Positions 1 through 64,000 of a stretch of DNA of 64,000 nucleotides are shown here, one piece after another. The notes beneath the pieces were generated by a model. That model did not search any database. It saw only the letters and a list, made by a program, of their open reading frames with translations, and was not told the DNA's origin. Made by a program: the position numbers and the translations under genes. Every line of letters begins with the position of its first letter. Position 1 is the stretch's first letter. The DNA comes from a virus. The stretch is taken from IMG/VR virus record IMGVR_UViG_3300027896_000017, positions 1-64,000 of that record, one strand, 5' to 3'.

Positions 1-67
1 GTTGTACAAAATAACCCGCGCTGAGTTTATAGGCGGCTCTCATTAACAATCATCAGCGAGGTCATCC

Positions 68-292
68 ATGAAACGCTTTTTAGGAACTGTAGCTTTGCTT
101 TCGGTGCTATTGGTTGTCGGATGTCGCAGTATATATTCACCCTGCGATGTCGTACTGTATTCTGTAAATGGCTCCGTCATTCAGCAATGGCAGGGCGTTA
201 AATATGTTCGGGTTTATAATGGTATAGCACGTTTCATGGATGACGGGAACTATGTGCGCATTTCAGGTACTTTTATCGTTAATATGAAGTAA
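68..292 (+). CDS. small putative lipoprotein (cassette gene)
   Basis: Signal peptide ending LLVVGC; GAGG RBS; fills cassette 1. Confidence 0.65.
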   Translation: MKRFLGTVALLSVLLVVGCRSIYSPCDVVLYSVNGSVIQQWQGVKYVRVYNGIARFMDDGNYVRISGTFIVNMK

Positions 293-461
293 TGCCGCCA
301 ACATTATTGAGGCGCGGGTTACTTCGTACAACACCGGCGTTATGCAATGCGGATCACATTAAGGAGTTGGAATTATAGCCGCACTGCACAACACCGGAAA
401 CGTTGGTGGAAATGCTCGCCTTAAGAAATTTTTGATAGGCGGGCGCAAAGAAAGGTTCATT

Positions 462-761
462 ATGGTTGATTGTAAACTTCCGACGTTGTCAGTAGCTACT
501 TGTGAGTATCAAGAGTTTTTCGATAACCGAACGCAGTGTAATGGTCGTGGCATGTTCGAAGGTCATTGCCCGTTTCGTAAGGTTGTGGAAGATGCGCCCG
601 CTGACACTATGGAAGCGGCGAGCACATCCACCAACACTCAAAGCCATGCAATTTCGCTTTGCCTTGTGTGCATTAAAGAACCGTGTTCGCAGCGGAGCGA
701 GCTTCCGTCATGTCCAGTAACCGTTTGTGCCATGCGCCAAGCGAAACATGCAGGCGTTTGA
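462..761 (+). CDS. Cys-rich hypothetical protein (cassette gene)
   Basis: ATG after GAAAGG; reads through the attC-like hairpin. Confidence 0.55.
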   Translation: MVDCKLPTLSVATCEYQEFFDNRTQCNGRGMFEGHCPFRKVVEDAPADTMEAASTSTNTQSHAISLCLVCIKEPCSQRSELPSCPVTVCAMRQAKHAGV

Positions 762-800
762 GAAAGTTGTAGTCAATTACCATTTTCTTTGGAGTTATAA

Positions 801-1007
801 ATGGCCGCAAAAACATACGAAGAGTTCATGGCGCAAGAAACTTTTGACGCTGTACCGTTACCTGAAATTGGTCGCTACATTTGGGATGCGGCCATTAAAT
901 CTGTTGAGGAAAATGGTAACAGCCTACAACAGCGAAAGTGTGCCATTAAAAAATGTGGTTGTCCAACATGCGGTATTCCAGTATCGGAATGTCCTCGTGT
1001 AAAGTAA
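801..1007 (+). CDS. hypothetical protein (cassette gene)
   Basis: GGAG RBS; Cys-rich C-terminus encoded within the attC-like hairpin. Confidence 0.6.
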   Translation: MAAKTYEEFMAQETFDAVPLPEIGRYIWDAAIKSVEENGNSLQQRKCAIKKCGCPTCGIPVSECPRVK

Positions 1008-1362
1008 CGGCACACGTTTCGCACACGTTGTAAGAAATAAATTTTGCTCTTTAAAATTATAGGCACACTTCTGTACGGGCCATACGAACGACGAAGGGTA
1101 ATATGGCGGGTAAAGTGTCATTCGACTCCGTTACATCCCGTAAGTGTGCTTTACATTAAGGTAGCAAAATTTACATCTTACAACAAATAAAGGTTGCCAT
1201 GTGTGCCTATATCAAAAACTGACCGTACCAGTAATCGAACGGTATAACATTACGGCTCTTATACTCAGTAGGTTTTTATAGGCACTCACGGCAACCGTTT
1301 ATCAAACGTTAGGCACAATACCGGCTCCGACCACACCAATGACGGCGCGAGGAAAGGAAAAA

Positions 1363-1674
1363 ATGAAAACACACATTAATAAAATTTACGGAACTGAGTT
1401 AGAAAAAGTATGCATAGATGAACCTCCGTATACTGTTTTTGGAAGTTCTGTCTTGTTGCCTTCTTTCCATGTTGCAATGAAAGTTGATGGGTTAAAAGAA
1501 ATATTAAAATTGGCAGACGACGATGATTCTTTTCATATCGAGATTTCGCATGAAAAAATGACAAGGTATTGGATAACAAGAAAAAGAAAAATCGTGCCGC
1601 AAGAAAGCGGAGCGGAGCCGGTACAATGCCTAACAAACAAAGGCCAAAATACCGGCGAATCTATAGGTAAATAG
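1363..1674 (+). CDS. hypothetical protein (cassette gene)
   Basis: ATG after GGAAAGG. Confidence 0.6.
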   Translation: MKTHINKIYGTELEKVCIDEPPYTVFGSSVLLPSFHVAMKVDGLKEILKLADDDDSFHIEISHEKMTRYWITRKRKIVPQESGAEPVQCLTNKGQNTGESIGK

Positions 1675-1745
1675 TTATTAATAGGCCGGTACTTAGGCCA
1701 TTTGTTAACGTTGTACGCAATGAACTTCTTAGAAAGGTTTTTACT

Positions 1746-1982
1746 ATGTCTAAACTAGGCGGTAGGTGTATATGTAAGTTATGTGATCTTGAGAACACGG
1801 GTACTTGTATCATAGAGGCCGCAAAAATAGGATACTGTGGTGCTCAGTCCACAGACGTACAACAGCTAAAGGCTAAAATTGCCTCACTTGTTGCGGAATT
1901 TTGTGAGCTTTACGACAGGGGTTTGAGCAATGAAGCCGTGTCTCTTTTACTAACTAAACTGCGGCAACTATCAGCCGTTTAA
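1746..1982 (+). CDS. hypothetical protein (cassette gene, QQLKA..KLRQLSAV tail)
   Basis: GAAAGG RBS; C-terminal motif shared with ORFs 2034 and 9061. Confidence 0.6.
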   Translation: MSKLGGRCICKLCDLENTGTCIIEAAKIGYCGAQSTDVQQLKAKIASLVAEFCELYDRGLSNEAVSLLLTKLRQLSAV

Positions 1983-2033
1983 CGAAACGTTGTGACGCAA
2001 GCTAATTGAACTTTTAATTTGAAAGGAGCGGCT

Positions 2034-2339
2034 ATGAGTCAAGGAACAGTTGATCCGGTCGGTGAAATGGTCAGCAAAGCCATCACCAATCATCTTCATC
2101 ATGCCAACCGTAGGTACTATAACGAGCGGGACGACTTTCTTCTCGGTAATTTACATGAGGATATGTGCAAACTGGTAAGAGCCGCACAGAAGAGCGTGGA
2201 GGTTCAGTTGGCCAGCGCACAACAGCTAAAGGCTGAAATTGCCGCTCTTGTTAAGGAGTATAGTGGTACATTTGATGGTATGCATTCTTTAAGTGAGAAT
2301 GAATTTTTACATAAACTGCAGCAACTATCAGCCGTTTAG
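2034..2339 (+). CDS. hypothetical protein (cassette gene, QQLKAEI..KLQQLSAV tail)
   Basis: GAAAGGAG RBS before ATG 2034. Confidence 0.6.
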   Translation: MSQGTVDPVGEMVSKAITNHLHHANRRYYNERDDFLLGNLHEDMCKLVRAAQKSVEVQLASAQQLKAEIAALVKEYSGTFDGMHSLSENEFLHKLQQLSAV

Positions 2340-2515
2340 CAGGACATTGGTTGCAATTGGCAACGAGAGCGTTTTATAGTTCCGCTGCTAGAAAGAATAT
2401 AACATGAATAATCCAAATGGTAGATAATGGTATTAGCCGTTGGCACAGGTTCGATTCCTGTATCGACATGAATATTTATTTATTATTTCATTTACTTTAA
2501 CTGAAAGGTAATAAT

Positions 2516-2716
2516 ATGGAATATTTATCATTTACTTTATGGATGTTATGCTATCCATTATTCAGTACAATTGGATGTTATTTAATGGTAAAATATCATG
2601 AAGTTTCACCATTAAAAAAATGTACCTCATCAAATATCGGCATTGTTACGTTAATTGATTTAATTATATACATATATATTGGAATGCTTTTATGGCGATC
2701 TGTCACAAATCCATAA
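2516..2716 (+). CDS. small membrane protein
   Basis: GAAAGG RBS; two hydrophobic segments. Confidence 0.6.
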   Translation: MEYLSFTLWMLCYPLFSTIGCYLMVKYHEVSPLKKCTSSNIGIVTLIDLIIYIYIGMLLWRSVTNP

Positions 2717-2729
2717 TAAAGAGGTGTCT

Positions 2730-2993
2730 ATGAATGAAATTAAACCAAAATTTTCAAATTTAACTAATAAAATGCATTTATTATTAAATCAAATAATAAA
2801 CGCAGAAAAGGGGGCGAGAGAATTAATAATAGAAATGCATAATTATGAACGAATACCTCCTGCAGAGGTGCTTATTACAGAATCTCTTCTTAAAGAGTTA
2901 TGTAATGCTCTTGGATGGCAAGGAGGCACACGCCATCAGGCGCTGGATAAAGTTAAACGATTGGTACAAATAGAACAGAAAGGAAAACAATGA
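2730..2993 (+). CDS. hypothetical protein
   Basis: GAGGTG RBS; ATGA overlap with next ORF. Confidence 0.6.
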   Translation: MNEIKPKFSNLTNKMHLLLNQIINAEKGARELIIEMHNYERIPPAEVLITESLLKELCNALGWQGGTRHQALDKVKRLVQIEQKGKQ

Positions 2994-3196
2994 AATTATT
3001 TATATTTTTAAAACAATACTTTTGTAAACATGTATGGAAGGATGGTAAAAAAACACTTTTAAGTCAAAGATGGGAAAATTATGCAGAACAGGATGGTGTT
3101 CCTATTCAGGCACACTTTTCTTATAATAGCATTGAACAAAAATGCATTAAATGCAACAAAGAAAGGATAATAGAAAAACGGGTAATAATTACATAA
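2990..3196 (+). CDS. small Cys/His (CxH..CxxC) protein
   Basis: ATGA overlap; FCKH and CIKC motifs. Confidence 0.6.
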   Translation: MKLFIFLKQYFCKHVWKDGKKTLLSQRWENYAEQDGVPIQAHFSYNSIEQKCIKCNKERIIEKRVIIT

Positions 3197-3212
3197 ATAT
3201 TATGATATTTTT

Positions 3213-3975
3213 GTATAGTAAGTGTATCGTATCGCATGGTATTGTGCCATCAAGTAAATGTTATGTATTGTGCCATCTAGTAACGTAATGCGTAATAAAA
3301 TCTAGTAAAGTAAATGTAAGGTGTAACATAGTACCGTCTAGTAAATGCGCTGTAATGTAGTGTCATATCAAGTAAATGTAAAGTAAAGTCGGGCAGGGTC
3401 TCGTTATGTGACGTTCTGTAAATGTAAAGTAAAGTGGTATGGTATGATGTTTAGTAAATATTGGGTTTTGTATAGTTGTGTAAATTTGTAAATGTTGGGT
3501 AGGGTGTTGTTATGTGAAATTCTGTAAATGTAAAGTAGTGTAAGGTAGAGTAGAGTGTTATTGCGTAAATGTATAGTAAAGTTGAGTATTGCTATGTAAA
3601 TGCAATGTGTAGTATTAAGTAATGTTTGGTAAATGTATTGTCATGTTGCATTAAGTAATGTGTGGTGCCGTAAATGTAATGCGTTGTATAGTATTATCTA
3701 GTAAATGTAACGTGAGGTCACATGATGTAAAGTAATATCTAGTAAATGTATGGTCGCGTGAAGTATCATGCAGTAAATGTTTTGTTATATAAAATTAAGT
3801 TGAGTATTATAAATGTAAGATAAAGTAAAGTAACGTGCATTGTAATATAAATGTAGGGTGAAGTCTAATGAAGTAAAGTTCAGTAAATGTGCTGTAAAGT
3901 AGCGTGAAGTAATGTTCAGTAAATGTGCTGTGTCGTGTTGTAAAGTATCGTCACGTAATGTTATGTAAATGTAAT
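3213..3975 (+). repeat. Pentamer array 1: (GT-NNN)n units delimited by GTAAAT; candidate guide-RNA array
   Basis: About 20 GTAAAT/ATAAAT delimiters, mostly spaced 31/36/41/46 nt (6+5n); RY (mostly GT) every 5 nt; no ORF. Confidence 0.9.
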
Positions 3976-4001
3976 TTAAACCTTAAATAAGGAGACGTAA
4001 A

Positions 4002-4535
4002 ATGGCTAAAAATGGTAAGGCTTTGGGTGAAAAGCCCATCGAGACAAATGTCAGTTCAGTTATGGGCGTTCGTGGGGAATGGTTGAAAGACAAATCTTCC
4101 TCTCTTTCATTTCAGGAATGGCTTGTTCTCAAGTATAACAAACTTGAGGAAACTATTCTTACACTCCAGTCTGAGAGGGGTATTTTGAAAACTGAAATCA
4201 GCGATCTTATGAAAGAAAACGAGGCAATTAAAACAGAAGTTGCCTCATTGAAACCGAAGATCGATGAGTTGAAGCTTGAAAAAGATCTAATGACCAAAAC
4301 TATATCAGAATTAAAGGCCGAAAATGAAACGCTTTCAAAGATCATTCCTTTTCCCAATATAAATAATCTCGCCAATGCTGAAGCTGACGCTGTGCTTCAA
4401 GCTGAAGAAGAAGCTGAAATTCATGCTGATGAAGAGGCTGCTGCTGAAATTGTTGCTGAAGCTGACGCTATACTTCAAGCTGAAGAAGAGGCTGCGATTC
4501 AGGCTGATGAAGAAATTGGTCCGTCTGCCGCATAG
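4002..4535 (+). CDS. coiled-coil protein with duplicated acidic C-terminal repeat
   Basis: AAGGAG RBS; heptad region; AEADA.LQAEEEA.I.ADEE twice (78-nt offset). Confidence 0.8.
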   Translation: MAKNGKALGEKPIETNVSSVMGVRGEWLKDKSSSLSFQEWLVLKYNKLEETILTLQSERGILKTEISDLMKENEAIKTEVASLKPKIDELKLEKDLMTKTISELKAENETLSKIIPFPNINNLANAEADAVLQAEEEAEIHADEEAAAEIVAEADAILQAEEEAAIQADEEIGPSAA

Positions 4536-4595
4536 TTTAATAAAGGGGATTAACAATCCCTCTATTTTTTTTAATCATTAAAACAAGGAGTTTAT

Positions 4596-4904
4596 ATGAG
4601 AGATGTGGACAATACTTTAACCAGTCAAAATGATATTGATGCTATGGAGTCGTGCACGGATATTACCAAAATTGCGATACTCAGGGCCATTGAGGAATTG
4701 AAACGTCAATTTATAACAGAAAGAATTGAAGCGGGTAAATTAAAAGTCCAGTATGCTGAAAAGGTAGCTGAGATTGCCAAACTTAAAATTGAATTAAGCA
4801 AACTTTCTGAAGCAAATCAAGTTCTTGAAGAAATAAGAAGCGCAATAGAGGAAACTAATAACTATTTAAAAAATGAATCAGAGAGAGGTTCAGAAAATGA
4901 GTAA
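4596..4904 (+). CDS. coiled-coil hypothetical protein
   Basis: AAGGAG RBS. Confidence 0.7.
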   Translation: MRDVDNTLTSQNDIDAMESCTDITKIAILRAIEELKRQFITERIEAGKLKVQYAEKVAEIAKLKIELSKLSEANQVLEEIRSAIEETNNYLKNESERGSENE

Positions 4905-5067
4905 AGAAACATCATTCAAGGATTGTAAGAAAAGTTGTAAAAATGGTTGTATTTGCGATGGTTATTGTTTTAAAACTGGTTATGAATATGCTTTAATGGA
5001 TATGCAAAGTTTGCCTGAATCCAAGAATAGAAAAAAGAATAGAAATAAACTTATTAATAAACGTTAA
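4897..5067 (+). CDS. small Cys-rich protein
   Basis: GAGAGG RBS; 5 Cys. Confidence 0.5.
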   Translation: MSKETSFKDCKKSCKNGCICDGYCFKTGYEYALMDMQSLPESKNRKKNRNKLINKR

Positions 5068-5303
5068 TAATGGTTATACTTTTATTATTTGTGGTATAAC
5101 CACAATAGAGCAACGGTCTTATTTTAAACTGCTGGATACTACGCGAATCGGAGCCTATTAACAGCCTAAGATCTCACCGAAGATACCTGGTGCGTTATTA
5201 GCGTCGTGTGCGGACTATTGCCCCCAAAAGCAATAAGATCTATCGACAAACCGAGGACCAGCAGTTTAATTTTTTCTTACACTTTTCTTTGAAAGGAATT
5301 AAC

Positions 5304-5510
5304 ATGAATATTGTTAATAAAATATTACTGCTTTTTTATTCAGTCTTGTTTGGATTAATATTGGCCTTTCCAGTCAAATGGTGTTGGAACTGGTCAATTG
5401 CCATTATATTTGGTCTGCCGGATATTACGTGGTGGCAGGCGTGGTGTCTTCAATTTTTAACTGCTGTTTTAATAAGGTCAACAAACAATATAACAACGAA
5501 AGAAAAATAA
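5304..5510 (+). CDS. small membrane protein
   Basis: GAAAGGA RBS before ATG 5304; WNW..IFGLP.ITWWQA motif. Confidence 0.65.
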   Translation: MNIVNKILLLFYSVLFGLILAFPVKWCWNWSIAIIFGLPDITWWQAWCLQFLTAVLIRSTNNITTKEK

Positions 5511-5860
5511 ATGTCGAGTAAGATAATGCGCTGTTCAGTAAATGTATTGTAAAGTTGTATACGATCAAATAGGGTGACGTTAATGTAAAGTAGGGTGGAG
5601 TTATGTTTGGTAAATGTTTTATACAGTAAAGTACCATAAAGTTATTATATGACGTTAGTGTTAAGTGAAGTGCCGTTTTGTGTGGTAAATGTTCTGTGGA
5701 GCCATGTTATATGGAATATCGTTTTGTGACGTTAATGTATTGTGTGATGGCATAAAATCTAGTAAATGTATAGTAAATGTGTGGTCGAGTCAAATGTAGT
5801 TTAGTAAATGTGCTGTTGGGTAAAATATAGTTCAGTAAATGTATTGTTATATTGTATTCA
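5507..5860 (+). repeat. Pentamer array 2 (GT-NNN units, GTAAAT/GTTAAT delimiters)
   Basis: Delimiters at 5507, 5538, 5579, 5610, 5654, 5685, 5731, 5762, 5773, 5804, 5835. Confidence 0.9.
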
Positions 5861-6070
5861 GATATCGAGGCGCACGATTGCGCAAAGGTCAGGCTTTTAT
5901 TATCATAGTTCTCTAACCTTACCTGGAGAACAATATGCGATTTGAAAGCAGGTAAACTTGACCGGCAAGTAACGTAGCCTGCGTTACTTCCAATATATTT
6001 TTGGTCTATTACTTGACAAATAATAATTTAAAAAGATATTACATAATATAAACGAATAAAAGGAGGAAAA

Positions 6071-6661
6071 ATGAGTTTTTGGTCTATTGCATCAAAAGAA
6101 CTAATAGTAAAAGACTCTCCATCTTCGACGGTGATGGCGCTAAAAAACTTGAGAAATTTTCATGCTACGGATGGCGCTTCTATAAATTTTGAATGTGCAA
6201 TTAATGTAGCGAAAGTATACGAAGAGTATTGAAAAGATGTACATAAACCAGCTTGGAGTGATTTAGTAAGAGTTGGCAAGGCCCATGCTAAAGTTATCCA
6301 TAAATTTGAAGGTAGTTGCCCTCCATGGTGGCTGTATGAAGTATCCAAGTACGACAAAATGGAAGGGATATCTTTTAATTGGGTAAGTGAGCCCAAAGAG
6401 CCTCTTAATTTTGAAATAGGTATGAAATACTATCTATCAAATAAACGCTTGATAGAATTAGGGCAAAGAAAATGGATATTCAAATCCATTTTGAACTTTG
6501 CTCTTGATAAAGCTCTTAGTGATGTGCTTGGGGCAGCAGATCAAATACTTCGGGTAGTGGTGGGAGATAAAAACTACTTGTATAAATTCGAAGAATATTA
6601 TCAACATTGGAAACAGATTTCATTTTGTGATAATTCGATAAAGGTTATTATGCTGAGTTAA
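6071..6661 (+). pseudogene. hypothetical gene interrupted by one in-frame TGA (6230-6232)
   Basis: AGGAGG RBS and ATG 6071 are in frame with ORF 6359-6661; only one stop lies between them. Confidence 0.6.
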
Positions 6662-6915
6662 TTATTCTTTTACAACAATTTATTCAACGATAGGAGAAAG
6701 AATTATAAAAGCGGAAAATAGATACAATAAGATAAATGTTTTCGTGAGGAAAATGCTTAAAGAAATTAAAAACAGAAATAATGACATTAGTGAGATCAAA
6801 ATGAATTATCCACAAAATATTTCCATAAATGATATGGAAATAATAGAGGGAATATTTAACGGACTGGGATATAAAATATCTCCTAAAATTTCCTCATTAC
6901 AATTAATGTAAAATT

Positions 6916-7000
6916 TTAATTAGGATAGTTGTTCCGCCGTGCCGGTTTAATGAGATACAAGTTGAAACTGTGAGCAGGCCCGAACAATTATCCTAATTAA
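6916..7000 (+). ncRNA. long hairpin immediately upstream of array 3 (leader/processing structure)
   Basis: TTAATTAGGATAGTTGTTC pairs with GAACAATTATCCTAATTAA; inner GC stems. Confidence 0.5.
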
Positions 7001-7007
7001 GCAAATT

Positions 7008-7500
7008 GTAAATGTATTGTACTGTGAGGTCCTGTAAATGTATATGTTGTTTGGTTTAGTGCTGTAGGTGTGTTGTGAAGTATTATTTGGTAATGTGCCG
7101 TAAATGTGCCGTGTTGTGAAGTCGGGCGGCGTAAATGTACTGTGTTGTTAGGTCTGGTGGCATAAATGTAAGGTACAGTTGAGTAAAGTCTAGTAAATGT
7201 AAGGTACTGTATGATAAAGTACTGTGTTATAAATGTGATGTGAAATCGCGTGAGGTGTTGTAACAGTAAGTAATATCGCGTATCGTAAATGTCTGTGTTG
7301 TTTTGTTAATAAATAAAATATAGTATTGTAAATGTGTCGCGTAAGATCATGTAAATGTGAAGTAAAGTAGCGTAACGTTTAGTAAATGTATAGTAAAGTA
7401 AGACCGCGTAAATGTGAAGTAATGCCGAGTAACGTAAGGTTATGTAAATGTGGAGTAAGGTGGAGTGAGGTGCTGTATAGTAGAGTTTTGTAAATGTATT
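7008..7500 (+). repeat. Pentamer array 3 (GT-NNN units, GTAAAT delimiters), directly upstream of the RAMP gene
   Basis: Delimiters at 7008, 7034, 7100, 7131, 7162, 7193, 7229, 7285, 7328, 7351, 7382, 7408, 7444, 7490. Confidence 0.9.
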
Positions 7501-7652
7501 ATATTATTATATTAAATAAACACTTCATTATTTATAGAAAGGAAACTATCATCAAAATCCAAAAATTCTAATTGTTTCAGCATGTCTTGAAGAAGTTGGC
7601 ACTCAAACAAAAAAAACTGCCGACACAAACGTTCATTGAAAGGAAGTTTTCC

Positions 7653-8345
7653 ATGGAAGCGAAGAAAGTTCTCAAAATCGAAGCAGAGTTCTTAACAGAA
7701 TGCTTGGGAACAAACCCAAGTGACCCCAATGTTTATGCGTCATGGATTGCTGAAGAGGCCCCTGACAGGGCCACAACAGCCAGTGATATTGCAGGTATGA
7801 CCACCACGATGGAAGTTCATCGTGCCCAACTTCGCGCTGCCGCAGAAGCGAATCCTAATGCGCCTGCAGTAGAAGAAGTTGAAGATGCAAATCTTATCGA
7901 TCCCAAAGGAAAAACTATCTTCTTAAAAACAGAAGATGGCAAGCCCTATCTTCCCGCATATATGATTAAGGGCTTTCTCAAGTCGTCTGCCAAAGCTCAG
8001 AATCGTATCCCTGGCAGCAGAGTCAGTGGCATAAAGGCCAACCAGCAGGTCATAACTGACCTGATTTTTGTAACCCCTGCCAAGGTCATGCTGGAACTGC
8101 CCAGCGGAGCCACCATTGGTGAGCTTCAGCGCCCTCTCTGCATTGCAAATTCGCCTACTGGCCCCAGGACAGCCATCAGTGTCAGCGAGTCTGTTCCAGT
8201 TGGAACTAAATTCAAATTCCAAGTGGAAATGTTAAGGGGAGATCTAGAACCTCTGGCAAAGGATCTACTGGACTACGGCGAGCGTAAGGGCATAGGACAG
8301 TGGAGAAATGCAGGTAAGGGGTCGTTCTCTTATCGCATTGTATAG
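7653..8345 (+). CDS. stand-alone Cas7/Csm3-like RAMP protein
   Basis: N-terminal beta strand LKIEAEFLTECLG; PYLPAYMIKGFLK (RAMP P.IP.S.LKG motif); ESVPVGTKFKFQV; C-terminal Gly-rich loop GIGQWRNAGKGSF. GAAAGGA RBS before ATG 7653. Confidence 0.85.
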   Translation: MEAKKVLKIEAEFLTECLGTNPSDPNVYASWIAEEAPDRATTASDIAGMTTTMEVHRAQLRAAAEANPNAPAVEEVEDANLIDPKGKTIFLKTEDGKPYLPAYMIKGFLKSSAKAQNRIPGSRVSGIKANQQVITDLIFVTPAKVMLELPSGATIGELQRPLCIANSPTGPRTAISVSESVPVGTKFKFQVEMLRGDLEPLAKDLLDYGERKGIGQWRNAGKGSFSYRIV

Positions 8346-8557
8346 GTCTTGCCAGTGGATAAAAGTAACTACCAGGAGCGATCGAAAGTTTAACCTGGGG
8401 CTGTGTGAGTTCTCGTATCTTTCAAATTTAGATTACACACAGCATTTTATTAAATTAAACAAATTATTTAAAAAATAATTTGTTTTTTTATTTATATTTA
8501 TGGAATAACAATATAAAGATGCTTTAAATTATATGGAAAAACACAAAAGGAGCACTA

Positions 8558-8779
8558 ATGTATCTTAAAGATGTAATATGTAGTAAATGCCAAATATCTA
8601 TGTATTGTGCTTCTGCTCAAGGTGACGATAGGCCTCCTTGTGCCGATAATCTTAGAGAAATAAGAGAATCTGTTAGAAAATTGAGAGACGCTTTTAAAAG
8701 ATGGAATGATATTCCGACACAAGCGCCTTCTGATGAACTATTAAATGAGATCAACAATGTGATTCAAAGCACAAAATGA
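8558..8779 (+). CDS. hypothetical protein
   Basis: AGGAG RBS; follows promoter motif at 8499. Confidence 0.65.
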   Translation: MYLKDVICSKCQISMYCASAQGDDRPPCADNLREIRESVRKLRDAFKRWNDIPTQAPSDELLNEINNVIQSTK

Positions 8780-8988
8780 AGTCAAAAATTATTAAAGATC
8801 ATGTATGCAGGCCAAACAATTATTTATTATCGCCATTTATGGAAAGAATAGCTTTAAAAATATCCGAAGAAGCTGGTGGTAATAAAAATAATCAAAAAAG
8901 AATATCACATGGCTTGCAAATTTTAGTATTAAGAGAAGCCCATCGTAGAGGGATAGATACGAAAGTATTATATGATATAATTCATTAA
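8776..8988 (+). CDS. hypothetical protein
   Basis: ATGA overlap. Confidence 0.55.
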   Translation: MKSKIIKDHVCRPNNYLLSPFMERIALKISEEAGGNKNNQKRISHGLQILVLREAHRRGIDTKVLYDIIH

Positions 8989-9029
8989 CAATTCAATGAG
9001 TTACTATTGTATATTACATACAATAACTA

Positions 9030-9297
9030 GTTGTAGTCAATTTAAAATTGGAGATATTATATGATTAGTTGGTATCGTTATTCTGAATTGTCTGATGGTG
9101 GCATAGAAGATGCTCCACGTTTTGCGTATCGAGATGATGTGGAGCCAATTTTAAACAGCCTACAACAGCTAAAGGCTGAAATTTCCGCTCTTCTTACCGA
9201 ATATTATCATTATCAATATGAGGTTTCTCGTCCCGAATTGGCTGAAATTACATGGAACAAATTGCGGAAACTATCAGCCATTTAGCAAACGTTGTGC
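9030..9297 (+). mobile_element. isolated attC-like cassette
   Basis: GTTGTAGTCAATTTAAAATTGG (9030) is complementary to CCAATTTTAAACAGCCTACAAC (9145-9166); hairpin runs to AAAC GTTGTGC (9291). Confidence 0.65.
9061..9285 (+). CDS. hypothetical cassette protein (QQLKAEI..KLRKLSAI)
   Basis: GGAG RBS; shared attC-encoded tail. Confidence 0.6.
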   Translation: MISWYRYSELSDGGIEDAPRFAYRDDVEPILNSLQQLKAEISALLTEYYHYQYEVSRPELAEITWNKLRKLSAI

Positions 9298-9895
9298 GAA
9301 ATAAGAGATTGTTTTTATGGTTGTAGACGGTCACACATCAATTCCCGGTGGAATCTCGGGCAATGGGGTAGGTTCGACGCCTACATGTGACAAGTGGACG
9401 CACGAGCAGACCGCTTTACACTATGGAGGCAATCTCTTAAATTGCCATGTGTAAAAATAGTGCCACCGGTTGAAAGTACCAGTGATTTCAGGCTTGGGGT
9501 GGCTTGGCTTGTGACCTCACATATGGCAATTATATATTATTTACAATTCTTTTATAGGAGAATTATATGTGGCAATTCTTTGGTTTTATTTTTTGTTTTT
9601 TGATATTAGCTACAATATTTGCTGAGATTGTAATGCATCTACCTTAAATTCAGGACGAATATTATAAATAGTCATATTATATAGACGGTTGCAGCAATGA
9701 ACATACCATATGCAGGGCATATATCGTGGGTTAGCTACCCTGCTCGTCGGCCTGTAAGTGTCGATCACTTCATATCACGCTTGTTATTTTGGACCGAAAG
9801 GGATGAAGGAGTAACAAGATACCACAGGTAAGCATATGGGCAACCGTCTTATAAATATTATTTTTAAATTTTTAAACTTTAATTGATGTGCACAA

Positions 9896-10210
9896 ATGAA
9901 ATTAACTAAAGCTATTTCTGTAATCGAACATTTATATAGTTTATCAACTTCAAATAGTGAGGCATGGTCTGTCATTCGTGCGGCATTGTTGAAAGTTCAA
10001 AAACCAGTCAAACAACGTAAGTTAAATATTTGCCCAGCTTGTACTGAAGATAAAGTATTAATAGCGGCTTATAGTAAAGGTGTAAAAACAATTACATGTA
10101 CTATGTGTGACGGATCTGGCAAAAAACCTACAAATTTGTCATTGGATTGCTACGGTATTTCAGTTAATTCTGAAAGTGGTAAGATATCGAAACTTCAAAA
10201 GAATTTATAA
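9896..10210 (+). CDS. protein with CxxC..CxxCxGxG zinc finger
   Basis: CPAC and CTMCDGSG motifs. Confidence 0.55.
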   Translation: MKLTKAISVIEHLYSLSTSNSEAWSVIRAALLKVQKPVKQRKLNICPACTEDKVLIAAYSKGVKTITCTMCDGSGKKPTNLSLDCYGISVNSESGKISKLQKNL

Positions 10211-10236
10211 TATTCACTTAAATTCATGGAGAAATT

Positions 10237-10596
10237 ATGTCATCTAAACTTACTAAAAAAGAGATTCAAAAAGATTTTATAGCCCTCATCAATAGTTGTG
10301 TTGAGGGCTACACTGAAGAATGGACACCTTCTTGTGGAGAAAGCAGAGAAGGTTTTCTTGCCATGAAGGATCTACTTGAGAATCTTGCTGGGCATTTCAA
10401 AGTAGATATATCAAAAGCTAAAAAAAATATAAAGGAGTTTAAAATGGCTATTGAAAGAAGGACTAGAGGTGGTCAAGGCGGTAAAATAGGTCATAGCAAT
10501 ATGAGCCATTATACCGAGACCGAGATTATTAAAAAGGGTCACAAAAAACATCTTCGCAAAGAATCTAAAAAAATTATTTGTGAAGAATTAACCTGA
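10237..10596 (+). CDS. hypothetical protein (probably two genes joined at an A8 run)
   Basis: Internal AAGGAG + ATG 10444. Confidence 0.5.
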   Translation: MSSKLTKKEIQKDFIALINSCVEGYTEEWTPSCGESREGFLAMKDLLENLAGHFKVDISKAKKNIKEFKMAIERRTRGGQGGKIGHSNMSHYTETEIIKKGHKKHLRKESKKIICEELT

Positions 10597-10607
10597 AAGG
10601 AATCAAT

Positions 10608-11534
10608 ATGTCATCCTGGCATAGCTATCCATCTGTTTACGCGTTGGGGCACAAGGCTATAGAGAATTTATTCAAAGACCCTGTTCTGGTTGAGGAAAAG
10701 ATCGATGGCAGCCAGATGTCTTTTGGTAGATTTAACAAAGAATTGAAAGTTAAATCAAAGGGTAAAGAAATGTATCCTGAAGCGCCAGAAAATTTATTTG
10801 AAGAAGCTGTCAAATTTGTATCTACTCTCGATCTTCATGATGGTTGGACTTATCGCGGAGAATGCCTTAAGAAACCACATCATAACGCATTGGTTTATGA
10901 TAGGGTTCCTAAAGGTAATGTAATCCTGTTTGATATTAATACTGATGAGGAACAATACCTTTCAAGGAAAGATAAAGAAATTGAGGCTACTCGTTTAGGT
11001 ATTGAAATTGTGCCAGTTATGTATGAAGGCATGATTTCTACTCCAGAGGAAGTGCTTATCTTCCTTGAAAAACAATCTATTCTGGGTGGCCAGAAGGTTG
11101 AAGGTGTGGTTATTAAAAATTACGCTCAGTTTGGGCGCGACAAGAAGGTGCTCATGGGGAAGTATGTCTCAGAGCAATTTAAGGAGGTTAACAGGGAGAA
11201 CTGGAAAGAAGCCAATCCTCAACAGGGGGATATCATTACTCGCCTTATAAACGCTTACAAGACGCCTGCAAGGTGGAATAAGGCTGTTCTGCACCTGGAG
11301 GAGCGTGGCGAGCTTGAGAGGTCTCCTCGTGATATAGGAAAGCTTATAAACGAGGTTAAGGCTGATTTAAAGAAAGAGTGCGAAGAAGAGATTAAGCAAG
11401 CCTTCTACGACTGGGGGATTGGCAATATTTTAAGAGGGGCTGTAACAAGACTTCCTGAGTGGTATAAAGAGGAATTGTTGAAGTTACAATTCCATATTAA
11501 ACCAGAGAATCAGCAAGATGTTAAACCCAGCTGA
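10608..11534 (+). CDS. ATP-dependent RNA ligase (Rnl2-like)
   Basis: Motif I EEKIDGS, YRGE, LFDI, EGVVIKN. Confidence 0.85.
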   Translation: MSSWHSYPSVYALGHKAIENLFKDPVLVEEKIDGSQMSFGRFNKELKVKSKGKEMYPEAPENLFEEAVKFVSTLDLHDGWTYRGECLKKPHHNALVYDRVPKGNVILFDINTDEEQYLSRKDKEIEATRLGIEIVPVMYEGMISTPEEVLIFLEKQSILGGQKVEGVVIKNYAQFGRDKKVLMGKYVSEQFKEVNRENWKEANPQQGDIITRLINAYKTPARWNKAVLHLEERGELERSPRDIGKLINEVKADLKKECEEEIKQAFYDWGIGNILRGAVTRLPEWYKEELLKLQFHIKPENQQDVKPS

Positions 11535-11564
11535 TTTATGATATAATTATAGTAGTGAATTTAT

Positions 11565-11925
11565 GGGGGTGCACGGTTTCGACAGATTTGATGAAAATTA
11601 AGTTGCATGTCGTGGATGATTGTTGGCCACGTTAAACATCAATCACGTATCAACTGCCGAAGATTATTCTTTCGCAGAAATGCTGAAAGTCGCCTAATTA
11701 AAGGTGACGAGGGTTAGTGATCATGCTCTGAATCATTAATCTACTAATGAGCTAGAGATTATATGGGTGGCCTTCGTGACATATAATTTTGAAATTATCT
11801 GAGGTTGATCTTGAGATGGTATTGCTGGTATCGAGTTTCAAGATCATATCTAAAACCAGCTAAACATGTAGTAACTTAATTAGAGTCGAATTTGGACAGG
11901 AGTTCAATTCTCCTCACCTCCACCA
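11565..11925 (+). ncRNA. ssrA: tmRNA
   Basis: 5' GGGGGTG..GGTTTCGAC; 3' T-arm AGGAGTTCAATTCTCCT and CACCTCC-ACCA; tag ORF AEDYSFAEMLKVA* at 11656-11697. Confidence 0.95.
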
Positions 11926-12137
11926 TTTCAAAGCGTATTGATATCATTATCATTACGCTTTTTTTTATTTTATTATAAAAGAAATAAAGTATTTTTTATA
12001 TGGGTGAGCAACGAATCCGCGAGAATGATCAGCTTTCCCAGATAGCGAGTTCGCTAAGTGGAAATGCCGTCAATATGAGGTAGCACGCTGGCCGTGGAGG
12101 AAAACTCACCCATTCTATTTTAAAAGAGGATAGAAAA

Positions 12138-12338
12138 ATGATATGGATATGTCTTGTTATTATAGAAGGACTTATTTGTTTTTATGTTGGACGATTGAAT
12201 GGGATTAAAAAGGAACGAAATCATTGGAAAAAATATTATTTAAAAAAAGAAATTATATGTAATTACCCAAATGCTTGTGGACTCAGGATGAATGGCAGAT
12301 GTGATTTAGAAAAACCTTGCGATAAATATATACCTTAA
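12138..12338 (+). CDS. small membrane-anchored Cys-rich protein
   Basis: GAGGA RBS; N-terminal TM. Confidence 0.55.
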   Translation: MIWICLVIIEGLICFYVGRLNGIKKERNHWKKYYLKKEIICNYPNACGLRMNGRCDLEKPCDKYIP

Positions 12339-12344
12339 TAAAGG

Positions 12345-12644
12345 ATGGCTAAAATGATATTTTTTTTATGGCTAATATTAATATTTATTCTAGCTTATAT
12401 TATGTATCGTATCGGAAAATATAGTGAACAAAGACACTTAGGTATAACTTCAACTGATGAAATAAATAAAAGTATAGATAAATCATTATTTACATTCAGA
12501 GAAAGAATACGACGACGATGGGGTAAGCTAAATAAGAAATTTGTAAGATCTATAAAACCATGCCCAACTTGTGGGAGTCGTAATATTAAATGCAGAGGTT
12601 CATTGTGGAATTGTGAGGACTGTGGCAAACAATGGCATTTGTGA
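12345..12644 (+). CDS. membrane-anchored zinc-ribbon protein
   Basis: N-terminal TM; CPTC..CEDC. Confidence 0.6.
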   Translation: MAKMIFFLWLILIFILAYIMYRIGKYSEQRHLGITSTDEINKSIDKSLFTFRERIRRRWGKLNKKFVRSIKPCPTCGSRNIKCRGSLWNCEDCGKQWHL

Positions 12645-12724
12645 TATTTTATATGAATTCATGATATAACAATTATGGAGAAATTTATTTGTATAAAAAT
12701 CATTCTCTAAACAAGGAGATAAAC

Positions 12725-12988
12725 ATGTTATTTCTCATTGAGCCAAGTGAACTCAGGAAAGCTTTAAAAGATATTGAAATTGCTGAAAAGAATGGATTTA
12801 AGTTTTGTAGAGGTGTTTTTAGATTAGATACCCAATCTGAGATATTAAACAATTGCTTGGCAAGATATTCAGATTTGGATGAAAAGGCTCACCCTACAAA
12901 TCCGTGTCTGGATTGGGGAAGACATCAAAATGTAACAAAAAGACACAAATTTGTTAAAGGTAAGTTACATTTAATTAAAAAAAATTAA
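12725..12988 (+). CDS. hypothetical protein
   Basis: AAGGAG RBS before ATG 12725. Confidence 0.6.
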   Translation: MLFLIEPSELRKALKDIEIAEKNGFKFCRGVFRLDTQSEILNNCLARYSDLDEKAHPTNPCLDWGRHQNVTKRHKFVKGKLHLIKKN

Positions 12989-13191
12989 TAAAAGAAAAAT
13001 CTTACAATTTCAATAAGATTTATTTGTGAACCCATCTTGCACATGACTATAAAAACGTGAGCACAACAACCTACAATTACAGTAAACAAAACTGCTGATC
13101 GAGTAATCGAACGATCAGGGGCCGGTGGTGTGAGTTGATATAGTTATGTGCAAGGTGGGTTTATTATTTAACTTAAAACAAAGGAGAATTT

Positions 13192-13608
13192 ATGAAATAT
13201 GTCGAAGGTTTGAGTAAAGAGATGGTAATTGCGGCAACATATTCAAAAGACAAAAATTTTACAAAATTAAGTGAAAAGGCTAAAAAAATCAACGATATAA
13301 TTGACTCTTTAGTTATGAGTGAAACACCTAAAAGAAAAATGAGATCTATTATATCAATATTATTGAACGAAACATTGCCAACACAAGACAGTAGATTTAA
13401 GTGCAAAATATTTACAGCATTGGTTCATTTAGACGAATATGGTTCACACGATTATCCTATCGGAGAAGTTGTTATCGTTATTCATCCAACAAGTCGTCAC
13501 GCTATTAGGCCTGATGGAAGTTGTGGTAATCGTTATACTGAACCTGATGGGTTGCATTGTAGGTACGCCACCGTCGAAGAGATAGAAGCAGCATTTTCAG
13601 ATGAATAA
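13192..13608 (+). CDS. hypothetical protein
   Basis: AAGGAG RBS. Confidence 0.7.
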   Translation: MKYVEGLSKEMVIAATYSKDKNFTKLSEKAKKINDIIDSLVMSETPKRKMRSIISILLNETLPTQDSRFKCKIFTALVHLDEYGSHDYPIGEVVIVIHPTSRHAIRPDGSCGNRYTEPDGLHCRYATVEEIEAAFSDE

Positions 13609-13900
13609 AAATTTAGCACTTAAAAAAAGATACTACTATTGCTCCAGTTGCGGGGCAATAGTAGAACGATTTTCTGATCGAAAAAGAATTAATTCATATT
13701 GTGACAAATACAATAAAAGTGTATATTTGCAGCCAATATTAAAAAAACAGATTAAAAAATGCCATAAATGTGAAGGGACAGGAATGATAAGTAATAAGAA
13801 TATTACGTCACATTATGGTATTGTAGCGCTAATGTGCAAATATTGTAAAGGAACGGGAAAGATCATTAAATGTATCAACAACATTTCAAAAAGGAAATAA
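13601..13900 (+). CDS. DnaJ-type zinc finger protein
   Basis: CHKCEGTG and CKYCKGTG motifs. Confidence 0.6.
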   Translation: MNKNLALKKRYYYCSSCGAIVERFSDRKRINSYCDKYNKSVYLQPILKKQIKKCHKCEGTGMISNKNITSHYGIVALMCKYCKGTGKIIKCINNISKRK

Positions 13901-13914
13901 TAAAGAAGGAAAAA

Positions 13915-14067
13915 ATGACAGTAAAAATTGATGATACTTCAAGAAAACAATATTATTGTGCTGCATGTGATTTGGAATATCTTGTTGCGGATTATGATAA
14001 TTTAATAGCACAAGAGGTCGCCAAATTATGCCCTAAATGTGAACATCCTGGCAAATTAAAAGAGTAA
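13915..14067 (+). CDS. small zinc-ribbon protein
   Basis: AAGGA RBS; CAAC..CPKC. Confidence 0.5.
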   Translation: MTVKIDDTSRKQYYCAACDLEYLVADYDNLIAQEVAKLCPKCEHPGKLKE

Positions 14068-14215
14068 TCAGAATGTTAAAAAAACAAATTGTTATCATAA
14101 ATCTTAATTAAAGGCGGGCTGAGATCGTGGGGGAACTTCCACCCTGCTTAGAAAAGGTGCAGTGCCCTGAGTGACGATCTGTAGGGGCTGAGCCGCCTGT
14201 TTATAGGAGGACACT

Positions 14216-15121
14216 ATTAATCATACTCAATGGTTTGCTCAGAACAATAAATTCCAACAACATGAACAATGGCTGGTTGATAATGTAATATTAGAAACTA
14301 TAGTTGGGTCTCATGCATATGGATGTCAGACGCCACAATCTGATTATGATTTGGCCGCAATAGTATTACCAAGATGTGAACATCTAAATCCACAAAAATT
14401 CGGGTTCATACTTGGGTTCGATAATTTGCCAAATTTTAAACGTAAAGAAATTAAAGGCAAAAAAGTCGATATAAATGGTAAATTATTTGAGGCTGAATGG
14501 ATATCATTAATAGAATTCTTTGTTCAGGCAGGGTTAAAAGGGTCACCTAATCTTATTGAAATTCTTTTTGCAAACAGAGAGTTTGTTACTGTAGGAACAA
14601 AAATGGGGTGGCGTCTTCGTGATAATAGACGTTTATTCCTTTCAATGAAAACATATCATGCGTTTCGTGGGTATGCGTGTGGTCAAATGCATAGAATAAG
14701 ACAGCGTAATCCTGAAACAGAAGATCGTAAGGCTATGGTAGCCAAATATGGATACGATCTTAAAATGGCTTTTCATACTTTACGTTTAATGGATCAAATA
14801 GATCAAATACTCACCATTAATGATATTGATTTAATGAGAAATAAAGAAGAATGCAAATTAATGCGCAATGGAGAATGGGGAGATTTTGATAGATTTGATA
14901 AAGAGTTTCAAAAACGTATGGATCATCTTGAAGAGCTTTCCAGGAAATGCAACTTGCCGCCTCAACCACAACAAGGGGCGTTAAAGCAGCTTTTAGTGAG
15001 TATACTGGAAGAACACTATCCTGTTGACGAAATGATACAAATGACAGATGAGTATGTTTCTGCAAAACAAGTAAATGATAAGTTGGATGAAATAATTAAT
15101 TTAATAAAGAAACCTCAATAA
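14216..15121 (+). CDS. Pol beta-superfamily nucleotidyltransferase (RlaP/YcgL-like), ATT start
   Basis: GSHAYG..PQSDYD catalytic motif lies upstream of the called TTG; AGGAGG sits 5 nt before in-frame ATT 14216; GYDLK.A.H..RL motif. Confidence 0.8.
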   Translation: MNHTQWFAQNNKFQQHEQWLVDNVILETIVGSHAYGCQTPQSDYDLAAIVLPRCEHLNPQKFGFILGFDNLPNFKRKEIKGKKVDINGKLFEAEWISLIEFFVQAGLKGSPNLIEILFANREFVTVGTKMGWRLRDNRRLFLSMKTYHAFRGYACGQMHRIRQRNPETEDRKAMVAKYGYDLKMAFHTLRLMDQIDQILTINDIDLMRNKEECKLMRNGEWGDFDRFDKEFQKRMDHLEELSRKCNLPPQPQQGALKQLLVSILEEHYPVDEMIQMTDEYVSAKQVNDKLDEIINLIKKPQ

Positions 15122-15315
15122 GATTTATCATAAAGGGAAAATAGTACCTTTATGATGAACTTCGCCCTAAACGAGTATTAAACCAGTATTTTGGGTAAAC
15201 CTGGAGGGTGAGTGCGTTTAAGCCAATAGCCCTGGTGGTCTTGTGCTAACACAAGAAAAGGTTTTTATTAGAATCTTAACCGAGTAACGAGAACACATAT
15301 TTAAAAGGAGATGGT

Positions 15316-15516
15316 ATGAAAAAGATAATTGGTATATTTTTAACATTAATATTTATTATAACATTGTATATTAGTAGTACAATTATTACTGAAAAAATAT
15401 TTTTAGAAGAATTTAATGGAATATCTTGGGCTTTTGGTGTTTTATCAATGTTATTAGCAATGTTATTTATAATTAAATATCAGTTAAAATATTTAATTAA
15501 AAAACAAAAAGATTAA
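15316..15516 (+). CDS. small membrane protein
   Basis: AGGAG RBS; 2 TM. Confidence 0.6.
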   Translation: MKKIIGIFLTLIFIITLYISSTIITEKIFLEEFNGISWAFGVLSMLLAMLFIIKYQLKYLIKKQKD

Positions 15517-15534
15517 ACATTATGAGGGGAGGAA

Positions 15535-16092
15535 TTGGTGAATTGGATATATGGAGAGCATGGCCATATAATAACTGAGATCGCCAGGGGGCTATCGTTA
15601 AATAATAAATTAAATAATTATTTAGAATTAGGTATAGAATATGGTAATATATTTAATAAAGTCGCCCCTCTAGTAAAAGATATGGCCGTTGCTGTAGAAA
15701 TAAATAAGAATTCATATCATAAAATTTGTCATAATAAAAATTTATTATGGAATTGCTGTTCAACTGATGATTATTTTGATAAATTTATTTCAAAAGAAAT
15801 TAAATTTGATCTAATATTTATTGACGCCGATCATGGCTTTGAATCTGTTAAAAAAGATTTTAATAATTCTTTTAAATATTTAAATGATGGTGGAATTATT
15901 CTATTGCATGATGTATATCCACCAGAAGAAAAATATCTTGGAAATGGTTTTTGTACAGATGCTTATAAAATAATGGACTATATAAAAAAGAATTATTTGC
16001 TTCAAACTGACGATATTGCAACAATTCCAATATTTTTTGGCATAGGATTTATAAGAAAAACTAAACGCCAATTAGATTGGCAAAACCATTAA
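15535..16092 (+). CDS. class I SAM-dependent methyltransferase (Methyltransf_24-like)
   Basis: YLELG, FDLIFIDADH, GGIILLHD. Confidence 0.85.
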   Translation: MVNWIYGEHGHIITEIARGLSLNNKLNNYLELGIEYGNIFNKVAPLVKDMAVAVEINKNSYHKICHNKNLLWNCCSTDDYFDKFISKEIKFDLIFIDADHGFESVKKDFNNSFKYLNDGGIILLHDVYPPEEKYLGNGFCTDAYKIMDYIKKNYLLQTDDIATIPIFFGIGFIRKTKRQLDWQNH

Positions 16093-16107
16093 TTAGGAGA
16101 ATTTATT

Positions 16108-16269
16108 ATGGCTGTTCATTGGACTCCGGATTCAAAATTTAATGCGGATAAGTATGACACTATTCCTAATGGAGGCAAACTTCCAGATAAACCTATTACG
16201 GCGCGTGGCCATAGACGTCATGAGCCTAAAGCATCAGGAGCGAAGATTTCTGAGGTAAACAAACATTAA
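16108..16269 (+). CDS. small hypothetical protein (53 aa)
   Basis: AGGAG RBS; MAVHWTPDSKF...; below the ORF-track cutoff. Confidence 0.5.
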   Translation: MAVHWTPDSKFNADKYDTIPNGGKLPDKPITARGHRRHEPKASGAKISEVNKH

Positions 16270-16405
16270 ATTTAAAATAAGTAAATATTAAATCTAAAAG
16301 AATGACAATTAATAATTGTCATTTTTTTTATATATTGGTATTTTTAGATTAATTATGGAATATCTATAATAGAACGTTTATCTTAAATTTTACAGAAAGG
16401 CCAAT

Positions 16406-16759
16406 ATGAAATGCAGAAAATTTGGTATTAAGCCTAACGAATGCTGTTTAAATTGCATGGATAGATTCAATAAGAATAATAATTGTTATAAAAAAGAATG
16501 CGCAGGATGTCCAATGGGAAATAAACAGCGTGGTATGGCTTGTTATCTTCCTCTATCCAGAGCGCTTAGAATTAATGATTTTGAAACTGTATATAATATT
16601 CTAACGGAATATGCTAGATTAAAAATCAAGGGAGCGATTCCTAGCGTATATGCAGACTTAATGATATCAAAAATAAAAAGTGAAAGAGAATTAAATAGAG
16701 ATATAAATTTTAACGAGCATTACGATCATGTCAGTAGTGCTTGGGATGGGTATATATGA
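16406..16759 (+). CDS. Cys-rich hypothetical protein
   Basis: GAAAGG RBS; follows promoter motif at 16354. Confidence 0.65.
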   Translation: MKCRKFGIKPNECCLNCMDRFNKNNNCYKKECAGCPMGNKQRGMACYLPLSRALRINDFETVYNILTEYARLKIKGAIPSVYADLMISKIKSERELNRDINFNEHYDHVSSAWDGYI

Positions 16760-17259
16760 ACTATTGGGTTACAACAGACACTCATTTAGGACATGATAAA
16801 ATGAAAGAATACTGTGGTAGACCATATAATTTTAGTGAAAAAATTTTAAAAAATTTATCTTTAACAATAAAACATGATGATATATTAATTCACATTGGCG
16901 ATGTGTGTATAGGTAATGATGCCTATTGGCATGAACAATTATCTTTAATACCGATGACAAAATGGCTTGTTCGTGGCAATCATGATAGAAAAAGCAATAT
17001 ATGGTATCTTACCCATGGATGGTCGTTTGTAGGTGATTATTTTAAAATGTATATGTGTGACAAATCTATTCTATTTTCTCATAAGCCCATTATTGATATA
17101 GGATACGATATAAATATTCATGGTCATTTTCATAATAATGATCATAGAACCTATGAACCAGAATTGGTGGCGATAAAAAATGATAAACAAATCTTATTGT
17201 GTATTGAACATCATTACCAGCTTTTTAAACTTGAAACAATCATAAAGAAAGGTATTTAA
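16756..17259 (+). CDS. calcineurin-like metallophosphoesterase
   Basis: DTHLGH, GD, GNHD, HGHFH; ATGA overlap start. Confidence 0.9.
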   Translation: MNYWVTTDTHLGHDKMKEYCGRPYNFSEKILKNLSLTIKHDDILIHIGDVCIGNDAYWHEQLSLIPMTKWLVRGNHDRKSNIWYLTHGWSFVGDYFKMYMCDKSILFSHKPIIDIGYDINIHGHFHNNDHRTYEPELVAIKNDKQILLCIEHHYQLFKLETIIKKGI

Positions 17260-17262
17260 ATT

Positions 17263-17718
17263 ATGGCTATACTATTAATGACTATAGGCATTCCAGGTTC
17301 AGGCAAAACGACTTGGGCTAAAAATTATGTTGCTCAACATAGCAATTTTACCATTATTAGCCCTGATGAAATACGAAGAAAATATTTGGGCGGCATTAAC
17401 GATATGAGTAGAATAGCAGATGCTTGGTTGGTGACAAAAATAAAAGTATCAGAGTTATTATTTGATAATAAAGATGTAATTCTTGATGCAACCAACGTAT
17501 CAACCACTTATAGGCGATCTTTTTTAATCGGATTACCTGAATGTGAATTGATGGCTAAAATTTTTGATGTAGAGCCAAAAATAGCTTGTGTGCGTATAGC
17601 ACAAGATCTTGAAACCAAAATAAGAGCCAATCCTCCAACTGAAACGGTATATAGAATGTATGGAGAATTTTTATATACATTAACTGTAATTCAGGATGAG
17701 GGATTTAAAATAATATAA
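17263..17718 (+). CDS. P-loop kinase, polynucleotide-kinase-like (AAA_33)
   Basis: GIPGSGKTT, SPDEIR, ILDATN. Confidence 0.85.
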   Translation: MAILLMTIGIPGSGKTTWAKNYVAQHSNFTIISPDEIRRKYLGGINDMSRIADAWLVTKIKVSELLFDNKDVILDATNVSTTYRRSFLIGLPECELMAKIFDVEPKIACVRIAQDLETKIRANPPTETVYRMYGEFLYTLTVIQDEGFKII

Positions 17719-17749
17719 CAGTTAAAATCAAACCTTAAAAGGAGAAGAA

Positions 17750-18673
17750 ATGAATTTTATAAGGAAATTAAAAGAATTACAACAATTGGGAGATATATTG
17801 GCCCATAAAGGACAAATGGGTGGGTTGACTAATTATGAACTTGAATTTTCAACTCAAACCTTAGCCAGCATTATGGTATTACAAACCACTTTTGATGTAT
17901 GGGAAAAATGCGGATCTCGCATATTTCAGTTATCGGATAATTTGGTGGAGGCATTTACCCATACTGACATACCTTTAAAAATGTGTCCAAACGAATTTCA
18001 TTATCCGTTTGATTCATTTATAATAGAAAGCACTAATAGGCCATTATTTGTAACAAAAACCCCTGCAGGTGAAAGGCCTATTTATGCAGTTCTATATAGT
18101 TATGATAGAAAACTAATGGCGGAAAATAATATCATGGCTATAAATCTTAAAGGGGAAATGTCTCAAGATTTGGGTTACGATAGGAGTATGTATGGTTTCT
18201 TTTCGACATCAGATATCGGGATGGAAAGGATTAGATTCAGTATGAATGATGAAATGTCATTTGAAGAAATGGAAAAACAATTAAATCAAATGATTATCGA
18301 ATCTATTGCCGACCATTCCGATATGACCAATATGGTAAATATATTATACAATACCATAATGTATATCAATGACCCCACAAGAACTGCTGAAGAAACGGAA
18401 ACGACACATACTAGAAAGGTTAAATTCGATAGTGAGGGGCATGTTGGGATTCAAAAGTATATTCTATTAAATACTCCTAAAAAGTATAAATCTTTAAAAG
18501 AATATACTGAAGAAGGGGGCAGGAAAATAGATATACGTTTCCCTGTGCGGGGTCATTGGCGCAATCAGCCTTATGGTGAGGAGCGAAAAGAAAGAAAACA
18601 TGTCTGGATTATGCCTTTCTGGAAAGGACCGGATTTGTCAGAAATAGTAAACAAAACCTATTTAGTGAACTAA
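17750..18673 (+). CDS. hypothetical protein with C-terminal VRGHWR..WKG motif
   Basis: 307 aa; AGGAG RBS. Confidence 0.75.
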   Translation: MNFIRKLKELQQLGDILAHKGQMGGLTNYELEFSTQTLASIMVLQTTFDVWEKCGSRIFQLSDNLVEAFTHTDIPLKMCPNEFHYPFDSFIIESTNRPLFVTKTPAGERPIYAVLYSYDRKLMAENNIMAINLKGEMSQDLGYDRSMYGFFSTSDIGMERIRFSMNDEMSFEEMEKQLNQMIIESIADHSDMTNMVNILYNTIMYINDPTRTAEETETTHTRKVKFDSEGHVGIQKYILLNTPKKYKSLKEYTEEGGRKIDIRFPVRGHWRNQPYGEERKERKHVWIMPFWKGPDLSEIVNKTYLVN

Positions 18674-18740
18674 AACTTAAGGACAATCAATTATATTTAT
18701 TGGTTGTCTTTATATTAACCTTAAAATTGAAGGAGTTAAT

Positions 18741-19118
18741 ATGAAACGACTTATTGATATCTATAATAAATATAAAAACTATTTTACTATTGAATCTCAA
18801 CCTATATTTTCTTCAATATTGTGGAATTTGGATATGATGAAACAATTGTCAAAGATTAAAAAAGTTGCTTTTACGCCTATAAGTCAGAGCGTGTGTGGTG
18901 GTTTAGATCAGTGGGAGTTGATATTAACTCTTGAAAGTGGCGGCTACAATCCTCTTAAAATTTTCTTTGATAAGAAAAGGAATTGGGAAGATGTGTTTCA
19001 TATAGCTAATAGTATTAATAAAGATCTTTTTGGTTATACCAGATTAGAATCGGTTAAAATAATCGCATCTTCTCTTAAAAATACAGATTTTAAACCTTCA
19101 ACGAAAAAGAGAAAATAA
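18741..19118 (+). CDS. hypothetical protein
   Basis: AAGGAG RBS. Confidence 0.7.
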   Translation: MKRLIDIYNKYKNYFTIESQPIFSSILWNLDMMKQLSKIKKVAFTPISQSVCGGLDQWELILTLESGGYNPLKIFFDKKRNWEDVFHIANSINKDLFGYTRLESVKIIASSLKNTDFKPSTKKRK

Positions 19119-19119
19119 A

Positions 19120-19344
19120 ATGTGTATTTGCGATACTGATGAGATCATGACTAAATATATTCGTATGGGAAGGGCACATTTTATCTGTCCAGAATGCAGT
19201 AAAGATGTTACTATAAGAGTATGTCTCATGTATGATGCAATCGAAAATAGAGATACAACATTAAAACAACTTAACAAGGAGATACAAAATGGCAAAAAAA
19301 ATATACAAAAATCCAGAAAGAAAAGTAACAAGAAGGTTAAGTAA
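19120..19344 (+). CDS. small zinc-finger-like protein
   Basis: CIC..CPEC; abuts upstream stop. Confidence 0.5.
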   Translation: MCICDTDEIMTKYIRMGRAHFICPECSKDVTIRVCLMYDAIENRDTTLKQLNKEIQNGKKNIQKSRKKSNKKVK

Positions 19345-19502
19345 TAAACACGGCAAGCATCGCCATGTATCCAAAAATACATTAACGAGAAGTCGTCTTA
19401 AATAATCTGCCAGGAGCCACATTCGATAGGAATGCCTGGGATCCGTGAGGAACTTCATCACTCCCTGTTCTTCACGGATTTTTTATTTTATAGAAAGGTT
19501 AT

Positions 19503-20075
19503 ATGGAACTATCTAAAAATATACTTCAAAATCATATGGATTTAGCTTTAGAGTCTGCAAAGAAAAACTTAATAAAAGATGGAGGCTTAAATCCAGTAGC
19601 TATATTATATGATAATTATAGTATTAAAAAAATAATAAATATGTCAAATGAAATCGATGAGACGGATGGATATGATAAAAAAAGCAAATTTGTTTTTATG
19701 GCTGGTGGGGTTGCTGGTATTATAAATGCTACTATAATTATTTTTGTATTTGATGCGGCGATGAAGGCTATAGAAGATCCTAAATTATATGATTGCACCA
19801 TGTCGCCATTGACCTACCCAAAAAGTATGAGAACCGAATGTATAATTGTTAATGGCGTAGACTTAAAATCTAAACAGGAAAAGACCGTTATAGCTCCCTA
19901 TGTGGGTGGAGGAAAGGATGGACCAGTAAAATTTATATCTTTAAAGGAAGCGTTAGGTTCAGAATCAGAGAGCAACGAATTAACAGAAAGCCAATCAAGA
20001 TTTCCCAGATTAGCTGTAATGGGCTATAAGTCATCTAAAAATATACTATCCAAGGGGGATGAAAATGGGTTGTGA
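19503..20075 (+). CDS. hypothetical protein
   Basis: GAAAGG RBS; 190 aa. Confidence 0.7.
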   Translation: MELSKNILQNHMDLALESAKKNLIKDGGLNPVAILYDNYSIKKIINMSNEIDETDGYDKKSKFVFMAGGVAGIINATIIIFVFDAAMKAIEDPKLYDCTMSPLTYPKSMRTECIIVNGVDLKSKQEKTVIAPYVGGGKDGPVKFISLKEALGSESESNELTESQSRFPRLAVMGYKSSKNILSKGDENGL

Positions 20076-20556
20076 TCTTATTCTTTATTATTTAACATGG
20101 GACAGAGGACGAAAATTAAACTTTAAAAAAGGTTTTGAAATTATAAATAAAATGACTGATGATGAAATAAATACGAATGATGATCTTCCCCCAGATTCAA
20201 ATAAAAAATCTCTTCAAACTTCTTTACAAAATATTAAAGATGCTATAGATGATAAAAGAAGGGATGGTTATTATTGCGAATTTGGTCATCTAAATGTTCT
20301 TATTACTGGTGGTGAATCATATGGAGATCTTCCAACAGATCTTTCTAATGATATAGAAAATATAAGTAACATCAGTGGTCTTACTGAGGCTATTGGCTTT
20401 GATAAAGATAATTATAATTATAAAAATATTTTTATTAAGGCTTTAAATGTAATAAAAATGAATAAAGAGGCAAAAATTCAATTTCAGAAAGTGTTAGGAA
20501 AATATGAATATTTCATACCAGCTATTAATAGATTATTTAAGAAGAAAATTAAATAA
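20059..20556 (+). CDS. hypothetical protein
   Basis: Overlaps upstream ORF end; 165 aa. Confidence 0.65.
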   Translation: MKMGCDLILYYLTWDRGRKLNFKKGFEIINKMTDDEINTNDDLPPDSNKKSLQTSLQNIKDAIDDKRRDGYYCEFGHLNVLITGGESYGDLPTDLSNDIENISNISGLTEAIGFDKDNYNYKNIFIKALNVIKMNKEAKIQFQKVLGKYEYFIPAINRLFKKKIK

Positions 20557-21015
20557 TATGTTATTTAATTCATTTTTATGGAATATCTATTTTGAGAGAT
20601 TTATTATCTCTCGCATAAAAGGGTTTTAATAACCCTAATGACCATTCAGGCTAAGGTCGTAAACCTGAAGAGAAAAGGCCGTGTCATCTGCTCCGACAAG
20701 ATGGCATACTTAGCTCAATAGGCGCATAGTAATATGCGCCTTTTTTTACTTATTACGAAATGGTATATTTAAATTATGAGAATTTTATTAATAGTATTAA
20801 TATTTATGTGTTGCTAGTCAGGTTTAAATAATTATTCATATTTAAATAACTGTGGTAATGTTTATACTTTTGATTTAAATGAAACGAAGAAATTTCTTTT
20901 GTCTATGAATCAATTAATAATTAAAATTGACATCATAAAACAAGGCAATTCAAGAATAGTATATCTTATTTATTATAGATCAAAAGCATCTAATTAATGT
21001 TAATTTTGTTTAATT

Positions 21016-21036
21016 TCTGGTATAACTATAATAGAC
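21016..21036 (+). promoter_or_regulatory. recurrent phage promoter motif TRTGRWATAACWATWnTRGA (one example)
   Basis: Similar copies at ~5090, 8499, 11537, 12660, 16354, 20577, 21439, 24297, 27409, 29101, 56839, 58171, all intergenic and upstream of + strand units. Confidence 0.65.
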
Positions 21037-21738
21037 AGTTGAATCATTAGCATTTCAAGCGATAACTACGTTCTTGGATGTTAATGGGGATTCAGAGGGA
21101 AACTAAAACGAGTTGTGTTAGCAACGCGACAAACCCTCTAAGGAGCTAACACTCCTGAACACACCCGCTACTCCCGGCGAGGACTGTTTAGATGTATCAA
21201 ATTAGTTCGCTAATTTGATGCGTCGAATAAGCCCCGGCTACAAGTGAAGCTAAGTAGTCCTTAGGCCATTTGTAGTTAGGGGCTTTTTAATTAAATCAAT
21301 TTTGCAAAATATGATGGGACGATGTAAACGGCCACGTCGTCCTTTTGTGGCCAGGCGCTATCCTCTAATTGGGTCCAAGGCGCCTGGTCTTTTTTTTTAT
21401 CTTTTTTTTTATTTATTAGTTGTTACTTTAATTATATTTATGAGATAATTATTATAGAGGAATTTATTATCATGGACAATGAAAAGATTCCAGAAAATAC
21501 TTCTAGAAATGAATTAGAGATAATTCATACCATACCTACCGAAGAAATTAAATCCGAATCTATCAGCAATATTATATGTTCTTGTGGTGAATGCTTAATT
21601 GATGGATATTGCCCTGCTGCATAATATAAATATTTTTTTTAAAGGATGTGTATAAATATACTTTTATCCTTATATTTACTTTATTTTTTTTTCTGTAATT
21701 TGATAAAAATAAAATGTCACTTTAATAAGAGGGGTTAT

Positions 21739-21978
21739 ATGTTTAAAATAAAAAATAAGTTTTCATTGTTTATTTTTATTATTTTATTTATCATAATTAT
21801 TTATTGCATTTTTAACGTATTCTTTTGTGGAATAAAAACCATAATAGTACCCAATCACGTTAAGCTTAATGGTAACAAATATATTGTTTTAATAGAAAAA
21901 CCTATATCAAAAAAATACTGGAGCGATCTTTCAGGTGGAGTCGCGATTAAAAAAGTTTATTACTTAGAAAGACGATAA
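21739..21978 (+). CDS. membrane-anchored hypothetical protein
   Basis: GAGGGG RBS before ATG 21739. Confidence 0.5.
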   Translation: MFKIKNKFSLFIFIILFIIIIYCIFNVFFCGIKTIIVPNHVKLNGNKYIVLIEKPISKKYWSDLSGGVAIKKVYYLERR

Positions 21979-22039
21979 TCTATAGTAAAATATAGTGAAT
22001 AATGATATATTGTAAATATAACCAGAAAAAGGAGTTAAT

Positions 22040-22198
22040 ATGACTATAAAAGAACAATATGAAAAAGAAACAGGCAAAAAGGTCTTTATTCAAAAAATAG
22101 AAGGAACTCATTGTGTGCTGTCTGATACTGTTTCCAAAGACTATGTCGAATGGTTGGAAACTAAATTAAATAATATTCAAAAGGAAAAACAATCATGA
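22040..22198 (+). CDS. small hypothetical protein (52 aa)
   Basis: AAGGAG RBS; ATGA overlap with the transglycosylase gene. Confidence 0.5.
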   Translation: MTIKEQYEKETGKKVFIQKIEGTHCVLSDTVSKDYVEWLETKLNNIQKEKQS

Positions 22199-22845
22199 AA
22201 TATCTTTGGGAAATTGCAATAATAATAACTATATTATTTGTTTCTATATTATTAATAAATAAATATCAATACAAATTATATTGCAATAAAGATACAATAG
22301 AACTTCAAAAATATCATATAAAAGATATAGAATATAATAATATAGAAAAAACTATATCTATTTGTTATGATATTTCTAAATATGAAGCTCATTATTATGC
22401 CATTATTTATAAAGATTTTGCTGATAAATATAATATACCATGGGAAGTCTATCCAGCAGTTATACGCATTGAATCAAACTTTAACTCATCGGCAATATCA
22501 TCCAAGGGAGCTAAAGGCATAGCTCAAGTAGTTGAGTCTACAGGAAAAAATATTGCCGATAGTTTAGGGATTGAATTTAATGGTATAACTTTATGGAATA
22601 CTGTTTTATGTCAGATAATAGGATTTACTTACTTATCTGAAATGATTAAACAGTATGGTATGGATAATGGTATTAAGGCTTATGTTGGCGGCCCTTCTAA
22701 AATAAATAGTCAGGCAGCGAATGACTATAAAGGTTCTGTTATGAAAGAGGTTAATATGTTAATTAAAAAGTCAAACCAGATTAATAAAGAAACTAATATA
22801 TTAACTTACGTATATAAGGGAGTGCAAACAGAAAATAAAAAATAG
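22195..22845 (+). CDS. SLT-family lytic transglycosylase with N-terminal membrane anchor
   Basis: IESNFN..AISSKGAKGIAQV, AY.GG. Confidence 0.85.
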   Translation: MKYLWEIAIIITILFVSILLINKYQYKLYCNKDTIELQKYHIKDIEYNNIEKTISICYDISKYEAHYYAIIYKDFADKYNIPWEVYPAVIRIESNFNSSAISSKGAKGIAQVVESTGKNIADSLGIEFNGITLWNTVLCQIIGFTYLSEMIKQYGMDNGIKAYVGGPSKINSQAANDYKGSVMKEVNMLIKKSNQINKETNILTYVYKGVQTENKK

Positions 22846-23087
22846 AAAGTTAAAAATATGACTGAAGTAAGATGCGGAAGGTTTAAATGTTTTCATAATA
22901 AAATTGAAATATGCGATCGAAAAGAAATAATTTTAATATTAAAAGAAATAGATAATCTTATTTTAGGAAAAACTACAATAGTCGATTGTGAAAGTTATTA
23001 TGAGCCTTCTGAAAGGGAAGCGGGCGAATTTCATTAAAATAGTTGCATCACAGCTATTAATATATTATATTATTCAAGGGTGGCCAA

Positions 23088-23453
23088 ATGGATAGTTATA
23101 CTTATATTCCCAACATTCATGTATTATTCGACAGGATTAGCGCTGTTCCACAGGCAATCTCTTACGGTGAGGCTCCGTTTAAGAGCTTCATCGCAAGAGA
23201 GGTTTTTGTAGATGGAAAACCAAAGGGTGAATATCATATTAAATTAAATAACCCTACTAAAATAAATATAGCTATGGCTATCCATTTTTTTTCAGATTCA
23301 TTAAGGCATTGCGAAATAAAAGAAATAGATCCTACTGGAACTCTTAATCTTGAATATCATATTTATATTATTACAAAAGATGAAATGAATATATTATCAA
23401 TGATGGGCATTCTCGAAAATTTAAGTAACACTGCTTTTCAATCATTAAAATAA
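23088..23453 (+). CDS. hypothetical protein
   Basis: 121 aa ORF with purine-rich RBS. Confidence 0.6.
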   Translation: MDSYTYIPNIHVLFDRISAVPQAISYGEAPFKSFIAREVFVDGKPKGEYHIKLNNPTKINIAMAIHFFSDSLRHCEIKEIDPTGTLNLEYHIYIITKDEMNILSMMGILENLSNTAFQSLK

Positions 23454-23467
23454 AAGAAAGGTAATAC

Positions 23468-24271
23468 ATGGATTCTGAAAATGTAAAAATAGTTGGTAAA
23501 GGCGAAGTAAAAGAATCTGACGACGCCAAAGATTGTTATGAAGAAGGTCTTCAATTACCGCCATTGCCTGATAATTCGGTAGAATATACGCCAGTTAAAT
23601 CTGAAGAAATTAAAGATAATACTATTGAATTGGCCAGCCCAACAATTCAAACTTTTTCAGTAAGTGATGTTGATGATCCTACCAATCTGGGGGACATATC
23701 TGAAGCTATAATAGAAGAAAAACCAAAAGAATTTGTGCCGAATATTCAAGATGCCAGAATTGATTCTGAAAATGAAGGTGGCGCTCAAGCTGCTCGTATT
23801 TCCGGACCTACAGGATTGGAGGCTAAAGCGGTAAAATTAGATGAAGCTATACAGCTATTGGGTGGGAAAAAAAGCAATTTTAACCCTGGCACAATACAAA
23901 ACGCTCTTGAGGATCAGAAAATAGAAGGTGGAGTTATATCTAATAGATCTACCGGACCAATGACTAATGATGGGGATGCCTCTAAAGAGGGCTTTCAAAT
24001 AAAAGAAATAAAGCCAGAAGAAGTTAAAAATAAATTCAGAGTATATGGTTTTACTGTTCAGTTTAAAGAAAATGATTTAACTGTTACACAAAATATTTCC
24101 GATTATTTTGATGATATTGAGGATGCGTTCACTTCGGTTAATAGGACAAAATATTTAATGACTATAGATGGTGGATATAGAGCTGCTAATATCATTTCCG
24201 GAATTCCAGAGATTTCACATTTGGATCAAAGGCTATATAAACATATAAATGGTTCATGGAGAAAGATGTAA
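23468..24271 (+). CDS. acidic hypothetical protein
   Basis: GAAAGG RBS; 267 aa. Confidence 0.7.
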   Translation: MDSENVKIVGKGEVKESDDAKDCYEEGLQLPPLPDNSVEYTPVKSEEIKDNTIELASPTIQTFSVSDVDDPTNLGDISEAIIEEKPKEFVPNIQDARIDSENEGGAQAARISGPTGLEAKAVKLDEAIQLLGGKKSNFNPGTIQNALEDQKIEGGVISNRSTGPMTNDGDASKEGFQIKEIKPEEVKNKFRVYGFTVQFKENDLTVTQNISDYFDDIEDAFTSVNRTKYLMTIDGGYRAANIISGIPEISHLDQRLYKHINGSWRKM

Positions 24272-24387
24272 ATCTCTATGTTATCGTTTTCACATTCGTG
24301 ATATAACAATGATGTACAAATATTATAATTTTTTAAGGCGATTATCAATAAAATAATCGCCTTAATTTTAATATAATAAAAAAATAA

Positions 24388-24749
24388 GCCAGCGTGGTGG
24401 AATTGGTAGACACATATGACTTGTTATGTTTGTTACAAAACGAGCCAAATTAGCGAAAGCTAATTATGAGAATCTTGAGAATTGCTGGAATAACCTTAGA
24501 GTTCCCATAACTACAACATGGTTGGAAACAACGAGTGTGAAAGTTATAAAATTATGGGAAATTGGTCAATCAGCATCCGAGCCTCTAAATAATTAAATTA
24601 TATGAGGAAGGTTCAGAGACTAAGCACAAGACACCCGATATGGGTGATGATATAGTCCAGACCATAACCATAATGGGCTTACGAAAGTAAGTGTGGTAAG
24701 AAAATCATATGATCTTATGATCGTATCGGTTCGACTCCGATCGCTGGCA
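24388..24749 (+). tRNA. trnL: tRNA-Leu(UAA) split by a group I intron
   Basis: Exon 1 24388-24422 and exon 2 24701-24749 join to GCCAGCG..TATGA CTTAAAA TCATA..GGTTCGACTCC..CGCTGGC-A; long variable arm; no encoded CCA. Confidence 0.9.
24423..24700 (+). ncRNA. group I self-splicing intron (no ORF)
   Basis: 5' exon ends in U; intron ends in G; P AATTGCTGGAA, Q AATCAGCA, R GTTCAGAGACTA, S GATATAGTCC. Confidence 0.9.
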
Positions 24750-24775
24750 GAAAATAATTTAAAGGAAGGGAATAT

Positions 24776-25276
24776 ATGAGTCTTGAACACGCTTCTGGTT
24801 TTAAATTATTATCAAATTATTTACAACATTATTTTGGTGTTATATTGCATAAAATATATGTAATGTATTATCTAATATTTTTTTGTTGTAAATTAATGTG
24901 GCGCGGCACCGTCCACGATTTAAGTAAATTTTCTATATCTGAATCGAAATGGTTTGGTAGAGTAATTCATCATTTATCAGGTTCGCATTATGGCAGCGAC
25001 GATTATAAAGAAACTTTAAATTCTATTAAACCAGCCATAGAACATCATTATCAAAATAATAGGCACCATCCTGAATATTGGAAATTTAAAGGAATAGCTT
25101 TAGATAATGCCGTTGATATGATGAATTTAATTGATATAGTTGAAATGCTTGCTGATTGGCAAGCAGCGGTTAAAAGACATAAGACTGGAAATATTATAAA
25201 AAGCATTGATATTAATAAATCAAGATTTAATTTATCAGATAAATTGTGTTATATATTTTACAACACAGTAAAATAA
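24776..25276 (+). CDS. HD-like phosphohydrolase-family protein (DUF5662-like)
   Basis: HDLSKFS, HHY..N.HHPEYW, EMLADW. Confidence 0.7.
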   Translation: MSLEHASGFKLLSNYLQHYFGVILHKIYVMYYLIFFCCKLMWRGTVHDLSKFSISESKWFGRVIHHLSGSHYGSDDYKETLNSIKPAIEHHYQNNRHHPEYWKFKGIALDNAVDMMNLIDIVEMLADWQAAVKRHKTGNIIKSIDINKSRFNLSDKLCYIFYNTVK

Positions 25277-25363
25277 AAGGAACTATACACAATTGAATAG
25301 CACCATCATATAATTAATTACATTCAGCCATGATGGCTATATTACTCCACAAGGTAGATAGTA

Positions 25364-25600
25364 ATGTTTCATTATTACGACGATTTATTAAAAATTAAAA
25401 AAAAGAAACGAAAGCGAGGAAGAAAAGAAAGCTTTAGATATGGAAATACTGTATATTGGAACAGCCCTCTTGATTTAATTATGGATGGGTTTGTTCTAAA
25501 AGCTAACAGAAAAGAAGTAATAGTTGTTTCCCGTGGAGGTATAAGGAGAACCTTGTCACGCAGCATTATAAGCAAAAATAAAAACCATATTCCAAACTAA
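25364..25600 (+). CDS. basic hypothetical protein
   Basis: AAGGT RBS. Confidence 0.5.
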   Translation: MFHYYDDLLKIKKKKRKRGRKESFRYGNTVYWNSPLDLIMDGFVLKANRKEVIVVSRGGIRRTLSRSIISKNKNHIPN

Positions 25601-25651
25601 CCCGCCTCTGTTAAGGTTCAGGGCAATCACGTTAATGCAAAGGATAATTTC

Positions 25652-25948
25652 ATGAACACGAGTAAATTGTATGTTGGAAATCTGCCGTTTTCAGTTGCTG
25701 ATCAAGAGCTGAAAGAACTCTTTGAGGCTATTGGTCCTGTTACAGAAGCAAAAGTAATTACCGATCGTGACACCGGACGCAGCAAAGGGTTTGCATTCGT
25801 GACAATGGACACCAAGGAAAACGCCCAGAAAGCTTCAGATGCCCTGAATGAAACAGAAATGGGCGGAAGGGTCATTGTGGTGAATGAGGCCAAAGAAAAG
25901 GAAAAGAAGACCTACACCAATGGTCCCAAAAGAGAATATCGCAGGTAG
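25652..25948 (+). CDS. single-RRM RNA-binding protein
   Basis: RNP2 LYVGNL; RNP1 KGFAFVTM; DRDTGRS. Confidence 0.92.
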   Translation: MNTSKLYVGNLPFSVADQELKELFEAIGPVTEAKVITDRDTGRSKGFAFVTMDTKENAQKASDALNETEMGGRVIVVNEAKEKEKKTYTNGPKREYRR

Positions 25949-26306
25949 TTTTTACATTTTTAAGAAAAAAAGGAGGGAGTAAAATCCCTCTTTTTTTTAG
26001 TTGTTAATAAGGATAAATTATAGTATGATATTCTTTTAACATAATTATTTACTTTTATTGAAAAATAATGTATATTATATTTATAATTACGACGATGATT
26101 TCATCCAAAGGTTTTGGATAAATTATCATTTGTGAAGTAGTTATGGTTTTGAGCATAAGATAATTGTGCTTAAAATGTAGGTTGTATAACATCCTACACT
26201 TAGGAGCAGCAGTCTATAGTCCCTAAGTCTTTAACTGGAATAGCTTTCTATATTTTCAGTAACTATATTTAAATAATAACACTTAACTTAAACAAAGGGG
26301 ATTTGT

Positions 26307-26561
26307 ATGAGTAATAGTATAATTAACAATATCAAAACCTCGGTAAAATGGTTGATTTTAAAAGAAGGAAATAAAATATCTATATCGAAAGCCTCTACCT
26401 GGCTGGCCGGCGCGTGCGGAACTATAATTGGATTTCAAAATATTCTGGTTTCATATCACATACCAATGACTCATCATGCACTTCTTATTTTTAAGGCTGC
26501 TGGAATTGTGTCTGCTGTTATAGCTTTAATTAGAACCAGGCATTCTCAAATTTCAATATAA
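26307..26561 (+). CDS. putative holin-like membrane protein
   Basis: Two hydrophobic segments; first gene of a membrane-protein trio. Confidence 0.45.
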   Translation: MSNSIINNIKTSVKWLILKEGNKISISKASTWLAGACGTIIGFQNILVSYHIPMTHHALLIFKAAGIVSAVIALIRTRHSQISI

Positions 26562-26562
26562 C

Positions 26563-26922
26563 ATGGAAACATTTATACTTAATATCATTCTGACTTTTAT
26601 TTTAATATCAGCATTATTAATGATAATATTCCGTAATACTTATTTTGTTAAAGTAATATGGAAATATTCATTAATATTAATACCTGTATTTTTTTTAGTT
26701 ATTACTCGATTAATTAATAAAAAACCAAACGATAATATAAAAAAAGATGATACAACTATAGCTGGGATTAAAGATAAATTAAATGAAGCCAATATGATTT
26801 CAGCTATAGAGGTGTCTGCCGCGAGAGAAGACAATAAAGTAAGATTAGACGAATTGAAACGAATTTCTTCTATAAAAGATGATCAGGAACGGAGAAAATC
26901 GCTTTCTAATCTAATGGGATAA
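26563..26922 (+). CDS. membrane protein with C-terminal coiled coil (spanin-like)
   Basis: N-terminal TMs; charged helical tail. Confidence 0.45.
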   Translation: METFILNIILTFILISALLMIIFRNTYFVKVIWKYSLILIPVFFLVITRLINKKPNDNIKKDDTTIAGIKDKLNEANMISAIEVSAAREDNKVRLDELKRISSIKDDQERRKSLSNLMG

Positions 26923-26924
26923 AT

Positions 26925-27389
26925 ATGAAGTTTTTCATTTTTTTATTACTACTTGTTTATACCTCATGTTCTCAAAATCTTTCATTCATGCCTAAACCAT
27001 TTAATTTTGACAGCACTGTCCGTTTGCCAAAAGATCAATCTGAAGTAATAGATTCGTCTTTACCATATTTTAAACAATTTCCTATCGATTCAGGTAAAAT
27101 GTGTTTAAAAAATGGCATTTTAATAAGTGATAAAACTGCGGCGGAATATGTGTATTATAAATCATGCTATATTAGGCAAAATAAAGAACTAAATATAGCT
27201 AAATATTTATTGAACGAATATTACAATCAATCGTTGGCTGCTGAACAAATTTATAAAAATCAGATAGAAATATTAGAAAAAGAAAATAAAAGAAATTGGT
27301 TTGAAAAATATGGTTCCTATATTGGATTTATTATTGGAACAGCCGCCGCGATATTAACTGAAAAATACGTTTTTCAGGCTTCTAAATAA
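26925..27389 (+). CDS. putative lipoprotein with C-terminal TM (spanin-like)
   Basis: LLLVYTSC signal; C-terminal GFIIGTAAAIL. Confidence 0.5.
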   Translation: MKFFIFLLLLVYTSCSQNLSFMPKPFNFDSTVRLPKDQSEVIDSSLPYFKQFPIDSGKMCLKNGILISDKTAAEYVYYKSCYIRQNKELNIAKYLLNEYYNQSLAAEQIYKNQIEILEKENKRNWFEKYGSYIGFIIGTAAAILTEKYVFQASK

Positions 27390-27641
27390 TTGTTATATTT
27401 ATTATGTTTGTGAAATAACAATATTGAAGATTTAATTTATAATGCACGGTGCGTCTAATGCTTCTCGTTGGAGGCAAATCGTTGGGCGACTTAAGCACCA
27501 ACGCTTCTATAGAAGGCTTGAGTGTCTGGCGGTCTTGTTGACGCATCGTGCAATATAGATTTAATTTAAAAATTTTGTTCCTCGGCTAAAAGGGTCTTGC
27601 GTTTTAATATGCAAGGCCCTTTTGTTTGATAAAGGAGATAT

Positions 27642-27896
27642 ATGGGAGATGTAGAAAATAAAATATTTAATGAATTGGAGGAAAAATTTCCTCACTGCTT
27701 ATTTACGCAAAGAGGAAAAACTATTATTTTGAATGATGGTGGATTTCATAACGAAATTCCTATTTTTAATATGACCAAATTGAAAGGAGAGTACGACATT
27801 GGTATACATAAAGAATTAATAGAATTTTTGAATCAAAATGGATTTGTAGCAATATATAAAAATAATAAACTTTATATTTCTAACCAGGAGGAATGA
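27642..27896 (+). CDS. hypothetical protein
   Basis: AAGGAG RBS. Confidence 0.6.
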   Translation: MGDVENKIFNELEEKFPHCLFTQRGKTIILNDGGFHNEIPIFNMTKLKGEYDIGIHKELIEFLNQNGFVAIYKNNKLYISNQEE

Positions 27897-27977
27897 GTAG
27901 GCAAATCTACAATCAAAAAAAAGATCTATAATTTCTTATTATAATCTAATAAAAAAATCTAATCTAAGGAGAAAATA

Positions 27978-28553
27978 ATGAATTTAAAAGAAAGTGTTTT
28001 AGAGGTTCTTAAAAAAGATGATAAACAAACCTCCCATGAATTGGCCAACAAATGCAAAGTGCCTATTGAAGCAATACATACATGTATATATTTATTAAGA
28101 AAAGCCGGGCACAATATACAGAGTAAAGATAGGAAATATTTTATGGATATTCAAGAAAATATTTCAAAACAAACTGGAGATATAGCTAAGCGCTCTTCAT
28201 TTGAGGTTCTTGAAAAACTAAAAGAAGGTCCATTAAGTAAAGAGGAGTTAATGTCAAAATTGGGGATGTCTTCTCAATCTGTGATAAATTTTATCCATAC
28301 TCTGAGAAATAGATATGACGAAAACATCAAATTACATTGGAGAGATCGGAAATATTACTTGAATTCTCAAACAAAGGAGTCGGACAAAATCAACAATAAT
28401 GTGTCTAGTTTTAAAGAAGGAATACCTGGGATTCCAAGTCAGGATATAATAAAAGAAATGTCAGCTATACTACAAGAAGAATTGAAACATCTTCATGCAA
28501 TTAATGCCATGATTGATGCTTACAAAAATGTAAAAGGTCAATTTGCATTGTAA
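27978..28553 (+). CDS. tandem winged-HTH DNA-binding protein
   Basis: Two similar ELA/ELM..I..LR..I wHTH segments. Confidence 0.7.
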   Translation: MNLKESVLEVLKKDDKQTSHELANKCKVPIEAIHTCIYLLRKAGHNIQSKDRKYFMDIQENISKQTGDIAKRSSFEVLEKLKEGPLSKEELMSKLGMSSQSVINFIHTLRNRYDENIKLHWRDRKYYLNSQTKESDKINNNVSSFKEGIPGIPSQDIIKEMSAILQEELKHLHAINAMIDAYKNVKGQFAL

Positions 28554-28585
28554 TTAAACTTTAACCGTATTAATGAAAGGGTTAT

Positions 28586-29068
28586 ATGGCTAAAAGAACA
28601 ATGATTATTCCTAAAACGGGGATTAAGTTGTATGATGATATCTTAGATTATCTGAAAAGGAGATCTCCAAACCCACAAAACGCACAATACTGCAGGCATG
28701 TGGCCGCACATTGCCATTCGAGCATGTATCATGTTAAAAACGCCATTAAAGCCATCCAATTAAATATGAATATAGGTATCCTCAAAACCCGACATCGTGG
28801 ATACGTATTATCAGGACTGGCGAATCAAATAGATGACCTCGATTCTTTAAGAGGAACTATGGGCATTTTGGCATGGATAGACAGGGATCTAAGGTCGTCA
28901 GTTAATGATATCAGGGCTAATTGGCCGCGTCACCAGATTGACCCAGTATTAAATTATATATTCAGACCCAATGCTAATCAGCATTATGCCTCGGATATAA
29001 ATTTGCTTAAAGCCCTCTTCGATAAAGTAAACACCGGCCTGTCTAAGAATTCTAATTTTAGAATTTAG
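28586..29068 (+). CDS. hypothetical protein (possible wHTH)
   Basis: GAAAGG RBS; ..RGY wing-like motif. Confidence 0.6.
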   Translation: MAKRTMIIPKTGIKLYDDILDYLKRRSPNPQNAQYCRHVAAHCHSSMYHVKNAIKAIQLNMNIGILKTRHRGYVLSGLANQIDDLDSLRGTMGILAWIDRDLRSSVNDIRANWPRHQIDPVLNYIFRPNANQHYASDINLLKALFDKVNTGLSKNSNFRI

Positions 29069-29545
29069 AACAATATTCAAATTGTTATTTATTCTAAAAT
29101 TATGGTATAATAATAGTAGAAGATTTATCGGCGGTATGGGGTGGGGTTAATCAAACTCCATTTCGGATGCCATAGATAGCGCTACTCTTCTATAAGAAGG
29201 GTAAAATAATAGGCCAGCATAAAAAATGATAGGCTGCAACCTATCTGATAATCTGGCGGCCCTTGCAGGGGAAGCTCTTGCGCGGAGAAAACTTGTAAAA
29301 GGTCTGAGAGACGCACAACATGCTCTCAGGCCTTTTGCATTTTATCATGATTTCTTTTTTTTAAGGTGGCAGATATGGAGGGCGATAGATTATATTTTTT
29401 AATATCTATTTCTGAAAACTTCAAAGATAAATTCATCTCTTTTTTACATAATCTGAATATAACTAATAAAGATGGATCAGTAGCAATTGAAACCGTTTAT
29501 GGTAAAAAAAAATTTGCCGTTATACCTGAAAGTCAGGAGATTTAA

Positions 29546-30022
29546 ATGGAAAATAAAGAAATGGAATTTAAAAGACAGAGTGATTATAGTAAATTTAAAA
29601 GACCAAGAGTGCTACATGGATATACTATCATCATTCAGTCAGGCTGTGGTAAGTTACACGTGACTGTTAATTTTAGCGGAGCTTATCCAATGGAAGTTTA
29701 TGCAAGAAGCAGCACCTCTGGCGGATGTGAAGCAAATGTAAATTGTATTGGAAGACTCATTTCCAAGATGCTCCAATTTGGTACCCCTATAGAAGAGGTA
29801 TTGGATCAGTTGCATTCAGTTAAATGCCCTACTGCCATGAAATCAAAAGATACTAAAATTATTATTGAAGAACTTGAAGATCAACCTGTTCATATCAAAT
29901 CATGTTCTGATGCTATAGGAAGGGCTATAGAAACAGCCATGAACATGATGGGTACTGTAGAAACAAAACCTCCGGATATTAATAAAAATATTCCAAACAA
30001 TGTTGAGCCCAAACATGCCTAA
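29546..30022 (+). CDS. stand-alone TSCPD-domain protein (class II RNR C-terminal-like)
   Basis: RP.VL.G.T..SGCGKLHVTVN, GGC, IGRLIS, SCSDAIG. Confidence 0.85.
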   Translation: MENKEMEFKRQSDYSKFKRPRVLHGYTIIIQSGCGKLHVTVNFSGAYPMEVYARSSTSGGCEANVNCIGRLISKMLQFGTPIEEVLDQLHSVKCPTAMKSKDTKIIIEELEDQPVHIKSCSDAIGRAIETAMNMMGTVETKPPDINKNIPNNVEPKHA

Positions 30023-30329
30023 TCATACTGTGGGATATATTCAAGATATAATCCATTCTAATAAAGGGTTTTTTTTGCTTGTTTTTACGTCACCTAATTG
30101 TTCACATTGTTATGGAATTGAATCGAGAATGGGATTTTTAAAAACAGAATTTAATGCTAAATTAATAATTGTTAATGCGGATGAAAATAGATTGTTAGCA
30201 GAACAATATCTGGTGGAAAATTTGCCTACAGTTTTAATATATAAAAAAAATGATCTTATAGATTGCATAGTGGGGCACAATCCAATATCGAGATATTTTT
30301 CAAAATTAAATATTGCAATTAATAATTAA
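30015..30329 (+). CDS. thioredoxin-like protein
   Basis: FTSPNCSHC; NLPTV cis-Pro motif. Confidence 0.8.
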   Translation: MPNHTVGYIQDIIHSNKGFFLLVFTSPNCSHCYGIESRMGFLKTEFNAKLIIVNADENRLLAEQYLVENLPTVLIYKKNDLIDCIVGHNPISRYFSKLNIAINN

Positions 30330-30848
30330 ATTTAGTATATTTAATTTAAGGTTCTTTGAAGACTATGAATATGGGGGGATGTTCCGTCCTCTCTTCATTT
30401 TACTATTTTCCATTTTTCTTTCTCCATCTTAAATGATGGGGAGTATGGGAATGCCTTGAAAAATGGAAAATAGTGCGTCGGGGACTGGAGGCGCCAACCG
30501 GTACCTTTAGCACAACCTCGGGCCCGCCTGGTAGATATAATAGGCGCACGCACTCAATCAAGTTCAAAGACCTTATTCACTTAGAGGAAGCGCTCTATGT
30601 TTCGTAGAGCATTATTGTTTCCTGCCTTCTTAGCTCGCCCTGCGGGCTTCACTAAGAAGGAGGTTAACTGCAGCTCTAACATGGACCTCATCCAGGGGCT
30701 GTGAACTCTGTGAGCTGGAAGTTTTAATAACCTTCCTATTCATTCTTCAGTAAGTGGATAAAGCCTGACATGTTAAAGTGTCAGGCTTTTTTTTTATCGT
30801 AAAAAAAAATAATTTATCAAAAAAACCTTTAATTTATAAGGAGCTTTC

Positions 30849-31226
30849 ATGAGTCCAGAACAATTTAATATAATTCTTAATCGTAGAATTGATTTAATTA
30901 AAAAAGTATTATCAGCAAAAGAAAAAGAATACGCTTGCCATAATGATAGATTGCATAATTTTAATAGAGCGGGAATGGCGCTTAATATTAGCAGAGAACA
31001 AGCATTAATGGGCATGATGATCAAGCATTTTATATCTATCCTTGATATGATAGAATACAATAAGAAATTAACAGTTGAATTGGTAGAGGAAAAAATAGGC
31101 GATACTATTAATTATCTTATTTTACTCGAAGCGTCATTTAAAGAAACAATTGAAAATACCGCTTGGGTTGAAGAGGCTGAGAACAATAGTTTATTAAATT
31201 CAAATAAAAAAAAGACCTCCAAATAG
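30849..31226 (+). CDS. all-alpha nucleotide-modification-associated protein (DUF1599-like)
   Basis: KEYA..DRLHNF..KH..EKIGD.INYL pattern. Confidence 0.55.
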   Translation: MSPEQFNIILNRRIDLIKKVLSAKEKEYACHNDRLHNFNRAGMALNISREQALMGMMIKHFISILDMIEYNKKLTVELVEEKIGDTINYLILLEASFKETIENTAWVEEAENNSLLNSNKKKTSK

Positions 31227-31241
31227 GAGGTCTTTTTTTTT
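31206..31241. terminator. bidirectional intrinsic terminator between convergent modules
   Basis: A-run GACCTCC AAATA GGAGGTC T-run. Confidence 0.8.
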
Positions 31242-31256
31242 AGCTATTAAATATTA

Positions 31257-32069
31257 TTAAAGATTAGAAGGAATATTATTTTGATCCGATACAATATTAA
31301 GATCGGCAATATTAGTACCTTTAACATATCCGACCGTATCAGATGTAAGAATGGGCCTACAACGAACAAATTCCATATTTACAGATTCTGTAAGAACGTT
31401 CATATTGGCCGATATTCCCAAATTATATGTGCTGATACTGCATCCTTCAAAATAAGTCTGACCAACCGTATCTGTCTGTTGGTCTTTAAAGAAAAATGCT
31501 AAACCGACAGGTTGATCAAAAAATGAAGAAGCCAAGTTCATTGCTAAATTGCCAGAGCTTATATTGGCCATTTTTTGATAAGCCTCTTCGCCATTAGAAT
31601 CATAATAAGGGTTGGAAATAAATTGAGCATACTTCTTGGATTGAGAAGAATAATCATGCGCAACCTCACCCATATATAATGCTTTCATCATACTGGGGCC
31701 ATCAAAGAATACTCTGCTCAAACTAATGCCGCCAACAGTTCTTCCTGGAATAATATAACTAAGTTTAGATCCTATTTCAAATATTCTACTTAAAGGCTTA
31801 TTTAAACTTATCTGAGCAGTTTCGACCAATCCTATAGGGACTATACGAAAACCTGCCGTCCCCTGCCCAGCCTTATTAAGATCTGCAGGACCTGCGGCTA
31901 TCAGAACGGTTCCAGCCTCTACTATATCATGAATACCAATAGAATCTTTGGTTTGAATACCCTGAGGAGATATATAGGCTTGAGAAACATGCTTATCTTC
32001 CCATTCCCAGCCCCCACTATGATCTATCATTTCTTGAAGATTTACTTTCTGAGTAGATTCGTCACTCAT
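31257..32069 (-). CDS. putative tail tube protein
   Basis: Immediately downstream of the sheath; beta-rich; RIFEIGS..IPG pattern. Confidence 0.6.
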   Translation of the reverse strand: MSDESTQKVNLQEMIDHSGGWEWEDKHVSQAYISPQGIQTKDSIGIHDIVEAGTVLIAAGPADLNKAGQGTAGFRIVPIGLVETAQISLNKPLSRIFEIGSKLSYIIPGRTVGGISLSRVFFDGPSMMKALYMGEVAHDYSSQSKKYAQFISNPYYDSNGEEAYQKMANISSGNLAMNLASSFFDQPVGLAFFFKDQQTDTVGQTYFEGCSISTYNLGISANMNVLTESVNMEFVRCRPILTSDTVGYVKGTNIADLNIVSDQNNIPSNL

Positions 32070-32108
32070 TGGATCCTCCTAATTTTAGTTTTTATCATTT
32101 AGTTAAAT

Positions 32109-34739
32109 TTAACGCGTTTTAACAAGTAAAGTAATATCATAATAATTCCCAGCAATAAAAGCTGTTGCCGTAAGGAAGAAATTAATCTTATCATCAATGA
32201 CCGCATCTCGTTCTATTTTATCCACTGTAAGTTTGGCTATAATGCCATCAGTAACCAATTTGGTGCAAACGATTGAACAGACCTGGCCTAAAAACTTAAA
32301 AAGATTGGGATCGTTAATATTATAACGCCCAACATAAGGGGCTACAGCCGATCTTACCGTTTTAGCGCAAACGTCAGCCTGTTTAGTGATCGATCTTTCA
32401 CGATACTGTACTGCGTCCATATTGGTTGTAAGATCATGCCTGGAGCGAATGGTGGGAGTTATAGTGGCATCCTGAATCATGATGTCTACGCCGCCTCCGC
32501 CTATTTCATCAAGCTGAGCTTTTCTGAAATATGTATTAGTACCCAGCTGGATATTAGAAAGGCCAGGTATGCTGAAAGGCATATTAGTAAGCGACTGAGA
32601 AACTATAACCCCACCATCCATACCACAAACTGAAGCGGCAATAAAATATGGAGGCACAAGCAAGTTTTCATTGCCATAACTGGCAGAGAACCATCCAGGC
32701 CACACCATACCTACGCGCCTATTACCATATTTGATTGACCCTCCACGATTGGCCTGATCATCCTTGCGGCCACTCTCAAATTTAAAGGAAGGAGTAGTTA
32801 CGGCATCACCAACATAATCAGTATTTACGGTAGTAACCACTGTAGGAGTAGACGTAACTGTAGCTGTGGTAATATAAGCAGTTACACTATAAATCTGAAC
32901 TTTATCTCCAGTAGTGAGACCAGCGCTAAGAGGATTAAATGAACCATGGAGTGTTATTACTCCAGTATCTTTATTAATACTTCCGGTATCATTGCCCATA
33001 AGATAAATGTCATCTAAATCATAACAAATAACACCTATTCTTTCATGGGCTTCGTATGGCTCCGACTGTTCATCACAATAGGCGCCAATAATACCATTAA
33101 CGCCGGCATCAGTGGTGCCAAAGCAATGACTATAAACATCAAAAAGCTTAAGTTCCTCAAGAGCATTTTCATATTCAGTAGCAAGACTGTCTGAGGAATC
33201 AACATTGACTCCATAACAAACTTTACCACCGGAGCGGCCAAAAATAATATTCATCATAAAAGCCAATTCATTGCGAGGATCTATAGTCTGATCATCTGAA
33301 CGGACCCAAGCGTCACGTATATCTTTAACGCTGGTTATACGTTTTACAACATTATGTTCCTCAGAACGAATTGCCCTGAAATCGCTAATTATTTCAGTTG
33401 TTACCATAGGCTGCCATGCTTGAATAAAATCGCCAGTGGCAATGGGCGTATCGCCTGAGACCCCAGATCGATTCATAGCAGTTATGGTTGTAATAGTATA
33501 ATAAGTTCCATCAAATGAAATGGTGTCGATTGCATATATTCTTTTATAAGTAGTATCTCTTTCTTCTGCAGAACTTGCGGTATTAGCAGCAGTAATTATA
33601 AACAAATCACCCTTATTTAACGCAGGAACATCGTTATCGCTTGGCGCAGGTGTTGTAGAGGTCGTAGTGGGAAGAGTTATTGTCTTGGGAATTTTGAATG
33701 AAGTTTTAGTTGAAGAAACACTGGATATTTTAACACCAACATTGCCATGGAGTCTTTTTAAACCGTAACTCTGAGAAAAACCCACCAATCTGTTAATGCT
33801 GTAAGAATAAAGCTGAATAGTGGATCCAATACTGGTTGCAAAAGCCTTATATTTCAGATAATCACTATCAGCATGCCCAGCACCAAGGGCTTCTGTATTA
33901 AATCTTAAAGTATGTTTATTTATAATCGCGGTTACTGTTGCCAGTTCGGGATCATTAATAGATCCAGATATGGCAAGACTAGAAAGAGATATAATATCTC
34001 CAACCTTTACTTTAGCTGCGATAAAATCAGCAGAAGCATCGTATAACACTTCAGGATAATTAGGAAGATCATTACTGGCGCATCCAACAATAATCTTATC
34101 CCCATCAGTAATATCTACACTATAAGCTTTTGATAAAAATATTTTGGTTTCATCATTACCAATAGAACCTATAATGCCAACATCAAGCCAACTTGAGCCT
34201 GAATGTATAAAAACTCTTTGTCCAGGTTTCAATTGAGCGGTAACTATTGCTCCGCCAATAATTGAAATAATATTAAGACTTGTTGCTGATATGGTTACGT
34301 CACCAGTAGTAAGGACGGCATTATAATACGGAAGTATGGCCTGACAAGAACCCGCTACCTTTTCAGTATTGGGAAGAACATACATTTCATCTCTGGCTAT
34401 AGCCACACCATTAGAAGAAAAATCCGTTGAGTCCAAAGCAAGATCTATTTGACCAACAAGACTATTTGCATAAGCCGCAGGAGGGTAAAAATCAAATGCC
34501 CTTTTTCCAGCAATAGATTCATTATAAACTACTTTATTACTTGTCCCCCATAAAAGATCAGTAGTATGATCGGCATCGTCTTTCTGGCCAATGCCATAAA
34601 AAGTGCCCAACGATTGTTTGTTATATACGTCGTATGCGGTAGCCACAGCAACCGATGGTAAACTTTCAACTGCAACAGCTCCAGGCGAAACAACAAATTG
34701 CTGTCTGACTGATACGTTTGGACCCTGATAGGTACCCAT
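32109..34739 (-). CDS. putative tail sheath protein
   Basis: N-terminal YQGPNVSVRQ; C-terminal sheath-like region (P.YFIAA..GM, LDEIGGGG, R.RH.LTT). Confidence 0.75.
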   Translation of the reverse strand: MGTYQGPNVSVRQQFVVSPGAVAVESLPSVAVATAYDVYNKQSLGTFYGIGQKDDADHTTDLLWGTSNKVVYNESIAGKRAFDFYPPAAYANSLVGQIDLALDSTDFSSNGVAIARDEMYVLPNTEKVAGSCQAILPYYNAVLTTGDVTISATSLNIISIIGGAIVTAQLKPGQRVFIHSGSSWLDVGIIGSIGNDETKIFLSKAYSVDITDGDKIIVGCASNDLPNYPEVLYDASADFIAAKVKVGDIISLSSLAISGSINDPELATVTAIINKHTLRFNTEALGAGHADSDYLKYKAFATSIGSTIQLYSYSINRLVGFSQSYGLKRLHGNVGVKISSVSSTKTSFKIPKTITLPTTTSTTPAPSDNDVPALNKGDLFIITAANTASSAEERDTTYKRIYAIDTISFDGTYYTITTITAMNRSGVSGDTPIATGDFIQAWQPMVTTEIISDFRAIRSEEHNVVKRITSVKDIRDAWVRSDDQTIDPRNELAFMMNIIFGRSGGKVCYGVNVDSSDSLATEYENALEELKLFDVYSHCFGTTDAGVNGIIGAYCDEQSEPYEAHERIGVICYDLDDIYLMGNDTGSINKDTGVITLHGSFNPLSAGLTTGDKVQIYSVTAYITTATVTSTPTVVTTVNTDYVGDAVTTPSFKFESGRKDDQANRGGSIKYGNRRVGMVWPGWFSASYGNENLLVPPYFIAASVCGMDGGVIVSQSLTNMPFSIPGLSNIQLGTNTYFRKAQLDEIGGGGVDIMIQDATITPTIRSRHDLTTNMDAVQYRERSITKQADVCAKTVRSAVAPYVGRYNINDPNLFKFLGQVCSIVCTKLVTDGIIAKLTVDKIERDAVIDDKINFFLTATAFIAGNYYDITLLVKTR

Positions 34740-34781
34740 GTTATTCTCCTTATAAAAAGTGAAAAATTTATCTTAAATTAT

Positions 34782-35720
34782 CTATTTCGTAGTATTGTTC
34801 GGAACTTCCATTTTTAAATGTAATGAACTCCATAATAAATTATATTCAATATTACTTTTTGATTCCGGCGCAACCCATGGTACAGGTTGATTATTTATAT
34901 CATGAGTTTCAAGTTTTAAAGTATGATTATCCGTTATTTCTTTTACAGTATATAATTGGGCATTATCATCATCTTTAAATCTAATATAATACCAGCCTTT
35001 ATTCAACTCTTGTTCAAGCAATCTTGGGTTATTATCAGGATCAATCCCAAAATTCTGAGTAGTATCGACAAGAACATCCGAATCTTTGATAACACTTCCT
35101 TTATCAGATAGTGGAGCATCTGTACTTGATTTATCAGTTTGATATATTGTAGCAGATTTCCACACTTTAGGTTCTCGAAGTGGCTTTATCCACCCCATTT
35201 GCAATGATACAAAAATCCTAACTGTTACTTCCCATCTTCGTATTTCAGTATCTTTAACCACAGGCACTTCAGGACCGATATCGAGATGGTATAAATTTCT
35301 AACAAAACTAAGATTATCTATAATACCATGTCTGTCGGCCTGAAGCATAACAGCTATATAATTGGCCAAACTTGAAGCTTCAGCACTTTCCTTGGAGCCA
35401 CATATTATGTTCATTGTACCATTGGCTATGGCAACATATTGTGGATTCAGGAAAGTATTGGCCTCGGCACCTTTTAAATTATCGAGAATCCTATTATCAA
35501 ATTGAAAACCTCCTCGTTCAACCACTACAAATGGGGCACTCATTGGTTTTTCATTATCTATTACAAATGGAGCGCATATCCTGATAAAACTCTTTCTATC
35601 ATCAGGATCCCATCTATACTCGGATGGAGTTATTTCCGGATTCTTAAAAATCCATTGTAAATAACTTAATAGGCCATCCATTATGGCTGAAACAGGAAAA
35701 TTTATCATTGGCGCTGGCAT
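34782..35720 (-). CDS. putative tail completion/neck protein
   Basis: Position upstream of the sheath; AAGGGA RBS before ATG 35720. Confidence 0.45.
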   Translation of the reverse strand: MPAPMINFPVSAIMDGLLSYLQWIFKNPEITPSEYRWDPDDRKSFIRICAPFVIDNEKPMSAPFVVVERGGFQFDNRILDNLKGAEANTFLNPQYVAIANGTMNIICGSKESAEASSLANYIAVMLQADRHGIIDNLSFVRNLYHLDIGPEVPVVKDTEIRRWEVTVRIFVSLQMGWIKPLREPKVWKSATIYQTDKSSTDAPLSDKGSVIKDSDVLVDTTQNFGIDPDNNPRLLEQELNKGWYYIRFKDDDNAQLYTVKEITDNHTLKLETHDINNQPVPWVAPESKSNIEYNLLWSSLHLKMEVPNNTTK

Positions 35721-35807
35721 TGTATTATCCCTTGATTCTTTCAAAGAACCATATGATCATGTTTAATTTTATTATATCATTCATGGTAAACAATTTCAAC
35801 AAGGTAT

Positions 35808-38800
35808 TTATTTTGTTTTGATTAATAAATCTTTTATATAAAAAAACGCATCTTTAGCTGGATAAAATGCCTGATCATTTTTTTTAACAAACTCTTGCCC
35901 CCATGGTTCAAATTGATTTGATCGCAAAAGATTTTTTGATTTTAATAAATTAGTATTGTAATGATATCCAAATAATTCAGGATTAGATAAGCCCCATAAT
36001 ATTATACCTGGAATAATCTGAGGCATGGTGTTTACCATATGTTGAAGAAAATTATCCACTGAAATCCATGTATAGCATTTTGAAATTTTATCTTGCAAAT
36101 CTTTTAATGAATAATCAAAACAATATTCGTCCATATTATCTAATGGTTTTTCATTTTTAGAACCTATTTGAACAAGTTTATATCCAAGGGGTTTTATCAT
36201 TGCGATTAATTCATTCCAATATGGATAACTCTTGGGGTGATCATCTTTGTGACTATAAGGACTTATTATTATTTCATTTTCAGAACCATATTTAATGATA
36301 TCTTTTGATCCAAATTTGCCGCGAACAGGCTCTCCAGATAATTGATAGATTTGTTTATAAGCCCACGCAATACCTTTGTTCCAATTATTATTTGCCATAA
36401 ATTTATAAATATTATAGTTATCTATATTTTTAAGCAACATTTTAGATTCAGCTATTGAGGCCAATTTAATATCTGGAATGTCTTTAAAAACTTCAGGAAA
36501 AGTAACAAAGAAAATATGAGTTTTATTTTTATATTTTTCAAAATATAATGGCAGGACACTTTTAAAAGCAAAATGATCGCCAAGACCATGTTCTAATACA
36601 ACAAAAGAATAGTCATTTAATTTAACCCCCGACTCTGTCATTTTTTTTAAAAATACGCGCTCGTCATTGGATGCATATTCTTTTGTCTTATTAATATAAC
36701 TATTGTCTCTATTGCCTCCGGTATTATCGCGCAAATGCCACGTAATAGCGCTTGGATCAAAAATATTTGTATAACCCTTTTTAGTCATATTGTAAGTTAA
36801 CATCGTTTCTTCTCTATGGCATATTGGCGATAATTCACGCGAGTATTCAGCTATAGATTTTCTATAAATAAATGTGCTGTGAAGATGATCGACAATTTTA
36901 GGCTGAGAATTTTTAGGATACATATACCACTGTTCGTTTGCTCCAAGAAAAATATCTTCAATTTTATTAGATGCTATAGAAGACGGCGACATAATACCAT
37001 TTCCATCTATTACGCATCCCCCGACAGCGCCCGTCTTATCGGTTACATGTTTTAATAGTTTTTCAAGTACATCATATTCGGGAACCCCATCGTCATCAAC
37101 TCTCCACAAAAATTCTGTTTTAGCTTTTTGGATTGATGATATATGATTTGTAACCCAACTGGTACTATTAGAAAAAACAACTTCCCATGATATTCCCTTA
37201 GCGGATATAATTGAAAAAATATGGGAATATAATGGATCTTTTCTTAAATCTTTATGTTCGCCATCATCATAAATTATTAAATGTTTGGGCTTAACAGTTT
37301 GATTTGCTATAGCCATTAAAGTCAATGGTAGTGTGGTATGATATCTATTTTTAGTTAAAATTACACAAGTTACATCAGTATTTGTTTTCTTATATTTATT
37401 TCTTAAAATTTCTAAATTTCTTTTAAAAATGTCGCTCCATCCAGGTAAATTATTAACTGTAGCTTCGGCTTCATGATATAAGGGAAATTGAGTAGTCCAG
37501 CGACCATTTTCTATATATGGCTTATCATCAATCGGAACTCTAATTAATTCTAAGCCAACTAATTTAACCCTCATGCAATAATCGATATCTTCACTCGATC
37601 CTGGAGAAAATATTTCATCTAAAAGCCCAACAGAATTGATTGTTCTTTTAGATATCATTACACAGAAAAAAATAAGAAAATCAATATCTATTTCACTGTT
37701 ATGTACACAAACAGTCCCAGTAACACCGCATTTATCATTATTTATAAACGGCTCATTCAAACATTTTAACCAACGATCTTTTTCCCAATAATCAAGAATT
37801 CTGCAATCATTATTTAATAAAACAACATAATCCCCAGATGAAGATGTTATGCCAGTGTTAATGGCTTTAGGATAACCTATCGGTTCTGAAAAATCCAATA
37901 ATTTAAAAGAAGGCCCCAGCGATTTTACATATTCTTGCGTGCCATCAGTACAACCATTGGCAACTACTATTATTTCTATACTTTCATTTAATGTGGTATT
38001 TTTGATTATACTTTCACAACATGGTTTAAGGCATGTTTCTAAATTATTAAACGTAGGTATAATAATGGAAAATTTTATGTTATTTTTTACAAATTTATCA
38101 TCAATCCATTTCATTAATATAAGACTAAAACCGTTATCTTGAGGTGTTTTGTATATTATATTATTTTCGGTTAAGTATAAATATTCAAATCCTGGAAAAT
38201 CTTTTTCTGTTAATCTATGCAATTTATGATGTGGACCATATCCGCCAGGCGTTTCATTATATGGTGTAGTGGTAAGCAGACATTTACAATGTTGTTTTAG
38301 TCGTTGTGCCAATTCTTTACCGTTTTCAATATGTTCTAAAAATTCAAAAGCTATGATCGTATCATATTGTTCAAACTTAAAATCATTAACATTGGCTTTT
38401 TGAAATTTTACACCAGGAATATCTCCAAAATTTTTTATAGCATAATCTATAATATTTTGATCATAATCAATTCCGGTATAATCTAAATTTGGAATATCTT
38501 TAAAAAATCTTAATCCATATCCGTAACTACAACCTAATTCTAAAATCTTGGATCCATAAATATTTCTACTACACCATTCATATCTAATCTTTTCTTTTGG
38601 ATTTATATTATCATTTTTTCCAAATACAGCTCTTTCTCCATTATTTCCAAATTTAAATTGATCATTATATCGATCTTGTAATATTTTACGATTTCTTTCA
38701 ATTATATCATTCCAATTTGGAATTTCATGACAAGTAATACCAGCTCTATGATATAAAGGAAAAGTACTAATCCATTGCCCATTTTTAATATAAGGTGTTT

Positions 38801-39353
38801 CTCCTACAGGGACCCTAACAAGTTTAAAACCAGCCCTAATTGTTTTCATACAAAAATCAGTATCTTCACCAGCCCCAGGAGTAAATGCTTCATCTAAATC
38901 TCCTATTAAATCAAACATTGATCTTGGAATCATTACACAACAAAAAGTTAAAACATATGCACCAGCCGCTGAACACCAATTCATTACCGACCCAGTAATT
39001 CCGCATTTTTTATTTTTTATAAATGGACCATTAAGGGTTTCTATCCATTTATTTTTTTCCCAATAATCAAGAATAGTGCAATCGTTATTAAATAAAACAA
39101 TATATTCACCTAAAGCTATTTTAAGTCCAGAATTTATGGCCTTAGGATATCCTATAGCTTCAGGAAAATCTAGTAGTTTAAATTGTGGGCCTAATGACTT
39201 TATATAATCTTGAGTTCCATCAGTACAACCATTAGCAACTATTATTATTTCAATATCTTCATTTAACGTGGTATTTTTTATTATACTTTCGCAGCATGGT
39301 TTTAAACAATCATTTAAATGTTGAAACGTGGGGATAATAATGGAAAACTTCAA
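35808..39353 (-). CDS. multidomain glycosyltransferase (3x GT2 + SAM methyltransferase + GT9-like C-terminus)
   Basis: FSIIIPTF..NND/ED twice; ILELGCSYGYG; third GT-A with VDDD; C-terminal HGLGD..K.YPYW..ISVDNFLQH. Confidence 0.85.
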   Translation of the reverse strand: MKFSIIIPTFQHLNDCLKPCCESIIKNTTLNEDIEIIIVANGCTDGTQDYIKSLGPQFKLLDFPEAIGYPKAINSGLKIALGEYIVLFNNDCTILDYWEKNKWIETLNGPFIKNKKCGITGSVMNWCSAAGAYVLTFCCVMIPRSMFDLIGDLDEAFTPGAGEDTDFCMKTIRAGFKLVRVPVGETPYIKNGQWISTFPLYHRAGITCHEIPNWNDIIERNRKILQDRYNDQFKFGNNGERAVFGKNDNINPKEKIRYEWCSRNIYGSKILELGCSYGYGLRFFKDIPNLDYTGIDYDQNIIDYAIKNFGDIPGVKFQKANVNDFKFEQYDTIIAFEFLEHIENGKELAQRLKQHCKCLLTTTPYNETPGGYGPHHKLHRLTEKDFPGFEYLYLTENNIIYKTPQDNGFSLILMKWIDDKFVKNNIKFSIIIPTFNNLETCLKPCCESIIKNTTLNESIEIIVVANGCTDGTQEYVKSLGPSFKLLDFSEPIGYPKAINTGITSSSGDYVVLLNNDCRILDYWEKDRWLKCLNEPFINNDKCGVTGTVCVHNSEIDIDFLIFFCVMISKRTINSVGLLDEIFSPGSSEDIDYCMRVKLVGLELIRVPIDDKPYIENGRWTTQFPLYHEAEATVNNLPGWSDIFKRNLEILRNKYKKTNTDVTCVILTKNRYHTTLPLTLMAIANQTVKPKHLIIYDDGEHKDLRKDPLYSHIFSIISAKGISWEVVFSNSTSWVTNHISSIQKAKTEFLWRVDDDGVPEYDVLEKLLKHVTDKTGAVGGCVIDGNGIMSPSSIASNKIEDIFLGANEQWYMYPKNSQPKIVDHLHSTFIYRKSIAEYSRELSPICHREETMLTYNMTKKGYTNIFDPSAITWHLRDNTGGNRDNSYINKTKEYASNDERVFLKKMTESGVKLNDYSFVVLEHGLGDHFAFKSVLPLYFEKYKNKTHIFFVTFPEVFKDIPDIKLASIAESKMLLKNIDNYNIYKFMANNNWNKGIAWAYKQIYQLSGEPVRGKFGSKDIIKYGSENEIIISPYSHKDDHPKSYPYWNELIAMIKPLGYKLVQIGSKNEKPLDNMDEYCFDYSLKDLQDKISKCYTWISVDNFLQHMVNTMPQIIPGIILWGLSNPELFGYHYNTNLLKSKNLLRSNQFEPWGQEFVKKNDQAFYPAKDAFFYIKDLLIKTK

Positions 39354-39415
39354 GAATCCCTCCTGTGATTATTGAATTAAATTGGCCACCATTTATTAAT
39401 ATAATATATTTGTAA

Positions 39416-40810
39416 TTAAGATGCAAATGCTTTTGTAATAGTGGAAAAATAATTGGTACCGTTATAATATATAGACACTATATCAATAGCACTTGCTGTA
39501 GTGCTTAATACTAATCCTAAAGCTGTACCCCCAGGTGCTCTTACAGTATTGGGCCAAGTTGCGACTTTACTACCAGTACCGTCTTGAGTGCATCTTAATA
39601 CTAAATTGCAGGGCCCATTAGGAGCTGAAAAGATAAAAGTGCAATTTCCAGTTAAGGTTATTTTTTGTTTTTGCCCATTAATCCAGTTAATTGTGGTAGC
39701 CCCGCTACCATTACCATTATCGTACTCAGATACATATGATGCTGTTTTTAAGGCGGACATATCGCCAGAATCGCTTAATATTACAGAGCTATTTTGAATG
39801 GTTTTGCCATCAGCGCCACTCCATCTAACAATAGCCTTATCTGTAGAAGAAACTGGCATAACATATCCAGATCCAGAATAACCAGAAGTTCCTGACGTTC
39901 CAGACGCCCCAGATATTCCAGATGTTCCAGAAGTCCCAGACACACCAGAAGTTCCAGACGTTCCAGATGCTCCAGATGTTCCAGAAGTTCCAGAAGTTCC
40001 AGAAGTTCCAGAGGTTCCAGAAGTACCTATTCCAGAGACTCCAGACGTTCCAGAAGTTCCTGATGTTCCAGACACCCCAGATATTCCAGATGTCCCAGAA
40101 GCCCCAGACACACCAGAAGTTCCAGATGCTCCAGATGTTCCAGATGTTCCAGATGTTCCAGATGTTCCAGATGTTCCAGAGGTTCCAGAAGTACCTATTC
40201 CAGAGGCTCCAGACGTTCCAGAAGTTCCTGACGTTCCAGATACCCCAGATATTCCAGATGTCCCAGAAGTCCCAGACATACCAGAAGTTCCAGACGTTCC
40301 AGATGCTCCAGATGTTCCAGATGTTCCAGATATTCCAGAGGTTCCAGATGTTCCAGAAGTACCTATTCCAGAAGCCCCAGACGCTCCAGAAGCTCCTGAT
40401 GTTCCAGATGCCCCAGATATTCCAGATGTCCCAGAAACCCCAGACGTTCCAGACGCTCCAGACGTTCCAGAAGTTCCAGAAGTTCCTGAAGTTCCAGACG
40501 CTCCAGATGTTCCAGATTCTCCAGATGTCCCAGATGTTCCAGAAACTCCTGATGTTCCAGATCTTCCTGACGTCCCAGATGTTCCTGATGCCCCTGATAT
40601 TCCAGACGTTCCAGAATAACCAGAATAGCCATAAGTATTAGGATTTATAGAACGATAAACCCCATTAGCGTCTCGATATCCTAAATTTCCAGTATCGTTC
40701 TCAATCCCTATTTGACATAAATCTATATGGCTATTTAAATCCGAACTAGTGTTATTAATTTCGGTAATGTGGACCTGTTCGGCATTAATATCATTATAAG
40801 TATTGGGCAT
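39416..40810 (-). CDS. Gly-X-Ser repeat fibre protein
   Basis: About 250 aa of (SGT/SGA/SGV)n; N-terminus shared with the 45481-51180 protein; tail-fibre-like C-terminus. Confidence 0.8.
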   Translation of the reverse strand: MPNTYNDINAEQVHITEINNTSSDLNSHIDLCQIGIENDTGNLGYRDANGVYRSINPNTYGYSGYSGTSGISGASGTSGTSGRSGTSGVSGTSGTSGESGTSGASGTSGTSGTSGTSGASGTSGVSGTSGISGASGTSGASGASGASGIGTSGTSGTSGISGTSGTSGASGTSGTSGMSGTSGTSGISGVSGTSGTSGTSGASGIGTSGTSGTSGTSGTSGTSGTSGASGTSGVSGASGTSGISGVSGTSGTSGTSGVSGIGTSGTSGTSGTSGTSGTSGASGTSGTSGVSGTSGTSGISGASGTSGTSGYSGSGYVMPVSSTDKAIVRWSGADGKTIQNSSVILSDSGDMSALKTASYVSEYDNGNGSGATTINWINGQKQKITLTGNCTFIFSAPNGPCNLVLRCTQDGTGSKVATWPNTVRAPGGTALGLVLSTTASAIDIVSIYYNGTNYFSTITKAFAS

Positions 40811-40841
40811 AAACTTTTCCTTTTTTTATATTAACTATTTA

Positions 40842-43040
40842 TTAAGAGTTAATTCCAAATTCTAAACCAGCTATTAAAGATAATATTGGACCAACACCCC
40901 AAAATGTTTGAGGTTCATTTTGACTATTATAATCAGTTAAAATCCAATCTGTGGAACGAGCAATATTTGAGATTCTTATTTCATCTAATGAACCATAGAA
41001 ATACGTTTGTGCCGATGCTGTACCTCGACCAATAACCAATTGTGTAGTATAGCTACCTGTTCCCGCCGTATTTACTGTAATGCTTCGCTGAAACGTTCCA
41101 TTAAGATAAAAAGATAAAGTCGTTCCCGAATATACTAGACTTGCCCTATACCATACCCCAGCACTTATGGCAGTTTGGTCGGTAGCATTCCATAAGATAT
41201 TAGGCGCATGACGAGCCACACCTATACCAGTGGTCCATTGGAAAATCCTGTAATCGACTTTTGCGCCATCATCGTAATGCGAAACTAAGGCAGAATGGTC
41301 ATCTGTGTCAGTGGTACTAACTGCATTGAACCAGACCTCTTCAGTTATATCTCCACTAGTTATTCCTAAATTTTGTGAAACTGCTGCGTATTGTGTCGTA
41401 CCATTACAACTTCGCGCCTTGCCAATGTTGTTGTATCCTGTAGTTTCAGTTGTTCCACTATTAGTTAATGTATAACCGTTGGAAGTAGAGTCTGCAAGAG
41501 TGGCTGGGCTTCCCACACCATCTCCGTGATAAACAGCTTTATGGCTTGTGCTGTCCCAAACAGCATATTGTCCATAAGTTGCTGTTGGTTGATACGGCAA
41601 CGCATCAGATTTTCCCCACCATACATAAATTTTAATATCTACAGAAGAACTAATCGAAGGTACCTTTACCCATATTTCTGCCGAGGAAGTGCTTGGGGTT
41701 CCTGTATTATTAAACGAAACAATTTCAAAAGGTAATTGCACAAGCCCGCCTACATCACTAGAAAATCTTATATCACTACCATCTGAATTTGCCCCTAATC
41801 CACTTGTAAATATTTGTTGATCTAAATTCGATGTTCCTTGTGACCCAGTCCATACAAAAGGTGTAGTAAAGTTAGAATAAGTTGGGGCACCTAAACTGCA
41901 TTTTGTATGATTTTGAGTTAGTATAAGTTCCTGTTTCCATCCAATTGGAAAAATAGGAATAGTAAACCGTTCGTCATAATAAATAAAAGTCTCTGGTGAA
42001 CTTTGTGCTGCATAAGCACTTTTGGTATACGCCTCACTAGCTATACTATTTCCTATTCTTATTTCGTCAAGATAGCCATTGAGATATCCATCACCCGCCC
42101 AATTTGATTTTCCTAAATAGCAATTAGGTCGAGCTGCATCACGTAACCAACTTGGTGCAGATGTGGCAGAACCTACTACGACACCATTTATATATAAATT
42201 CAGTGTTCCTGCCGAACCATCCCATGTATATATAAAATGTTTCCACGCACCTGTTGACCATAAATTAGTATCTTGCCGGTAATAGTTGTTTGTGTTGTTA
42301 AACAGATGTATAGATCCTGTGACTGGACTGGTACCAGAATCGTGGTGTATTTCAAAGTTGTCCTGTCCTGCTCCGTTACCAAAATCAATTATACGAGAAC
42401 CCTGTTCAGCAAACGAGTTCCAATACACCCACCCCATAGCCGTCCAATAAGTTCCAAAATTCGGATTTCCAGCAGAAAGGCCTCCATTGATATACATATA
42501 GTTACTTGATCCATTGAAACTTCTTGCTTTACCAATAACACCATTTACTACTGATGTGCCAGAGTTTGTCATGTTAAACGAAGATCCAACCGAATTGTTC
42601 ATATTCGTACTGCCTGTATCATCACCATGATATACCATATTCCATCCCGGAAAAGCATTATAACGGCCAAAGGAATGACTGCTTGAATACTGCGTAGCAA
42701 GTGAATACCCCCACCAAAGATAAAAAGCCGTATCAACTATTGTTGATAAAGAAGGTAATTTTACCCATATTTCTGCACGATAATTTACAGTATCAAAAGT
42801 CACCACATCAAAAGGCAATTCCGTCAATCCTGCCGCATCTATACTAAACCTCAAATCACCACCACCATTCAATGCGGAATAAGCGCCTCCATCTATTAAA
42901 TATGATGGTATATTAGATGTTTCTGCGGTCCATATTAAAAGCACAGCAAAAGCCGAGTAGTCATTCTTAACCTTAGAAGAATTGACATTAAGTTTTAGTC
43001 TGTATTTCCACAGAGCTGTGTCTAATCTAATATCTGCCAT
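40842..43040 (-). CDS. tandem DUF2341 + LamG/ConA-like adhesin
   Basis: G.DLRF..LPF..AEIWVK.P..WWG and G.LDEIRIS motifs, twice. Confidence 0.8.
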   Translation of the reverse strand: MADIRLDTALWKYRLKLNVNSSKVKNDYSAFAVLLIWTAETSNIPSYLIDGGAYSALNGGGDLRFSIDAAGLTELPFDVVTFDTVNYRAEIWVKLPSLSTIVDTAFYLWWGYSLATQYSSSHSFGRYNAFPGWNMVYHGDDTGSTNMNNSVGSSFNMTNSGTSVVNGVIGKARSFNGSSNYMYINGGLSAGNPNFGTYWTAMGWVYWNSFAEQGSRIIDFGNGAGQDNFEIHHDSGTSPVTGSIHLFNNTNNYYRQDTNLWSTGAWKHFIYTWDGSAGTLNLYINGVVVGSATSAPSWLRDAARPNCYLGKSNWAGDGYLNGYLDEIRIGNSIASEAYTKSAYAAQSSPETFIYYDERFTIPIFPIGWKQELILTQNHTKCSLGAPTYSNFTTPFVWTGSQGTSNLDQQIFTSGLGANSDGSDIRFSSDVGGLVQLPFEIVSFNNTGTPSTSSAEIWVKVPSISSSVDIKIYVWWGKSDALPYQPTATYGQYAVWDSTSHKAVYHGDGVGSPATLADSTSNGYTLTNSGTTETTGYNNIGKARSCNGTTQYAAVSQNLGITSGDITEEVWFNAVSTTDTDDHSALVSHYDDGAKVDYRIFQWTTGIGVARHAPNILWNATDQTAISAGVWYRASLVYSGTTLSFYLNGTFQRSITVNTAGTGSYTTQLVIGRGTASAQTYFYGSLDEIRISNIARSTDWILTDYNSQNEPQTFWGVGPILSLIAGLEFGINS

Positions 43041-43049
43041 TATTTTCTC

Positions 43050-43298
43050 TTATTGAAGTATATTTGTTGGGATTTCGCCTTCATAAAATGCTTGTTCAGT
43101 TTCAGTGCCCTCATTAATAACATAAAAATTAACTTGGCGCTGAATTCCTATTGGTATTCCGTCTTTTATCTTTGTTTCAAAAACATTGGTTAAATATCTT
43201 TTTGTTATAAGATTTAATTCATTCTGGGCATGAGGTTCAACCTGCACGATTGCAGTAAAACGCGAAACAAGATCAGCAAGTAACTCAGTCTTTGTCAT
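43050..43298 (-). CDS. hypothetical protein
   Basis: AAGGGAG RBS. Confidence 0.6.
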   Translation of the reverse strand: MTKTELLADLVSRFTAIVQVEPHAQNELNLITKRYLTNVFETKIKDGIPIGIQRQVNFYVINEGTETEQAFYEGEIPTNILQ

Positions 43299-43319
43299 AA
43301 CATCTCCCTTGTTGTTGGA

Positions 43320-45479
43320 TTAAAAGAAAACAAAAAAGCTTCCACCTAATGTTGTTATTGCACCTACACTCCAAAAAGTCTGAGGCGAATTTTGGCTATT
43401 ATAATCAGTCAAAACCCATGCCGCAGAACGTTCTATACTTGATACGCGAAATTCATCTATTGAGCCATCATAAGAAAATGACCCACCCGGATAAATACCC
43501 ATTTCAAAGTCGGTTATGGTTCCAAATGCCTTAGTTTTACCTGTGTCAGATTGTATCTGTGAACCGTTACGATAAATTCTCATTGTCCCTGCAGCCACAT
43601 CTTTTGTAAACACCCAATAATTCCATTGCCCTTTCCAGTGTGATGAATCGTTGTCAAGAATATTTATTCTATCATAATTTCCTGCACAGTCCCAATAAAT
43701 ATTCTGATCGTCACCCCACGGACAATGCACATTTAGTTGTCGTGCTGGGCCTGCGGAAATCGCACCAAAAAGAGTGCCTTGCATCGGTTGGGTCGGCCCT
43801 CCATAATTCCACAATCCAATCGTAATCTTTCCACCTGATACTATAGTTGTATTAAGTACTGATACTGGAGGTGTAATGGCTTGACCGGAAACATTGAACT
43901 GGAACGCCTTGCCCAATTTTCCATCTATTAGTGTCGGCCAACTTGTAGCCGTAATACAATTTCTTGCATACGAAGTTGAGTCAGCACAAGCAGATGCAGT
44001 TTTCATGTGATAAACAGCTTCATGGCTTGTGCTATCCCAAACACCATACTGTCCGTAGGTTTCACTTGGAAGATATGCTATCGCATCTGATTTTCCCCAC
44101 CAGACATATATTATCGTGTCAGTAGAACTATTTACCGAAGAAACCTTAACCCATATTTCTGCAGAACCATTCCCTGATTTACTAAATGATACAATTTCAA
44201 ATGGCAGTTCTGTCGTTCCGGCAGCACCACTTGTGAAACGTATATCAGAACCATCAGAATTTGCACCTCCATTTGACGCAAAAATCTGAGAAGGCAGATT
44301 AGATGTTCCTGCCGTTCCTGTCCAGATAAATGGTGTAGTAAAATTACTCTGAGTGCCTGTTCCTACTTTAGTATGGTCTTGAGTTAATAAACACCTATAC
44401 TTCCATCCTGTTGGAAAAATTATACTATTAACAGTTCCAACACTCCAGAATGTCTGTGGCGAATTCTGATTATTATAATCAGTTGAAAGCCACTCAGCAG
44501 AACGAGCAATATTTGAGATTCTTATTTCATCTAATGAACCGTAAAAATATGTTTGAGCTGTTGCTGTGCCGCGTCCAATAACTAATTGTGTAGTATAAGT
44601 ACCTGATCCAGATGAGCTTACTGTTACACTACGTTGGAACGAACCGTTAAGATAAAAAGACAAAGTTGTTCCTGAATATACTAAGTCTGCTTTATACCAA
44701 GTGCCTGCACTTATTGCTGTTTCCGAAGTAGAGTTCCATGCAACAGCAGGTGCGTGACGAGCTACACCTATTCCTGTTGTATACTGAAATATTCTATAAT
44801 CAATTTTTGCCGTATCATCATAATGAGAAATCAAGGCTGAGTGGTCATCAGAATCAGTGGTATTAACAGCATTAAACCATAACGATTCTGTAACATTATC
44901 GTTTGTTATTCCTTGATTATCGGAACGAGATGCATATTGAGATAATCCATCACAACTTCTAGCCTTTCCAATCTTGCCTGTCGTTGATGTTGTTCCACTA
45001 TTAGTTGCCGTATAACCATTGGAAGTAGAATCTGCAAGATCACCTGAACCATCTCCATGATAAACAGCTTTATAAGAAGTCATCCAGACATTATTGCTTC
45101 CATATGTATCTGTAGGCCCATAAGCTGTAGCGTCAGATTTCCCCCACCAAACATAAGCCACTACATCAGTGATAGAATTAACTGATGGAATTTTAACCCA
45201 TATTTCAGCGGAGGATGTTCCAGGTGTTCCTGTATTGGTAATAGCTACAATTTCAAAAGGTAATTCGGTTGTTCCTTTTCTATCGCTAGTAAAACGTATG
45301 TCACTTCCGTCAGATTTTGCGCCTACTCCGCTAGTAAATATTTCTTGAGGCAAATTTGACGTACCAGAAGAACCGGTCCACACAAACAAGCTTGGAAAAT
45401 CTGATTGTGTGCCTGTACCAACTTTTGTGTGGTCTTGCACTAAGCGACATTTATAAGCCCAACCAGTAGGAAACGCCAT
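43320..45479 (-). CDS. tandem DUF2341 + LamG/ConA-like adhesin (paralog of 40842-43040)
   Basis: Same motifs twice; one module closely matches the paralog. Confidence 0.8.
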   Translation of the reverse strand: MAFPTGWAYKCRLVQDHTKVGTGTQSDFPSLFVWTGSSGTSNLPQEIFTSGVGAKSDGSDIRFTSDRKGTTELPFEIVAITNTGTPGTSSAEIWVKIPSVNSITDVVAYVWWGKSDATAYGPTDTYGSNNVWMTSYKAVYHGDGSGDLADSTSNGYTATNSGTTSTTGKIGKARSCDGLSQYASRSDNQGITNDNVTESLWFNAVNTTDSDDHSALISHYDDTAKIDYRIFQYTTGIGVARHAPAVAWNSTSETAISAGTWYKADLVYSGTTLSFYLNGSFQRSVTVSSSGSGTYTTQLVIGRGTATAQTYFYGSLDEIRISNIARSAEWLSTDYNNQNSPQTFWSVGTVNSIIFPTGWKYRCLLTQDHTKVGTGTQSNFTTPFIWTGTAGTSNLPSQIFASNGGANSDGSDIRFTSGAAGTTELPFEIVSFSKSGNGSAEIWVKVSSVNSSTDTIIYVWWGKSDAIAYLPSETYGQYGVWDSTSHEAVYHMKTASACADSTSYARNCITATSWPTLIDGKLGKAFQFNVSGQAITPPVSVLNTTIVSGGKITIGLWNYGGPTQPMQGTLFGAISAGPARQLNVHCPWGDDQNIYWDCAGNYDRINILDNDSSHWKGQWNYWVFTKDVAAGTMRIYRNGSQIQSDTGKTKAFGTITDFEMGIYPGGSFSYDGSIDEFRVSSIERSAAWVLTDYNSQNSPQTFWSVGAITTLGGSFFVFF

Positions 45480-45480
45480 G

Positions 45481-48400
45481 TTATGTCTCCTGACTTAAGG
45501 CTATTAAGTCCCATTTATCATCAGCCGCATGATAAATAAATCCCATATACAAAGTCTTTGATAAAACAGTTGTAGTAGGCAAAGCATTCCCCATTGCCCG
45601 ATACTTATCTCCAAAAGAAATAGCTCTTGCTGTTCCATTATCTTTTATTCTGATTATTAATTTTTCTCCCAATACCGGCGTTGATGTAGAATGATTATTT
45701 ATAGTTATTGCACCAGCTAAGGCGGTTATTGCGTAAATATCATATGTATCTATTTCAGGTGTCAAAGAAGTGTTAGAGGCCACACTTAAAGATCTTGGCT
45801 GATTCCTTTTATTAGTAAATGTAGTTGTGCTACTTGCAGTAACTCCTGCATATCCCGAAACACCAGAAGTTCCAGATGTTCCAGATGTTCCAGATGTCCC
45901 TGATGTTCCAGACACCCCAGACGTTCCAGATGTTCCAGAATACCCAGACGTTCCAGACGTTCCAGACGTTCCAGACGTTCCAGACGTTCCAGACGTTCCA
46001 GACGTTCCAGACGTTCCAGATGTTCCAGATGTTCCAGACGTCCCAGATGTCCCAGATGTTCCAGAATATCCACTTGTTCCAGATGTTCCAGATGTTCCAG
46101 ATGTTCCAGATGTTCCAGATGTTCCAGATGTTCCAGATGTTCCAGATGTTCCAGATGTTCCAGATGTTCCAGATGTTCCAGATGTTCCAGATGTTCCAGA
46201 TGTTCCAGAATATCCACTTGTTCCAGATGTTCCAGAATATCCACTTGTTCCAGATGTTCCAGATATTCCAGACGTCCCAGACGCTCCAGACGCTCCAGAC
46301 ACTCCAGACACTCCAGATGTGCCACTATATCCAGAAACCCCTTGAACAGTAAATGTAGTTTCTACCCAAGAAGAATCAGTCGTGCCCTGATATGTCCATG
46401 TCGCATTATGAGCATTAGCTTCACTATTTATAGCGACCACTCTAATTATAATTCTGTCTGTACTAAGTATTGATATTGGAGATTCTATTGTCCAATAGGT
46501 GTCATATGCGGTCACATCCACTGTAAGGGCCCCTGTAGATCCTACTACACCTCCAGATAGGGCGGTTACCACACCTGTAGCGGATCGTTTTTCTATTACA
46601 TAACCCGCTGATACATGCGCATTATTTGCAGAAAATCTACCATGAAATTTCCACGTTCCAACTGGTATTGAGGTCTCGCCTGGAACCGTTGCAACTGTTA
46701 GATAGCTATCAAAAGGAACATATGAAGAAGCGCTGGTTATTCCAGTAAGATTTTCTGTTGTTTCAGTACCTGTTGCCGGAACTCTTGTCAATTTTTCACA
46801 ATTTATTGTAATGGTAGCGGTAGTATTATTATTTGAATTAGTTAAAGAACCATATCCATTAGTAACAGTTATTGTCGAAGCAGTAACTGAGCGTATTGCC
46901 CATTCGTGGGTATCCATGGCTGTTGAAGAATTTGTAACTATAAATTTTTGACCAACTACCCAATTATCAGTTACAAAACTACCCGCGCCACTTCGAACTA
47001 TCGTGCCGGCGGCAGCAGAAAATGTAAAAGTATCTCCACCTGAAGCTTGTGAAGTAGGAGTGGTAATATCAGAACTTGTAGTATCAAACCAAAATTTTTG
47101 TCCAGTTACAGCCCCTTGTACTCCACTATACCCACTATTTCCAGAATATCCAGATGTCCCGGATGTTCCAGATGCTCCAGATGTTCCAGATGCTCCAGAC
47201 GCTCCAGATGTTCCAGAATATCCGCTTGTTCCAGACGCCCCAGACGCTCCAGACGCCCCAGATGTTCCAGATTCTCCAGATGTTCCAGATTCTCCAGATG
47301 TTCCAGATTCTCCAGACGTTCCAGATTCTCCGGATGTTCCAGATTCTCCAGAATATCCAGATTCGCCAGATGTTCCAGATGTTCCAGATACTCCAGATGC
47401 TCCAGACGTACCAGACGCCCCAGAATATCCTGACGTGCCAGAATAACCTTGTAATCCTGGTTCATCAGAAAAATTTATAGGTCTTGCAAAATCTTCTGGG
47501 ACAGTTTCTAAATTCCATCTTTTTGCATACATGAATTGAAAGTATACGTCTTCAATGAATGCTTTTTCTACTTCGCCATCATTATAAATATATGTAGTAA
47601 GTGTCCATGTTCCCGAATATCCAGAAATTCCGCCAGAATGCGTAATCTTACCATAATATTCATTGCCGCTTTCATCTGCTATTGGATTATGATTAATACC
47701 ATTTCTTAAATTACATATATCTTCATAGCCGCTTACCGGGACGCCTTCAGTTGTGTCAGGAAAAGAATCAACCGCCCTTTCTCCAATCATAGAATCGCTA
47801 ATATCATATTGAGAAATTCCTGAATATCCAGAAACGCCCACAAAAGCTTGTGTATTAGATATAATTTTTCTACCTTCAAAATTTGCGGTACTTCCTGATA
47901 TTCCAGATTCTCCAGAATATCCTGATTCACCAGAATATCCTGATTCACCAGAATATCCTGATTCACCAGAATATCCAGATTCGCCTGACGTTCCAGATGT
48001 CCCAGATGTCCCAGATGTTCCAGATGCCCCAGATTTTCCTGAAGTTCCAGATGCTCCAGATTCTCCAGAATATCCTGATTCTCCAGAATATCCAGATTCG
48101 CCTGATGTTCCAGACGCTCCAGATGTTCCAGATGTTCCAGACGTTCCAGATTTTCCTGAAGTTCCAGATGTTCCGGATTCTCCAGAATATCCTGATTCTC
48201 CAGAATAACCCGATTCTCCAGAATATCCTGATTCTCCAGAATATCCTGATTCTCCAGAATATCCAGATTCACCTGATGTTCCAGACGTTCCAGACGCCCC
48301 AGATGTTCCAGATGTTCCAGACGTTCCAGATTTTCCTGAAGTTCCAGATGTTCCGGATTCTCCAGAATATCCTGATTCTCCAGAATATCCTGATTCTCCA

Positions 48401-51180
48401 GAATATCCAGATTCGCCTGATGTTCCAGACGTTCCAGACGCCCCAGATGTTCCAGATGTTCCAGACGTTCCAGATTTTCCTGAAGTTCCAGATGTACCAG
48501 ATTCTCCAGACGTTCCAGATTCTCCAGAATATCCTGATTCCCCAGAATACCCTGATTCTCCAGAATATCCTGATTCTCCAGAATATCCTGATTCTCCAGA
48601 ATATCCAGATTCACCTGATGCTCCAGATGTTCCAGACGTTCCAGATGTTCCAGATGTTCCAGATGCTCCAGATGTTCCAGATTTTCCTGAAGTTCCAGAT
48701 ATACCAGATTCTCCAGATGTTCCTGATTCTCCAGAATACCCTGATTCTCCAGAATATCCTGATTCTCCAGAATATCCTGATTCTCCAGAATATCCAGATT
48801 CACCTGATGTTCCAGATGTTCCAGACGTTCCAGATGTTCCAGATGTTCCAGATGTTCCAGATGTTCCAGATGTTCCAGATGTTCCAGACGTTCCAGATTT
48901 TCCTGAAGTTCCAGATGTACCAGATTCTCCAGAATATCCTGATTCTCCAGAATATCCTGATTCTCCAGAATGTCCTGATTCTCCAGAATATCCAGATGTC
49001 CCGGATGTTCCAGATGCTCCAGATGTTCCAGATGCTCCAGACGCTCCAGATGTTCCAGAATATCCGCTTGTTCCAGACGCCCCAGACGCTCCAGACGCCC
49101 CAGATGTTCCAGATTCTCCAGATGTTCCAGATTCTCCAGATGTTCCAGATTCTCCAGACGTTCCAGATTCTCCGGATGTTCCAGATTCTCCAGAATATCC
49201 AGATTCGCCAGATGTTCCAGATGTTCCAGATACTCCAGATGCTCCAGACGTACCAGACGCCCCAGAATATCCTGACGTGCCAGAATAACCTTGTAATCCT
49301 GGTTCATCAGAAAAATTTATAGGTCTTGCAAAATCTTCTGGGACAGTTTCTAAATTCCATCTTTTTGCATACATGAATTGAAAGTATACGTCTTCAATGA
49401 ATGCTTTTTCTACTTCGCCATCATTATAAATATATGTAGTAAGTGTCCATGTTCCCGAATATCCAGAAATTCCGCCAGAATGCGTAATCTTACCATAATA
49501 TTCATTGCCGCTTTCATCTGCTATTGGATTATGATTAATACCATTTCTTAAATTACATATATCTTCATAGCCGCTTACCGGGACGCCTTCAGTTGTGTCA
49601 GGAAAAGAATCAACCGCCCTTTCTCCAATCATAGAATCGCTAATATCATATTGAGAAATTCCTGAATATCCAGAAACGCCCACAAAAGCTTGTGTATTAG
49701 ATATAATTTTTCTACCTTCAAAATTTGCGGTACTTCCTGATATTCCAGATTCTCCAGAATATCCTGATTCACCAGAATATCCTGATTCACCAGAATATCC
49801 TGATTCACCAGAATATCCAGATTCGCCTGACGTTCCAGATGTCCCAGATGTCCCAGATGTTCCAGATGCCCCAGATTTTCCTGAAGTTCCAGATGCTCCA
49901 GATTCTCCAGAATATCCTGATTCTCCAGAATATCCAGATTCGCCTGATGTTCCAGACGCTCCAGATGTTCCAGATGTTCCAGACGTTCCAGATTTTCCTG
50001 AAGTTCCAGATGTTCCGGATTCTCCAGAATATCCTGATTCTCCAGAATAACCCGATTCTCCAGAATATCCTGATTCTCCAGAATATCCTGATTCTCCAGA
50101 ATATCCAGATTCACCTGATGTTCCAGACGTTCCAGACGCCCCAGATGTTCCAGATGTTCCAGACGTTCCAGATTTTCCTGAAGTTCCAGATGTTCCGGAT
50201 TCTCCAGAATATCCTGATTCTCCAGAATATCCTGATTCTCCAGAATATCCAGATTCGCCTGATGTTCCAGACGTTCCAGACGCCCCAGATGTTCCAGATG
50301 TTCCAGACGTTCCAGATTTTCCTGAAGTTCCAGATGTACCAGATTCTCCAGACGTTCCAGATTCTCCAGAATATCCTGATTCCCCAGAATACCCTGATTC
50401 TCCAGAATATCCTGATTCTCCAGAATATCCTGATTCTCCAGAATATCCAGATTCACCTGATGCTCCAGATGTTCCAGACGTTCCAGATGTTCCAGATGTT
50501 CCAGATGCTCCAGATGTTCCAGATTTTCCTGAAGTTCCAGATATACCAGATTCTCCAGATGTTCCTGATTCTCCAGAATACCCTGATTCTCCAGAATATC
50601 CTGATTCTCCAGAATATCCTGATTCTCCAGAATATCCAGATTCACCTGATGTTCCAGATGTTCCAGACGTTCCAGATGTTCCAGATGTTCCAGATGTTCC
50701 AGATGTTCCAGATGTTCCAGATTTTCCTGAAGTTCCAGATGTACCAGATTCTCCAGACGTTCCAGATTCTCCAGAATATCCTGATTCTCCAGAATATCCT
50801 GATTCTCCAGAATATCCAGATTTACCTGATGTTCCAGATGTTCCAGATGTTCCAGATGTTCCAGATGTTCCGGATTTTCCTGAAGTTCCAGATGTACCAG
50901 ATTCTCCAGAATACCCAGATTCTCCAGAATATCCTGATTCTCCAGAATATCCAGATTCACCTGATGCCCCAGATGCTCCTGAATATCCTGAATATCCTAT
51001 ACTATCTGGATTTATAGTATGATAAGTCCCATGGGAATCTCTATATCCAAGATTGCCGGTATCATTTTCAATGGCTATTTGACCAAGATCTAAATGTTGG
51101 CGCAATAAAGTTTCAGAATTATTGATCTCGGTAATATGCACCTGTTCGGCAAGCGGGTCTTCATATATATCGTCTGACAT
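45481..51180 (-). CDS. giant Gly-X-Ser repeat fibre protein
   Basis: (SGT/SGE/SGY/SGK)n tracts interspersed with globular domains. Confidence 0.8.
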   Translation of the reverse strand: MSDDIYEDPLAEQVHITEINNSETLLRQHLDLGQIAIENDTGNLGYRDSHGTYHTINPDSIGYSGYSGASGASGESGYSGESGYSGESGYSGESGTSGTSGKSGTSGTSGTSGTSGTSGKSGYSGESGYSGESGYSGESGTSGESGTSGTSGKSGTSGTSGTSGTSGTSGTSGTSGTSGESGYSGESGYSGESGYSGESGYSGESGTSGESGISGTSGKSGTSGASGTSGTSGTSGTSGASGESGYSGESGYSGESGYSGESGYSGESGYSGESGTSGESGTSGTSGKSGTSGTSGTSGASGTSGTSGESGYSGESGYSGESGYSGESGTSGTSGKSGTSGTSGTSGASGTSGTSGESGYSGESGYSGESGYSGESGYSGESGYSGESGTSGTSGKSGTSGTSGTSGASGTSGESGYSGESGYSGESGASGTSGKSGASGTSGTSGTSGTSGESGYSGESGYSGESGYSGESGYSGESGISGSTANFEGRKIISNTQAFVGVSGYSGISQYDISDSMIGERAVDSFPDTTEGVPVSGYEDICNLRNGINHNPIADESGNEYYGKITHSGGISGYSGTWTLTTYIYNDGEVEKAFIEDVYFQFMYAKRWNLETVPEDFARPINFSDEPGLQGYSGTSGYSGASGTSGASGVSGTSGTSGESGYSGESGTSGESGTSGESGTSGESGTSGESGTSGASGASGASGTSGYSGTSGASGASGTSGASGTSGTSGYSGESGHSGESGYSGESGYSGESGTSGTSGKSGTSGTSGTSGTSGTSGTSGTSGTSGTSGTSGESGYSGESGYSGESGYSGESGYSGESGTSGESGISGTSGKSGTSGASGTSGTSGTSGTSGASGESGYSGESGYSGESGYSGESGYSGESGYSGESGTSGESGTSGTSGKSGTSGTSGTSGASGTSGTSGESGYSGESGYSGESGYSGESGTSGTSGKSGTSGTSGTSGASGTSGTSGESGYSGESGYSGESGYSGESGYSGESGYSGESGTSGTSGKSGTSGTSGTSGASGTSGESGYSGESGYSGESGASGTSGKSGASGTSGTSGTSGTSGESGYSGESGYSGESGYSGESGYSGESGISGSTANFEGRKIISNTQAFVGVSGYSGISQYDISDSMIGERAVDSFPDTTEGVPVSGYEDICNLRNGINHNPIADESGNEYYGKITHSGGISGYSGTWTLTTYIYNDGEVEKAFIEDVYFQFMYAKRWNLETVPEDFARPINFSDEPGLQGYSGTSGYSGASGTSGASGVSGTSGTSGESGYSGESGTSGESGTSGESGTSGESGTSGESGTSGASGASGASGTSGYSGTSGASGASGTSGASGTSGTSGYSGNSGYSGVQGAVTGQKFWFDTTSSDITTPTSQASGGDTFTFSAAAGTIVRSGAGSFVTDNWVVGQKFIVTNSSTAMDTHEWAIRSVTASTITVTNGYGSLTNSNNNTTATITINCEKLTRVPATGTETTENLTGITSASSYVPFDSYLTVATVPGETSIPVGTWKFHGRFSANNAHVSAGYVIEKRSATGVVTALSGGVVGSTGALTVDVTAYDTYWTIESPISILSTDRIIIRVVAINSEANAHNATWTYQGTTDSSWVETTFTVQGVSGYSGTSGVSGVSGASGASGTSGISGTSGTSGYSGTSGTSGYSGTSGTSGTSGTSGTSGTSGTSGTSGTSGTSGTSGTSGTSGTSGTSGYSGTSGTSGTSGTSGTSGTSGTSGTSGTSGTSGTSGTSGTSGYSGTSGTSGVSGTSGTSGTSGTSGTSGVSGYAGVTASSTTTFTNKRNQPRSLSVASNTSLTPEIDTYDIYAITALAGAITINNHSTSTPVLGEKLIIRIKDNGTARAISFGDKYRAMGNALPTTTVLSKTLYMGFIYHAADDKWDLIALSQET
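47140..50722. repeat. near-exact 1842-bp tandem duplication inside the fibre gene
   Basis: 47140-~48880 matches 48982-~50722, including the non-repetitive domain. Confidence 0.85.
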
Positions 51181-51224
51181 AATATTTTCTTTCAATGGTT
51201 AAGTGCATGTTTAATATTCAATAA

Positions 51225-53765
51225 TTATCCAATATGATACGCTGTAGCAAGATAATTATTCTGCATATTAGGCAACCCTGAACCTCGCTCAAAGAATGTA
51301 AGATATGATTTTTGAAATCTTTTAAAATCCTCATGGCCAAAACCATAAATATTTTGATAAAATAAAATTATTTGTTTAGGAGCAATGGTAATATTCATAC
51401 TGTAATTGCTTGGAAAATAAGAACCAAATTCAGCATATTTTAAATATCGAATAGTTTCCAATATATTAGATTTTTCATGAATTCCATTATATTTTTTAAA
51501 TTGATCAAATTGAGACCAAGATGGAAAAGTGGACTCATTAAAAATGGACGCATTTCTTGCAAGAATTTGATATTTCGTAACACTATCTTCCGGATTTAAG
51601 ATTGTATCAATAGGCGCATCTAAATAAGCTTTAAAATAATCACCATTATTTAATTGTAAATATAAAAATTTATGTGTAGGCCAGGGTATATGAACAAAAC
51701 TACCAACTACATCGTTTGCCGAAACGCCCATATAATCATTATAAAGGGGCTCTTTTAAAATAGATTTTTTATATAATTGTAATCTAACTAAGCCTTGTTC
51801 TTTATTGTGCCATATTGCTTGAGTTATATGATAAATGCCACTATAATCAGAGGTTTTATTGGTATTATTATAAATTAAAATCTCAGGATATTTAATCCCT
51901 TTTGATGTATCATATACAAAATTAATCATATGTTGAATAGGCATTGGACCCTCTGCCGAATATATTACTATCGACGCTGGCGTATACTGTTCTTCAGCGG
52001 CGACATCTTTTAAAATAAAATTATTAGTTAATTTTAAATATAACAAATCTTCTTTCAGTAAATCAGAAACATCGGATAATTTAATAATTCCATTAAGTCT
52101 ATCTATAATTGAAATTATTGATATATCGCCATATTTAGTTAAAAATTTACCACCCACCTGAACAAAAGGATGTAGTGCATTAGGGCTTTTTAATTCAACA
52201 GTTATTAAATTATTGTTCTTATCAATACTTATAATTTTATATGGATAAGATTCGTATAATCCTATTACTTTACCATCATCTGGCGATAATGGCTGCCCAT
52301 AATATGAATTCATCGCCTGCTTGTATTCTAATCCATTATTAATGTTTTGAATGCCTTTCATAATACTGGATATAGCCATTTTTCCACTATAATTATTGTG
52401 ATTATAAATATTCCAATCTGAAATATTAATTAAATTTCCATATAATTCATATAAATAATTTTCTATAATAGATACTTTTTGACAATAAACTATAGAATCA
52501 ATAGGAATGGCCCCGTCTTCAAATATATTTCGATTAAATTCTAAAATATAATTATTAAAAGTAAAATCTATATCTTTTCTAAATTCTACAGGGTATCCAC
52601 CGCTAATATGTGAATGTAGGTACTGAATATCTATTACATTTTTATCGATATCATAAGCTTTAGCTGTGGTCAAATAAATATTAAAAGTTTCATTTTCAAG
52701 ATAAGATAAATCACCATCAACTTTTATCATAAATTTACTTTTTGATTCATCAGAGACCCATTCACCTTGATTTGTAGTTCCTATAGTACCATTAGAGGAA
52801 TTATAACCACTATACCATTTCCATATATTACCTTCATATGGATAATATCTTCCATTAGGTTGTTCCGCGCATTTATATAAAGACAATTTTAAAAACTCTA
52901 CAGCATACTCGTCTAAATCGGTTCCGCCAAAAATTGGCAAAAGGGCTGAACTATAATTTAAACCGGATTTATTAATAAATGTAGCCCAAGGGGTACCCGT
53001 ACTGGAGGCACTAATAACATCATTAATATTATCGCCTGACGCGACCTTAATTAATAAATAATCATCACCCCATATAATTTCAGACTCATCAGCGCTGATA
53101 ACCTGAACATTATAATGCGAAATATCTTTATAATCAGGTTGATCTGGAGTGTATAGCCCCTCTATCGACATTACGCCAATTAAATCGTCTGAAATTTCAC
53201 CATTACTAAATGATTTATCTATTTCAGCATAATGTTTTCTATCATTGGGCTCTTTAGATGATAATAAATTTAATATTTTAAAATATTGGTCTTTAATATC
53301 TGATCTATTGGCCTTAACAACAATATAATTATTTAAACCAATTTCCCTTATTTTATAATAATCTGAAGAAGAGATTTCTATTAAATCTTGATAAATAGGT
53401 TTTAAATTTGAATCGTATTGAGGTTCTATAGATACTTCACGAATAGCCCTGATAGTATAATTATCATTTTTATTTGTAGGATCAAGATTTAAGGGCTTAG
53501 AAGTTAACGGCCCTAAAATTATTTCATAATAATCTTCAATTGGATATATTTCAGATTGTTCAGGTGCGGAACTATTATATAATCGTGTTGATTTGGTAAT
53601 TAAATTGTTAGTGGCTAATCTCAACCCTTGCCAATAATTCTCAAATAATTCCCTATCATCATCAGATAAATAGTCCCAGAAAGTGGTTAAATAATCCCAC
53701 AAATTTAAATTAAATTTATCCTCTTGAACTAAAGGATAATATTGCGTATTATCGTTCTGGCTCAT
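51225..53765 (-). CDS. putative baseplate/structural protein
   Basis: 846 aa; ATGA-coupled to the upstream baseplate gene. Confidence 0.55.
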   Translation of the reverse strand: MSQNDNTQYYPLVQEDKFNLNLWDYLTTFWDYLSDDDRELFENYWQGLRLATNNLITKSTRLYNSSAPEQSEIYPIEDYYEIILGPLTSKPLNLDPTNKNDNYTIRAIREVSIEPQYDSNLKPIYQDLIEISSSDYYKIREIGLNNYIVVKANRSDIKDQYFKILNLLSSKEPNDRKHYAEIDKSFSNGEISDDLIGVMSIEGLYTPDQPDYKDISHYNVQVISADESEIIWGDDYLLIKVASGDNINDVISASSTGTPWATFINKSGLNYSSALLPIFGGTDLDEYAVEFLKLSLYKCAEQPNGRYYPYEGNIWKWYSGYNSSNGTIGTTNQGEWVSDESKSKFMIKVDGDLSYLENETFNIYLTTAKAYDIDKNVIDIQYLHSHISGGYPVEFRKDIDFTFNNYILEFNRNIFEDGAIPIDSIVYCQKVSIIENYLYELYGNLINISDWNIYNHNNYSGKMAISSIMKGIQNINNGLEYKQAMNSYYGQPLSPDDGKVIGLYESYPYKIISIDKNNNLITVELKSPNALHPFVQVGGKFLTKYGDISIISIIDRLNGIIKLSDVSDLLKEDLLYLKLTNNFILKDVAAEEQYTPASIVIYSAEGPMPIQHMINFVYDTSKGIKYPEILIYNNTNKTSDYSGIYHITQAIWHNKEQGLVRLQLYKKSILKEPLYNDYMGVSANDVVGSFVHIPWPTHKFLYLQLNNGDYFKAYLDAPIDTILNPEDSVTKYQILARNASIFNESTFPSWSQFDQFKKYNGIHEKSNILETIRYLKYAEFGSYFPSNYSMNITIAPKQIILFYQNIYGFGHEDFKRFQKSYLTFFERGSGLPNMQNNYLATAYHIG

Positions 53766-56743
53766 AATGTAGTTGCCGATAATGATGTGATTCTAAAAAA
53801 TTCTATCGAATTCGCCTCTAATTGGTCGGTAAATGTTCCAGTTATAAGATTGCCTAAATTATCATATCTGATGTAAGACACAGTTATAGGTTCTTGAATA
53901 TTATTAACTATATTTTGATTATATAAATAACTAACAAGATCTTTAACAACAAATACACCATCTATATTGTCATCAAAATATTTTTTTATAGCATCAGTAA
54001 CCTGATTGTCGCTTGATTTTCCAGTATAATAAATGGCAAATGAAAGACTGATTGGCGATTTATGTTTAACAAGGATATCTCCATATACTCTGCCAAAAAT
54101 AGGACCTTCAAAAAAATCCTGCATAGCAGATATGGATGGATAGGTGGTATATTCAACGGTAATAGAGTCAGAATCAATATTATTTAAATATATTTTAACG
54201 ATCTCTTTTGACGATCTTACTAATAATAAATCTGAACGCATTACCGTATAATCTGAATTTGATAAAATTTTAGTTTCATTAAGAGTGGCCCCTATAGTAA
54301 CGGATAAAATATCAATAATAGGCATATTACAACCAAGCGCCCTGCTCATTTCAAAATAATTATCATTAATTTGTTTAGTTAAAGTGATTGAGGATGAAAT
54401 TAAATTTTCATAATTACTTAATGTAGCCACGTAAATATCCGATTTGTTATTGGCATGATACGATCCTGAAGAACCACTTTCAGCTTTTATATAATCAATA
54501 TGAAGAACCGAATGTATGTCATCTTCAGTTTCATTTGAATATCTACTTTTTAATTTGGTAGTTCCGGTTGTTATAAATAAAATAAAAATATTAGTTCCAA
54601 ATCTATTTAAAACTTTATAACGATCTATGCCGTCTAAATCCTGTGTAAATAATGATTCTAAACTATTTTTAGAGCCATCTGGGTTAGATAATCCAGATAT
54701 TGCAGTCCAGGCTCCACTGGTTAATTCAGTGGATCCGGTAGCAACGCTTTGCCCCTCTTTATCCCATATATAAGCCTGAAAGCCATCTGTTAAGGTGTTA
54801 TTTATGGCGCTGGAGCCATTAGCACGAGCGTATAAAGTAATAGGGCCATCAAGATGTTCTACATTCAAAGCAAACATTGCTGTGGCTTTCTTTTCTGAAA
54901 TATCAAAAGCTTTTAAATTTGTTATTTGCCATTGATCGGCAGTAGATAGACTTTTGGTATCTAATGATATTTTCATCATAGTTCCATAACGAGTAGAAGA
55001 TATATTTCTTAATTCGGTGCCATAAACACTTAACAGCGCACTCTGTGTTTGAATTCTTAATACATTTTCTGATGGCGTAGTGTCTGGACTTGATTCCGCT
55101 GTTTTATGCAAATAAAGGGTCATTCTTAAATCGTCATAAATAATAAATTCAAATTCATATTCTGATAAAGGTTCTATGCGCCACAAGGTTTCAAATAAAG
55201 CGTTAATATCGCCTATGGTGTGCTGTTGTTCTTCATCCTCATCCACAAGATATACTTGAGCAGTTCCATATTTTTCAGCATGAGCGAAATAAATAGAAGC
55301 ATTATTAGGAGGGGGCGTTCCCTCAGAAATCTCATTTTGAGGAACAAATTTATTATTTATTCTAATTCCAAAACCAATTCCAGTATAACCGTCTACTGTA
55401 TTATCATTAGTTCCACCTATCATTATCTGAAGATTGCTATTAGCTGTAAGGGCTGAATCGTCAGCGACATCGGGCCATGTAAAAGTTCCGGACAATTTAA
55501 CACCAATACGTTTATTGATATCTTTACCAACAGACAAAGAATTCAGCGCTCCACCGCAAATATTAATAGTATTATTGGTAAAATTTAAAACTTTAATATC
55601 TTCTGCGCCATCGGCTAACGGCCCAAGATTACTAGGAGTAAATCCATTAGCGCCATAAATCCATTCTGGAGACGGAACAATTACAGGAGTATACCCAACA
55701 TTTTCATCAATAATATTAAATAGGTCTTTTGTTGCAACTTCCATATATGTTTTATAATCATCAAAAAATATCCCTTTATACATATCGTCGGTGCATTCCT
55801 GATTTAATGCATAACCATGAAATGCCGGTTCTTGAGAATTAATATCACTAGGTTCTATGGTAAGAGGATAATCATAATCTGTGGGGATAGAAAGAGGACC
55901 CCATTGACCAGCGTTAACATTCCCAGCTTCAAATGGATATATCTGATAAAAACCTATACTTTTAATAAGATTTTCACCTTGAACTTTTCCAAGAAACGTT
56001 ACTTGCTGCGGAGGGGCTGATAAATCTATAGCTTCAACTAAATCGCGATTCATATATCTGTCGCCGGCTGAAGCTATGTATTGGGATCGTATAATAGGAA
56101 AAAATTCAGGCAATCTGGCATATATACTACGCTTATTCATTAAGCTTCTGTCATTAATAGCATATGTTAATCTTTTAAAATATTGTTCATTATTTTCATA
56201 TTTAGAACCATTTTTAATAGCCTCAGGATTAGATACCATTTTATAAGTAAAATCAATATTTGTTATTTGGGATATTCCGCCAACATCAATATTGTAAGAA
56301 CCCCCTCTTACTGTAGCTATAATTGGAACGTCAATATAATAAATAGCAAATCGATCTGTAGAACGTAAAAATGATCCACTATTGATATATCCAGGTTGAA
56401 TGGCTTGATATTGTAATCCATCAGAACTTATAAACCTGGTGTCGGCAGTTATTTCAATATTAACCTTTTGATCAAACCATATTCTTGCATAGCCAAAGGC
56501 ATAATCTCCATATACTCTAGGTTCAAAAAATTTATTACCAAAAAAATCCAATTCCTGTTCAGACATATTTTGCCAATTAGTTACATCATTTATTCTATGC
56601 TCGCTGGCTAAAGAATTATAGAAATCGCCCAAAATTATACCTGAAGGCTTTACAGCCAATTCATCAATTACAGTTCCTTTTTGGCCGGAAGACTCTGAAA
56701 CCTCGGACCATTTTTTTCTAATAAAAGCTGTAAAATTAAACAT
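53762..56743 (-). CDS. putative baseplate wedge (gpJ/gp6-like) protein
   Basis: LD.FG.KFF..R..G..A.G; V...A...G..YN; NP.AI.NG...E motifs. Confidence 0.65.
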   Translation of the reverse strand: MFNFTAFIRKKWSEVSESSGQKGTVIDELAVKPSGIILGDFYNSLASEHRINDVTNWQNMSEQELDFFGNKFFEPRVYGDYAFGYARIWFDQKVNIEITADTRFISSDGLQYQAIQPGYINSGSFLRSTDRFAIYYIDVPIIATVRGGSYNIDVGGISQITNIDFTYKMVSNPEAIKNGSKYENNEQYFKRLTYAINDRSLMNKRSIYARLPEFFPIIRSQYIASAGDRYMNRDLVEAIDLSAPPQQVTFLGKVQGENLIKSIGFYQIYPFEAGNVNAGQWGPLSIPTDYDYPLTIEPSDINSQEPAFHGYALNQECTDDMYKGIFFDDYKTYMEVATKDLFNIIDENVGYTPVIVPSPEWIYGANGFTPSNLGPLADGAEDIKVLNFTNNTINICGGALNSLSVGKDINKRIGVKLSGTFTWPDVADDSALTANSNLQIMIGGTNDNTVDGYTGIGFGIRINNKFVPQNEISEGTPPPNNASIYFAHAEKYGTAQVYLVDEDEEQQHTIGDINALFETLWRIEPLSEYEFEFIIYDDLRMTLYLHKTAESSPDTTPSENVLRIQTQSALLSVYGTELRNISSTRYGTMMKISLDTKSLSTADQWQITNLKAFDISEKKATAMFALNVEHLDGPITLYARANGSSAINNTLTDGFQAYIWDKEGQSVATGSTELTSGAWTAISGLSNPDGSKNSLESLFTQDLDGIDRYKVLNRFGTNIFILFITTGTTKLKSRYSNETEDDIHSVLHIDYIKAESGSSGSYHANNKSDIYVATLSNYENLISSSITLTKQINDNYFEMSRALGCNMPIIDILSVTIGATLNETKILSNSDYTVMRSDLLLVRSSKEIVKIYLNNIDSDSITVEYTTYPSISAMQDFFEGPIFGRVYGDILVKHKSPISLSFAIYYTGKSSDNQVTDAIKKYFDDNIDGVFVVKDLVSYLYNQNIVNNIQEPITVSYIRYDNLGNLITGTFTDQLEANSIEFFRITSLSATTL

Positions 56744-56906
56744 AGTATTCCTTGGGGGTTAAAGAGGCCCTATTATTGAATATATATATAATATACCTTT
56801 AAACCATCTTTTCTTCAATATGTTATTTTAAAAGTAATTAGGAAATAACTATAATAGTGAGATTTAATTTAGACTGATCATCTTTAACTAAACAAAGGAG
56901 TTTAAT

Positions 56907-57656
56907 ATGGGAAAGCTGCATGAACACATTGCGGTGGAAAATGACATCAAAGGAACGCTATCGAAAATTATAGCAGAAGCCGCGACTACGTTCACCAAAA
57001 AAGACACGCATTTTGATGAGTCTTCAAGGCTTTATACTCCGTTTGTAGATGGAGATAAAGATATTCCAGAAACTGAAGTAACGCATATGGTTACTACAGT
57101 AAAAGACAAGCTTGACTATGTATTTCCATATCTGGCCAAAAACCTAGATCATACATATCAGAAGGAATTGGCCAATACGGTAGCAAAAGCTGATGTGGTT
57201 CTGGAGAACGGGACGGTTTTGGCAGAAAAAGTGCCGGTGCTTGTTCTGGTTCAGCTGGAGAATACATTAGAAGGCTTCAGAAAAAATGTTCTGGAAATCA
57301 TTCCCACATTGGATCCCAAGATTGATTGGGAACCTGATACGTCAGCTAAAAATGTGTGGAAGACCCGCAATGCCATCAAAACAGTCAGAACGAAGAAAAT
57401 AAATAAGCCAGTAATCGTAGTGCCGGCTTCAGACAAGTTTCAGGCACAAGGGCAATTGGTGCCTGAAGACATCCCTGTGGGCGAATTTGTCAAAACAGCT
57501 CGCACAGGAAGGTTCTCACCTCTTCAGAAAAGTGATATTCTTGCTAAAATGGACGTAATCATAGCTGCTGTAAAAAAGGCTCGCGCAAGGGCCAATGATA
57601 CGCCTATTGAGAACGTAACAATTGGCAAGAAGATTGTGGATTTTATTCTTGGTTGA
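56907..57656 (+). CDS. conserved hypothetical helical protein preceding structured RNAs
   Basis: AAGGAG RBS; promoter motif at 56839; IPTLDP and AVKKARARAN motifs. Confidence 0.8.
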   Translation: MGKLHEHIAVENDIKGTLSKIIAEAATTFTKKDTHFDESSRLYTPFVDGDKDIPETEVTHMVTTVKDKLDYVFPYLAKNLDHTYQKELANTVAKADVVLENGTVLAEKVPVLVLVQLENTLEGFRKNVLEIIPTLDPKIDWEPDTSAKNVWKTRNAIKTVRTKKINKPVIVVPASDKFQAQGQLVPEDIPVGEFVKTARTGRFSPLQKSDILAKMDVIIAAVKKARARANDTPIENVTIGKKIVDFILG

Positions 57657-57663
57657 ATATTAA

Positions 57664-57760
57664 TTTATATATTGCTAGTGTAGGATAGTCGGGAGGCTTT
57701 GAAGTGGGGGCGCTAGTTTCCATGGAGCCAAAAGTGGAATACCGATCTGCAATATATAAA
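57664..57760 (+). ncRNA. 23S rRNA L1-stalk (H76-H78) mimic
   Basis: GTGTAGGATAG..GGGAGGCTTTGAAG..CATGGAGCC..TGGAATACC enclosed by a 12-bp AT-rich stem. Confidence 0.75.
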
Positions 57761-57893
57761 ATAATATAATTGTATAAAGATTGACAATGCGAACTTATAA
57801 CTTCGCATTGTTATTATAGACACAATAGTCATATTTATATTCAGATTAATGAATAAAACTCAGGCTATTATGTGTCCCATGCTAAAAACAAAA

Positions 57894-58050
57894 ATGGTCG
57901 ATTTTGGTCTACAAAATCGTTATCCAAGCCCAATCACCGGTTCAAATCCGGTCTGGCTCTCTAAGAACATCTATATGATGTTTTTAAAGAGCCGGTAGCT
58001 TAGAGGTCAAAGCGGGGTGATAACAGTAAAATACGATTTGTTGTAACCAT
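57894..58050 (+). ncRNA. circularly permuted tRNA-like RNA (YrlA/Y-RNA-like)
   Basis: T-arm ACCGG TTCAAAT CCGGT, then loop-closed acceptor stem CTGGCTCT/AGAGCCGG, then D-arm TAGCTTAGAGGTCAAAGC; long closing stem. Confidence 0.7.
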
Positions 58051-58238
58051 TATCTTCTATGTAGCTCATCCTATAAAGATGATAACTATATAACTGACCG
58101 CCTGGGGGGAAGGGTATTCCCCCTGGGTATTTTTTTACCTTTTTTTATAAAACGTTATTTTAAGGTATTTTATGGTATAACTATATTGGAGAGGGTATAT
58201 CCGTACCTGATCCATAAACCTTTTTCCAGGGAGTGTAT

Positions 58239-58421
58239 ATGAATCCGGTTACAGCGCCCGCAGGAGCATTTGGTAAGGAAGTTATCAATAGCGTCATTTT
58301 TGGCGCTATCGCAGGAATTCTGATGGGGGTCACAGGGAGTGTCGTGACCAAAGCTTTGCAGCCCAGGGTTGACAAAGCAAATCAGGCCACCGGCAAGCCC
58401 GCCGGTGATACCAAGAATTAA
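58239..58421 (+). CDS. small membrane protein
   Basis: GGGAG RBS; promoter motif at 58171; one TM. Confidence 0.6.
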   Translation: MNPVTAPAGAFGKEVINSVIFGAIAGILMGVTGSVVTKALQPRVDKANQATGKPAGDTKN

Positions 58422-58437
58422 TTGGGTGCTGTTAATG

Positions 58438-58470
58438 AAAAGCACCAGAAGAAATTCTGGTGCTTTTTTT
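58438..58470. terminator. bidirectional intrinsic terminator
   Basis: AAAAGCACCAGAA GAAA TTCTGGTGCTTTTTTT. Confidence 0.8.
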
Positions 58471-58492
58471 ACTTAATCTTTTTTTTTACTTA

Positions 58493-59275
58493 TTACGATC
58501 TTATACTTCCTTCACCATGCACATCAACCTGTTGTCCTTTTGCAGGGGTATCATTTGGGGATTTATTATTATTCTGATTTTCTTCATTGTCAGGCGTGAC
58601 TGCTTGCCCTTCATCACCACCCTCCACTTTCTGAAGCATGGTATAATAATCTGCCTTTTCAGCCAAATGATCTAATGCTATCTTTTTTCGAGTGGCAGGA
58701 TCTTCACTATGTTCAGCTTCAACCTCAATACCCATTTCCAGCTGTTGAGGATCAACAGTATTGGGATCTAATCCCTGAGATTTTCCACCTCTTAAAAATT
58801 GAATATACTTACCAGCTAAAATATAAGCAGCGGCTTCGGCTTGAGGAATATCATATCCTTTAGATTCCGCGAATTCATGAAACATTTCATCTGTTGGAGT
58901 AGGGTTCTGTTGAAAAAAATCAAATATCATTTTGGGGTCAATAGCACTTGTTCCTGTAGACGCCGCTTCTTCAGCAGGCTCATTTCCTGTAATCTCTTTT
59001 TCACCATTATTCTGAGGTTTATTTTCTCCAAAGTTTCCTTTATTATTTTGTTCCTTATTTTGTTCTTTACCTTCTGTATTATCTGGTTTCTTATTTTTAT
59101 CTTTGCTTTCATTATCTTGTTTGACTGGTTTGTTTCCCATTCCTTTAGGAGGGAATGGCTTCTTATCTGATCCTTTTTTAGCAGTATTAGATTTATTTGT
59201 TTCAGACTTAGACTGTTTTGATTCATCCGCAGGTATCTCCGCAGCTAATTTGGTTAAAAGATCTGAATTTTCCAT
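58493..59275 (-). CDS. hypothetical protein with DUF5661-like motif
   Basis: GAGGTG RBS before ATG 59275; QLEMGIEVEAEH..IALDHL.E..DYY. Confidence 0.7.
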   Translation of the reverse strand: MENSDLLTKLAAEIPADESKQSKSETNKSNTAKKGSDKKPFPPKGMGNKPVKQDNESKDKNKKPDNTEGKEQNKEQNNKGNFGENKPQNNGEKEITGNEPAEEAASTGTSAIDPKMIFDFFQQNPTPTDEMFHEFAESKGYDIPQAEAAAYILAGKYIQFLRGGKSQGLDPNTVDPQQLEMGIEVEAEHSEDPATRKKIALDHLAEKADYYTMLQKVEGGDEGQAVTPDNEENQNNNKSPNDTPAKGQQVDVHGEGSIRS

Positions 59276-59319
59276 AAGCACCTCTTTTGTGTTAAGTTTA
59301 TATATTTTAACATACTTTA

Positions 59320-62300
59320 CTACCACGTATAATTCCCCGTAACGTACTCGGGGATAGGGTGATTTAACGGATTGCTGATTGATTTCCAACTCTGTGTGGT
59401 TCCTTCTTCAAGAACTTTTGCAATTCTATTGTGGGCCAATCTGGCTATCCAGTCCTCAGATGATTGGGCTTTTGCCTGAATTCCAGTAGGAGTTAAAAAT
59501 GGCTCATGTTTAATTCTGTCTTTAAAAACTTTGATTCTTTTGAATCCCCTTTCATCAAGTTTATTAATAACACTTTCATCTATTTTAGTATTCGCTTTAA
59601 ATGGCCCATAATTTTGAGCCAGATGATCCCCTTCAGTATCATAAATACTTTCTTCTTTTAAATTATTATTATTGTAATGTTCAACAGTCGTTAAAGGCGC
59701 GACGTCACCTTTTAAATAATTAGGATGACTGCCTGGTTCAAGTATTCTTGTGGTATTAGTTAATCCTCTGACTACAGTTTCAATATCGCGTTTATCCAAT
59801 TTACCTTCCATCAATTCATTTATATGATTAACAAGAAATTTTTGAGTTTCAGGCATACCTTTATATTTTAAAATATCATGAGCCGACGGAGTGCCAGTGC
59901 TTAACAGATCGCCGGATTTGACTAAAACACCAGGTTTAACTAATGGTTGATTGTTGGCATCAATATATCGTATTTCTTGTTTTTCTCCATTATCCAAATG
60001 AACATCCCATCCGCCAATGGGAGATTTTTTAATATCTTTTACAACACCATCGATACTCGCCAATGTGGCTTTGTCAGGATTATTTTTAGTAAATCGTAAC
60101 GTATCAAATAATTGATCAAATACTGTAGATCCTGGTTTTTTCTGAATTTGTAATGCGCCTCCGGTATGGAATGCTTTCATCGCCATGTTTAATGAAGGCT
60201 CAGTGATCGTGTGGGCTGAGATGATTCCAATATTATCTCCAATATTAGGTTTTTTTCCATCATAATTTACACCATATGAAAACGAAGAAAAGCCGTCTCC
60301 AGGAGTTGGGTCCGTTATTGGAGACTGAACATAAACTTTTTTAATTCCATGTTGGCTTAATTTATTCGCCACATCAGATGTTACAATATCATTTCGTTTT
60401 GCTATAATTTTTCCATTATCAGCTTTTGCGTCTTGCGCAAGGAACCTGTTTAATATGCCTTTATTGTCATTAATATCATATTCAAAACCTTTATTATCAA
60501 CCGGCTCATCGTGAGTTATTCTGGTTTCATAAATTGAATTAATCAAATCTTTTGTAAGCCATCCAGGCTTTGAAGAAGAAATTGATTTTTTAATATTACC
60601 ACCACGGGCCCCATGTGCAGCAGACCAATATCCAAAAGTATCCAATCCTTCAGAATAAGATTTAGTAATAGGCAGAGGTATAGGTCTATCTTCCGCATCA
60701 GTAACTATTCCAGGCATTAAAGCAATAGCGCTTATATTATCAATACCTTTAGTTCCTCCTGATTTCAAGCCAACGCCTATCATGGTATTTTCGCCATATT
60801 TATTTTCAAGTTCTTTTCTACCCTTCATTGTCATGGAACTGAACGCTTTAACTATAGACATGGGGTCTTTTTTATCTGAATTTTTTTCCGCCTCTCTTAC
60901 AAGAGAATCTCTTAAATCTCTATCAACAACCGTATCTGAAACACCAAGGGTGAAGCCAAAAATAGTAGAATAGTTATTTCCAACATCTTTAATTTTATCG
61001 GCTAATCCTAAAGCAATTTTTCCATTGTGTTTTTTGGTGACATCTCTAATCCACGATTCTACATTTTTACCATTCAATTCGATATCGTATTTTTTTAAAT
61101 CATCAGGAACCACACTGTTAATTTCATGCATACCAAAGGGAGCTTTTTTATCTCCAACCGTTACGGAGTCGGCATAGGTAAATTTATTCTGTTTAAAAGC
61201 ATTACGAGCCTGTTCCAGCGTATCAAATTTTAGACCAGTATCCTGTCCACCTTTACCCTTGGAGACAAGCCAGCTGCCTACAATCATGTCCATTTGAGGT
61301 ACATTAAGAACTGAATCGTATCCAGTTTTAAGCATAGAGGCTGAGGGTTTCATTTTTTCAGCTTCGGCAATGGCTTTGGGGGAAATGGGGACGTGTAACT
61401 GAAAGGTATCAAAAACAGGAATTCCATTTGAACACATAAACGTCATTGGCCCCGGAACGGTAATGTCATATAAACATTGTTTTTTATCAATAAAATTAAC
61501 TTTATCGGCGGTAAGCCATGTTATAGTATTATTATTAACAATTTCAATCCATTCACTTGGCAAACAATTATTAGACATAGAAATTATTTTTTTAGACATT
61601 AATCTCCCAAGCAAACCTTTTCGACAAGCCTTTCTCATTGAATCTCGCATTATTGGATCTTTAATAAATTTTTCGCATTTATCATACAAATCTTTATTCC
61701 AAGGCACCCTATCTACCATATTAATTGTTCTATTGGTAGCCATTGATGAAGATAAAAATTTTCTATATATTAAAGATTTTTCTTTATTCTTAAATATTAA
61801 TTCTTTGCCCCTTATATCAATAGAAGACATGCCAATATTATAATATGAATTATTATTTTTACTATAATAACTTATTAAACATGATATATTTAAACTTTTA
61901 CACATAGTTAAAATTTCGTCGGCAAGACGCAAAGATGTTGTTGCATATCTAAATTTAAAAGATCCATTACTATTAGAAAAGCCTATACTTCCGTCGGTAT
62001 CAAGCATTCCAGATAACAAACCAAGTTTAAATTCTTTAGGGGAAGACATATAACATGGCGGCAAGTGTTTGTTATAACAATTATGCCCAATTATATTTCT
62101 TAAATTTTCTGCCAAAGAAATATTTGATAATGATATATTTTTTCCAATATATTCATTTTTACTATTACAAATTTTCTTTTTATATTCATTAGACCAAAAT
62201 GTTGGTTCTGTTTTTAACAATTTTATAATATTAGATTTAAAAGAATTTTCAATATCTTGATGAATGGTCGCTATGTCGATTTTTTTTCCACTAGTACTAC

Positions 62301-64000
62301 CGTTTCCTATCATGATTCCTAAAAAATATCCAAATTCTTTTGTTAATTCTACACTATCAACACAATTAATAGACATTTTGTTTCTTTTAGAATAATTATT
62401 TAATAAAATATGTGTCACTGATTCCTCAATATTAAGTTGTTTAACTTTAGGTATTTGTTTTCCTACAATTTGTTTAGGGCTAATTTTTTCAAGATTCCAA
62501 GTATTAGTATTTAAATACACTGCACTATGATCGTCAGATAATATTAATGAATTTTTATCAGACATAGTAATTATACATGAGTTTAAATTTGGATGAATAG
62601 AAAAATGAGATACCGGTACAGATATGATTTGTTTTGTTTTATTGTCGATTGTTATAATTTTTATTCCTTTAGGAACCTCATATTCAATATTATTGCTATT
62701 TGTTAGCCGTTGAGTTCCCTCGATTCGGGGGAAATCTTCAATATTAATATGTATAATCTTTTCGCTGTCATTAATAATTAATCTATTTAATGTTGGCATA
62801 CTAACAATCCTTTCTGATAAGTATTTAATTGGATTATAATAAATATACTTATTTGAAAGGAATTGTGCAAGATATTTTTCATGTAAATTATTTAATTTAT
62901 TTCTATCAAAATCTCCGCCAAAATGAATTATTTTCTCATTCTTAATTTCATGTTTAATAATATTAAAATTAACTATAACAAAGACACTTTCCAACCCGCT
63001 ATCTCCGTCAAAATCCCCTCCAAAGTTTTTACTTACCACTACTCCTGGCACCTCTATAGATTTACCTTCTGTCAATATCGGTTTAAATGCAGTCATATTC
63101 CATCTGTGTAATGATGGCGCTCTGTTAGCTATTATTAATCGCTCATCAGCCACAACGTCCCTAGCTCTTTCTGCAACAGAAGTTTTATCTTCTATTTGTT
63201 TTTGTGCTTCAAGAGGCGTATACCCCCAACTCACCATTTTTTTCATTATAAAAGGTCTGAATATTTTAGAAGCCATTTCTTTAGGTATACCCATCTGATC
63301 TCCACCCAAATCTGGATTTAAAATAATAGTGGAGCGACCAACAAGATCCTGGCGTCTTTCTAAAACCTTATCTTGAAAGAAGCCTTCTTTTGATTGATTA
63401 GAACCCGCAATCTGTTCTACAAATCCTTTTTTATTTTTAATTCTATTAAGATATGAAGTTGGCGCTTGAAGGCCGGTAACAGATTTTAAGTCGTTATATA
63501 ACTGCCCCCTGGCTTCGGCTAATTGTAAGTTTTTAATATCCTCATTAGGGATTGATTTATCAAGTTGAGATTTTAAATCTTTTAACGCATTGGCTGTATG
63601 AGCTGTCTGTTGATACAAATCATTTATATCAGACATTATAATGGCGCCATCTCCAGCCATAGGTATCACCGGTCTGTATTTAGAAGGAGTGACCAATACG
63701 TTAGAAACTAAATAATCGGCAGGCTTCATTTTATGTTCTTTTAGTGCCCTTAAATATTTAATTTTTTTATTAAGTTTATCTATTTTTGTTGAATTTCTTT
63801 CATTTTTTAAAGCTTCAGTAGCTTGGTCTAAAGTTTCATTTACATCAATTGCTCCCAACATCGTCTCAAGGGCAGGTCCACCTGAAATGGAATCAGGAGT
63901 TCCAGGGCTAACTAGTTGTCCCGTTTTTTTATTAATAAATTGTTTGCCAGTAATGACGCCTTCCAATTTTATTAAAGGCATATCTAAAAGATTGGCTGCG
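59320..64000 (-). CDS. rpoC: phage DNA-directed RNA polymerase beta' subunit (5' truncated), intein-containing
   Basis: P.KYRP, RR.D..GRS, NRAPSLHR, GGDFDGD catalytic motif, AHGARGG, PGWLT, EP...M.MKAFHTGG. Confidence 0.92.
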   Translation of the reverse strand, partial: AANLLDMPLIKLEGVITGKQFINKKTGQLVSPGTPDSISGGPALETMLGAIDVNETLDQATEALKNERNSTKIDKLNKKIKYLRALKEHKMKPADYLVSNVLVTPSKYRPVIPMAGDGAIIMSDINDLYQQTAHTANALKDLKSQLDKSIPNEDIKNLQLAEARGQLYNDLKSVTGLQAPTSYLNRIKNKKGFVEQIAGSNQSKEGFFQDKVLERRQDLVGRSTIILNPDLGGDQMGIPKEMASKIFRPFIMKKMVSWGYTPLEAQKQIEDKTSVAERARDVVADERLIIANRAPSLHRWNMTAFKPILTEGKSIEVPGVVVSKNFGGDFDGDSGLESVFVIVNFNIIKHEIKNEKIIHFGGDFDRNKLNNLHEKYLAQFLSNKYIYYNPIKYLSERIVSMPTLNRLIINDSEKIIHINIEDFPRIEGTQRLTNSNNIEYEVPKGIKIITIDNKTKQIISVPVSHFSIHPNLNSCIITMSDKNSLILSDDHSAVYLNTNTWNLEKISPKQIVGKQIPKVKQLNIEESVTHILLNNYSKRNKMSINCVDSVELTKEFGYFLGIMIGNGSTSGKKIDIATIHQDIENSFKSNIIKLLKTEPTFWSNEYKKKICNSKNEYIGKNISLSNISLAENLRNIIGHNCYNKHLPPCYMSSPKEFKLGLLSGMLDTDGSIGFSNSNGSFKFRYATTSLRLADEILTMCKSLNISCLISYYSKNNNSYYNIGMSSIDIRGKELIFKNKEKSLIYRKFLSSSMATNRTINMVDRVPWNKDLYDKCEKFIKDPIMRDSMRKACRKGLLGRLMSKKIISMSNNCLPSEWIEIVNNNTITWLTADKVNFIDKKQCLYDITVPGPMTFMCSNGIPVFDTFQLHVPISPKAIAEAEKMKPSASMLKTGYDSVLNVPQMDMIVGSWLVSKGKGGQDTGLKFDTLEQARNAFKQNKFTYADSVTVGDKKAPFGMHEINSVVPDDLKKYDIELNGKNVESWIRDVTKKHNGKIALGLADKIKDVGNNYSTIFGFTLGVSDTVVDRDLRDSLVREAEKNSDKKDPMSIVKAFSSMTMKGRKELENKYGENTMIGVGLKSGGTKGIDNISAIALMPGIVTDAEDRPIPLPITKSYSEGLDTFGYWSAAHGARGGNIKKSISSSKPGWLTKDLINSIYETRITHDEPVDNKGFEYDINDNKGILNRFLAQDAKADNGKIIAKRNDIVTSDVANKLSQHGIKKVYVQSPITDPTPGDGFSSFSYGVNYDGKKPNIGDNIGIISAHTITEPSLNMAMKAFHTGGALQIQKKPGSTVFDQLFDTLRFTKNNPDKATLASIDGVVKDIKKSPIGGWDVHLDNGEKQEIRYIDANNQPLVKPGVLVKSGDLLSTGTPSAHDILKYKGMPETQKFLVNHINELMEGKLDKRDIETVVRGLTNTTRILEPGSHPNYLKGDVAPLTTVEHYNNNNLKEESIYDTEGDHLAQNYGPFKANTKIDESVINKLDERGFKRIKVFKDRIKHEPFLTPTGIQAKAQSSEDWIARLAHNRIAKVLEEGTTQSWKSISNPLNHPIPEYVTGNYTW
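61408..63000 (-). mobile_element. intein with LAGLIDADG homing endonuclease (531 aa)
   Basis: Inserted between GGDFDGD and TFQLHVP; starts with Ser; block B SDDH; FLGIMIGNG and LSGMLDTDG; ends LYDITV..NGIPVFD. Confidence 0.88.
62797..62870 (-). promoter_or_regulatory. sigma70-like promoter + RBS + in-frame ATG inside the intein
   Basis: TTGCAC-17 nt-TATATT; GAAAGGA 8 nt before ATG 62799. Confidence 0.55.

Follow-up and report, generated by a model that had tools for sequence, protein, structure and literature searches.

Positions 1-2345 and 9030-9289 of the stretch of phage DNA analysed here (64,000 nucleotides, called the window) are probably arrays of mobile gene cassettes belonging to a non-canonical system of the integron type, one that is probably serviced in trans, or else now static. 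Integrons are the textbook system of gene capture, and operate on folded single-stranded sites. A sequence-only reading of this DNA had proposed a phage-borne, integron-like array whose integrase lies outside the window or is supplied by the host. The proposal gains support from the analysis; the viral record that contains the window lacks a recombinase, and a recombinase family adjoins such arrays elsewhere.

Here, seven cassettes lie head to tail at 1-2357, and one further cassette lies at 9030-9289. Every cassette stretches from a GTTG to the one that follows, has a ribosome site of its own, and holds at most one small open reading frame (ORF), on the plus strand. The plan is GTTG-N5-AAT-stem, the ribosome site, the ORF if there is one, stem-ACA-N5-CAAC, a hairpin with a single bulged purine, and then AAAC/GTTG. 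The sites that close cassettes 1 to 7 lie at 321-413, 624-777, 919-1038, 1173-1319, 1623-1721, 1851-2001 and 2212-2357, and an eighth lies at 9155-9302. The seven consecutive sites of the form YAAC, imperfect palindrome, (AAAC)GTT that had been described are all recovered by a covariance model, which adds the eighth. The span earlier given to the array, 1-2352, is right as to place but not as to its end, which is 2345 (ATTG stands at 2346), with the seventh cassette beginning at 1989.

The cassettes, all on the plus strand, have their junction hairpins within the sites just listed. Cassette 1 (1-401) has its left arm at 1-21, an ORF at 68-292 encoding a product of 74 amino acids with a lipoprotein-like signal, and its right arm at 312-332; its left part may be truncated by the end of the contig. 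Cassette 2 (402-765) has arms at 402-420 and 617-635 and an ORF at 462-761. Cassette 3 (766-1026), with arms at 766-787 and 909-930 and an ORF at 801-1007, is paralogous to the solo cassette at 9030, and their inner stems differ by a compensating change. Cassette 4 (1027-1307) has arms at 1027-1048 and 1163-1184 and a junction hairpin at 1185-1307 (arms 1189-1211 and 1277-1299), and contains no convincing ORF. A sigma-70-like match falls at 1028-1057 in this cassette. Cassette 5 (1308-1709) has arms at 1308-1329 and 1613-1634, an ORF at 1363-1674, and hairpin arms at 1639-1665 and 1676-1702. In cassettes 6 (1710-1988) and 7 (1989-2345), the left arms begin at 1710 and 1989, the right arms end at 1863 and 2223, and the ORFs (1746-1982 and 2031-2339) run through the hairpin. 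The arm pairing of cassette 6 is weaker, being 8 bp plus a bulged inner stem, and the terminal site of cassette 7 has ATTG in place of GTTG at 2346.

The solo cassette (9030-9289) has arms at 9030-9051 and 9145-9166 and an ORF at 9061-9285. It is preceded on the plus strand by an attI-like left half-site, CATACAATAACTA, at 9017-9029, which aligns with the bases immediately upstream of the first cassette in two other viral contigs (L072 and G006), where they form the end of a recombinase gene. The element that follows after 9290 has a decayed right arm. In several cassettes the right arm falls within the ORF. A Pfam search of eight cassette and flanking ORFs returned no matches. Two apparent motifs were rejected along the way: "QQLKAEI...LSAV", common to four ORFs, is no protein family but two hairpin arms translated, and the recurrent TATAGG belongs to the ribosome sites.

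The beginning of a cassette pairs with that same cassette's end. In cassettes 1 to 5 the GTT...AAC pairs are 19-23 nt long; cassettes 6 and 7 have weaker pairs (from 1710 and from 1989), and another joins 9030 with 9166. Genome-wide, seven pairs have at least 17 matches in 20, all of them within the array or the 9030 cassette, while 20 shuffles gave 0-3 pairs at a threshold of at least 16 in 20. The 20 nt after GTTG pair with the 20 nt before the cassette's own hairpin: 9 bp come first, then an internal loop conserved as A.A/A.C, then 8-10 bp more. Own-end scores for 50 cassettes drawn from 12 loci average 14.3, with a median of 16 of 20, and 32 of the 50 reach 15. Against the neighbour's end the mean is 8.7 and none of 50 reaches 15; against all other ends it is 8.5 (sd 2.4; 29 of 4106 reach 15). 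Thus, the claim that the first ~20 nt are complementary to the cassette's own end rather than to its neighbour's holds well beyond the window. That this complementarity exceeds the 7-bp core of a classical attC is correct in that ~20 bp is more than canonical cassettes have, but 7 is the wrong yardstick, as 10 of 11 cassettes of a canonical Vibrio integron already show own-end pairing of 8-11 nt.

The covariance model, R1, was built from 11 sites of the array type. In the window it has eight matches, the seven array sites and 9155-9302, and it finds no further site elsewhere in the 116.8-kb record. Altogether it collects 79 sites in 12 sources, on a single strand within each source, with a median length of 122 nt. 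The fold opens with CAAC and a spacer of 1 nt (A in 68 of the 79 sites); then come a stem of 6 bp, a single bulged base on the 3' arm, and a second stem with its loop, and a spacer of 4-5 nt, mostly AAAC, leads to GTTG. Pairing between CAAC and GTTG holds in 96.8% of cells across the 79 sites. There is one bulge per site, a purine in 64 of the 79 aligned sites. In the window it is G or A in seven of eight rows, the exception being 1623-1721, which shows C where the register is ambiguous; an unpaired purine at the same position of the right arm had been noted earlier for most sites.

The stems vary in sequence while keeping their pairing, fixed bases being confined to GTTG/CAAC and the AAT/ACA loop. 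Counted on an alignment that was itself fitted to R1, paired cells make up 90.2% versus 67.7% in shuffles (0 of 500 shuffles reach it), and double-change cells number 210 versus 61.6; slid controls give 25-44%. RNAalifold, applied to a MAFFT seed alignment, arrives independently at this fold and shows compensation in 9 of its 13 pairs. Folding is better than in shuffles for either strand, with z -3.85 for the plus strand and z -7.0 for the minus strand. Mismatches point to folding of the non-coding strand (A.C 24 versus G.T 5 in the arms, 48 versus 12 in the hairpins). The position of the bulge, which on the coding strand faces AAC from the arm without AAC, is by contrast bottom-strand-like. 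Rfam finds nothing at the sites beyond two chance matches at microRNA level (E 0.25-0.41). Promoter-like and terminator-like signals are not in excess there, with 3 versus 5.4 expected and 3 versus 2.9 expected, respectively, all three of the latter on the minus strand.

In Logan contigs from a single metagenome run, breaks fall at 375-404 and at 1027-1056. One of these contigs joins 9006-9029 to 1027, an alternative left neighbour exactly at GTTG, and the contig branch point lies exactly at 1027. Against a backbone depth of 99.5, depth is 556-672 over 1-404 and 49.8 over cassette 2, and a further depth is 88.9. Cassettes thus range from 0.5 to 6 times the backbone, and differ 10-fold inside one sample, differences that may reflect other phages in the sample that carry shared cassettes. 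The junctions expected by the sequence-only reading have some backing in an alternative GTT-boundary junction and unequal depths, but the circles it also expected do not appear; no circle or recombination product is seen in the Logan contigs, which cannot show rare forms.

Other comparisons bear on mobility and on where the crossover falls. Two records have a whole cassette in common, at 74% identity, with both ends at GTTG. The bases before the GTTG of every cassette, at start and end, are AC or TA; initial sites read TA/GTTG, and terminal sites read AC/ATTG in 3 of 3 sites that lack the G. Breaks in the Logan contigs and in three Bacteroidota genomes lie inside GTT or just 5' of it. A crossover just 5' of the G would be more likely than one at G/TT, because initial sites have A/GTTG and terminal sites C/ATTG.

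What enzyme might act here? The sequence-only reading had looked to the rest of the genome for a tyrosine recombinase, and a PF00589 search of the 116.8-kb record, which is 65% complete, finds none. Nor does the record contain matches to PF01797 (Y1_Tnp, E up to 1) or PF00078 (RVT_1), or, by tblastn, any remnant of the array-linked recombinase family. PF00589 is missing from 8 of 10 array-bearing records, including the complete 213-kb genome G002. The array-linked family is XerA-like and distinct, with 33 clusters at 43-100% identity and next homologues at no more than 35%; one recombinase of this type, encoded at L015:1165-1968, has 268 amino acids. Its phage contexts were read in two of the 33 clusters (L072 and G006), and in both the gene lies on the strand of the array and stops 0-6 nt short of its first cassette. 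At one other locus, L231, recombinase and array may be divergently oriented.

The family falls in the Xer/IntI clade, its best solved relative being archaeal XerA (4a8e). It scores 125.5 bits on TIGR02249, where the cut-off is 265, and lacks the IntI insertion in the catalytic domain; where IntI has 87 amino acids in VchIntIA (2a3v), the array-linked recombinase has 37. A metagenome scan with the recombinase profile returned generic Xer only, at no more than 35% identity, and R1 finds no site near generic Xer-like genes of viruses (79 loci, 750 kb). Two other candidates were set aside. The large ORFs inside the array of L005 are both cargo rather than recombinases, one of them, with a CxxxCxxC motif, being presumably radical-SAM-like; and a 373-aa integrase near the array of G010 has an excisionase-like neighbour and the look of an ordinary lysogeny module.

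Relatives of the recombinase in Bacteroidota genomes head equivalent arrays. The recombinase profile matches 55 of 401 sampled Bacteroidota genomes versus 0 of 401 from Pseudomonadota. Among the 12 bacterial loci in which arrays were checked, six have a TA/GTTR motif 89-127 nt after the recombinase gene and six lack it. In G006, in L072 and in the six bacterial loci with the motif, gene and array share a strand and the array comes after the gene's 3' end; co-oriented arm pairs stand downstream of the gene in 5 of 11 bacterial loci. Three genomes are ~90% identical up to a conserved TAGTT and unrelated beyond it. R1 barely scores on the bacterial relatives (13.6-20.2 bits), and on 5 + 151 + 151 bacterial genomes gives one lone unpaired match. 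Because G027, a genome in that sample, does have an array, this result reflects the narrowness of R1 rather than absence of the system from bacteria. To our knowledge, published surveys find integrons to be very rare in Bacteroidota.

Unrelated phages also have sites of the R1 type, as many as 21 of them in one complete genome of 213 kb. In four phages the GC content of the arrays is 0.41-0.48 and that of the backbones 0.31-0.50, and the phages have almost no proteins in common; the surroundings of the arrays have no larger protein in common. Hairpin arms are conserved between unrelated phages, among them a 22-mer whose exact sequence has 0 matches in 185,579 species genomes. Neither the array nor the structural region has a blastn or megablast match in 50,697 phage records. 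Relatives found through the ORF at 7572-8345 are only 28-33% identical, and all are without arrays.

These features suggest how such a system might work. Cassettes would be cut out and inserted as folded single-stranded DNA by a tyrosine recombinase, with strand exchange at the G of GTTG or one base 5' of it. In an excised circle, both arms and the hairpin could combine by stacking into a single extended hairpin, which would place the crossover within the AAAC bulge; the own-arm stem would therefore be the recombination site of the circle, or would join the cassette ends in the array. The cognate enzyme may be the small XerA-like family without the IntI insertion, which heads arrays in two phage contigs and in Bacteroidota chromosomes. 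As the phage has no such gene, its arrays would be serviced in trans, by the host or a co-infecting element, or would now be static cargo.

Such an array could, of course, be a fossil, made by such a system in a bacterium or another phage, acquired en bloc, and now fixed as accessory genes that no longer shuffle. The missing recombinase, in the record and in complete G002 alike, the ATTG of the terminal sites, and the decayed right arm after 9290 would all suit such a history. Nevertheless, paralogous cassettes have maintained arm and hairpin pairing by compensating changes, and one sample shows the 10-fold spread of depth and the alternative junction at 1027, which makes this history unlikely. 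Somewhat less likely still is that modules are exchanged by homology at conserved regulatory hairpins, as at the PeSL units of T4-like phages, the hairpins being transcription or RNA signals. The 22-mer arms conserved between unrelated phages speak for it, as do the mini-circles formed by PeSL-flanked ORFs in the account of those units (PMC4122927). However, promoters and terminators are not in excess here, stems vary in sequence yet stay paired, and neither the own-end pairing of the first 20 nt nor the sharp breaks at GTT would be explained.

We give little credence to the idea that stems and hairpins are RNA-level elements, processing or stabilising sites of the RNase III type in a polycistronic early transcript, even though all ORFs lie on one strand. 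RNase III substrates are comparable in size to the 20-bp stems with their small internal loop. But on the sense strand A.C outnumbers pairs of the G.U type (24 versus 5; 48 versus 12), the antisense strand folds better, several right arms lie inside ORFs, and the DNA junctions and linkage to a recombinase would be left without explanation. It would be just as surprising if the cassettes were non-autonomous "peel and paste" elements like IS200/IS605, cut after AAAC beside the hairpin by a Y1 HUH transposase acting in trans. The AC or TA before every cassette's GTTG fits that idea, and the hairpins with a bulged base may parallel those of IS608; still, the record has no Y1 transposase, the hairpins are not one conserved sequence family, and the gene that adjoins the arrays encodes a member of the Xer/IntI clade of tyrosine recombinases.

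The reading as integron-type cassette arrays invites a broader hypothesis, which we hold tentatively, at somewhat short of even confidence. Here, the arrays would represent a second lineage of integron-type gene capture, having a XerA-like recombinase and long-stem, structure-defined sites, native to Bacteroidota, spread through unrelated phages (jumbo phages included) that share one pool of accessory genes, and missed by standard integron finders. If true, this parallel system would extend the reach of structure-specific recombination beyond what is known and account for the movement of small orphan genes between unrelated phages. The step from Xer to IntI would become testable through a natural intermediate without the insertion, and engineers would have new sequence-free recombination sites.

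Among known systems, IS200/IS605 differs by its Y1 HUH transposase, for which the 116.8-kb record has no match (PF01797, E up to 1). Xer recombinases act on folded single-stranded DNA at the attP of CTX phage, and XerC/D act at the pdif modules of Acinetobacter plasmids. The likeness is that of a Xer-clade recombinase at modular accessory DNA, with a folded single-stranded substrate in the CTX case. Sites of the dif type are conserved duplex sequences of 28 bp, whereas the array sites have only GTTG/CAAC and the AAT/ACA loop fixed.

The PeSL of T4-like phages are described as sequence-conserved units of promoter and terminator stem-loop, whose flanked ORFs form mini-circles for which an exchange model is proposed (PMC4122927). 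Like the array sites, they are repeated hairpins that bound small ORFs where the genomes of large phages are plastic; unlike them, the present sites show no promoter or terminator signal, their stems covary, and the cassette ends pair together. Closer to the present case, Qi et al. (2023) describe integrase-less clusters of attC type (CALINs) in 17 cultured phages, and report that IntI1 recombined five of six phage sites tested (PMC9892861). By the CALIN definition (at least two attC, no integrase nearby), the window has seven clustered attC-like sites by our own model and no recombinase. The phage-borne attC-type clusters without integrase of that account are alike in kind. However, they were found with canonical attC models and, as presented there, have few sites (a minimum of two; three drawn for phage TJE1; PMC9892861) versus up to 21 here, and the recombinase family linked here is another, while canonical arrays go unseen by R1.

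Several differences separate these arrays from canonical integrons. The linked recombinase is XerA-like and lacks the IntI insertion of ~50 amino acids, and its gene is co-oriented with the array, with the attI-like site at the gene's 3' end rather than beside a divergent intI. A canonical attC is described as having two or three extrahelical bases opposite AAC on the bottom (non-coding) strand and spacers of 5-6 nt per arm (PMC5027507), where the present sites have one bulge, opposite AAC on the coding strand, and spacers of 1 and 4 nt. The own-end stem is ~20 bp with a fixed A.A/A.C loop, versus 8-11 nt in 10 of 11 Vibrio cassettes; the crossover would fall one base 5' of G/TT; and R1 does not recognise canonical Vibrio attC sites (best 11.5 bits). 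The likenesses are nonetheless many. Promoterless cassettes with no or one ORF stand head to tail in a single orientation, behind a conserved platform that ends at GTT. The sites are kept by structure rather than by sequence, as imperfect R''/R'-type hairpins that combine AAC and GTT boxes with a variable loop, a bulged base and a spacer left unpaired. The opening bases of each cassette are complementary to that cassette's site and, as with CALINs, arrays also exist that have no integrase of their own.

Two kinds of pairing alternate along window positions 1-2400, as read by eye and with an inverted-repeat search. The first is long-range. A left arm that starts with GTTG pairs with a right arm that ends with CAAC; each arm is 19-23 nt long, the two lie 54-332 nt apart, and between them stand a ribosome site and no more than one small ORF on the + strand. 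The plan (GTTG-N5-AAT-stem for the left arm, stem-ACA-N5-CAAC for the right) gives 9 bp, an A.A/A.C internal loop, and 8-10 bp more. Conservation is limited to the outer GTTG/CAAC and the loop; the remainder varies among cassettes and matches within one. The second kind is a local hairpin, with the polarity of an integron attC site, between one right arm and the following left arm. Here, the order is CAAC, one A, a 6-bp stem, one bulged base (3' arm), further stem and a loop of 10-120 nt, closed by a 4-nt spacer (mostly AAAC) before GTTG. The seven sites of the sequence-only reading are these hairpins, seen directly in the sequence. Arm pairs at 17/20 or better number seven genome-wide, six in 1-1634 and one at 9030-9166, within a solo cassette; 20 shuffles gave 0-3 pairs at 16/20 or better.

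Some apparent features dissolve into this anatomy. Motifs common to ORFs 801-1007, 1746-1982, 2031-2339 and 9061-9285 resembled a protein family, which was rejected because the motifs are two hairpin arms translated in frame; the stop codon of these ORFs falls in the hairpin's 3' arm. TATAGG, which recurs after the left arm, belongs to the ribosome sites. A recurring cassette type starting GTTGTAAGAAAT has no convincing ORF (window 1027-1307; viral loci L005 at 5127, 6032, 8908 and 10472, and L011 at 789). The sole sigma-70-like match of the array, 1028-1057, belongs to this type, which could be a promoter or RNA cassette.

Each cassette start had been described as complementary to its own end rather than to its neighbour's. 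This was confirmed in 50 cassettes bounded by consecutive sites, where the first 20 nt after GTTG were compared with the last 20 nt up to and including the cassette's own CAAC. The mean is 14.3 matches (median 16), with 32 of 50 at 15 or more, and several of the low scores are one-base register slips of the model. Against the neighbour's CAAC arm at the same junction the mean is 8.7, and none of the 50 reaches 15; the remaining arms give 8.5 (sd 2.4), and 29 of 4106 are at 15 or more.

The sites form a family. Searches with an exact hairpin 22-mer gave 11 stretches on 10 contigs in IMG/VR and no match in 185,579 species genomes. The viral loci that carry it hold many elements of the same plan, with 17 or more arm pairs over 9 kb in L005. 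A covariance model, R1, trained on 11 short sites, finds 79 matches in 146.7 kb (8 in the window), on one strand per source throughout. Pairing holds in 90.2% of cells of the R1 alignment, itself fitted to R1, versus 67.7% in shuffles (0/500 reach it), and double-change cells number 210 versus 61.6; slid controls give 25-44% pairing. RNAalifold on a plain MAFFT seed alignment returns the same fold, with 9/13 pairs compensated. Scanned over whole records, R1 places 8 sites in the source record (all at 321-2357 and 9155), 21 in a 213-kb genome that is complete and has terminal repeats (confined to 3.8-12.2 kb), and 5, 4 and 11 in three further records. Four array-bearing phages have almost no proteins in common; array GC is 0.43, 0.41, 0.48 and 0.44, and the corresponding backbones are at 0.335, 0.313, 0.505 and 0.458. 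By anatomy, covariation and own-end pairing, the cassette array noticed earlier is real, and its site family is spread across unrelated phages.

In the complete 213-kb phage, two sub-arrays each open with the same ~60-nt hairpin site (L005 3793-3854 and 10422-10483), embedded in AT-rich backbone. Larger cargo occurs in some cassettes (L005 7607-8833; L049, another viral locus, 3976-4524). One such ORF has no Pfam match and a CxxxCxxC motif, which we take to be typical of radical SAM enzymes; another looks HNH endonuclease-like by eye, in a cassette that starts at GTTG.

The source record, a linear IMG/VR virus of 116,767 bp (65% complete by CheckV), is from a large AT-rich tailed phage with genes for baseplate J protein, collagen-like fibres and glycosyltransferases. 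Its array region begins at the contig end and has a GC of 0.40-0.46, against about 0.30-0.35 further along. Irregular repeats on GTAAATG-like words are dense at 3200-3620 and 5660-5850, where ORFs are few and GC skew reaches 0.47 (TRF period 31 nt at 5771-5842), and may be iterons or a promoter cluster. After the solo cassette, two GC-rich stretches (9300-9530 and 9680-9850, the second closed by a 9-nt inverted repeat) hold no ORF and no Rfam match; these may be structured RNAs or decayed cassettes. A genuine full-length tmRNA gene lies at 11565-11925 (+; 160 bits on Rfam RF00023), with tag peptide AEDYSFAEMLKVA per ARAGORN. It adjoins the gene of an RNA ligase-family protein (PF09414, E 8e-16); this protein and a weak match to an RlaP-like RNA-repair nucleotidyltransferase occupy 10608-11534 and 14351-15121. 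Collagen-repeat proteins of great length (464 and 1904 aa) stand beside Laminin_G_3/DUF2341 proteins at 39416-51195 (-), presumably as fibres.

Might the sites act in RNA? Promoter-like and terminator-like matches at the sites are at or below chance, and Rfam has no match there; PeSL motifs are promoter-plus-terminator units (PMC4122927). On the + strand, A.C mismatches (G.T when seen from the - strand) outnumber G.T ones by 24 to 5 across the arms of 43 distinct elements and by 48 to 12 in the hairpins. Folded as single-stranded DNA, 1-1000 gives exactly the arm and hairpin stems on both strands, with z -3.85 (+) and -7.0 (-). The A.C excess and the stronger - strand fold argue against a sense-RNA function and for structure at the DNA level, or at least on the non-coding strand. 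The bulged base, however, lies opposite AAC on the coding strand, which conflicts with that preference; the canonical attC bottom strand has the same bulge geometry (PMC5027507). Mismatches and folding thus favour the non-coding strand and bulge geometry the coding strand, so that either may be the acting one.

Differences between genomes are precise to the cassette boundary. One whole cassette, bounded by GTTG on either side, is common to two records at 74% identity. When Logan contigs of one freshwater metagenome run were aligned to window 1-4000, the array region split into short contigs with depths of 556-672 (1-404), 49.8 (375-1056), 88.9 (1027-1811) and 239 (2007-2245), the backbone being at 99.5. 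The boundary is framed by two branch points: a contig end at 404, just past GTT, and a contig start at 1027, where the G of GTTG stands. A further contig fuses 24 nt identical to 9006-9029, the left flank of the solo cassette, directly to 1027. Since the window joins these 24 nt to 9030, the same half-site precedes different cassettes in the sample. Depths and junctions support cassette mobility but do not prove it, as contigs cannot resolve rare forms and source genomes.

The sequence-only reading had put the exchange at G/TT. Breaks do fall at the GTTG boundary, but the first and last sites fit another cut. Internal junctions read AAAC/GTTG, and array-initial ones TA/GTTG (two sub-arrays of G002, the complete 213-kb genome, and window 9029/9030). 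Three sites lack the G and read AC/ATTG; two are the final sites of the window and G002 arrays, and the third, in viral locus L013, is followed only by a weak hit. A primary site TA/ATTG cut just 5' of G/A would give exactly this pattern, and a G/TT cut the opposite. These few sites suggest, therefore, that crossover occurs just 5' of the G in GTTG.

What recombinase would act here? A search of the whole source record found no Phage_integrase, Y1 transposase or reverse transcriptase domain, in keeping with the suggestion that the integrase lies outside the window or comes from the host; it would then be supplied in trans to this phage, where the array may be active. PF00589 is likewise absent from 8 of 10 other array-bearing records, the complete 213-kb genome included. 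A 373-aa integrase 1.4 kb from one array (G010) has an excisionase-like neighbour and looks like an ordinary lysogeny module. In another record, G006, the gene for a 268-aa recombinase lies on the strand of the array and stops 6 nt short of the first GTTG. Family searches match this enzyme best to archaeal-type XerA and, with a score below cut-off, to the integron integrase subfamily; the closest relative of solved structure is XerA 4a8e. Where VchIntIA has 87 residues the enzyme has 37, and therefore is without the IntI insertion. It belongs to a tight family of 33 clusters (43-100% identity; next homologues at most 35%) with invariant R, K, H-x-x-R, H and Y positions, which we take to be the catalytic set. 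IMG/VR holds only one other member, L072 (54% identity), whose stop codon overlaps the G of the first cassette's GTTG; that contig ends about 100 nt later. The 13 nt preceding the first cassette are alike in L072, G006 and window 9017-9029. No array sites were found near the generic Xer-like genes of 79 viral loci.

Bacteria hold the same gene-array linkage. In samples of 401 genomes each, the family profile matches 55 from the phylum to which a Flavobacterium genome belongs (156-188 bits) and 0 from that of a Methylobacter genome; the matches are contiguous, so these recombinases also have no insertion. Two loci share one platform: the gene, some 105 nt that contain a conserved hairpin, and CTATATACTA/GTT, followed by co-oriented cassettes with own-arm pairing and hairpins ending AAC/GTTG. 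A TA/GTTR motif lies 89-127 nt past the gene in 6 of 12 bacterial loci, and co-oriented arm pairs lie downstream in 5 of 11 larger ones. Three genomes agree at about 90% identity across the end of the gene and the spacer as far as TAGTT and are unrelated beyond, the classical conserved platform with variable cassettes. R1 has almost no matches in 307 bacterial genomes, which is due to the narrowness of the model rather than to a lack of the system, since R1 scores bacterial sites weakly (13.6-20.2 bits). In one Bacteroidota contig (L231, G740:C78; 62-868 and 1002-2295), array-type arm pairs appear to lie upstream of and divergent from the recombinase gene, the canonical integron orientation.

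The array region is thus best interpreted as an array, lacking a recombinase, of an integron-type system. On this reading the system has a site grammar of its own, uses a XerA-like recombinase, is common to Bacteroidota and unrelated phages, and would recombine its cassettes by a single-strand mechanism. Published work gives the surroundings. Cultured phages have CALINs and a few integrons, and IntI1 recombined 5 of 6 tested phage attC sites (PMC9892861). Integrons are very rare in Bacteroidetes according to IntegronFinder 2.0 (10.1101/2022.02.28.482270), and a review counts that phylum among those with integrons detected (PMC8618304). A tyrosine-recombinase classification has an "integron-like" subgroup with an insertion "not fully conserved" (PMC8138268). 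Searches of article texts, outside the list of 17 CALIN phages, turned up no account of a 20-bp own-end stem in cassette arrays, nor of arrays with this recombinase family at their head. As control for own-end pairing, the canonical integron of Vibrio phage MK672802 has own-end matches of 8-11 contiguous nt in 10 of 11 cassettes (mean 11.8 of 20), and canonical cassettes therefore already exceed the 7-bp core. Compared with these, the phage family about doubles the own-end match and adds a fixed internal loop.

Follow-up and report, generated by a model that had tools for sequence, protein, structure and literature searches.

The locus described here raises the question of whether a bacteriophage encodes, away from any ribosomal RNA gene, its own copy of the ribosomal L1 stalk, and what such an RNA would do. 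The window, the whole stretch of 64,000 nucleotides that was analysed, comprises positions 1 to 64,000 of the IMG/VR record IMGVR_UViG_3300027896_000017, which is linear, 116,767 b in size and approximately 65% complete. The initial annotation had described a self-closed element in this window as a phage-encoded mimic of the L1 stalk of 23S rRNA, and the analysis bore this identification out: H77-H78 is present here in an isolated, self-closed form, and like copies recur in other phages with structure-preserving changes.

Judged from its sequence, the source record is that of a large, uncultured, freshwater tailed phage, with genes encoding a baseplate-J-like protein, collagen-repeat tail fibres and an intein-bearing subunit of a multisubunit RNA polymerase, and with a tmRNA gene. 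The tmRNA, of the one-piece type (11565-11925, + strand; Rfam score 160 bits) and with the unusual tag AEDYSFAEMLKVA, is located directly 3' of an RNA ligase gene (PF09414; 10608-11534, + strand). The RNA-polymerase beta'-like protein of 1,553 amino acids (59320-63981, - strand) contains Rpb1 domains 1-5 and is split by an intein with a LAGLIDADG endonuclease domain. The tail-fibre-like protein of 1,904 amino acids (45481-51195, - strand) consists mostly of collagen triple-helix repeats (13 Pfam stretches) and has a paralogue of 464 amino acids at 39416-40810. The features of the locus, together with the related modules found in other records, are collected in Table 1.

Table 1. Features of the element and its surroundings in the window, and stand-alone modules of the same kind in other IMG/VR contigs
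Feature	Position or contigs	Strand	Basis and remarks
DUF7873 family protein, 249 aa, upstream of element	57656 (end), 56907 (start)	+	Pfam PF25283, E 1.3e-62; ORF list
Whole element, self-closed, 97 bases	57664-57760	+	12-bp stem and 70-nt core
Closing stem, 5' arm, A/T-rich, in place of H76	57664-57675	+	Reverse complement; MFE fold
Core, 70 nt, copy of 23S rRNA L1-stalk head	57678-57747	+	blastn, alignments, model R1
T-loop 1	57682-57687	+	
H77	57688-57692 paired with 57742-57746	+	
GGGAG junction	57691-57695	+	
H78	57695-57729	+	
Linker and T-loop 2	57730-57741	+	Loop apex G at 57737
Closing stem, 3' arm	57749-57760	+	Exact reverse complement of 57664-57675
10-bp hairpin between module and tRNA-like RNA	57784-57811	.	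Terminator scan lists - strand only; + strand without U-run
Circularly permuted tRNA-like RNA, ~200 nt	57896-58097	+	Fold -91.3 kcal/mol, z -7.0
Intrinsic-terminator-like hairpin, 12-bp stem, 7 G-C pairs	58100-58128	+	Terminator scan; T-rich tail ATTTTTTT
Module type 1	L005/L012, L006/L016, L007/L020 (three contigs)		Identical module; in L016/L020 (153-kb record) only two tRNAs, 3.2 kb upstream of module
Module type 2	L014, L019, L008 (three contigs)		Extra ~60 nt inside H78 in L008; inside arrays of 28 (L014), 24 (L019) and 16 (L008) tRNAs; 528 nt before tRNA-Val
Module type 3	L013, L023 (two contigs)		Inside arrays of 39 (L013) and 37 (L023) tRNA matches; 51 nt before tRNA-Arg (L013)
Module type 4	L022 (one contig)		Nearest tRNA 23 kb off
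Module type 5	L090 (one contig)		61 nt before tRNA-Pro, group of five tRNAs
Module type 6	L118 (one contig)		205-kb record; only two tRNAs, 1.6 kb upstream of module

The element and its likeness to 23S rRNA

A blastn search with positions 57600-58200 against the phage collection matched 13 records with 78.8-83.3% identity (best E-value 1e-9). All 13 matches span 57678-57743 (query positions 79-144), and the subjects are 23S rRNA, either in records annotated as such or in unannotated short contaminant records covering the same 23S stretch. The core was 82-83% identical to enterobacterial 23S rRNA at the same E-value. The initial annotation had described a close match to E. coli 23S, but the closest type found was that of the Syntrophales. 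In contrast to blastn, the Rfam LSU model gave no match at E <= 10 across 57400-58300, the element itself included, and the 23S likeness therefore rests on BLAST, alignment and our own covariance model, R1. No Rfam family reached its threshold at the element. A match to the c-di-GMP-II riboswitch (RF01786), in which the outer stem is mispaired, scored 19.6 bits (E 0.29; gathering score 53.5) and was rejected as a chance match, as were weak matches to snoRNA and miRNA models.

A three-way alignment with Salmonella 23S rRNA showed both T-loop strands, the GGGAG junction and the ATACC strand to be identical. H77 reads GUCGG/CCGAU in the window as against GGUGG/CCACC in bacteria with its pairing intact, in agreement with the compensatory nature previously ascribed to these changes, and the pairs of H78 are retained as well. 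All 19 pairs of model R1 are standard or G-U pairs in the window, and the core scored 79.2 bits with this model, whose seed includes the window sequence. The 12-bp A/T-rich stem reported to replace H76 proved to be perfect. The duplex formed by the flanks has an energy of -16.8 kcal/mol, which was matched by none of 200 shuffles, and a 116-nt fold reached -35.2 kcal/mol compared with -21.6 +/- 2.9 for shuffled sequences (z -4.76). A loose motif pattern matched once in the window, where 0.04 matches were expected.

One genome per species was scanned with the H78 of the window, resulting in 17 places, all 17 of them in 23S genes of Syntrophales/Smithellaceae. The best Syntrophales 23S variant differs from the window core at 10 of 70 positions (86% identity, 60/70): five differences are in H77, one in H78, three in the linker before T-loop 2 and one at the loop apex, with none in T-loop 1, the GGGAG junction or the ATACC strand. 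All five H77 differences preserve pairing, and the single H78 difference turns an A-U into a G-U pair. A Syntrophales-like 23S unitig was present in the same sample, a weak hint to the host.

The element is not part of any rRNA gene. The Rfam LSU model (RF02541), which matched 13 of 14 control genomes, found no LSU rRNA in the 116,767-b record, as the initial annotation had stated for the flanks; no other rRNA was found in this record, and the flanks are a protein gene and an A/T-rich spacer. A DNA contig of 8,633 nt from Logan, separately assembled, spans 57000-58400 with no differences and covers both junctions, which speaks against an assembly chimera, although this contig may derive from the source sample and is then not independent data. 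Four complete genomes of the order Syntrophales contained no stand-alone copy, the one R1 match in each being the 23S gene. An attP-type integration remnant was rejected, because the record lacks an integrase and the element is not flanked by rRNA.

Stand-alone copies in other phages and their genomic context

A search of other phages for the isolated module, as the initial annotation had suggested, was productive. Using pattern and covariance-model (R1) searches, we identified 11 further IMG/VR contigs, 4.8-205 kb in size, that carry a stand-alone copy. Grouped by module sequence and flanks, these copies make up seven sequence types with that of the window included, and their carriers include large phages that are unrelated to each other. 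Each of 10 whole records searched contained exactly one R1 match, and Rfam scans at gathering thresholds of the module loci with 1.5-2.5 kb of flank gave no LSU match. No module was found in cultured phages (GenBank/INPHARED) by blastn with the window, L013 and L014 modules, which returned only 23S rRNA, contaminating 23S rRNA and tRNAs, and a pattern scan for a longer H78 (gap 56-86) gave no matches.

Several candidates were rejected. L003 (1-91, - strand) is identical to Syntrophales 23S rRNA from within H76 to the contig end and is probably an assembly run-in; L004/L010 is a true 23S rRNA; L011 and L015 are 23S-like pieces at contig ends; and L017/L018 and L021 (16.7 bits) are chance pattern matches. 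Some IMG/VR contigs classed as viral thus end in true 23S rRNA, probably as assembly run-ins at shared words, and could be mistaken for phage rRNA mimics.

Structure is kept across the copies. In the 8 distinct modules 89.4% of the pair cells are standard (90.6% with L003 counted in), compared with 69.4% in shuffles and 38-45% with slid partners, and 14 of the 19 pairs show change on both sides, a number reached by none of 500 shuffles. H77 occurs as GGUGG/CCACC, GUCGG/CCGAU, GUGGG/CCCAC and GCUGG/CCAGC. Immediately outside the core, each of the nine modules examined has a closing helix, built from unrelated sequences. The covariation among copies could partly be inherited from the rRNAs of different hosts and alone is therefore no proof of selection inside phages; the comparison with the nearest 23S type is more telling about the upkeep of structure.

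AGGATAG, the two inner G-C pairs of H77, GGGAG, the first H78 pair and TG.AATACC are invariant in 8/8 modules. These columns are, as we take it from L1-RNA crystal structures, the builders of the double T-loop core and the uL1 site, and uL1 presumably reads the H77/H78 junction around GGGAG. The core residues AG..A and UG..A (columns 5-10 and 58-62), through which two T-loops are described as locking head to tail (Lehmann 2013, PMC3664808), are present in all eight modules. Residues 2112 and 2169, given in the same source as the platform for tRNA-elbow stacking, are G/G in the window, thus purine-purine, and G/A, A/G or U/A in other modules. By sequence, the element appears to retain what is known to count in the binding of uL1 and the stacking of tRNA elbows.

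Relative to the Rfam bacterial consensus, relaxation is seen at the H77 pair of columns 12/68, in linker columns 54-57 and at the tip of H78. Columns 12/68 and the apex column 60 (A2169) are highly conserved in that consensus and changed in the window, the apex also in L090; these changes could weaken uL1 or tRNA contacts. The pattern of relaxed positions is what one expects of a copy freed from fitting a ribosome. That the tip of H78 tolerates large inserts is indicated by L008 (1390-1520, - strand) and L014 (1499-1567, + strand), from related phages with the same module and flanks, where L008 has ~60 nt more in H78.

The 10 other module-bearing records were searched with the tRNA model. In 10/10 tRNA-bearing records the module lies on the tRNA strand, and in five (G005, G006, G008, G012 and G014) it is embedded in arrays of 16-39 tRNAs. 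No tRNA genes were found in the window's own record. The proteins neighbouring the modules are unrelated between lineages. In the window the stop codon of the DUF7873 gene is 7 nt ahead of the closing stem of the element, but a profile scan for DUF7873 found 80 viral loci with the module in only one (L090), and the module was in none of 11 metagenome loci carrying the gene; a single-protein scan found no relative. On these sequence data the pairing of DUF7873 and module is not conserved. Together with the tRNA context and the unrelated neighbouring proteins, this suggests that the module behaves as a small RNA gene travelling with other stable-RNA genes, and the genomic context favours a link with tRNA genes. 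The absence of the module from the closest relatives by neighbouring gene (0/11 metagenome loci, 79/80 viral loci without it) means that it is dispensable or recently acquired.

At the closest DUF7873 relative (L137, 1531-1938, + strand; 65% identity) a tmRNA-like sequence was recognised by eye after the stop codon, and this stretch, with 5' and 3' ends, fills the place of the L1-stalk module and tRNA-like RNA of the window. RNA genes seem to use the site 3' of the DUF7873 gene as a landing place.

Directly upstream of the module in L014 (54-1322, + strand) and L008 (1556-2619, - strand) are an AAA_33 P-loop kinase and a calcineurin-like phosphoesterase, which as a pair recall RNA-repair enzymes of the polynucleotide kinase-phosphatase kind. 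A common layout is visible by eye, and in MFE folds, in L012, L014/L008 and L022; it extends from ~60 nt before to 20 nt after the core and consists of a G-rich strand, a hairpin, the module, and then UUUCC with a U-run or ribosome-binding site. The modelled layout is suggestive of a three-way junction, in which the outer helix could be in competition with base pairing to the Shine-Dalgarno sequence of the next gene.

The tRNA-like RNA that had been noted downstream of the element in the window is real (z -7.0) and starts 135 nt downstream of the module. It is arranged in the order T arm, closed 8-bp acceptor-like stem, D arm, with a long stem formed by both ends, and was not called by ARAGORN or by the Rfam tRNA and YrlA models. 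Bacterial and phage Y RNAs of the YrlA type are described as having the same order of arms in their tRNA-like domain (PMC4201824); a Ro60/YrlA link was rejected, as the record contains no TROVE gene and no YrlA match. The tRNA-like RNA is a possible partner or co-transcript of the module, and the strong terminator-like hairpin that follows it is probably the end of the RNA-gene transcription unit.

A second rRNA-like stretch was observed in the L023 record (L149, ~1470-1545, - strand; G006:C1, ~94.7 kb). It resembles the uL11 site in the GTPase-associated centre of 23S rRNA, to which 30 nt are 87% identical (E 4e-5), and is located within the tRNA array, ~100 nt after a tRNA and 3.8 kb from the L1-stalk module. 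A copy of the uL11 centre in the window's own record was rejected, the only match being a 14-base chance match.

Relation to known RNAs

In its two T-loops, H77, the GGGAG junction and the layout of H78, the element agrees with the bacterial 23S L1 stalk (H76-H78). It differs from the stalk in being phage-encoded and outside an rRNA gene, in the replacement of H76 and, in the window, in a swapped pair at columns 12/68, an A-to-G change at the apex and a 3' linker that is free to vary. In being cut at H76 and closed by a foreign stem it resembles laboratory L1-stalk fragments, such as the isolated fragment described for crystallography (PDB 3U4M; PMC3664808). A 55-nt Thermus fragment of L1-stalk rRNA is reported to bind L1 alone, more than 10 times better than the regulatory mRNA site (PMC2175363), and the rplK/rplA mRNA operators of L1 are given as 37-41 nt in length with a Kd of 25-50 nM (Fu et al. 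2013, PMC3616713). Like these leaders, the element is by its sequence an off-ribosome copy of the 23S rRNA site for uL1, and it would act as a competitor for that protein; unlike them, it is not in the 5' UTR of rplK/rplA and has DUF7873, tRNAs or unrelated ORFs as neighbours. The leaders are without T-loops and most of H78, whereas the phage element is the full domain, and by analogy it is expected to bind uL1 more tightly. The element is like both the L1 stalk and the L1 operator in how it would work, and is a member of neither class.

The double T-loop device for the tRNA elbow is described as common to T-box Stem I and the RNase P specificity domain (Lehmann 2013, PMC3664808). The phage element shares the double T-loop of this device, with a candidate elbow-stacking platform, and an association with tRNA. 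The T-box and RNase P modules have only six core residues in common with the L1 stalk and belong to larger RNAs with a second tRNA contact, whereas the phage element nearly duplicates the rRNA version and has no further parts. A T-box riboswitch was rejected, since there was no Rfam T-box match at E <= 10 and no aminoacyl-tRNA synthetase or amino-acid gene 3' of the element. The T-large motif was also discarded as a double T-loop RNA, being in the literature consulted a circularly permuted group II intron.

To our knowledge, rRNA mimicry has been known only as short operators on ribosomal-protein mRNAs. No description of a stand-alone phage copy of the L1 stalk was found in the article texts searched. 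The main account of a survey of more than 10,000 viral RNA candidates describes no such element and states that no rRNA prediction overlapped the candidates. The element is a variant of rRNA mimicry with a fair chance of belonging to something broader.

Candidate roles and their meaning

Phages seem to imitate the L1 stalk away from the ribosome. The explanation that we prefer, with a little less than even confidence, is that the RNA folds like an isolated L1 stalk and takes up host uL1 to form an off-ribosome particle. The element may be an RNA gene of the phage, or it may form the structured 3' terminus of the DUF7873 transcript. Transcribed together with the neighbouring stable RNAs, it would fold like an isolated L1-stalk fragment and could bind host uL1 with rRNA-like affinity, more than 10 times tighter than the uL1 operator on the rplK/rplA mRNA, resulting in a free 'mini L1 stalk' particle. 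Its most likely effect would be the capture of free uL1, by which the feedback repression of the L11-L1 operon would be lifted; in competition with the operator and nascent 23S rRNA, uL1 capture could also leave new ribosomes short of uL1. The particle would in addition display a purine platform on which tRNA elbows stack.

The uptake of uL1 is favoured because an isolated rRNA fragment binds L1, the phage RNA holds the whole rRNA site and the records contain no uL1 gene. The uL1 (Ribosomal_L1) gene was absent from the window's own record and from the 10 other module-bearing records, so any uL1 partner must be that of the host; among the scanned neighbouring ORFs of the window element there were no ribosomal-protein genes. 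Counting against uL1 capture, it is hard to see what a phage would gain from soaking up uL1, and no RNA runs containing the stretch are listed. A tRNA-directed role would account no less well for the tight link to tRNA genes.

Such a role, in which the element is a docking RNA for tRNA elbows, comes close behind uL1 uptake, although taken by itself we regard it as rather unlikely. The double T-loop platform, alone or with uL1, would act on phage or host tRNAs or on the permuted tRNA-like RNA, in trans or in cis on a precursor, and could serve the folding, processing, protection or sequestration of tRNAs. The location of the module on the tRNA strand in 10/10 records, many in or near arrays, argues for docking, as do the tRNA-shaped RNA that follows the module in the window, the invariance of the T-loop core residues and the purine-purine platform of the window. 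However, phage RNA genes cluster for expression reasons and adjacency need not equal interaction; the nearest tRNA in L022 is 23 kb away, the platform residues vary (G/A, G/G, A/G, U/A), and a second contact, such as the specifier or ruler helix to which T-box and RNase P owe their affinity, is missing. Since tRNA is bound jointly by uL1 and the platform when they are part of the ribosome, uL1 uptake and tRNA docking are not exclusive.

An improbable alternative is a cis-acting mRNA element, either as a block to 3' exonucleases, uL1-dependent or merely stable, or in control of the next ribosome-binding site. The module starts a few bases after a stop codon in the window and L014/L008, a start codon and a Shine-Dalgarno-like sequence follow within 35 nt in L012 and L022, and the conserved UUUCC after the module could pair with an upstream GGGG or a ribosome-binding site. 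This is difficult to reconcile with neighbouring proteins that are unrelated between lineages and with L013 and L090, whose neighbours are tRNAs rather than ORFs, and a full rRNA domain far exceeds the need of a roadblock.

Still more improbable is a decoy that would keep some other factor recognising the L1 stalk off the ribosomes; such a factor could be a nuclease or toxin of host defence, an enzyme that modifies rRNA or a factor of the E site. The case for it consists of how phage decoys work in general and of how faithful the copy is, together with the uL11-site-like stretch in the L023 record, a phage also bearing the L1 module; on the other side, no defence or anti-defence gene was seen beside the modules and the literature searched contained no system or toxin targeting the L1 stalk. 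We know of no defence system or toxin that does so, and the analysis found no support for the ribotoxin decoy that had been among the initial suggestions, beside a uL1 sponge and a dock for the tRNA-like RNA.

The least probable explanation, that the element has no function and is host rRNA scrap acquired by recombination or an assembly chimera, could draw on an H78 that is 1-2 bases from Syntrophales-type 23S rRNA, on the 23S unitig of that kind in the same sample, on the run-in of the L003 contig into true 23S rRNA and on close relatives without the module, but is opposed by the second assembly spanning both junctions, by the recurrence of the same 70-nt segment only, in seven sequence types each with a new complementary closing stem, by five H77 changes that all keep pairing, and by the core kept in L008/L014 despite the ~60-nt H78 insert.

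For uL1 capture and tRNA docking alike, an autonomous RNA of ~100 nt makes the candidate partners, uL1 and tRNA, directly testable. The uL11-site-like stretch concerns a different rRNA domain and protein from the L1 module, both proteins being encoded by the rplKA operon, and with it the element suggests a wider phage habit of copying the peripheral stalks of the ribosome. We tentatively propose, with confidence somewhat below even, that large phages with their own tRNA sets carry free copies of both ribosomal stalk RNAs (L1 and the uL11/GTPase centre) as translation-directed decoys of a new class, which off the ribosome would capture rplKA-operon proteins or tRNA elbows and so reshape host ribosome production or tRNA traffic. 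If true, a near-exact, self-closed ribosomal domain maintained as a viral RNA gene beside tRNA genes would represent a new route by which phages reach the translation apparatus.
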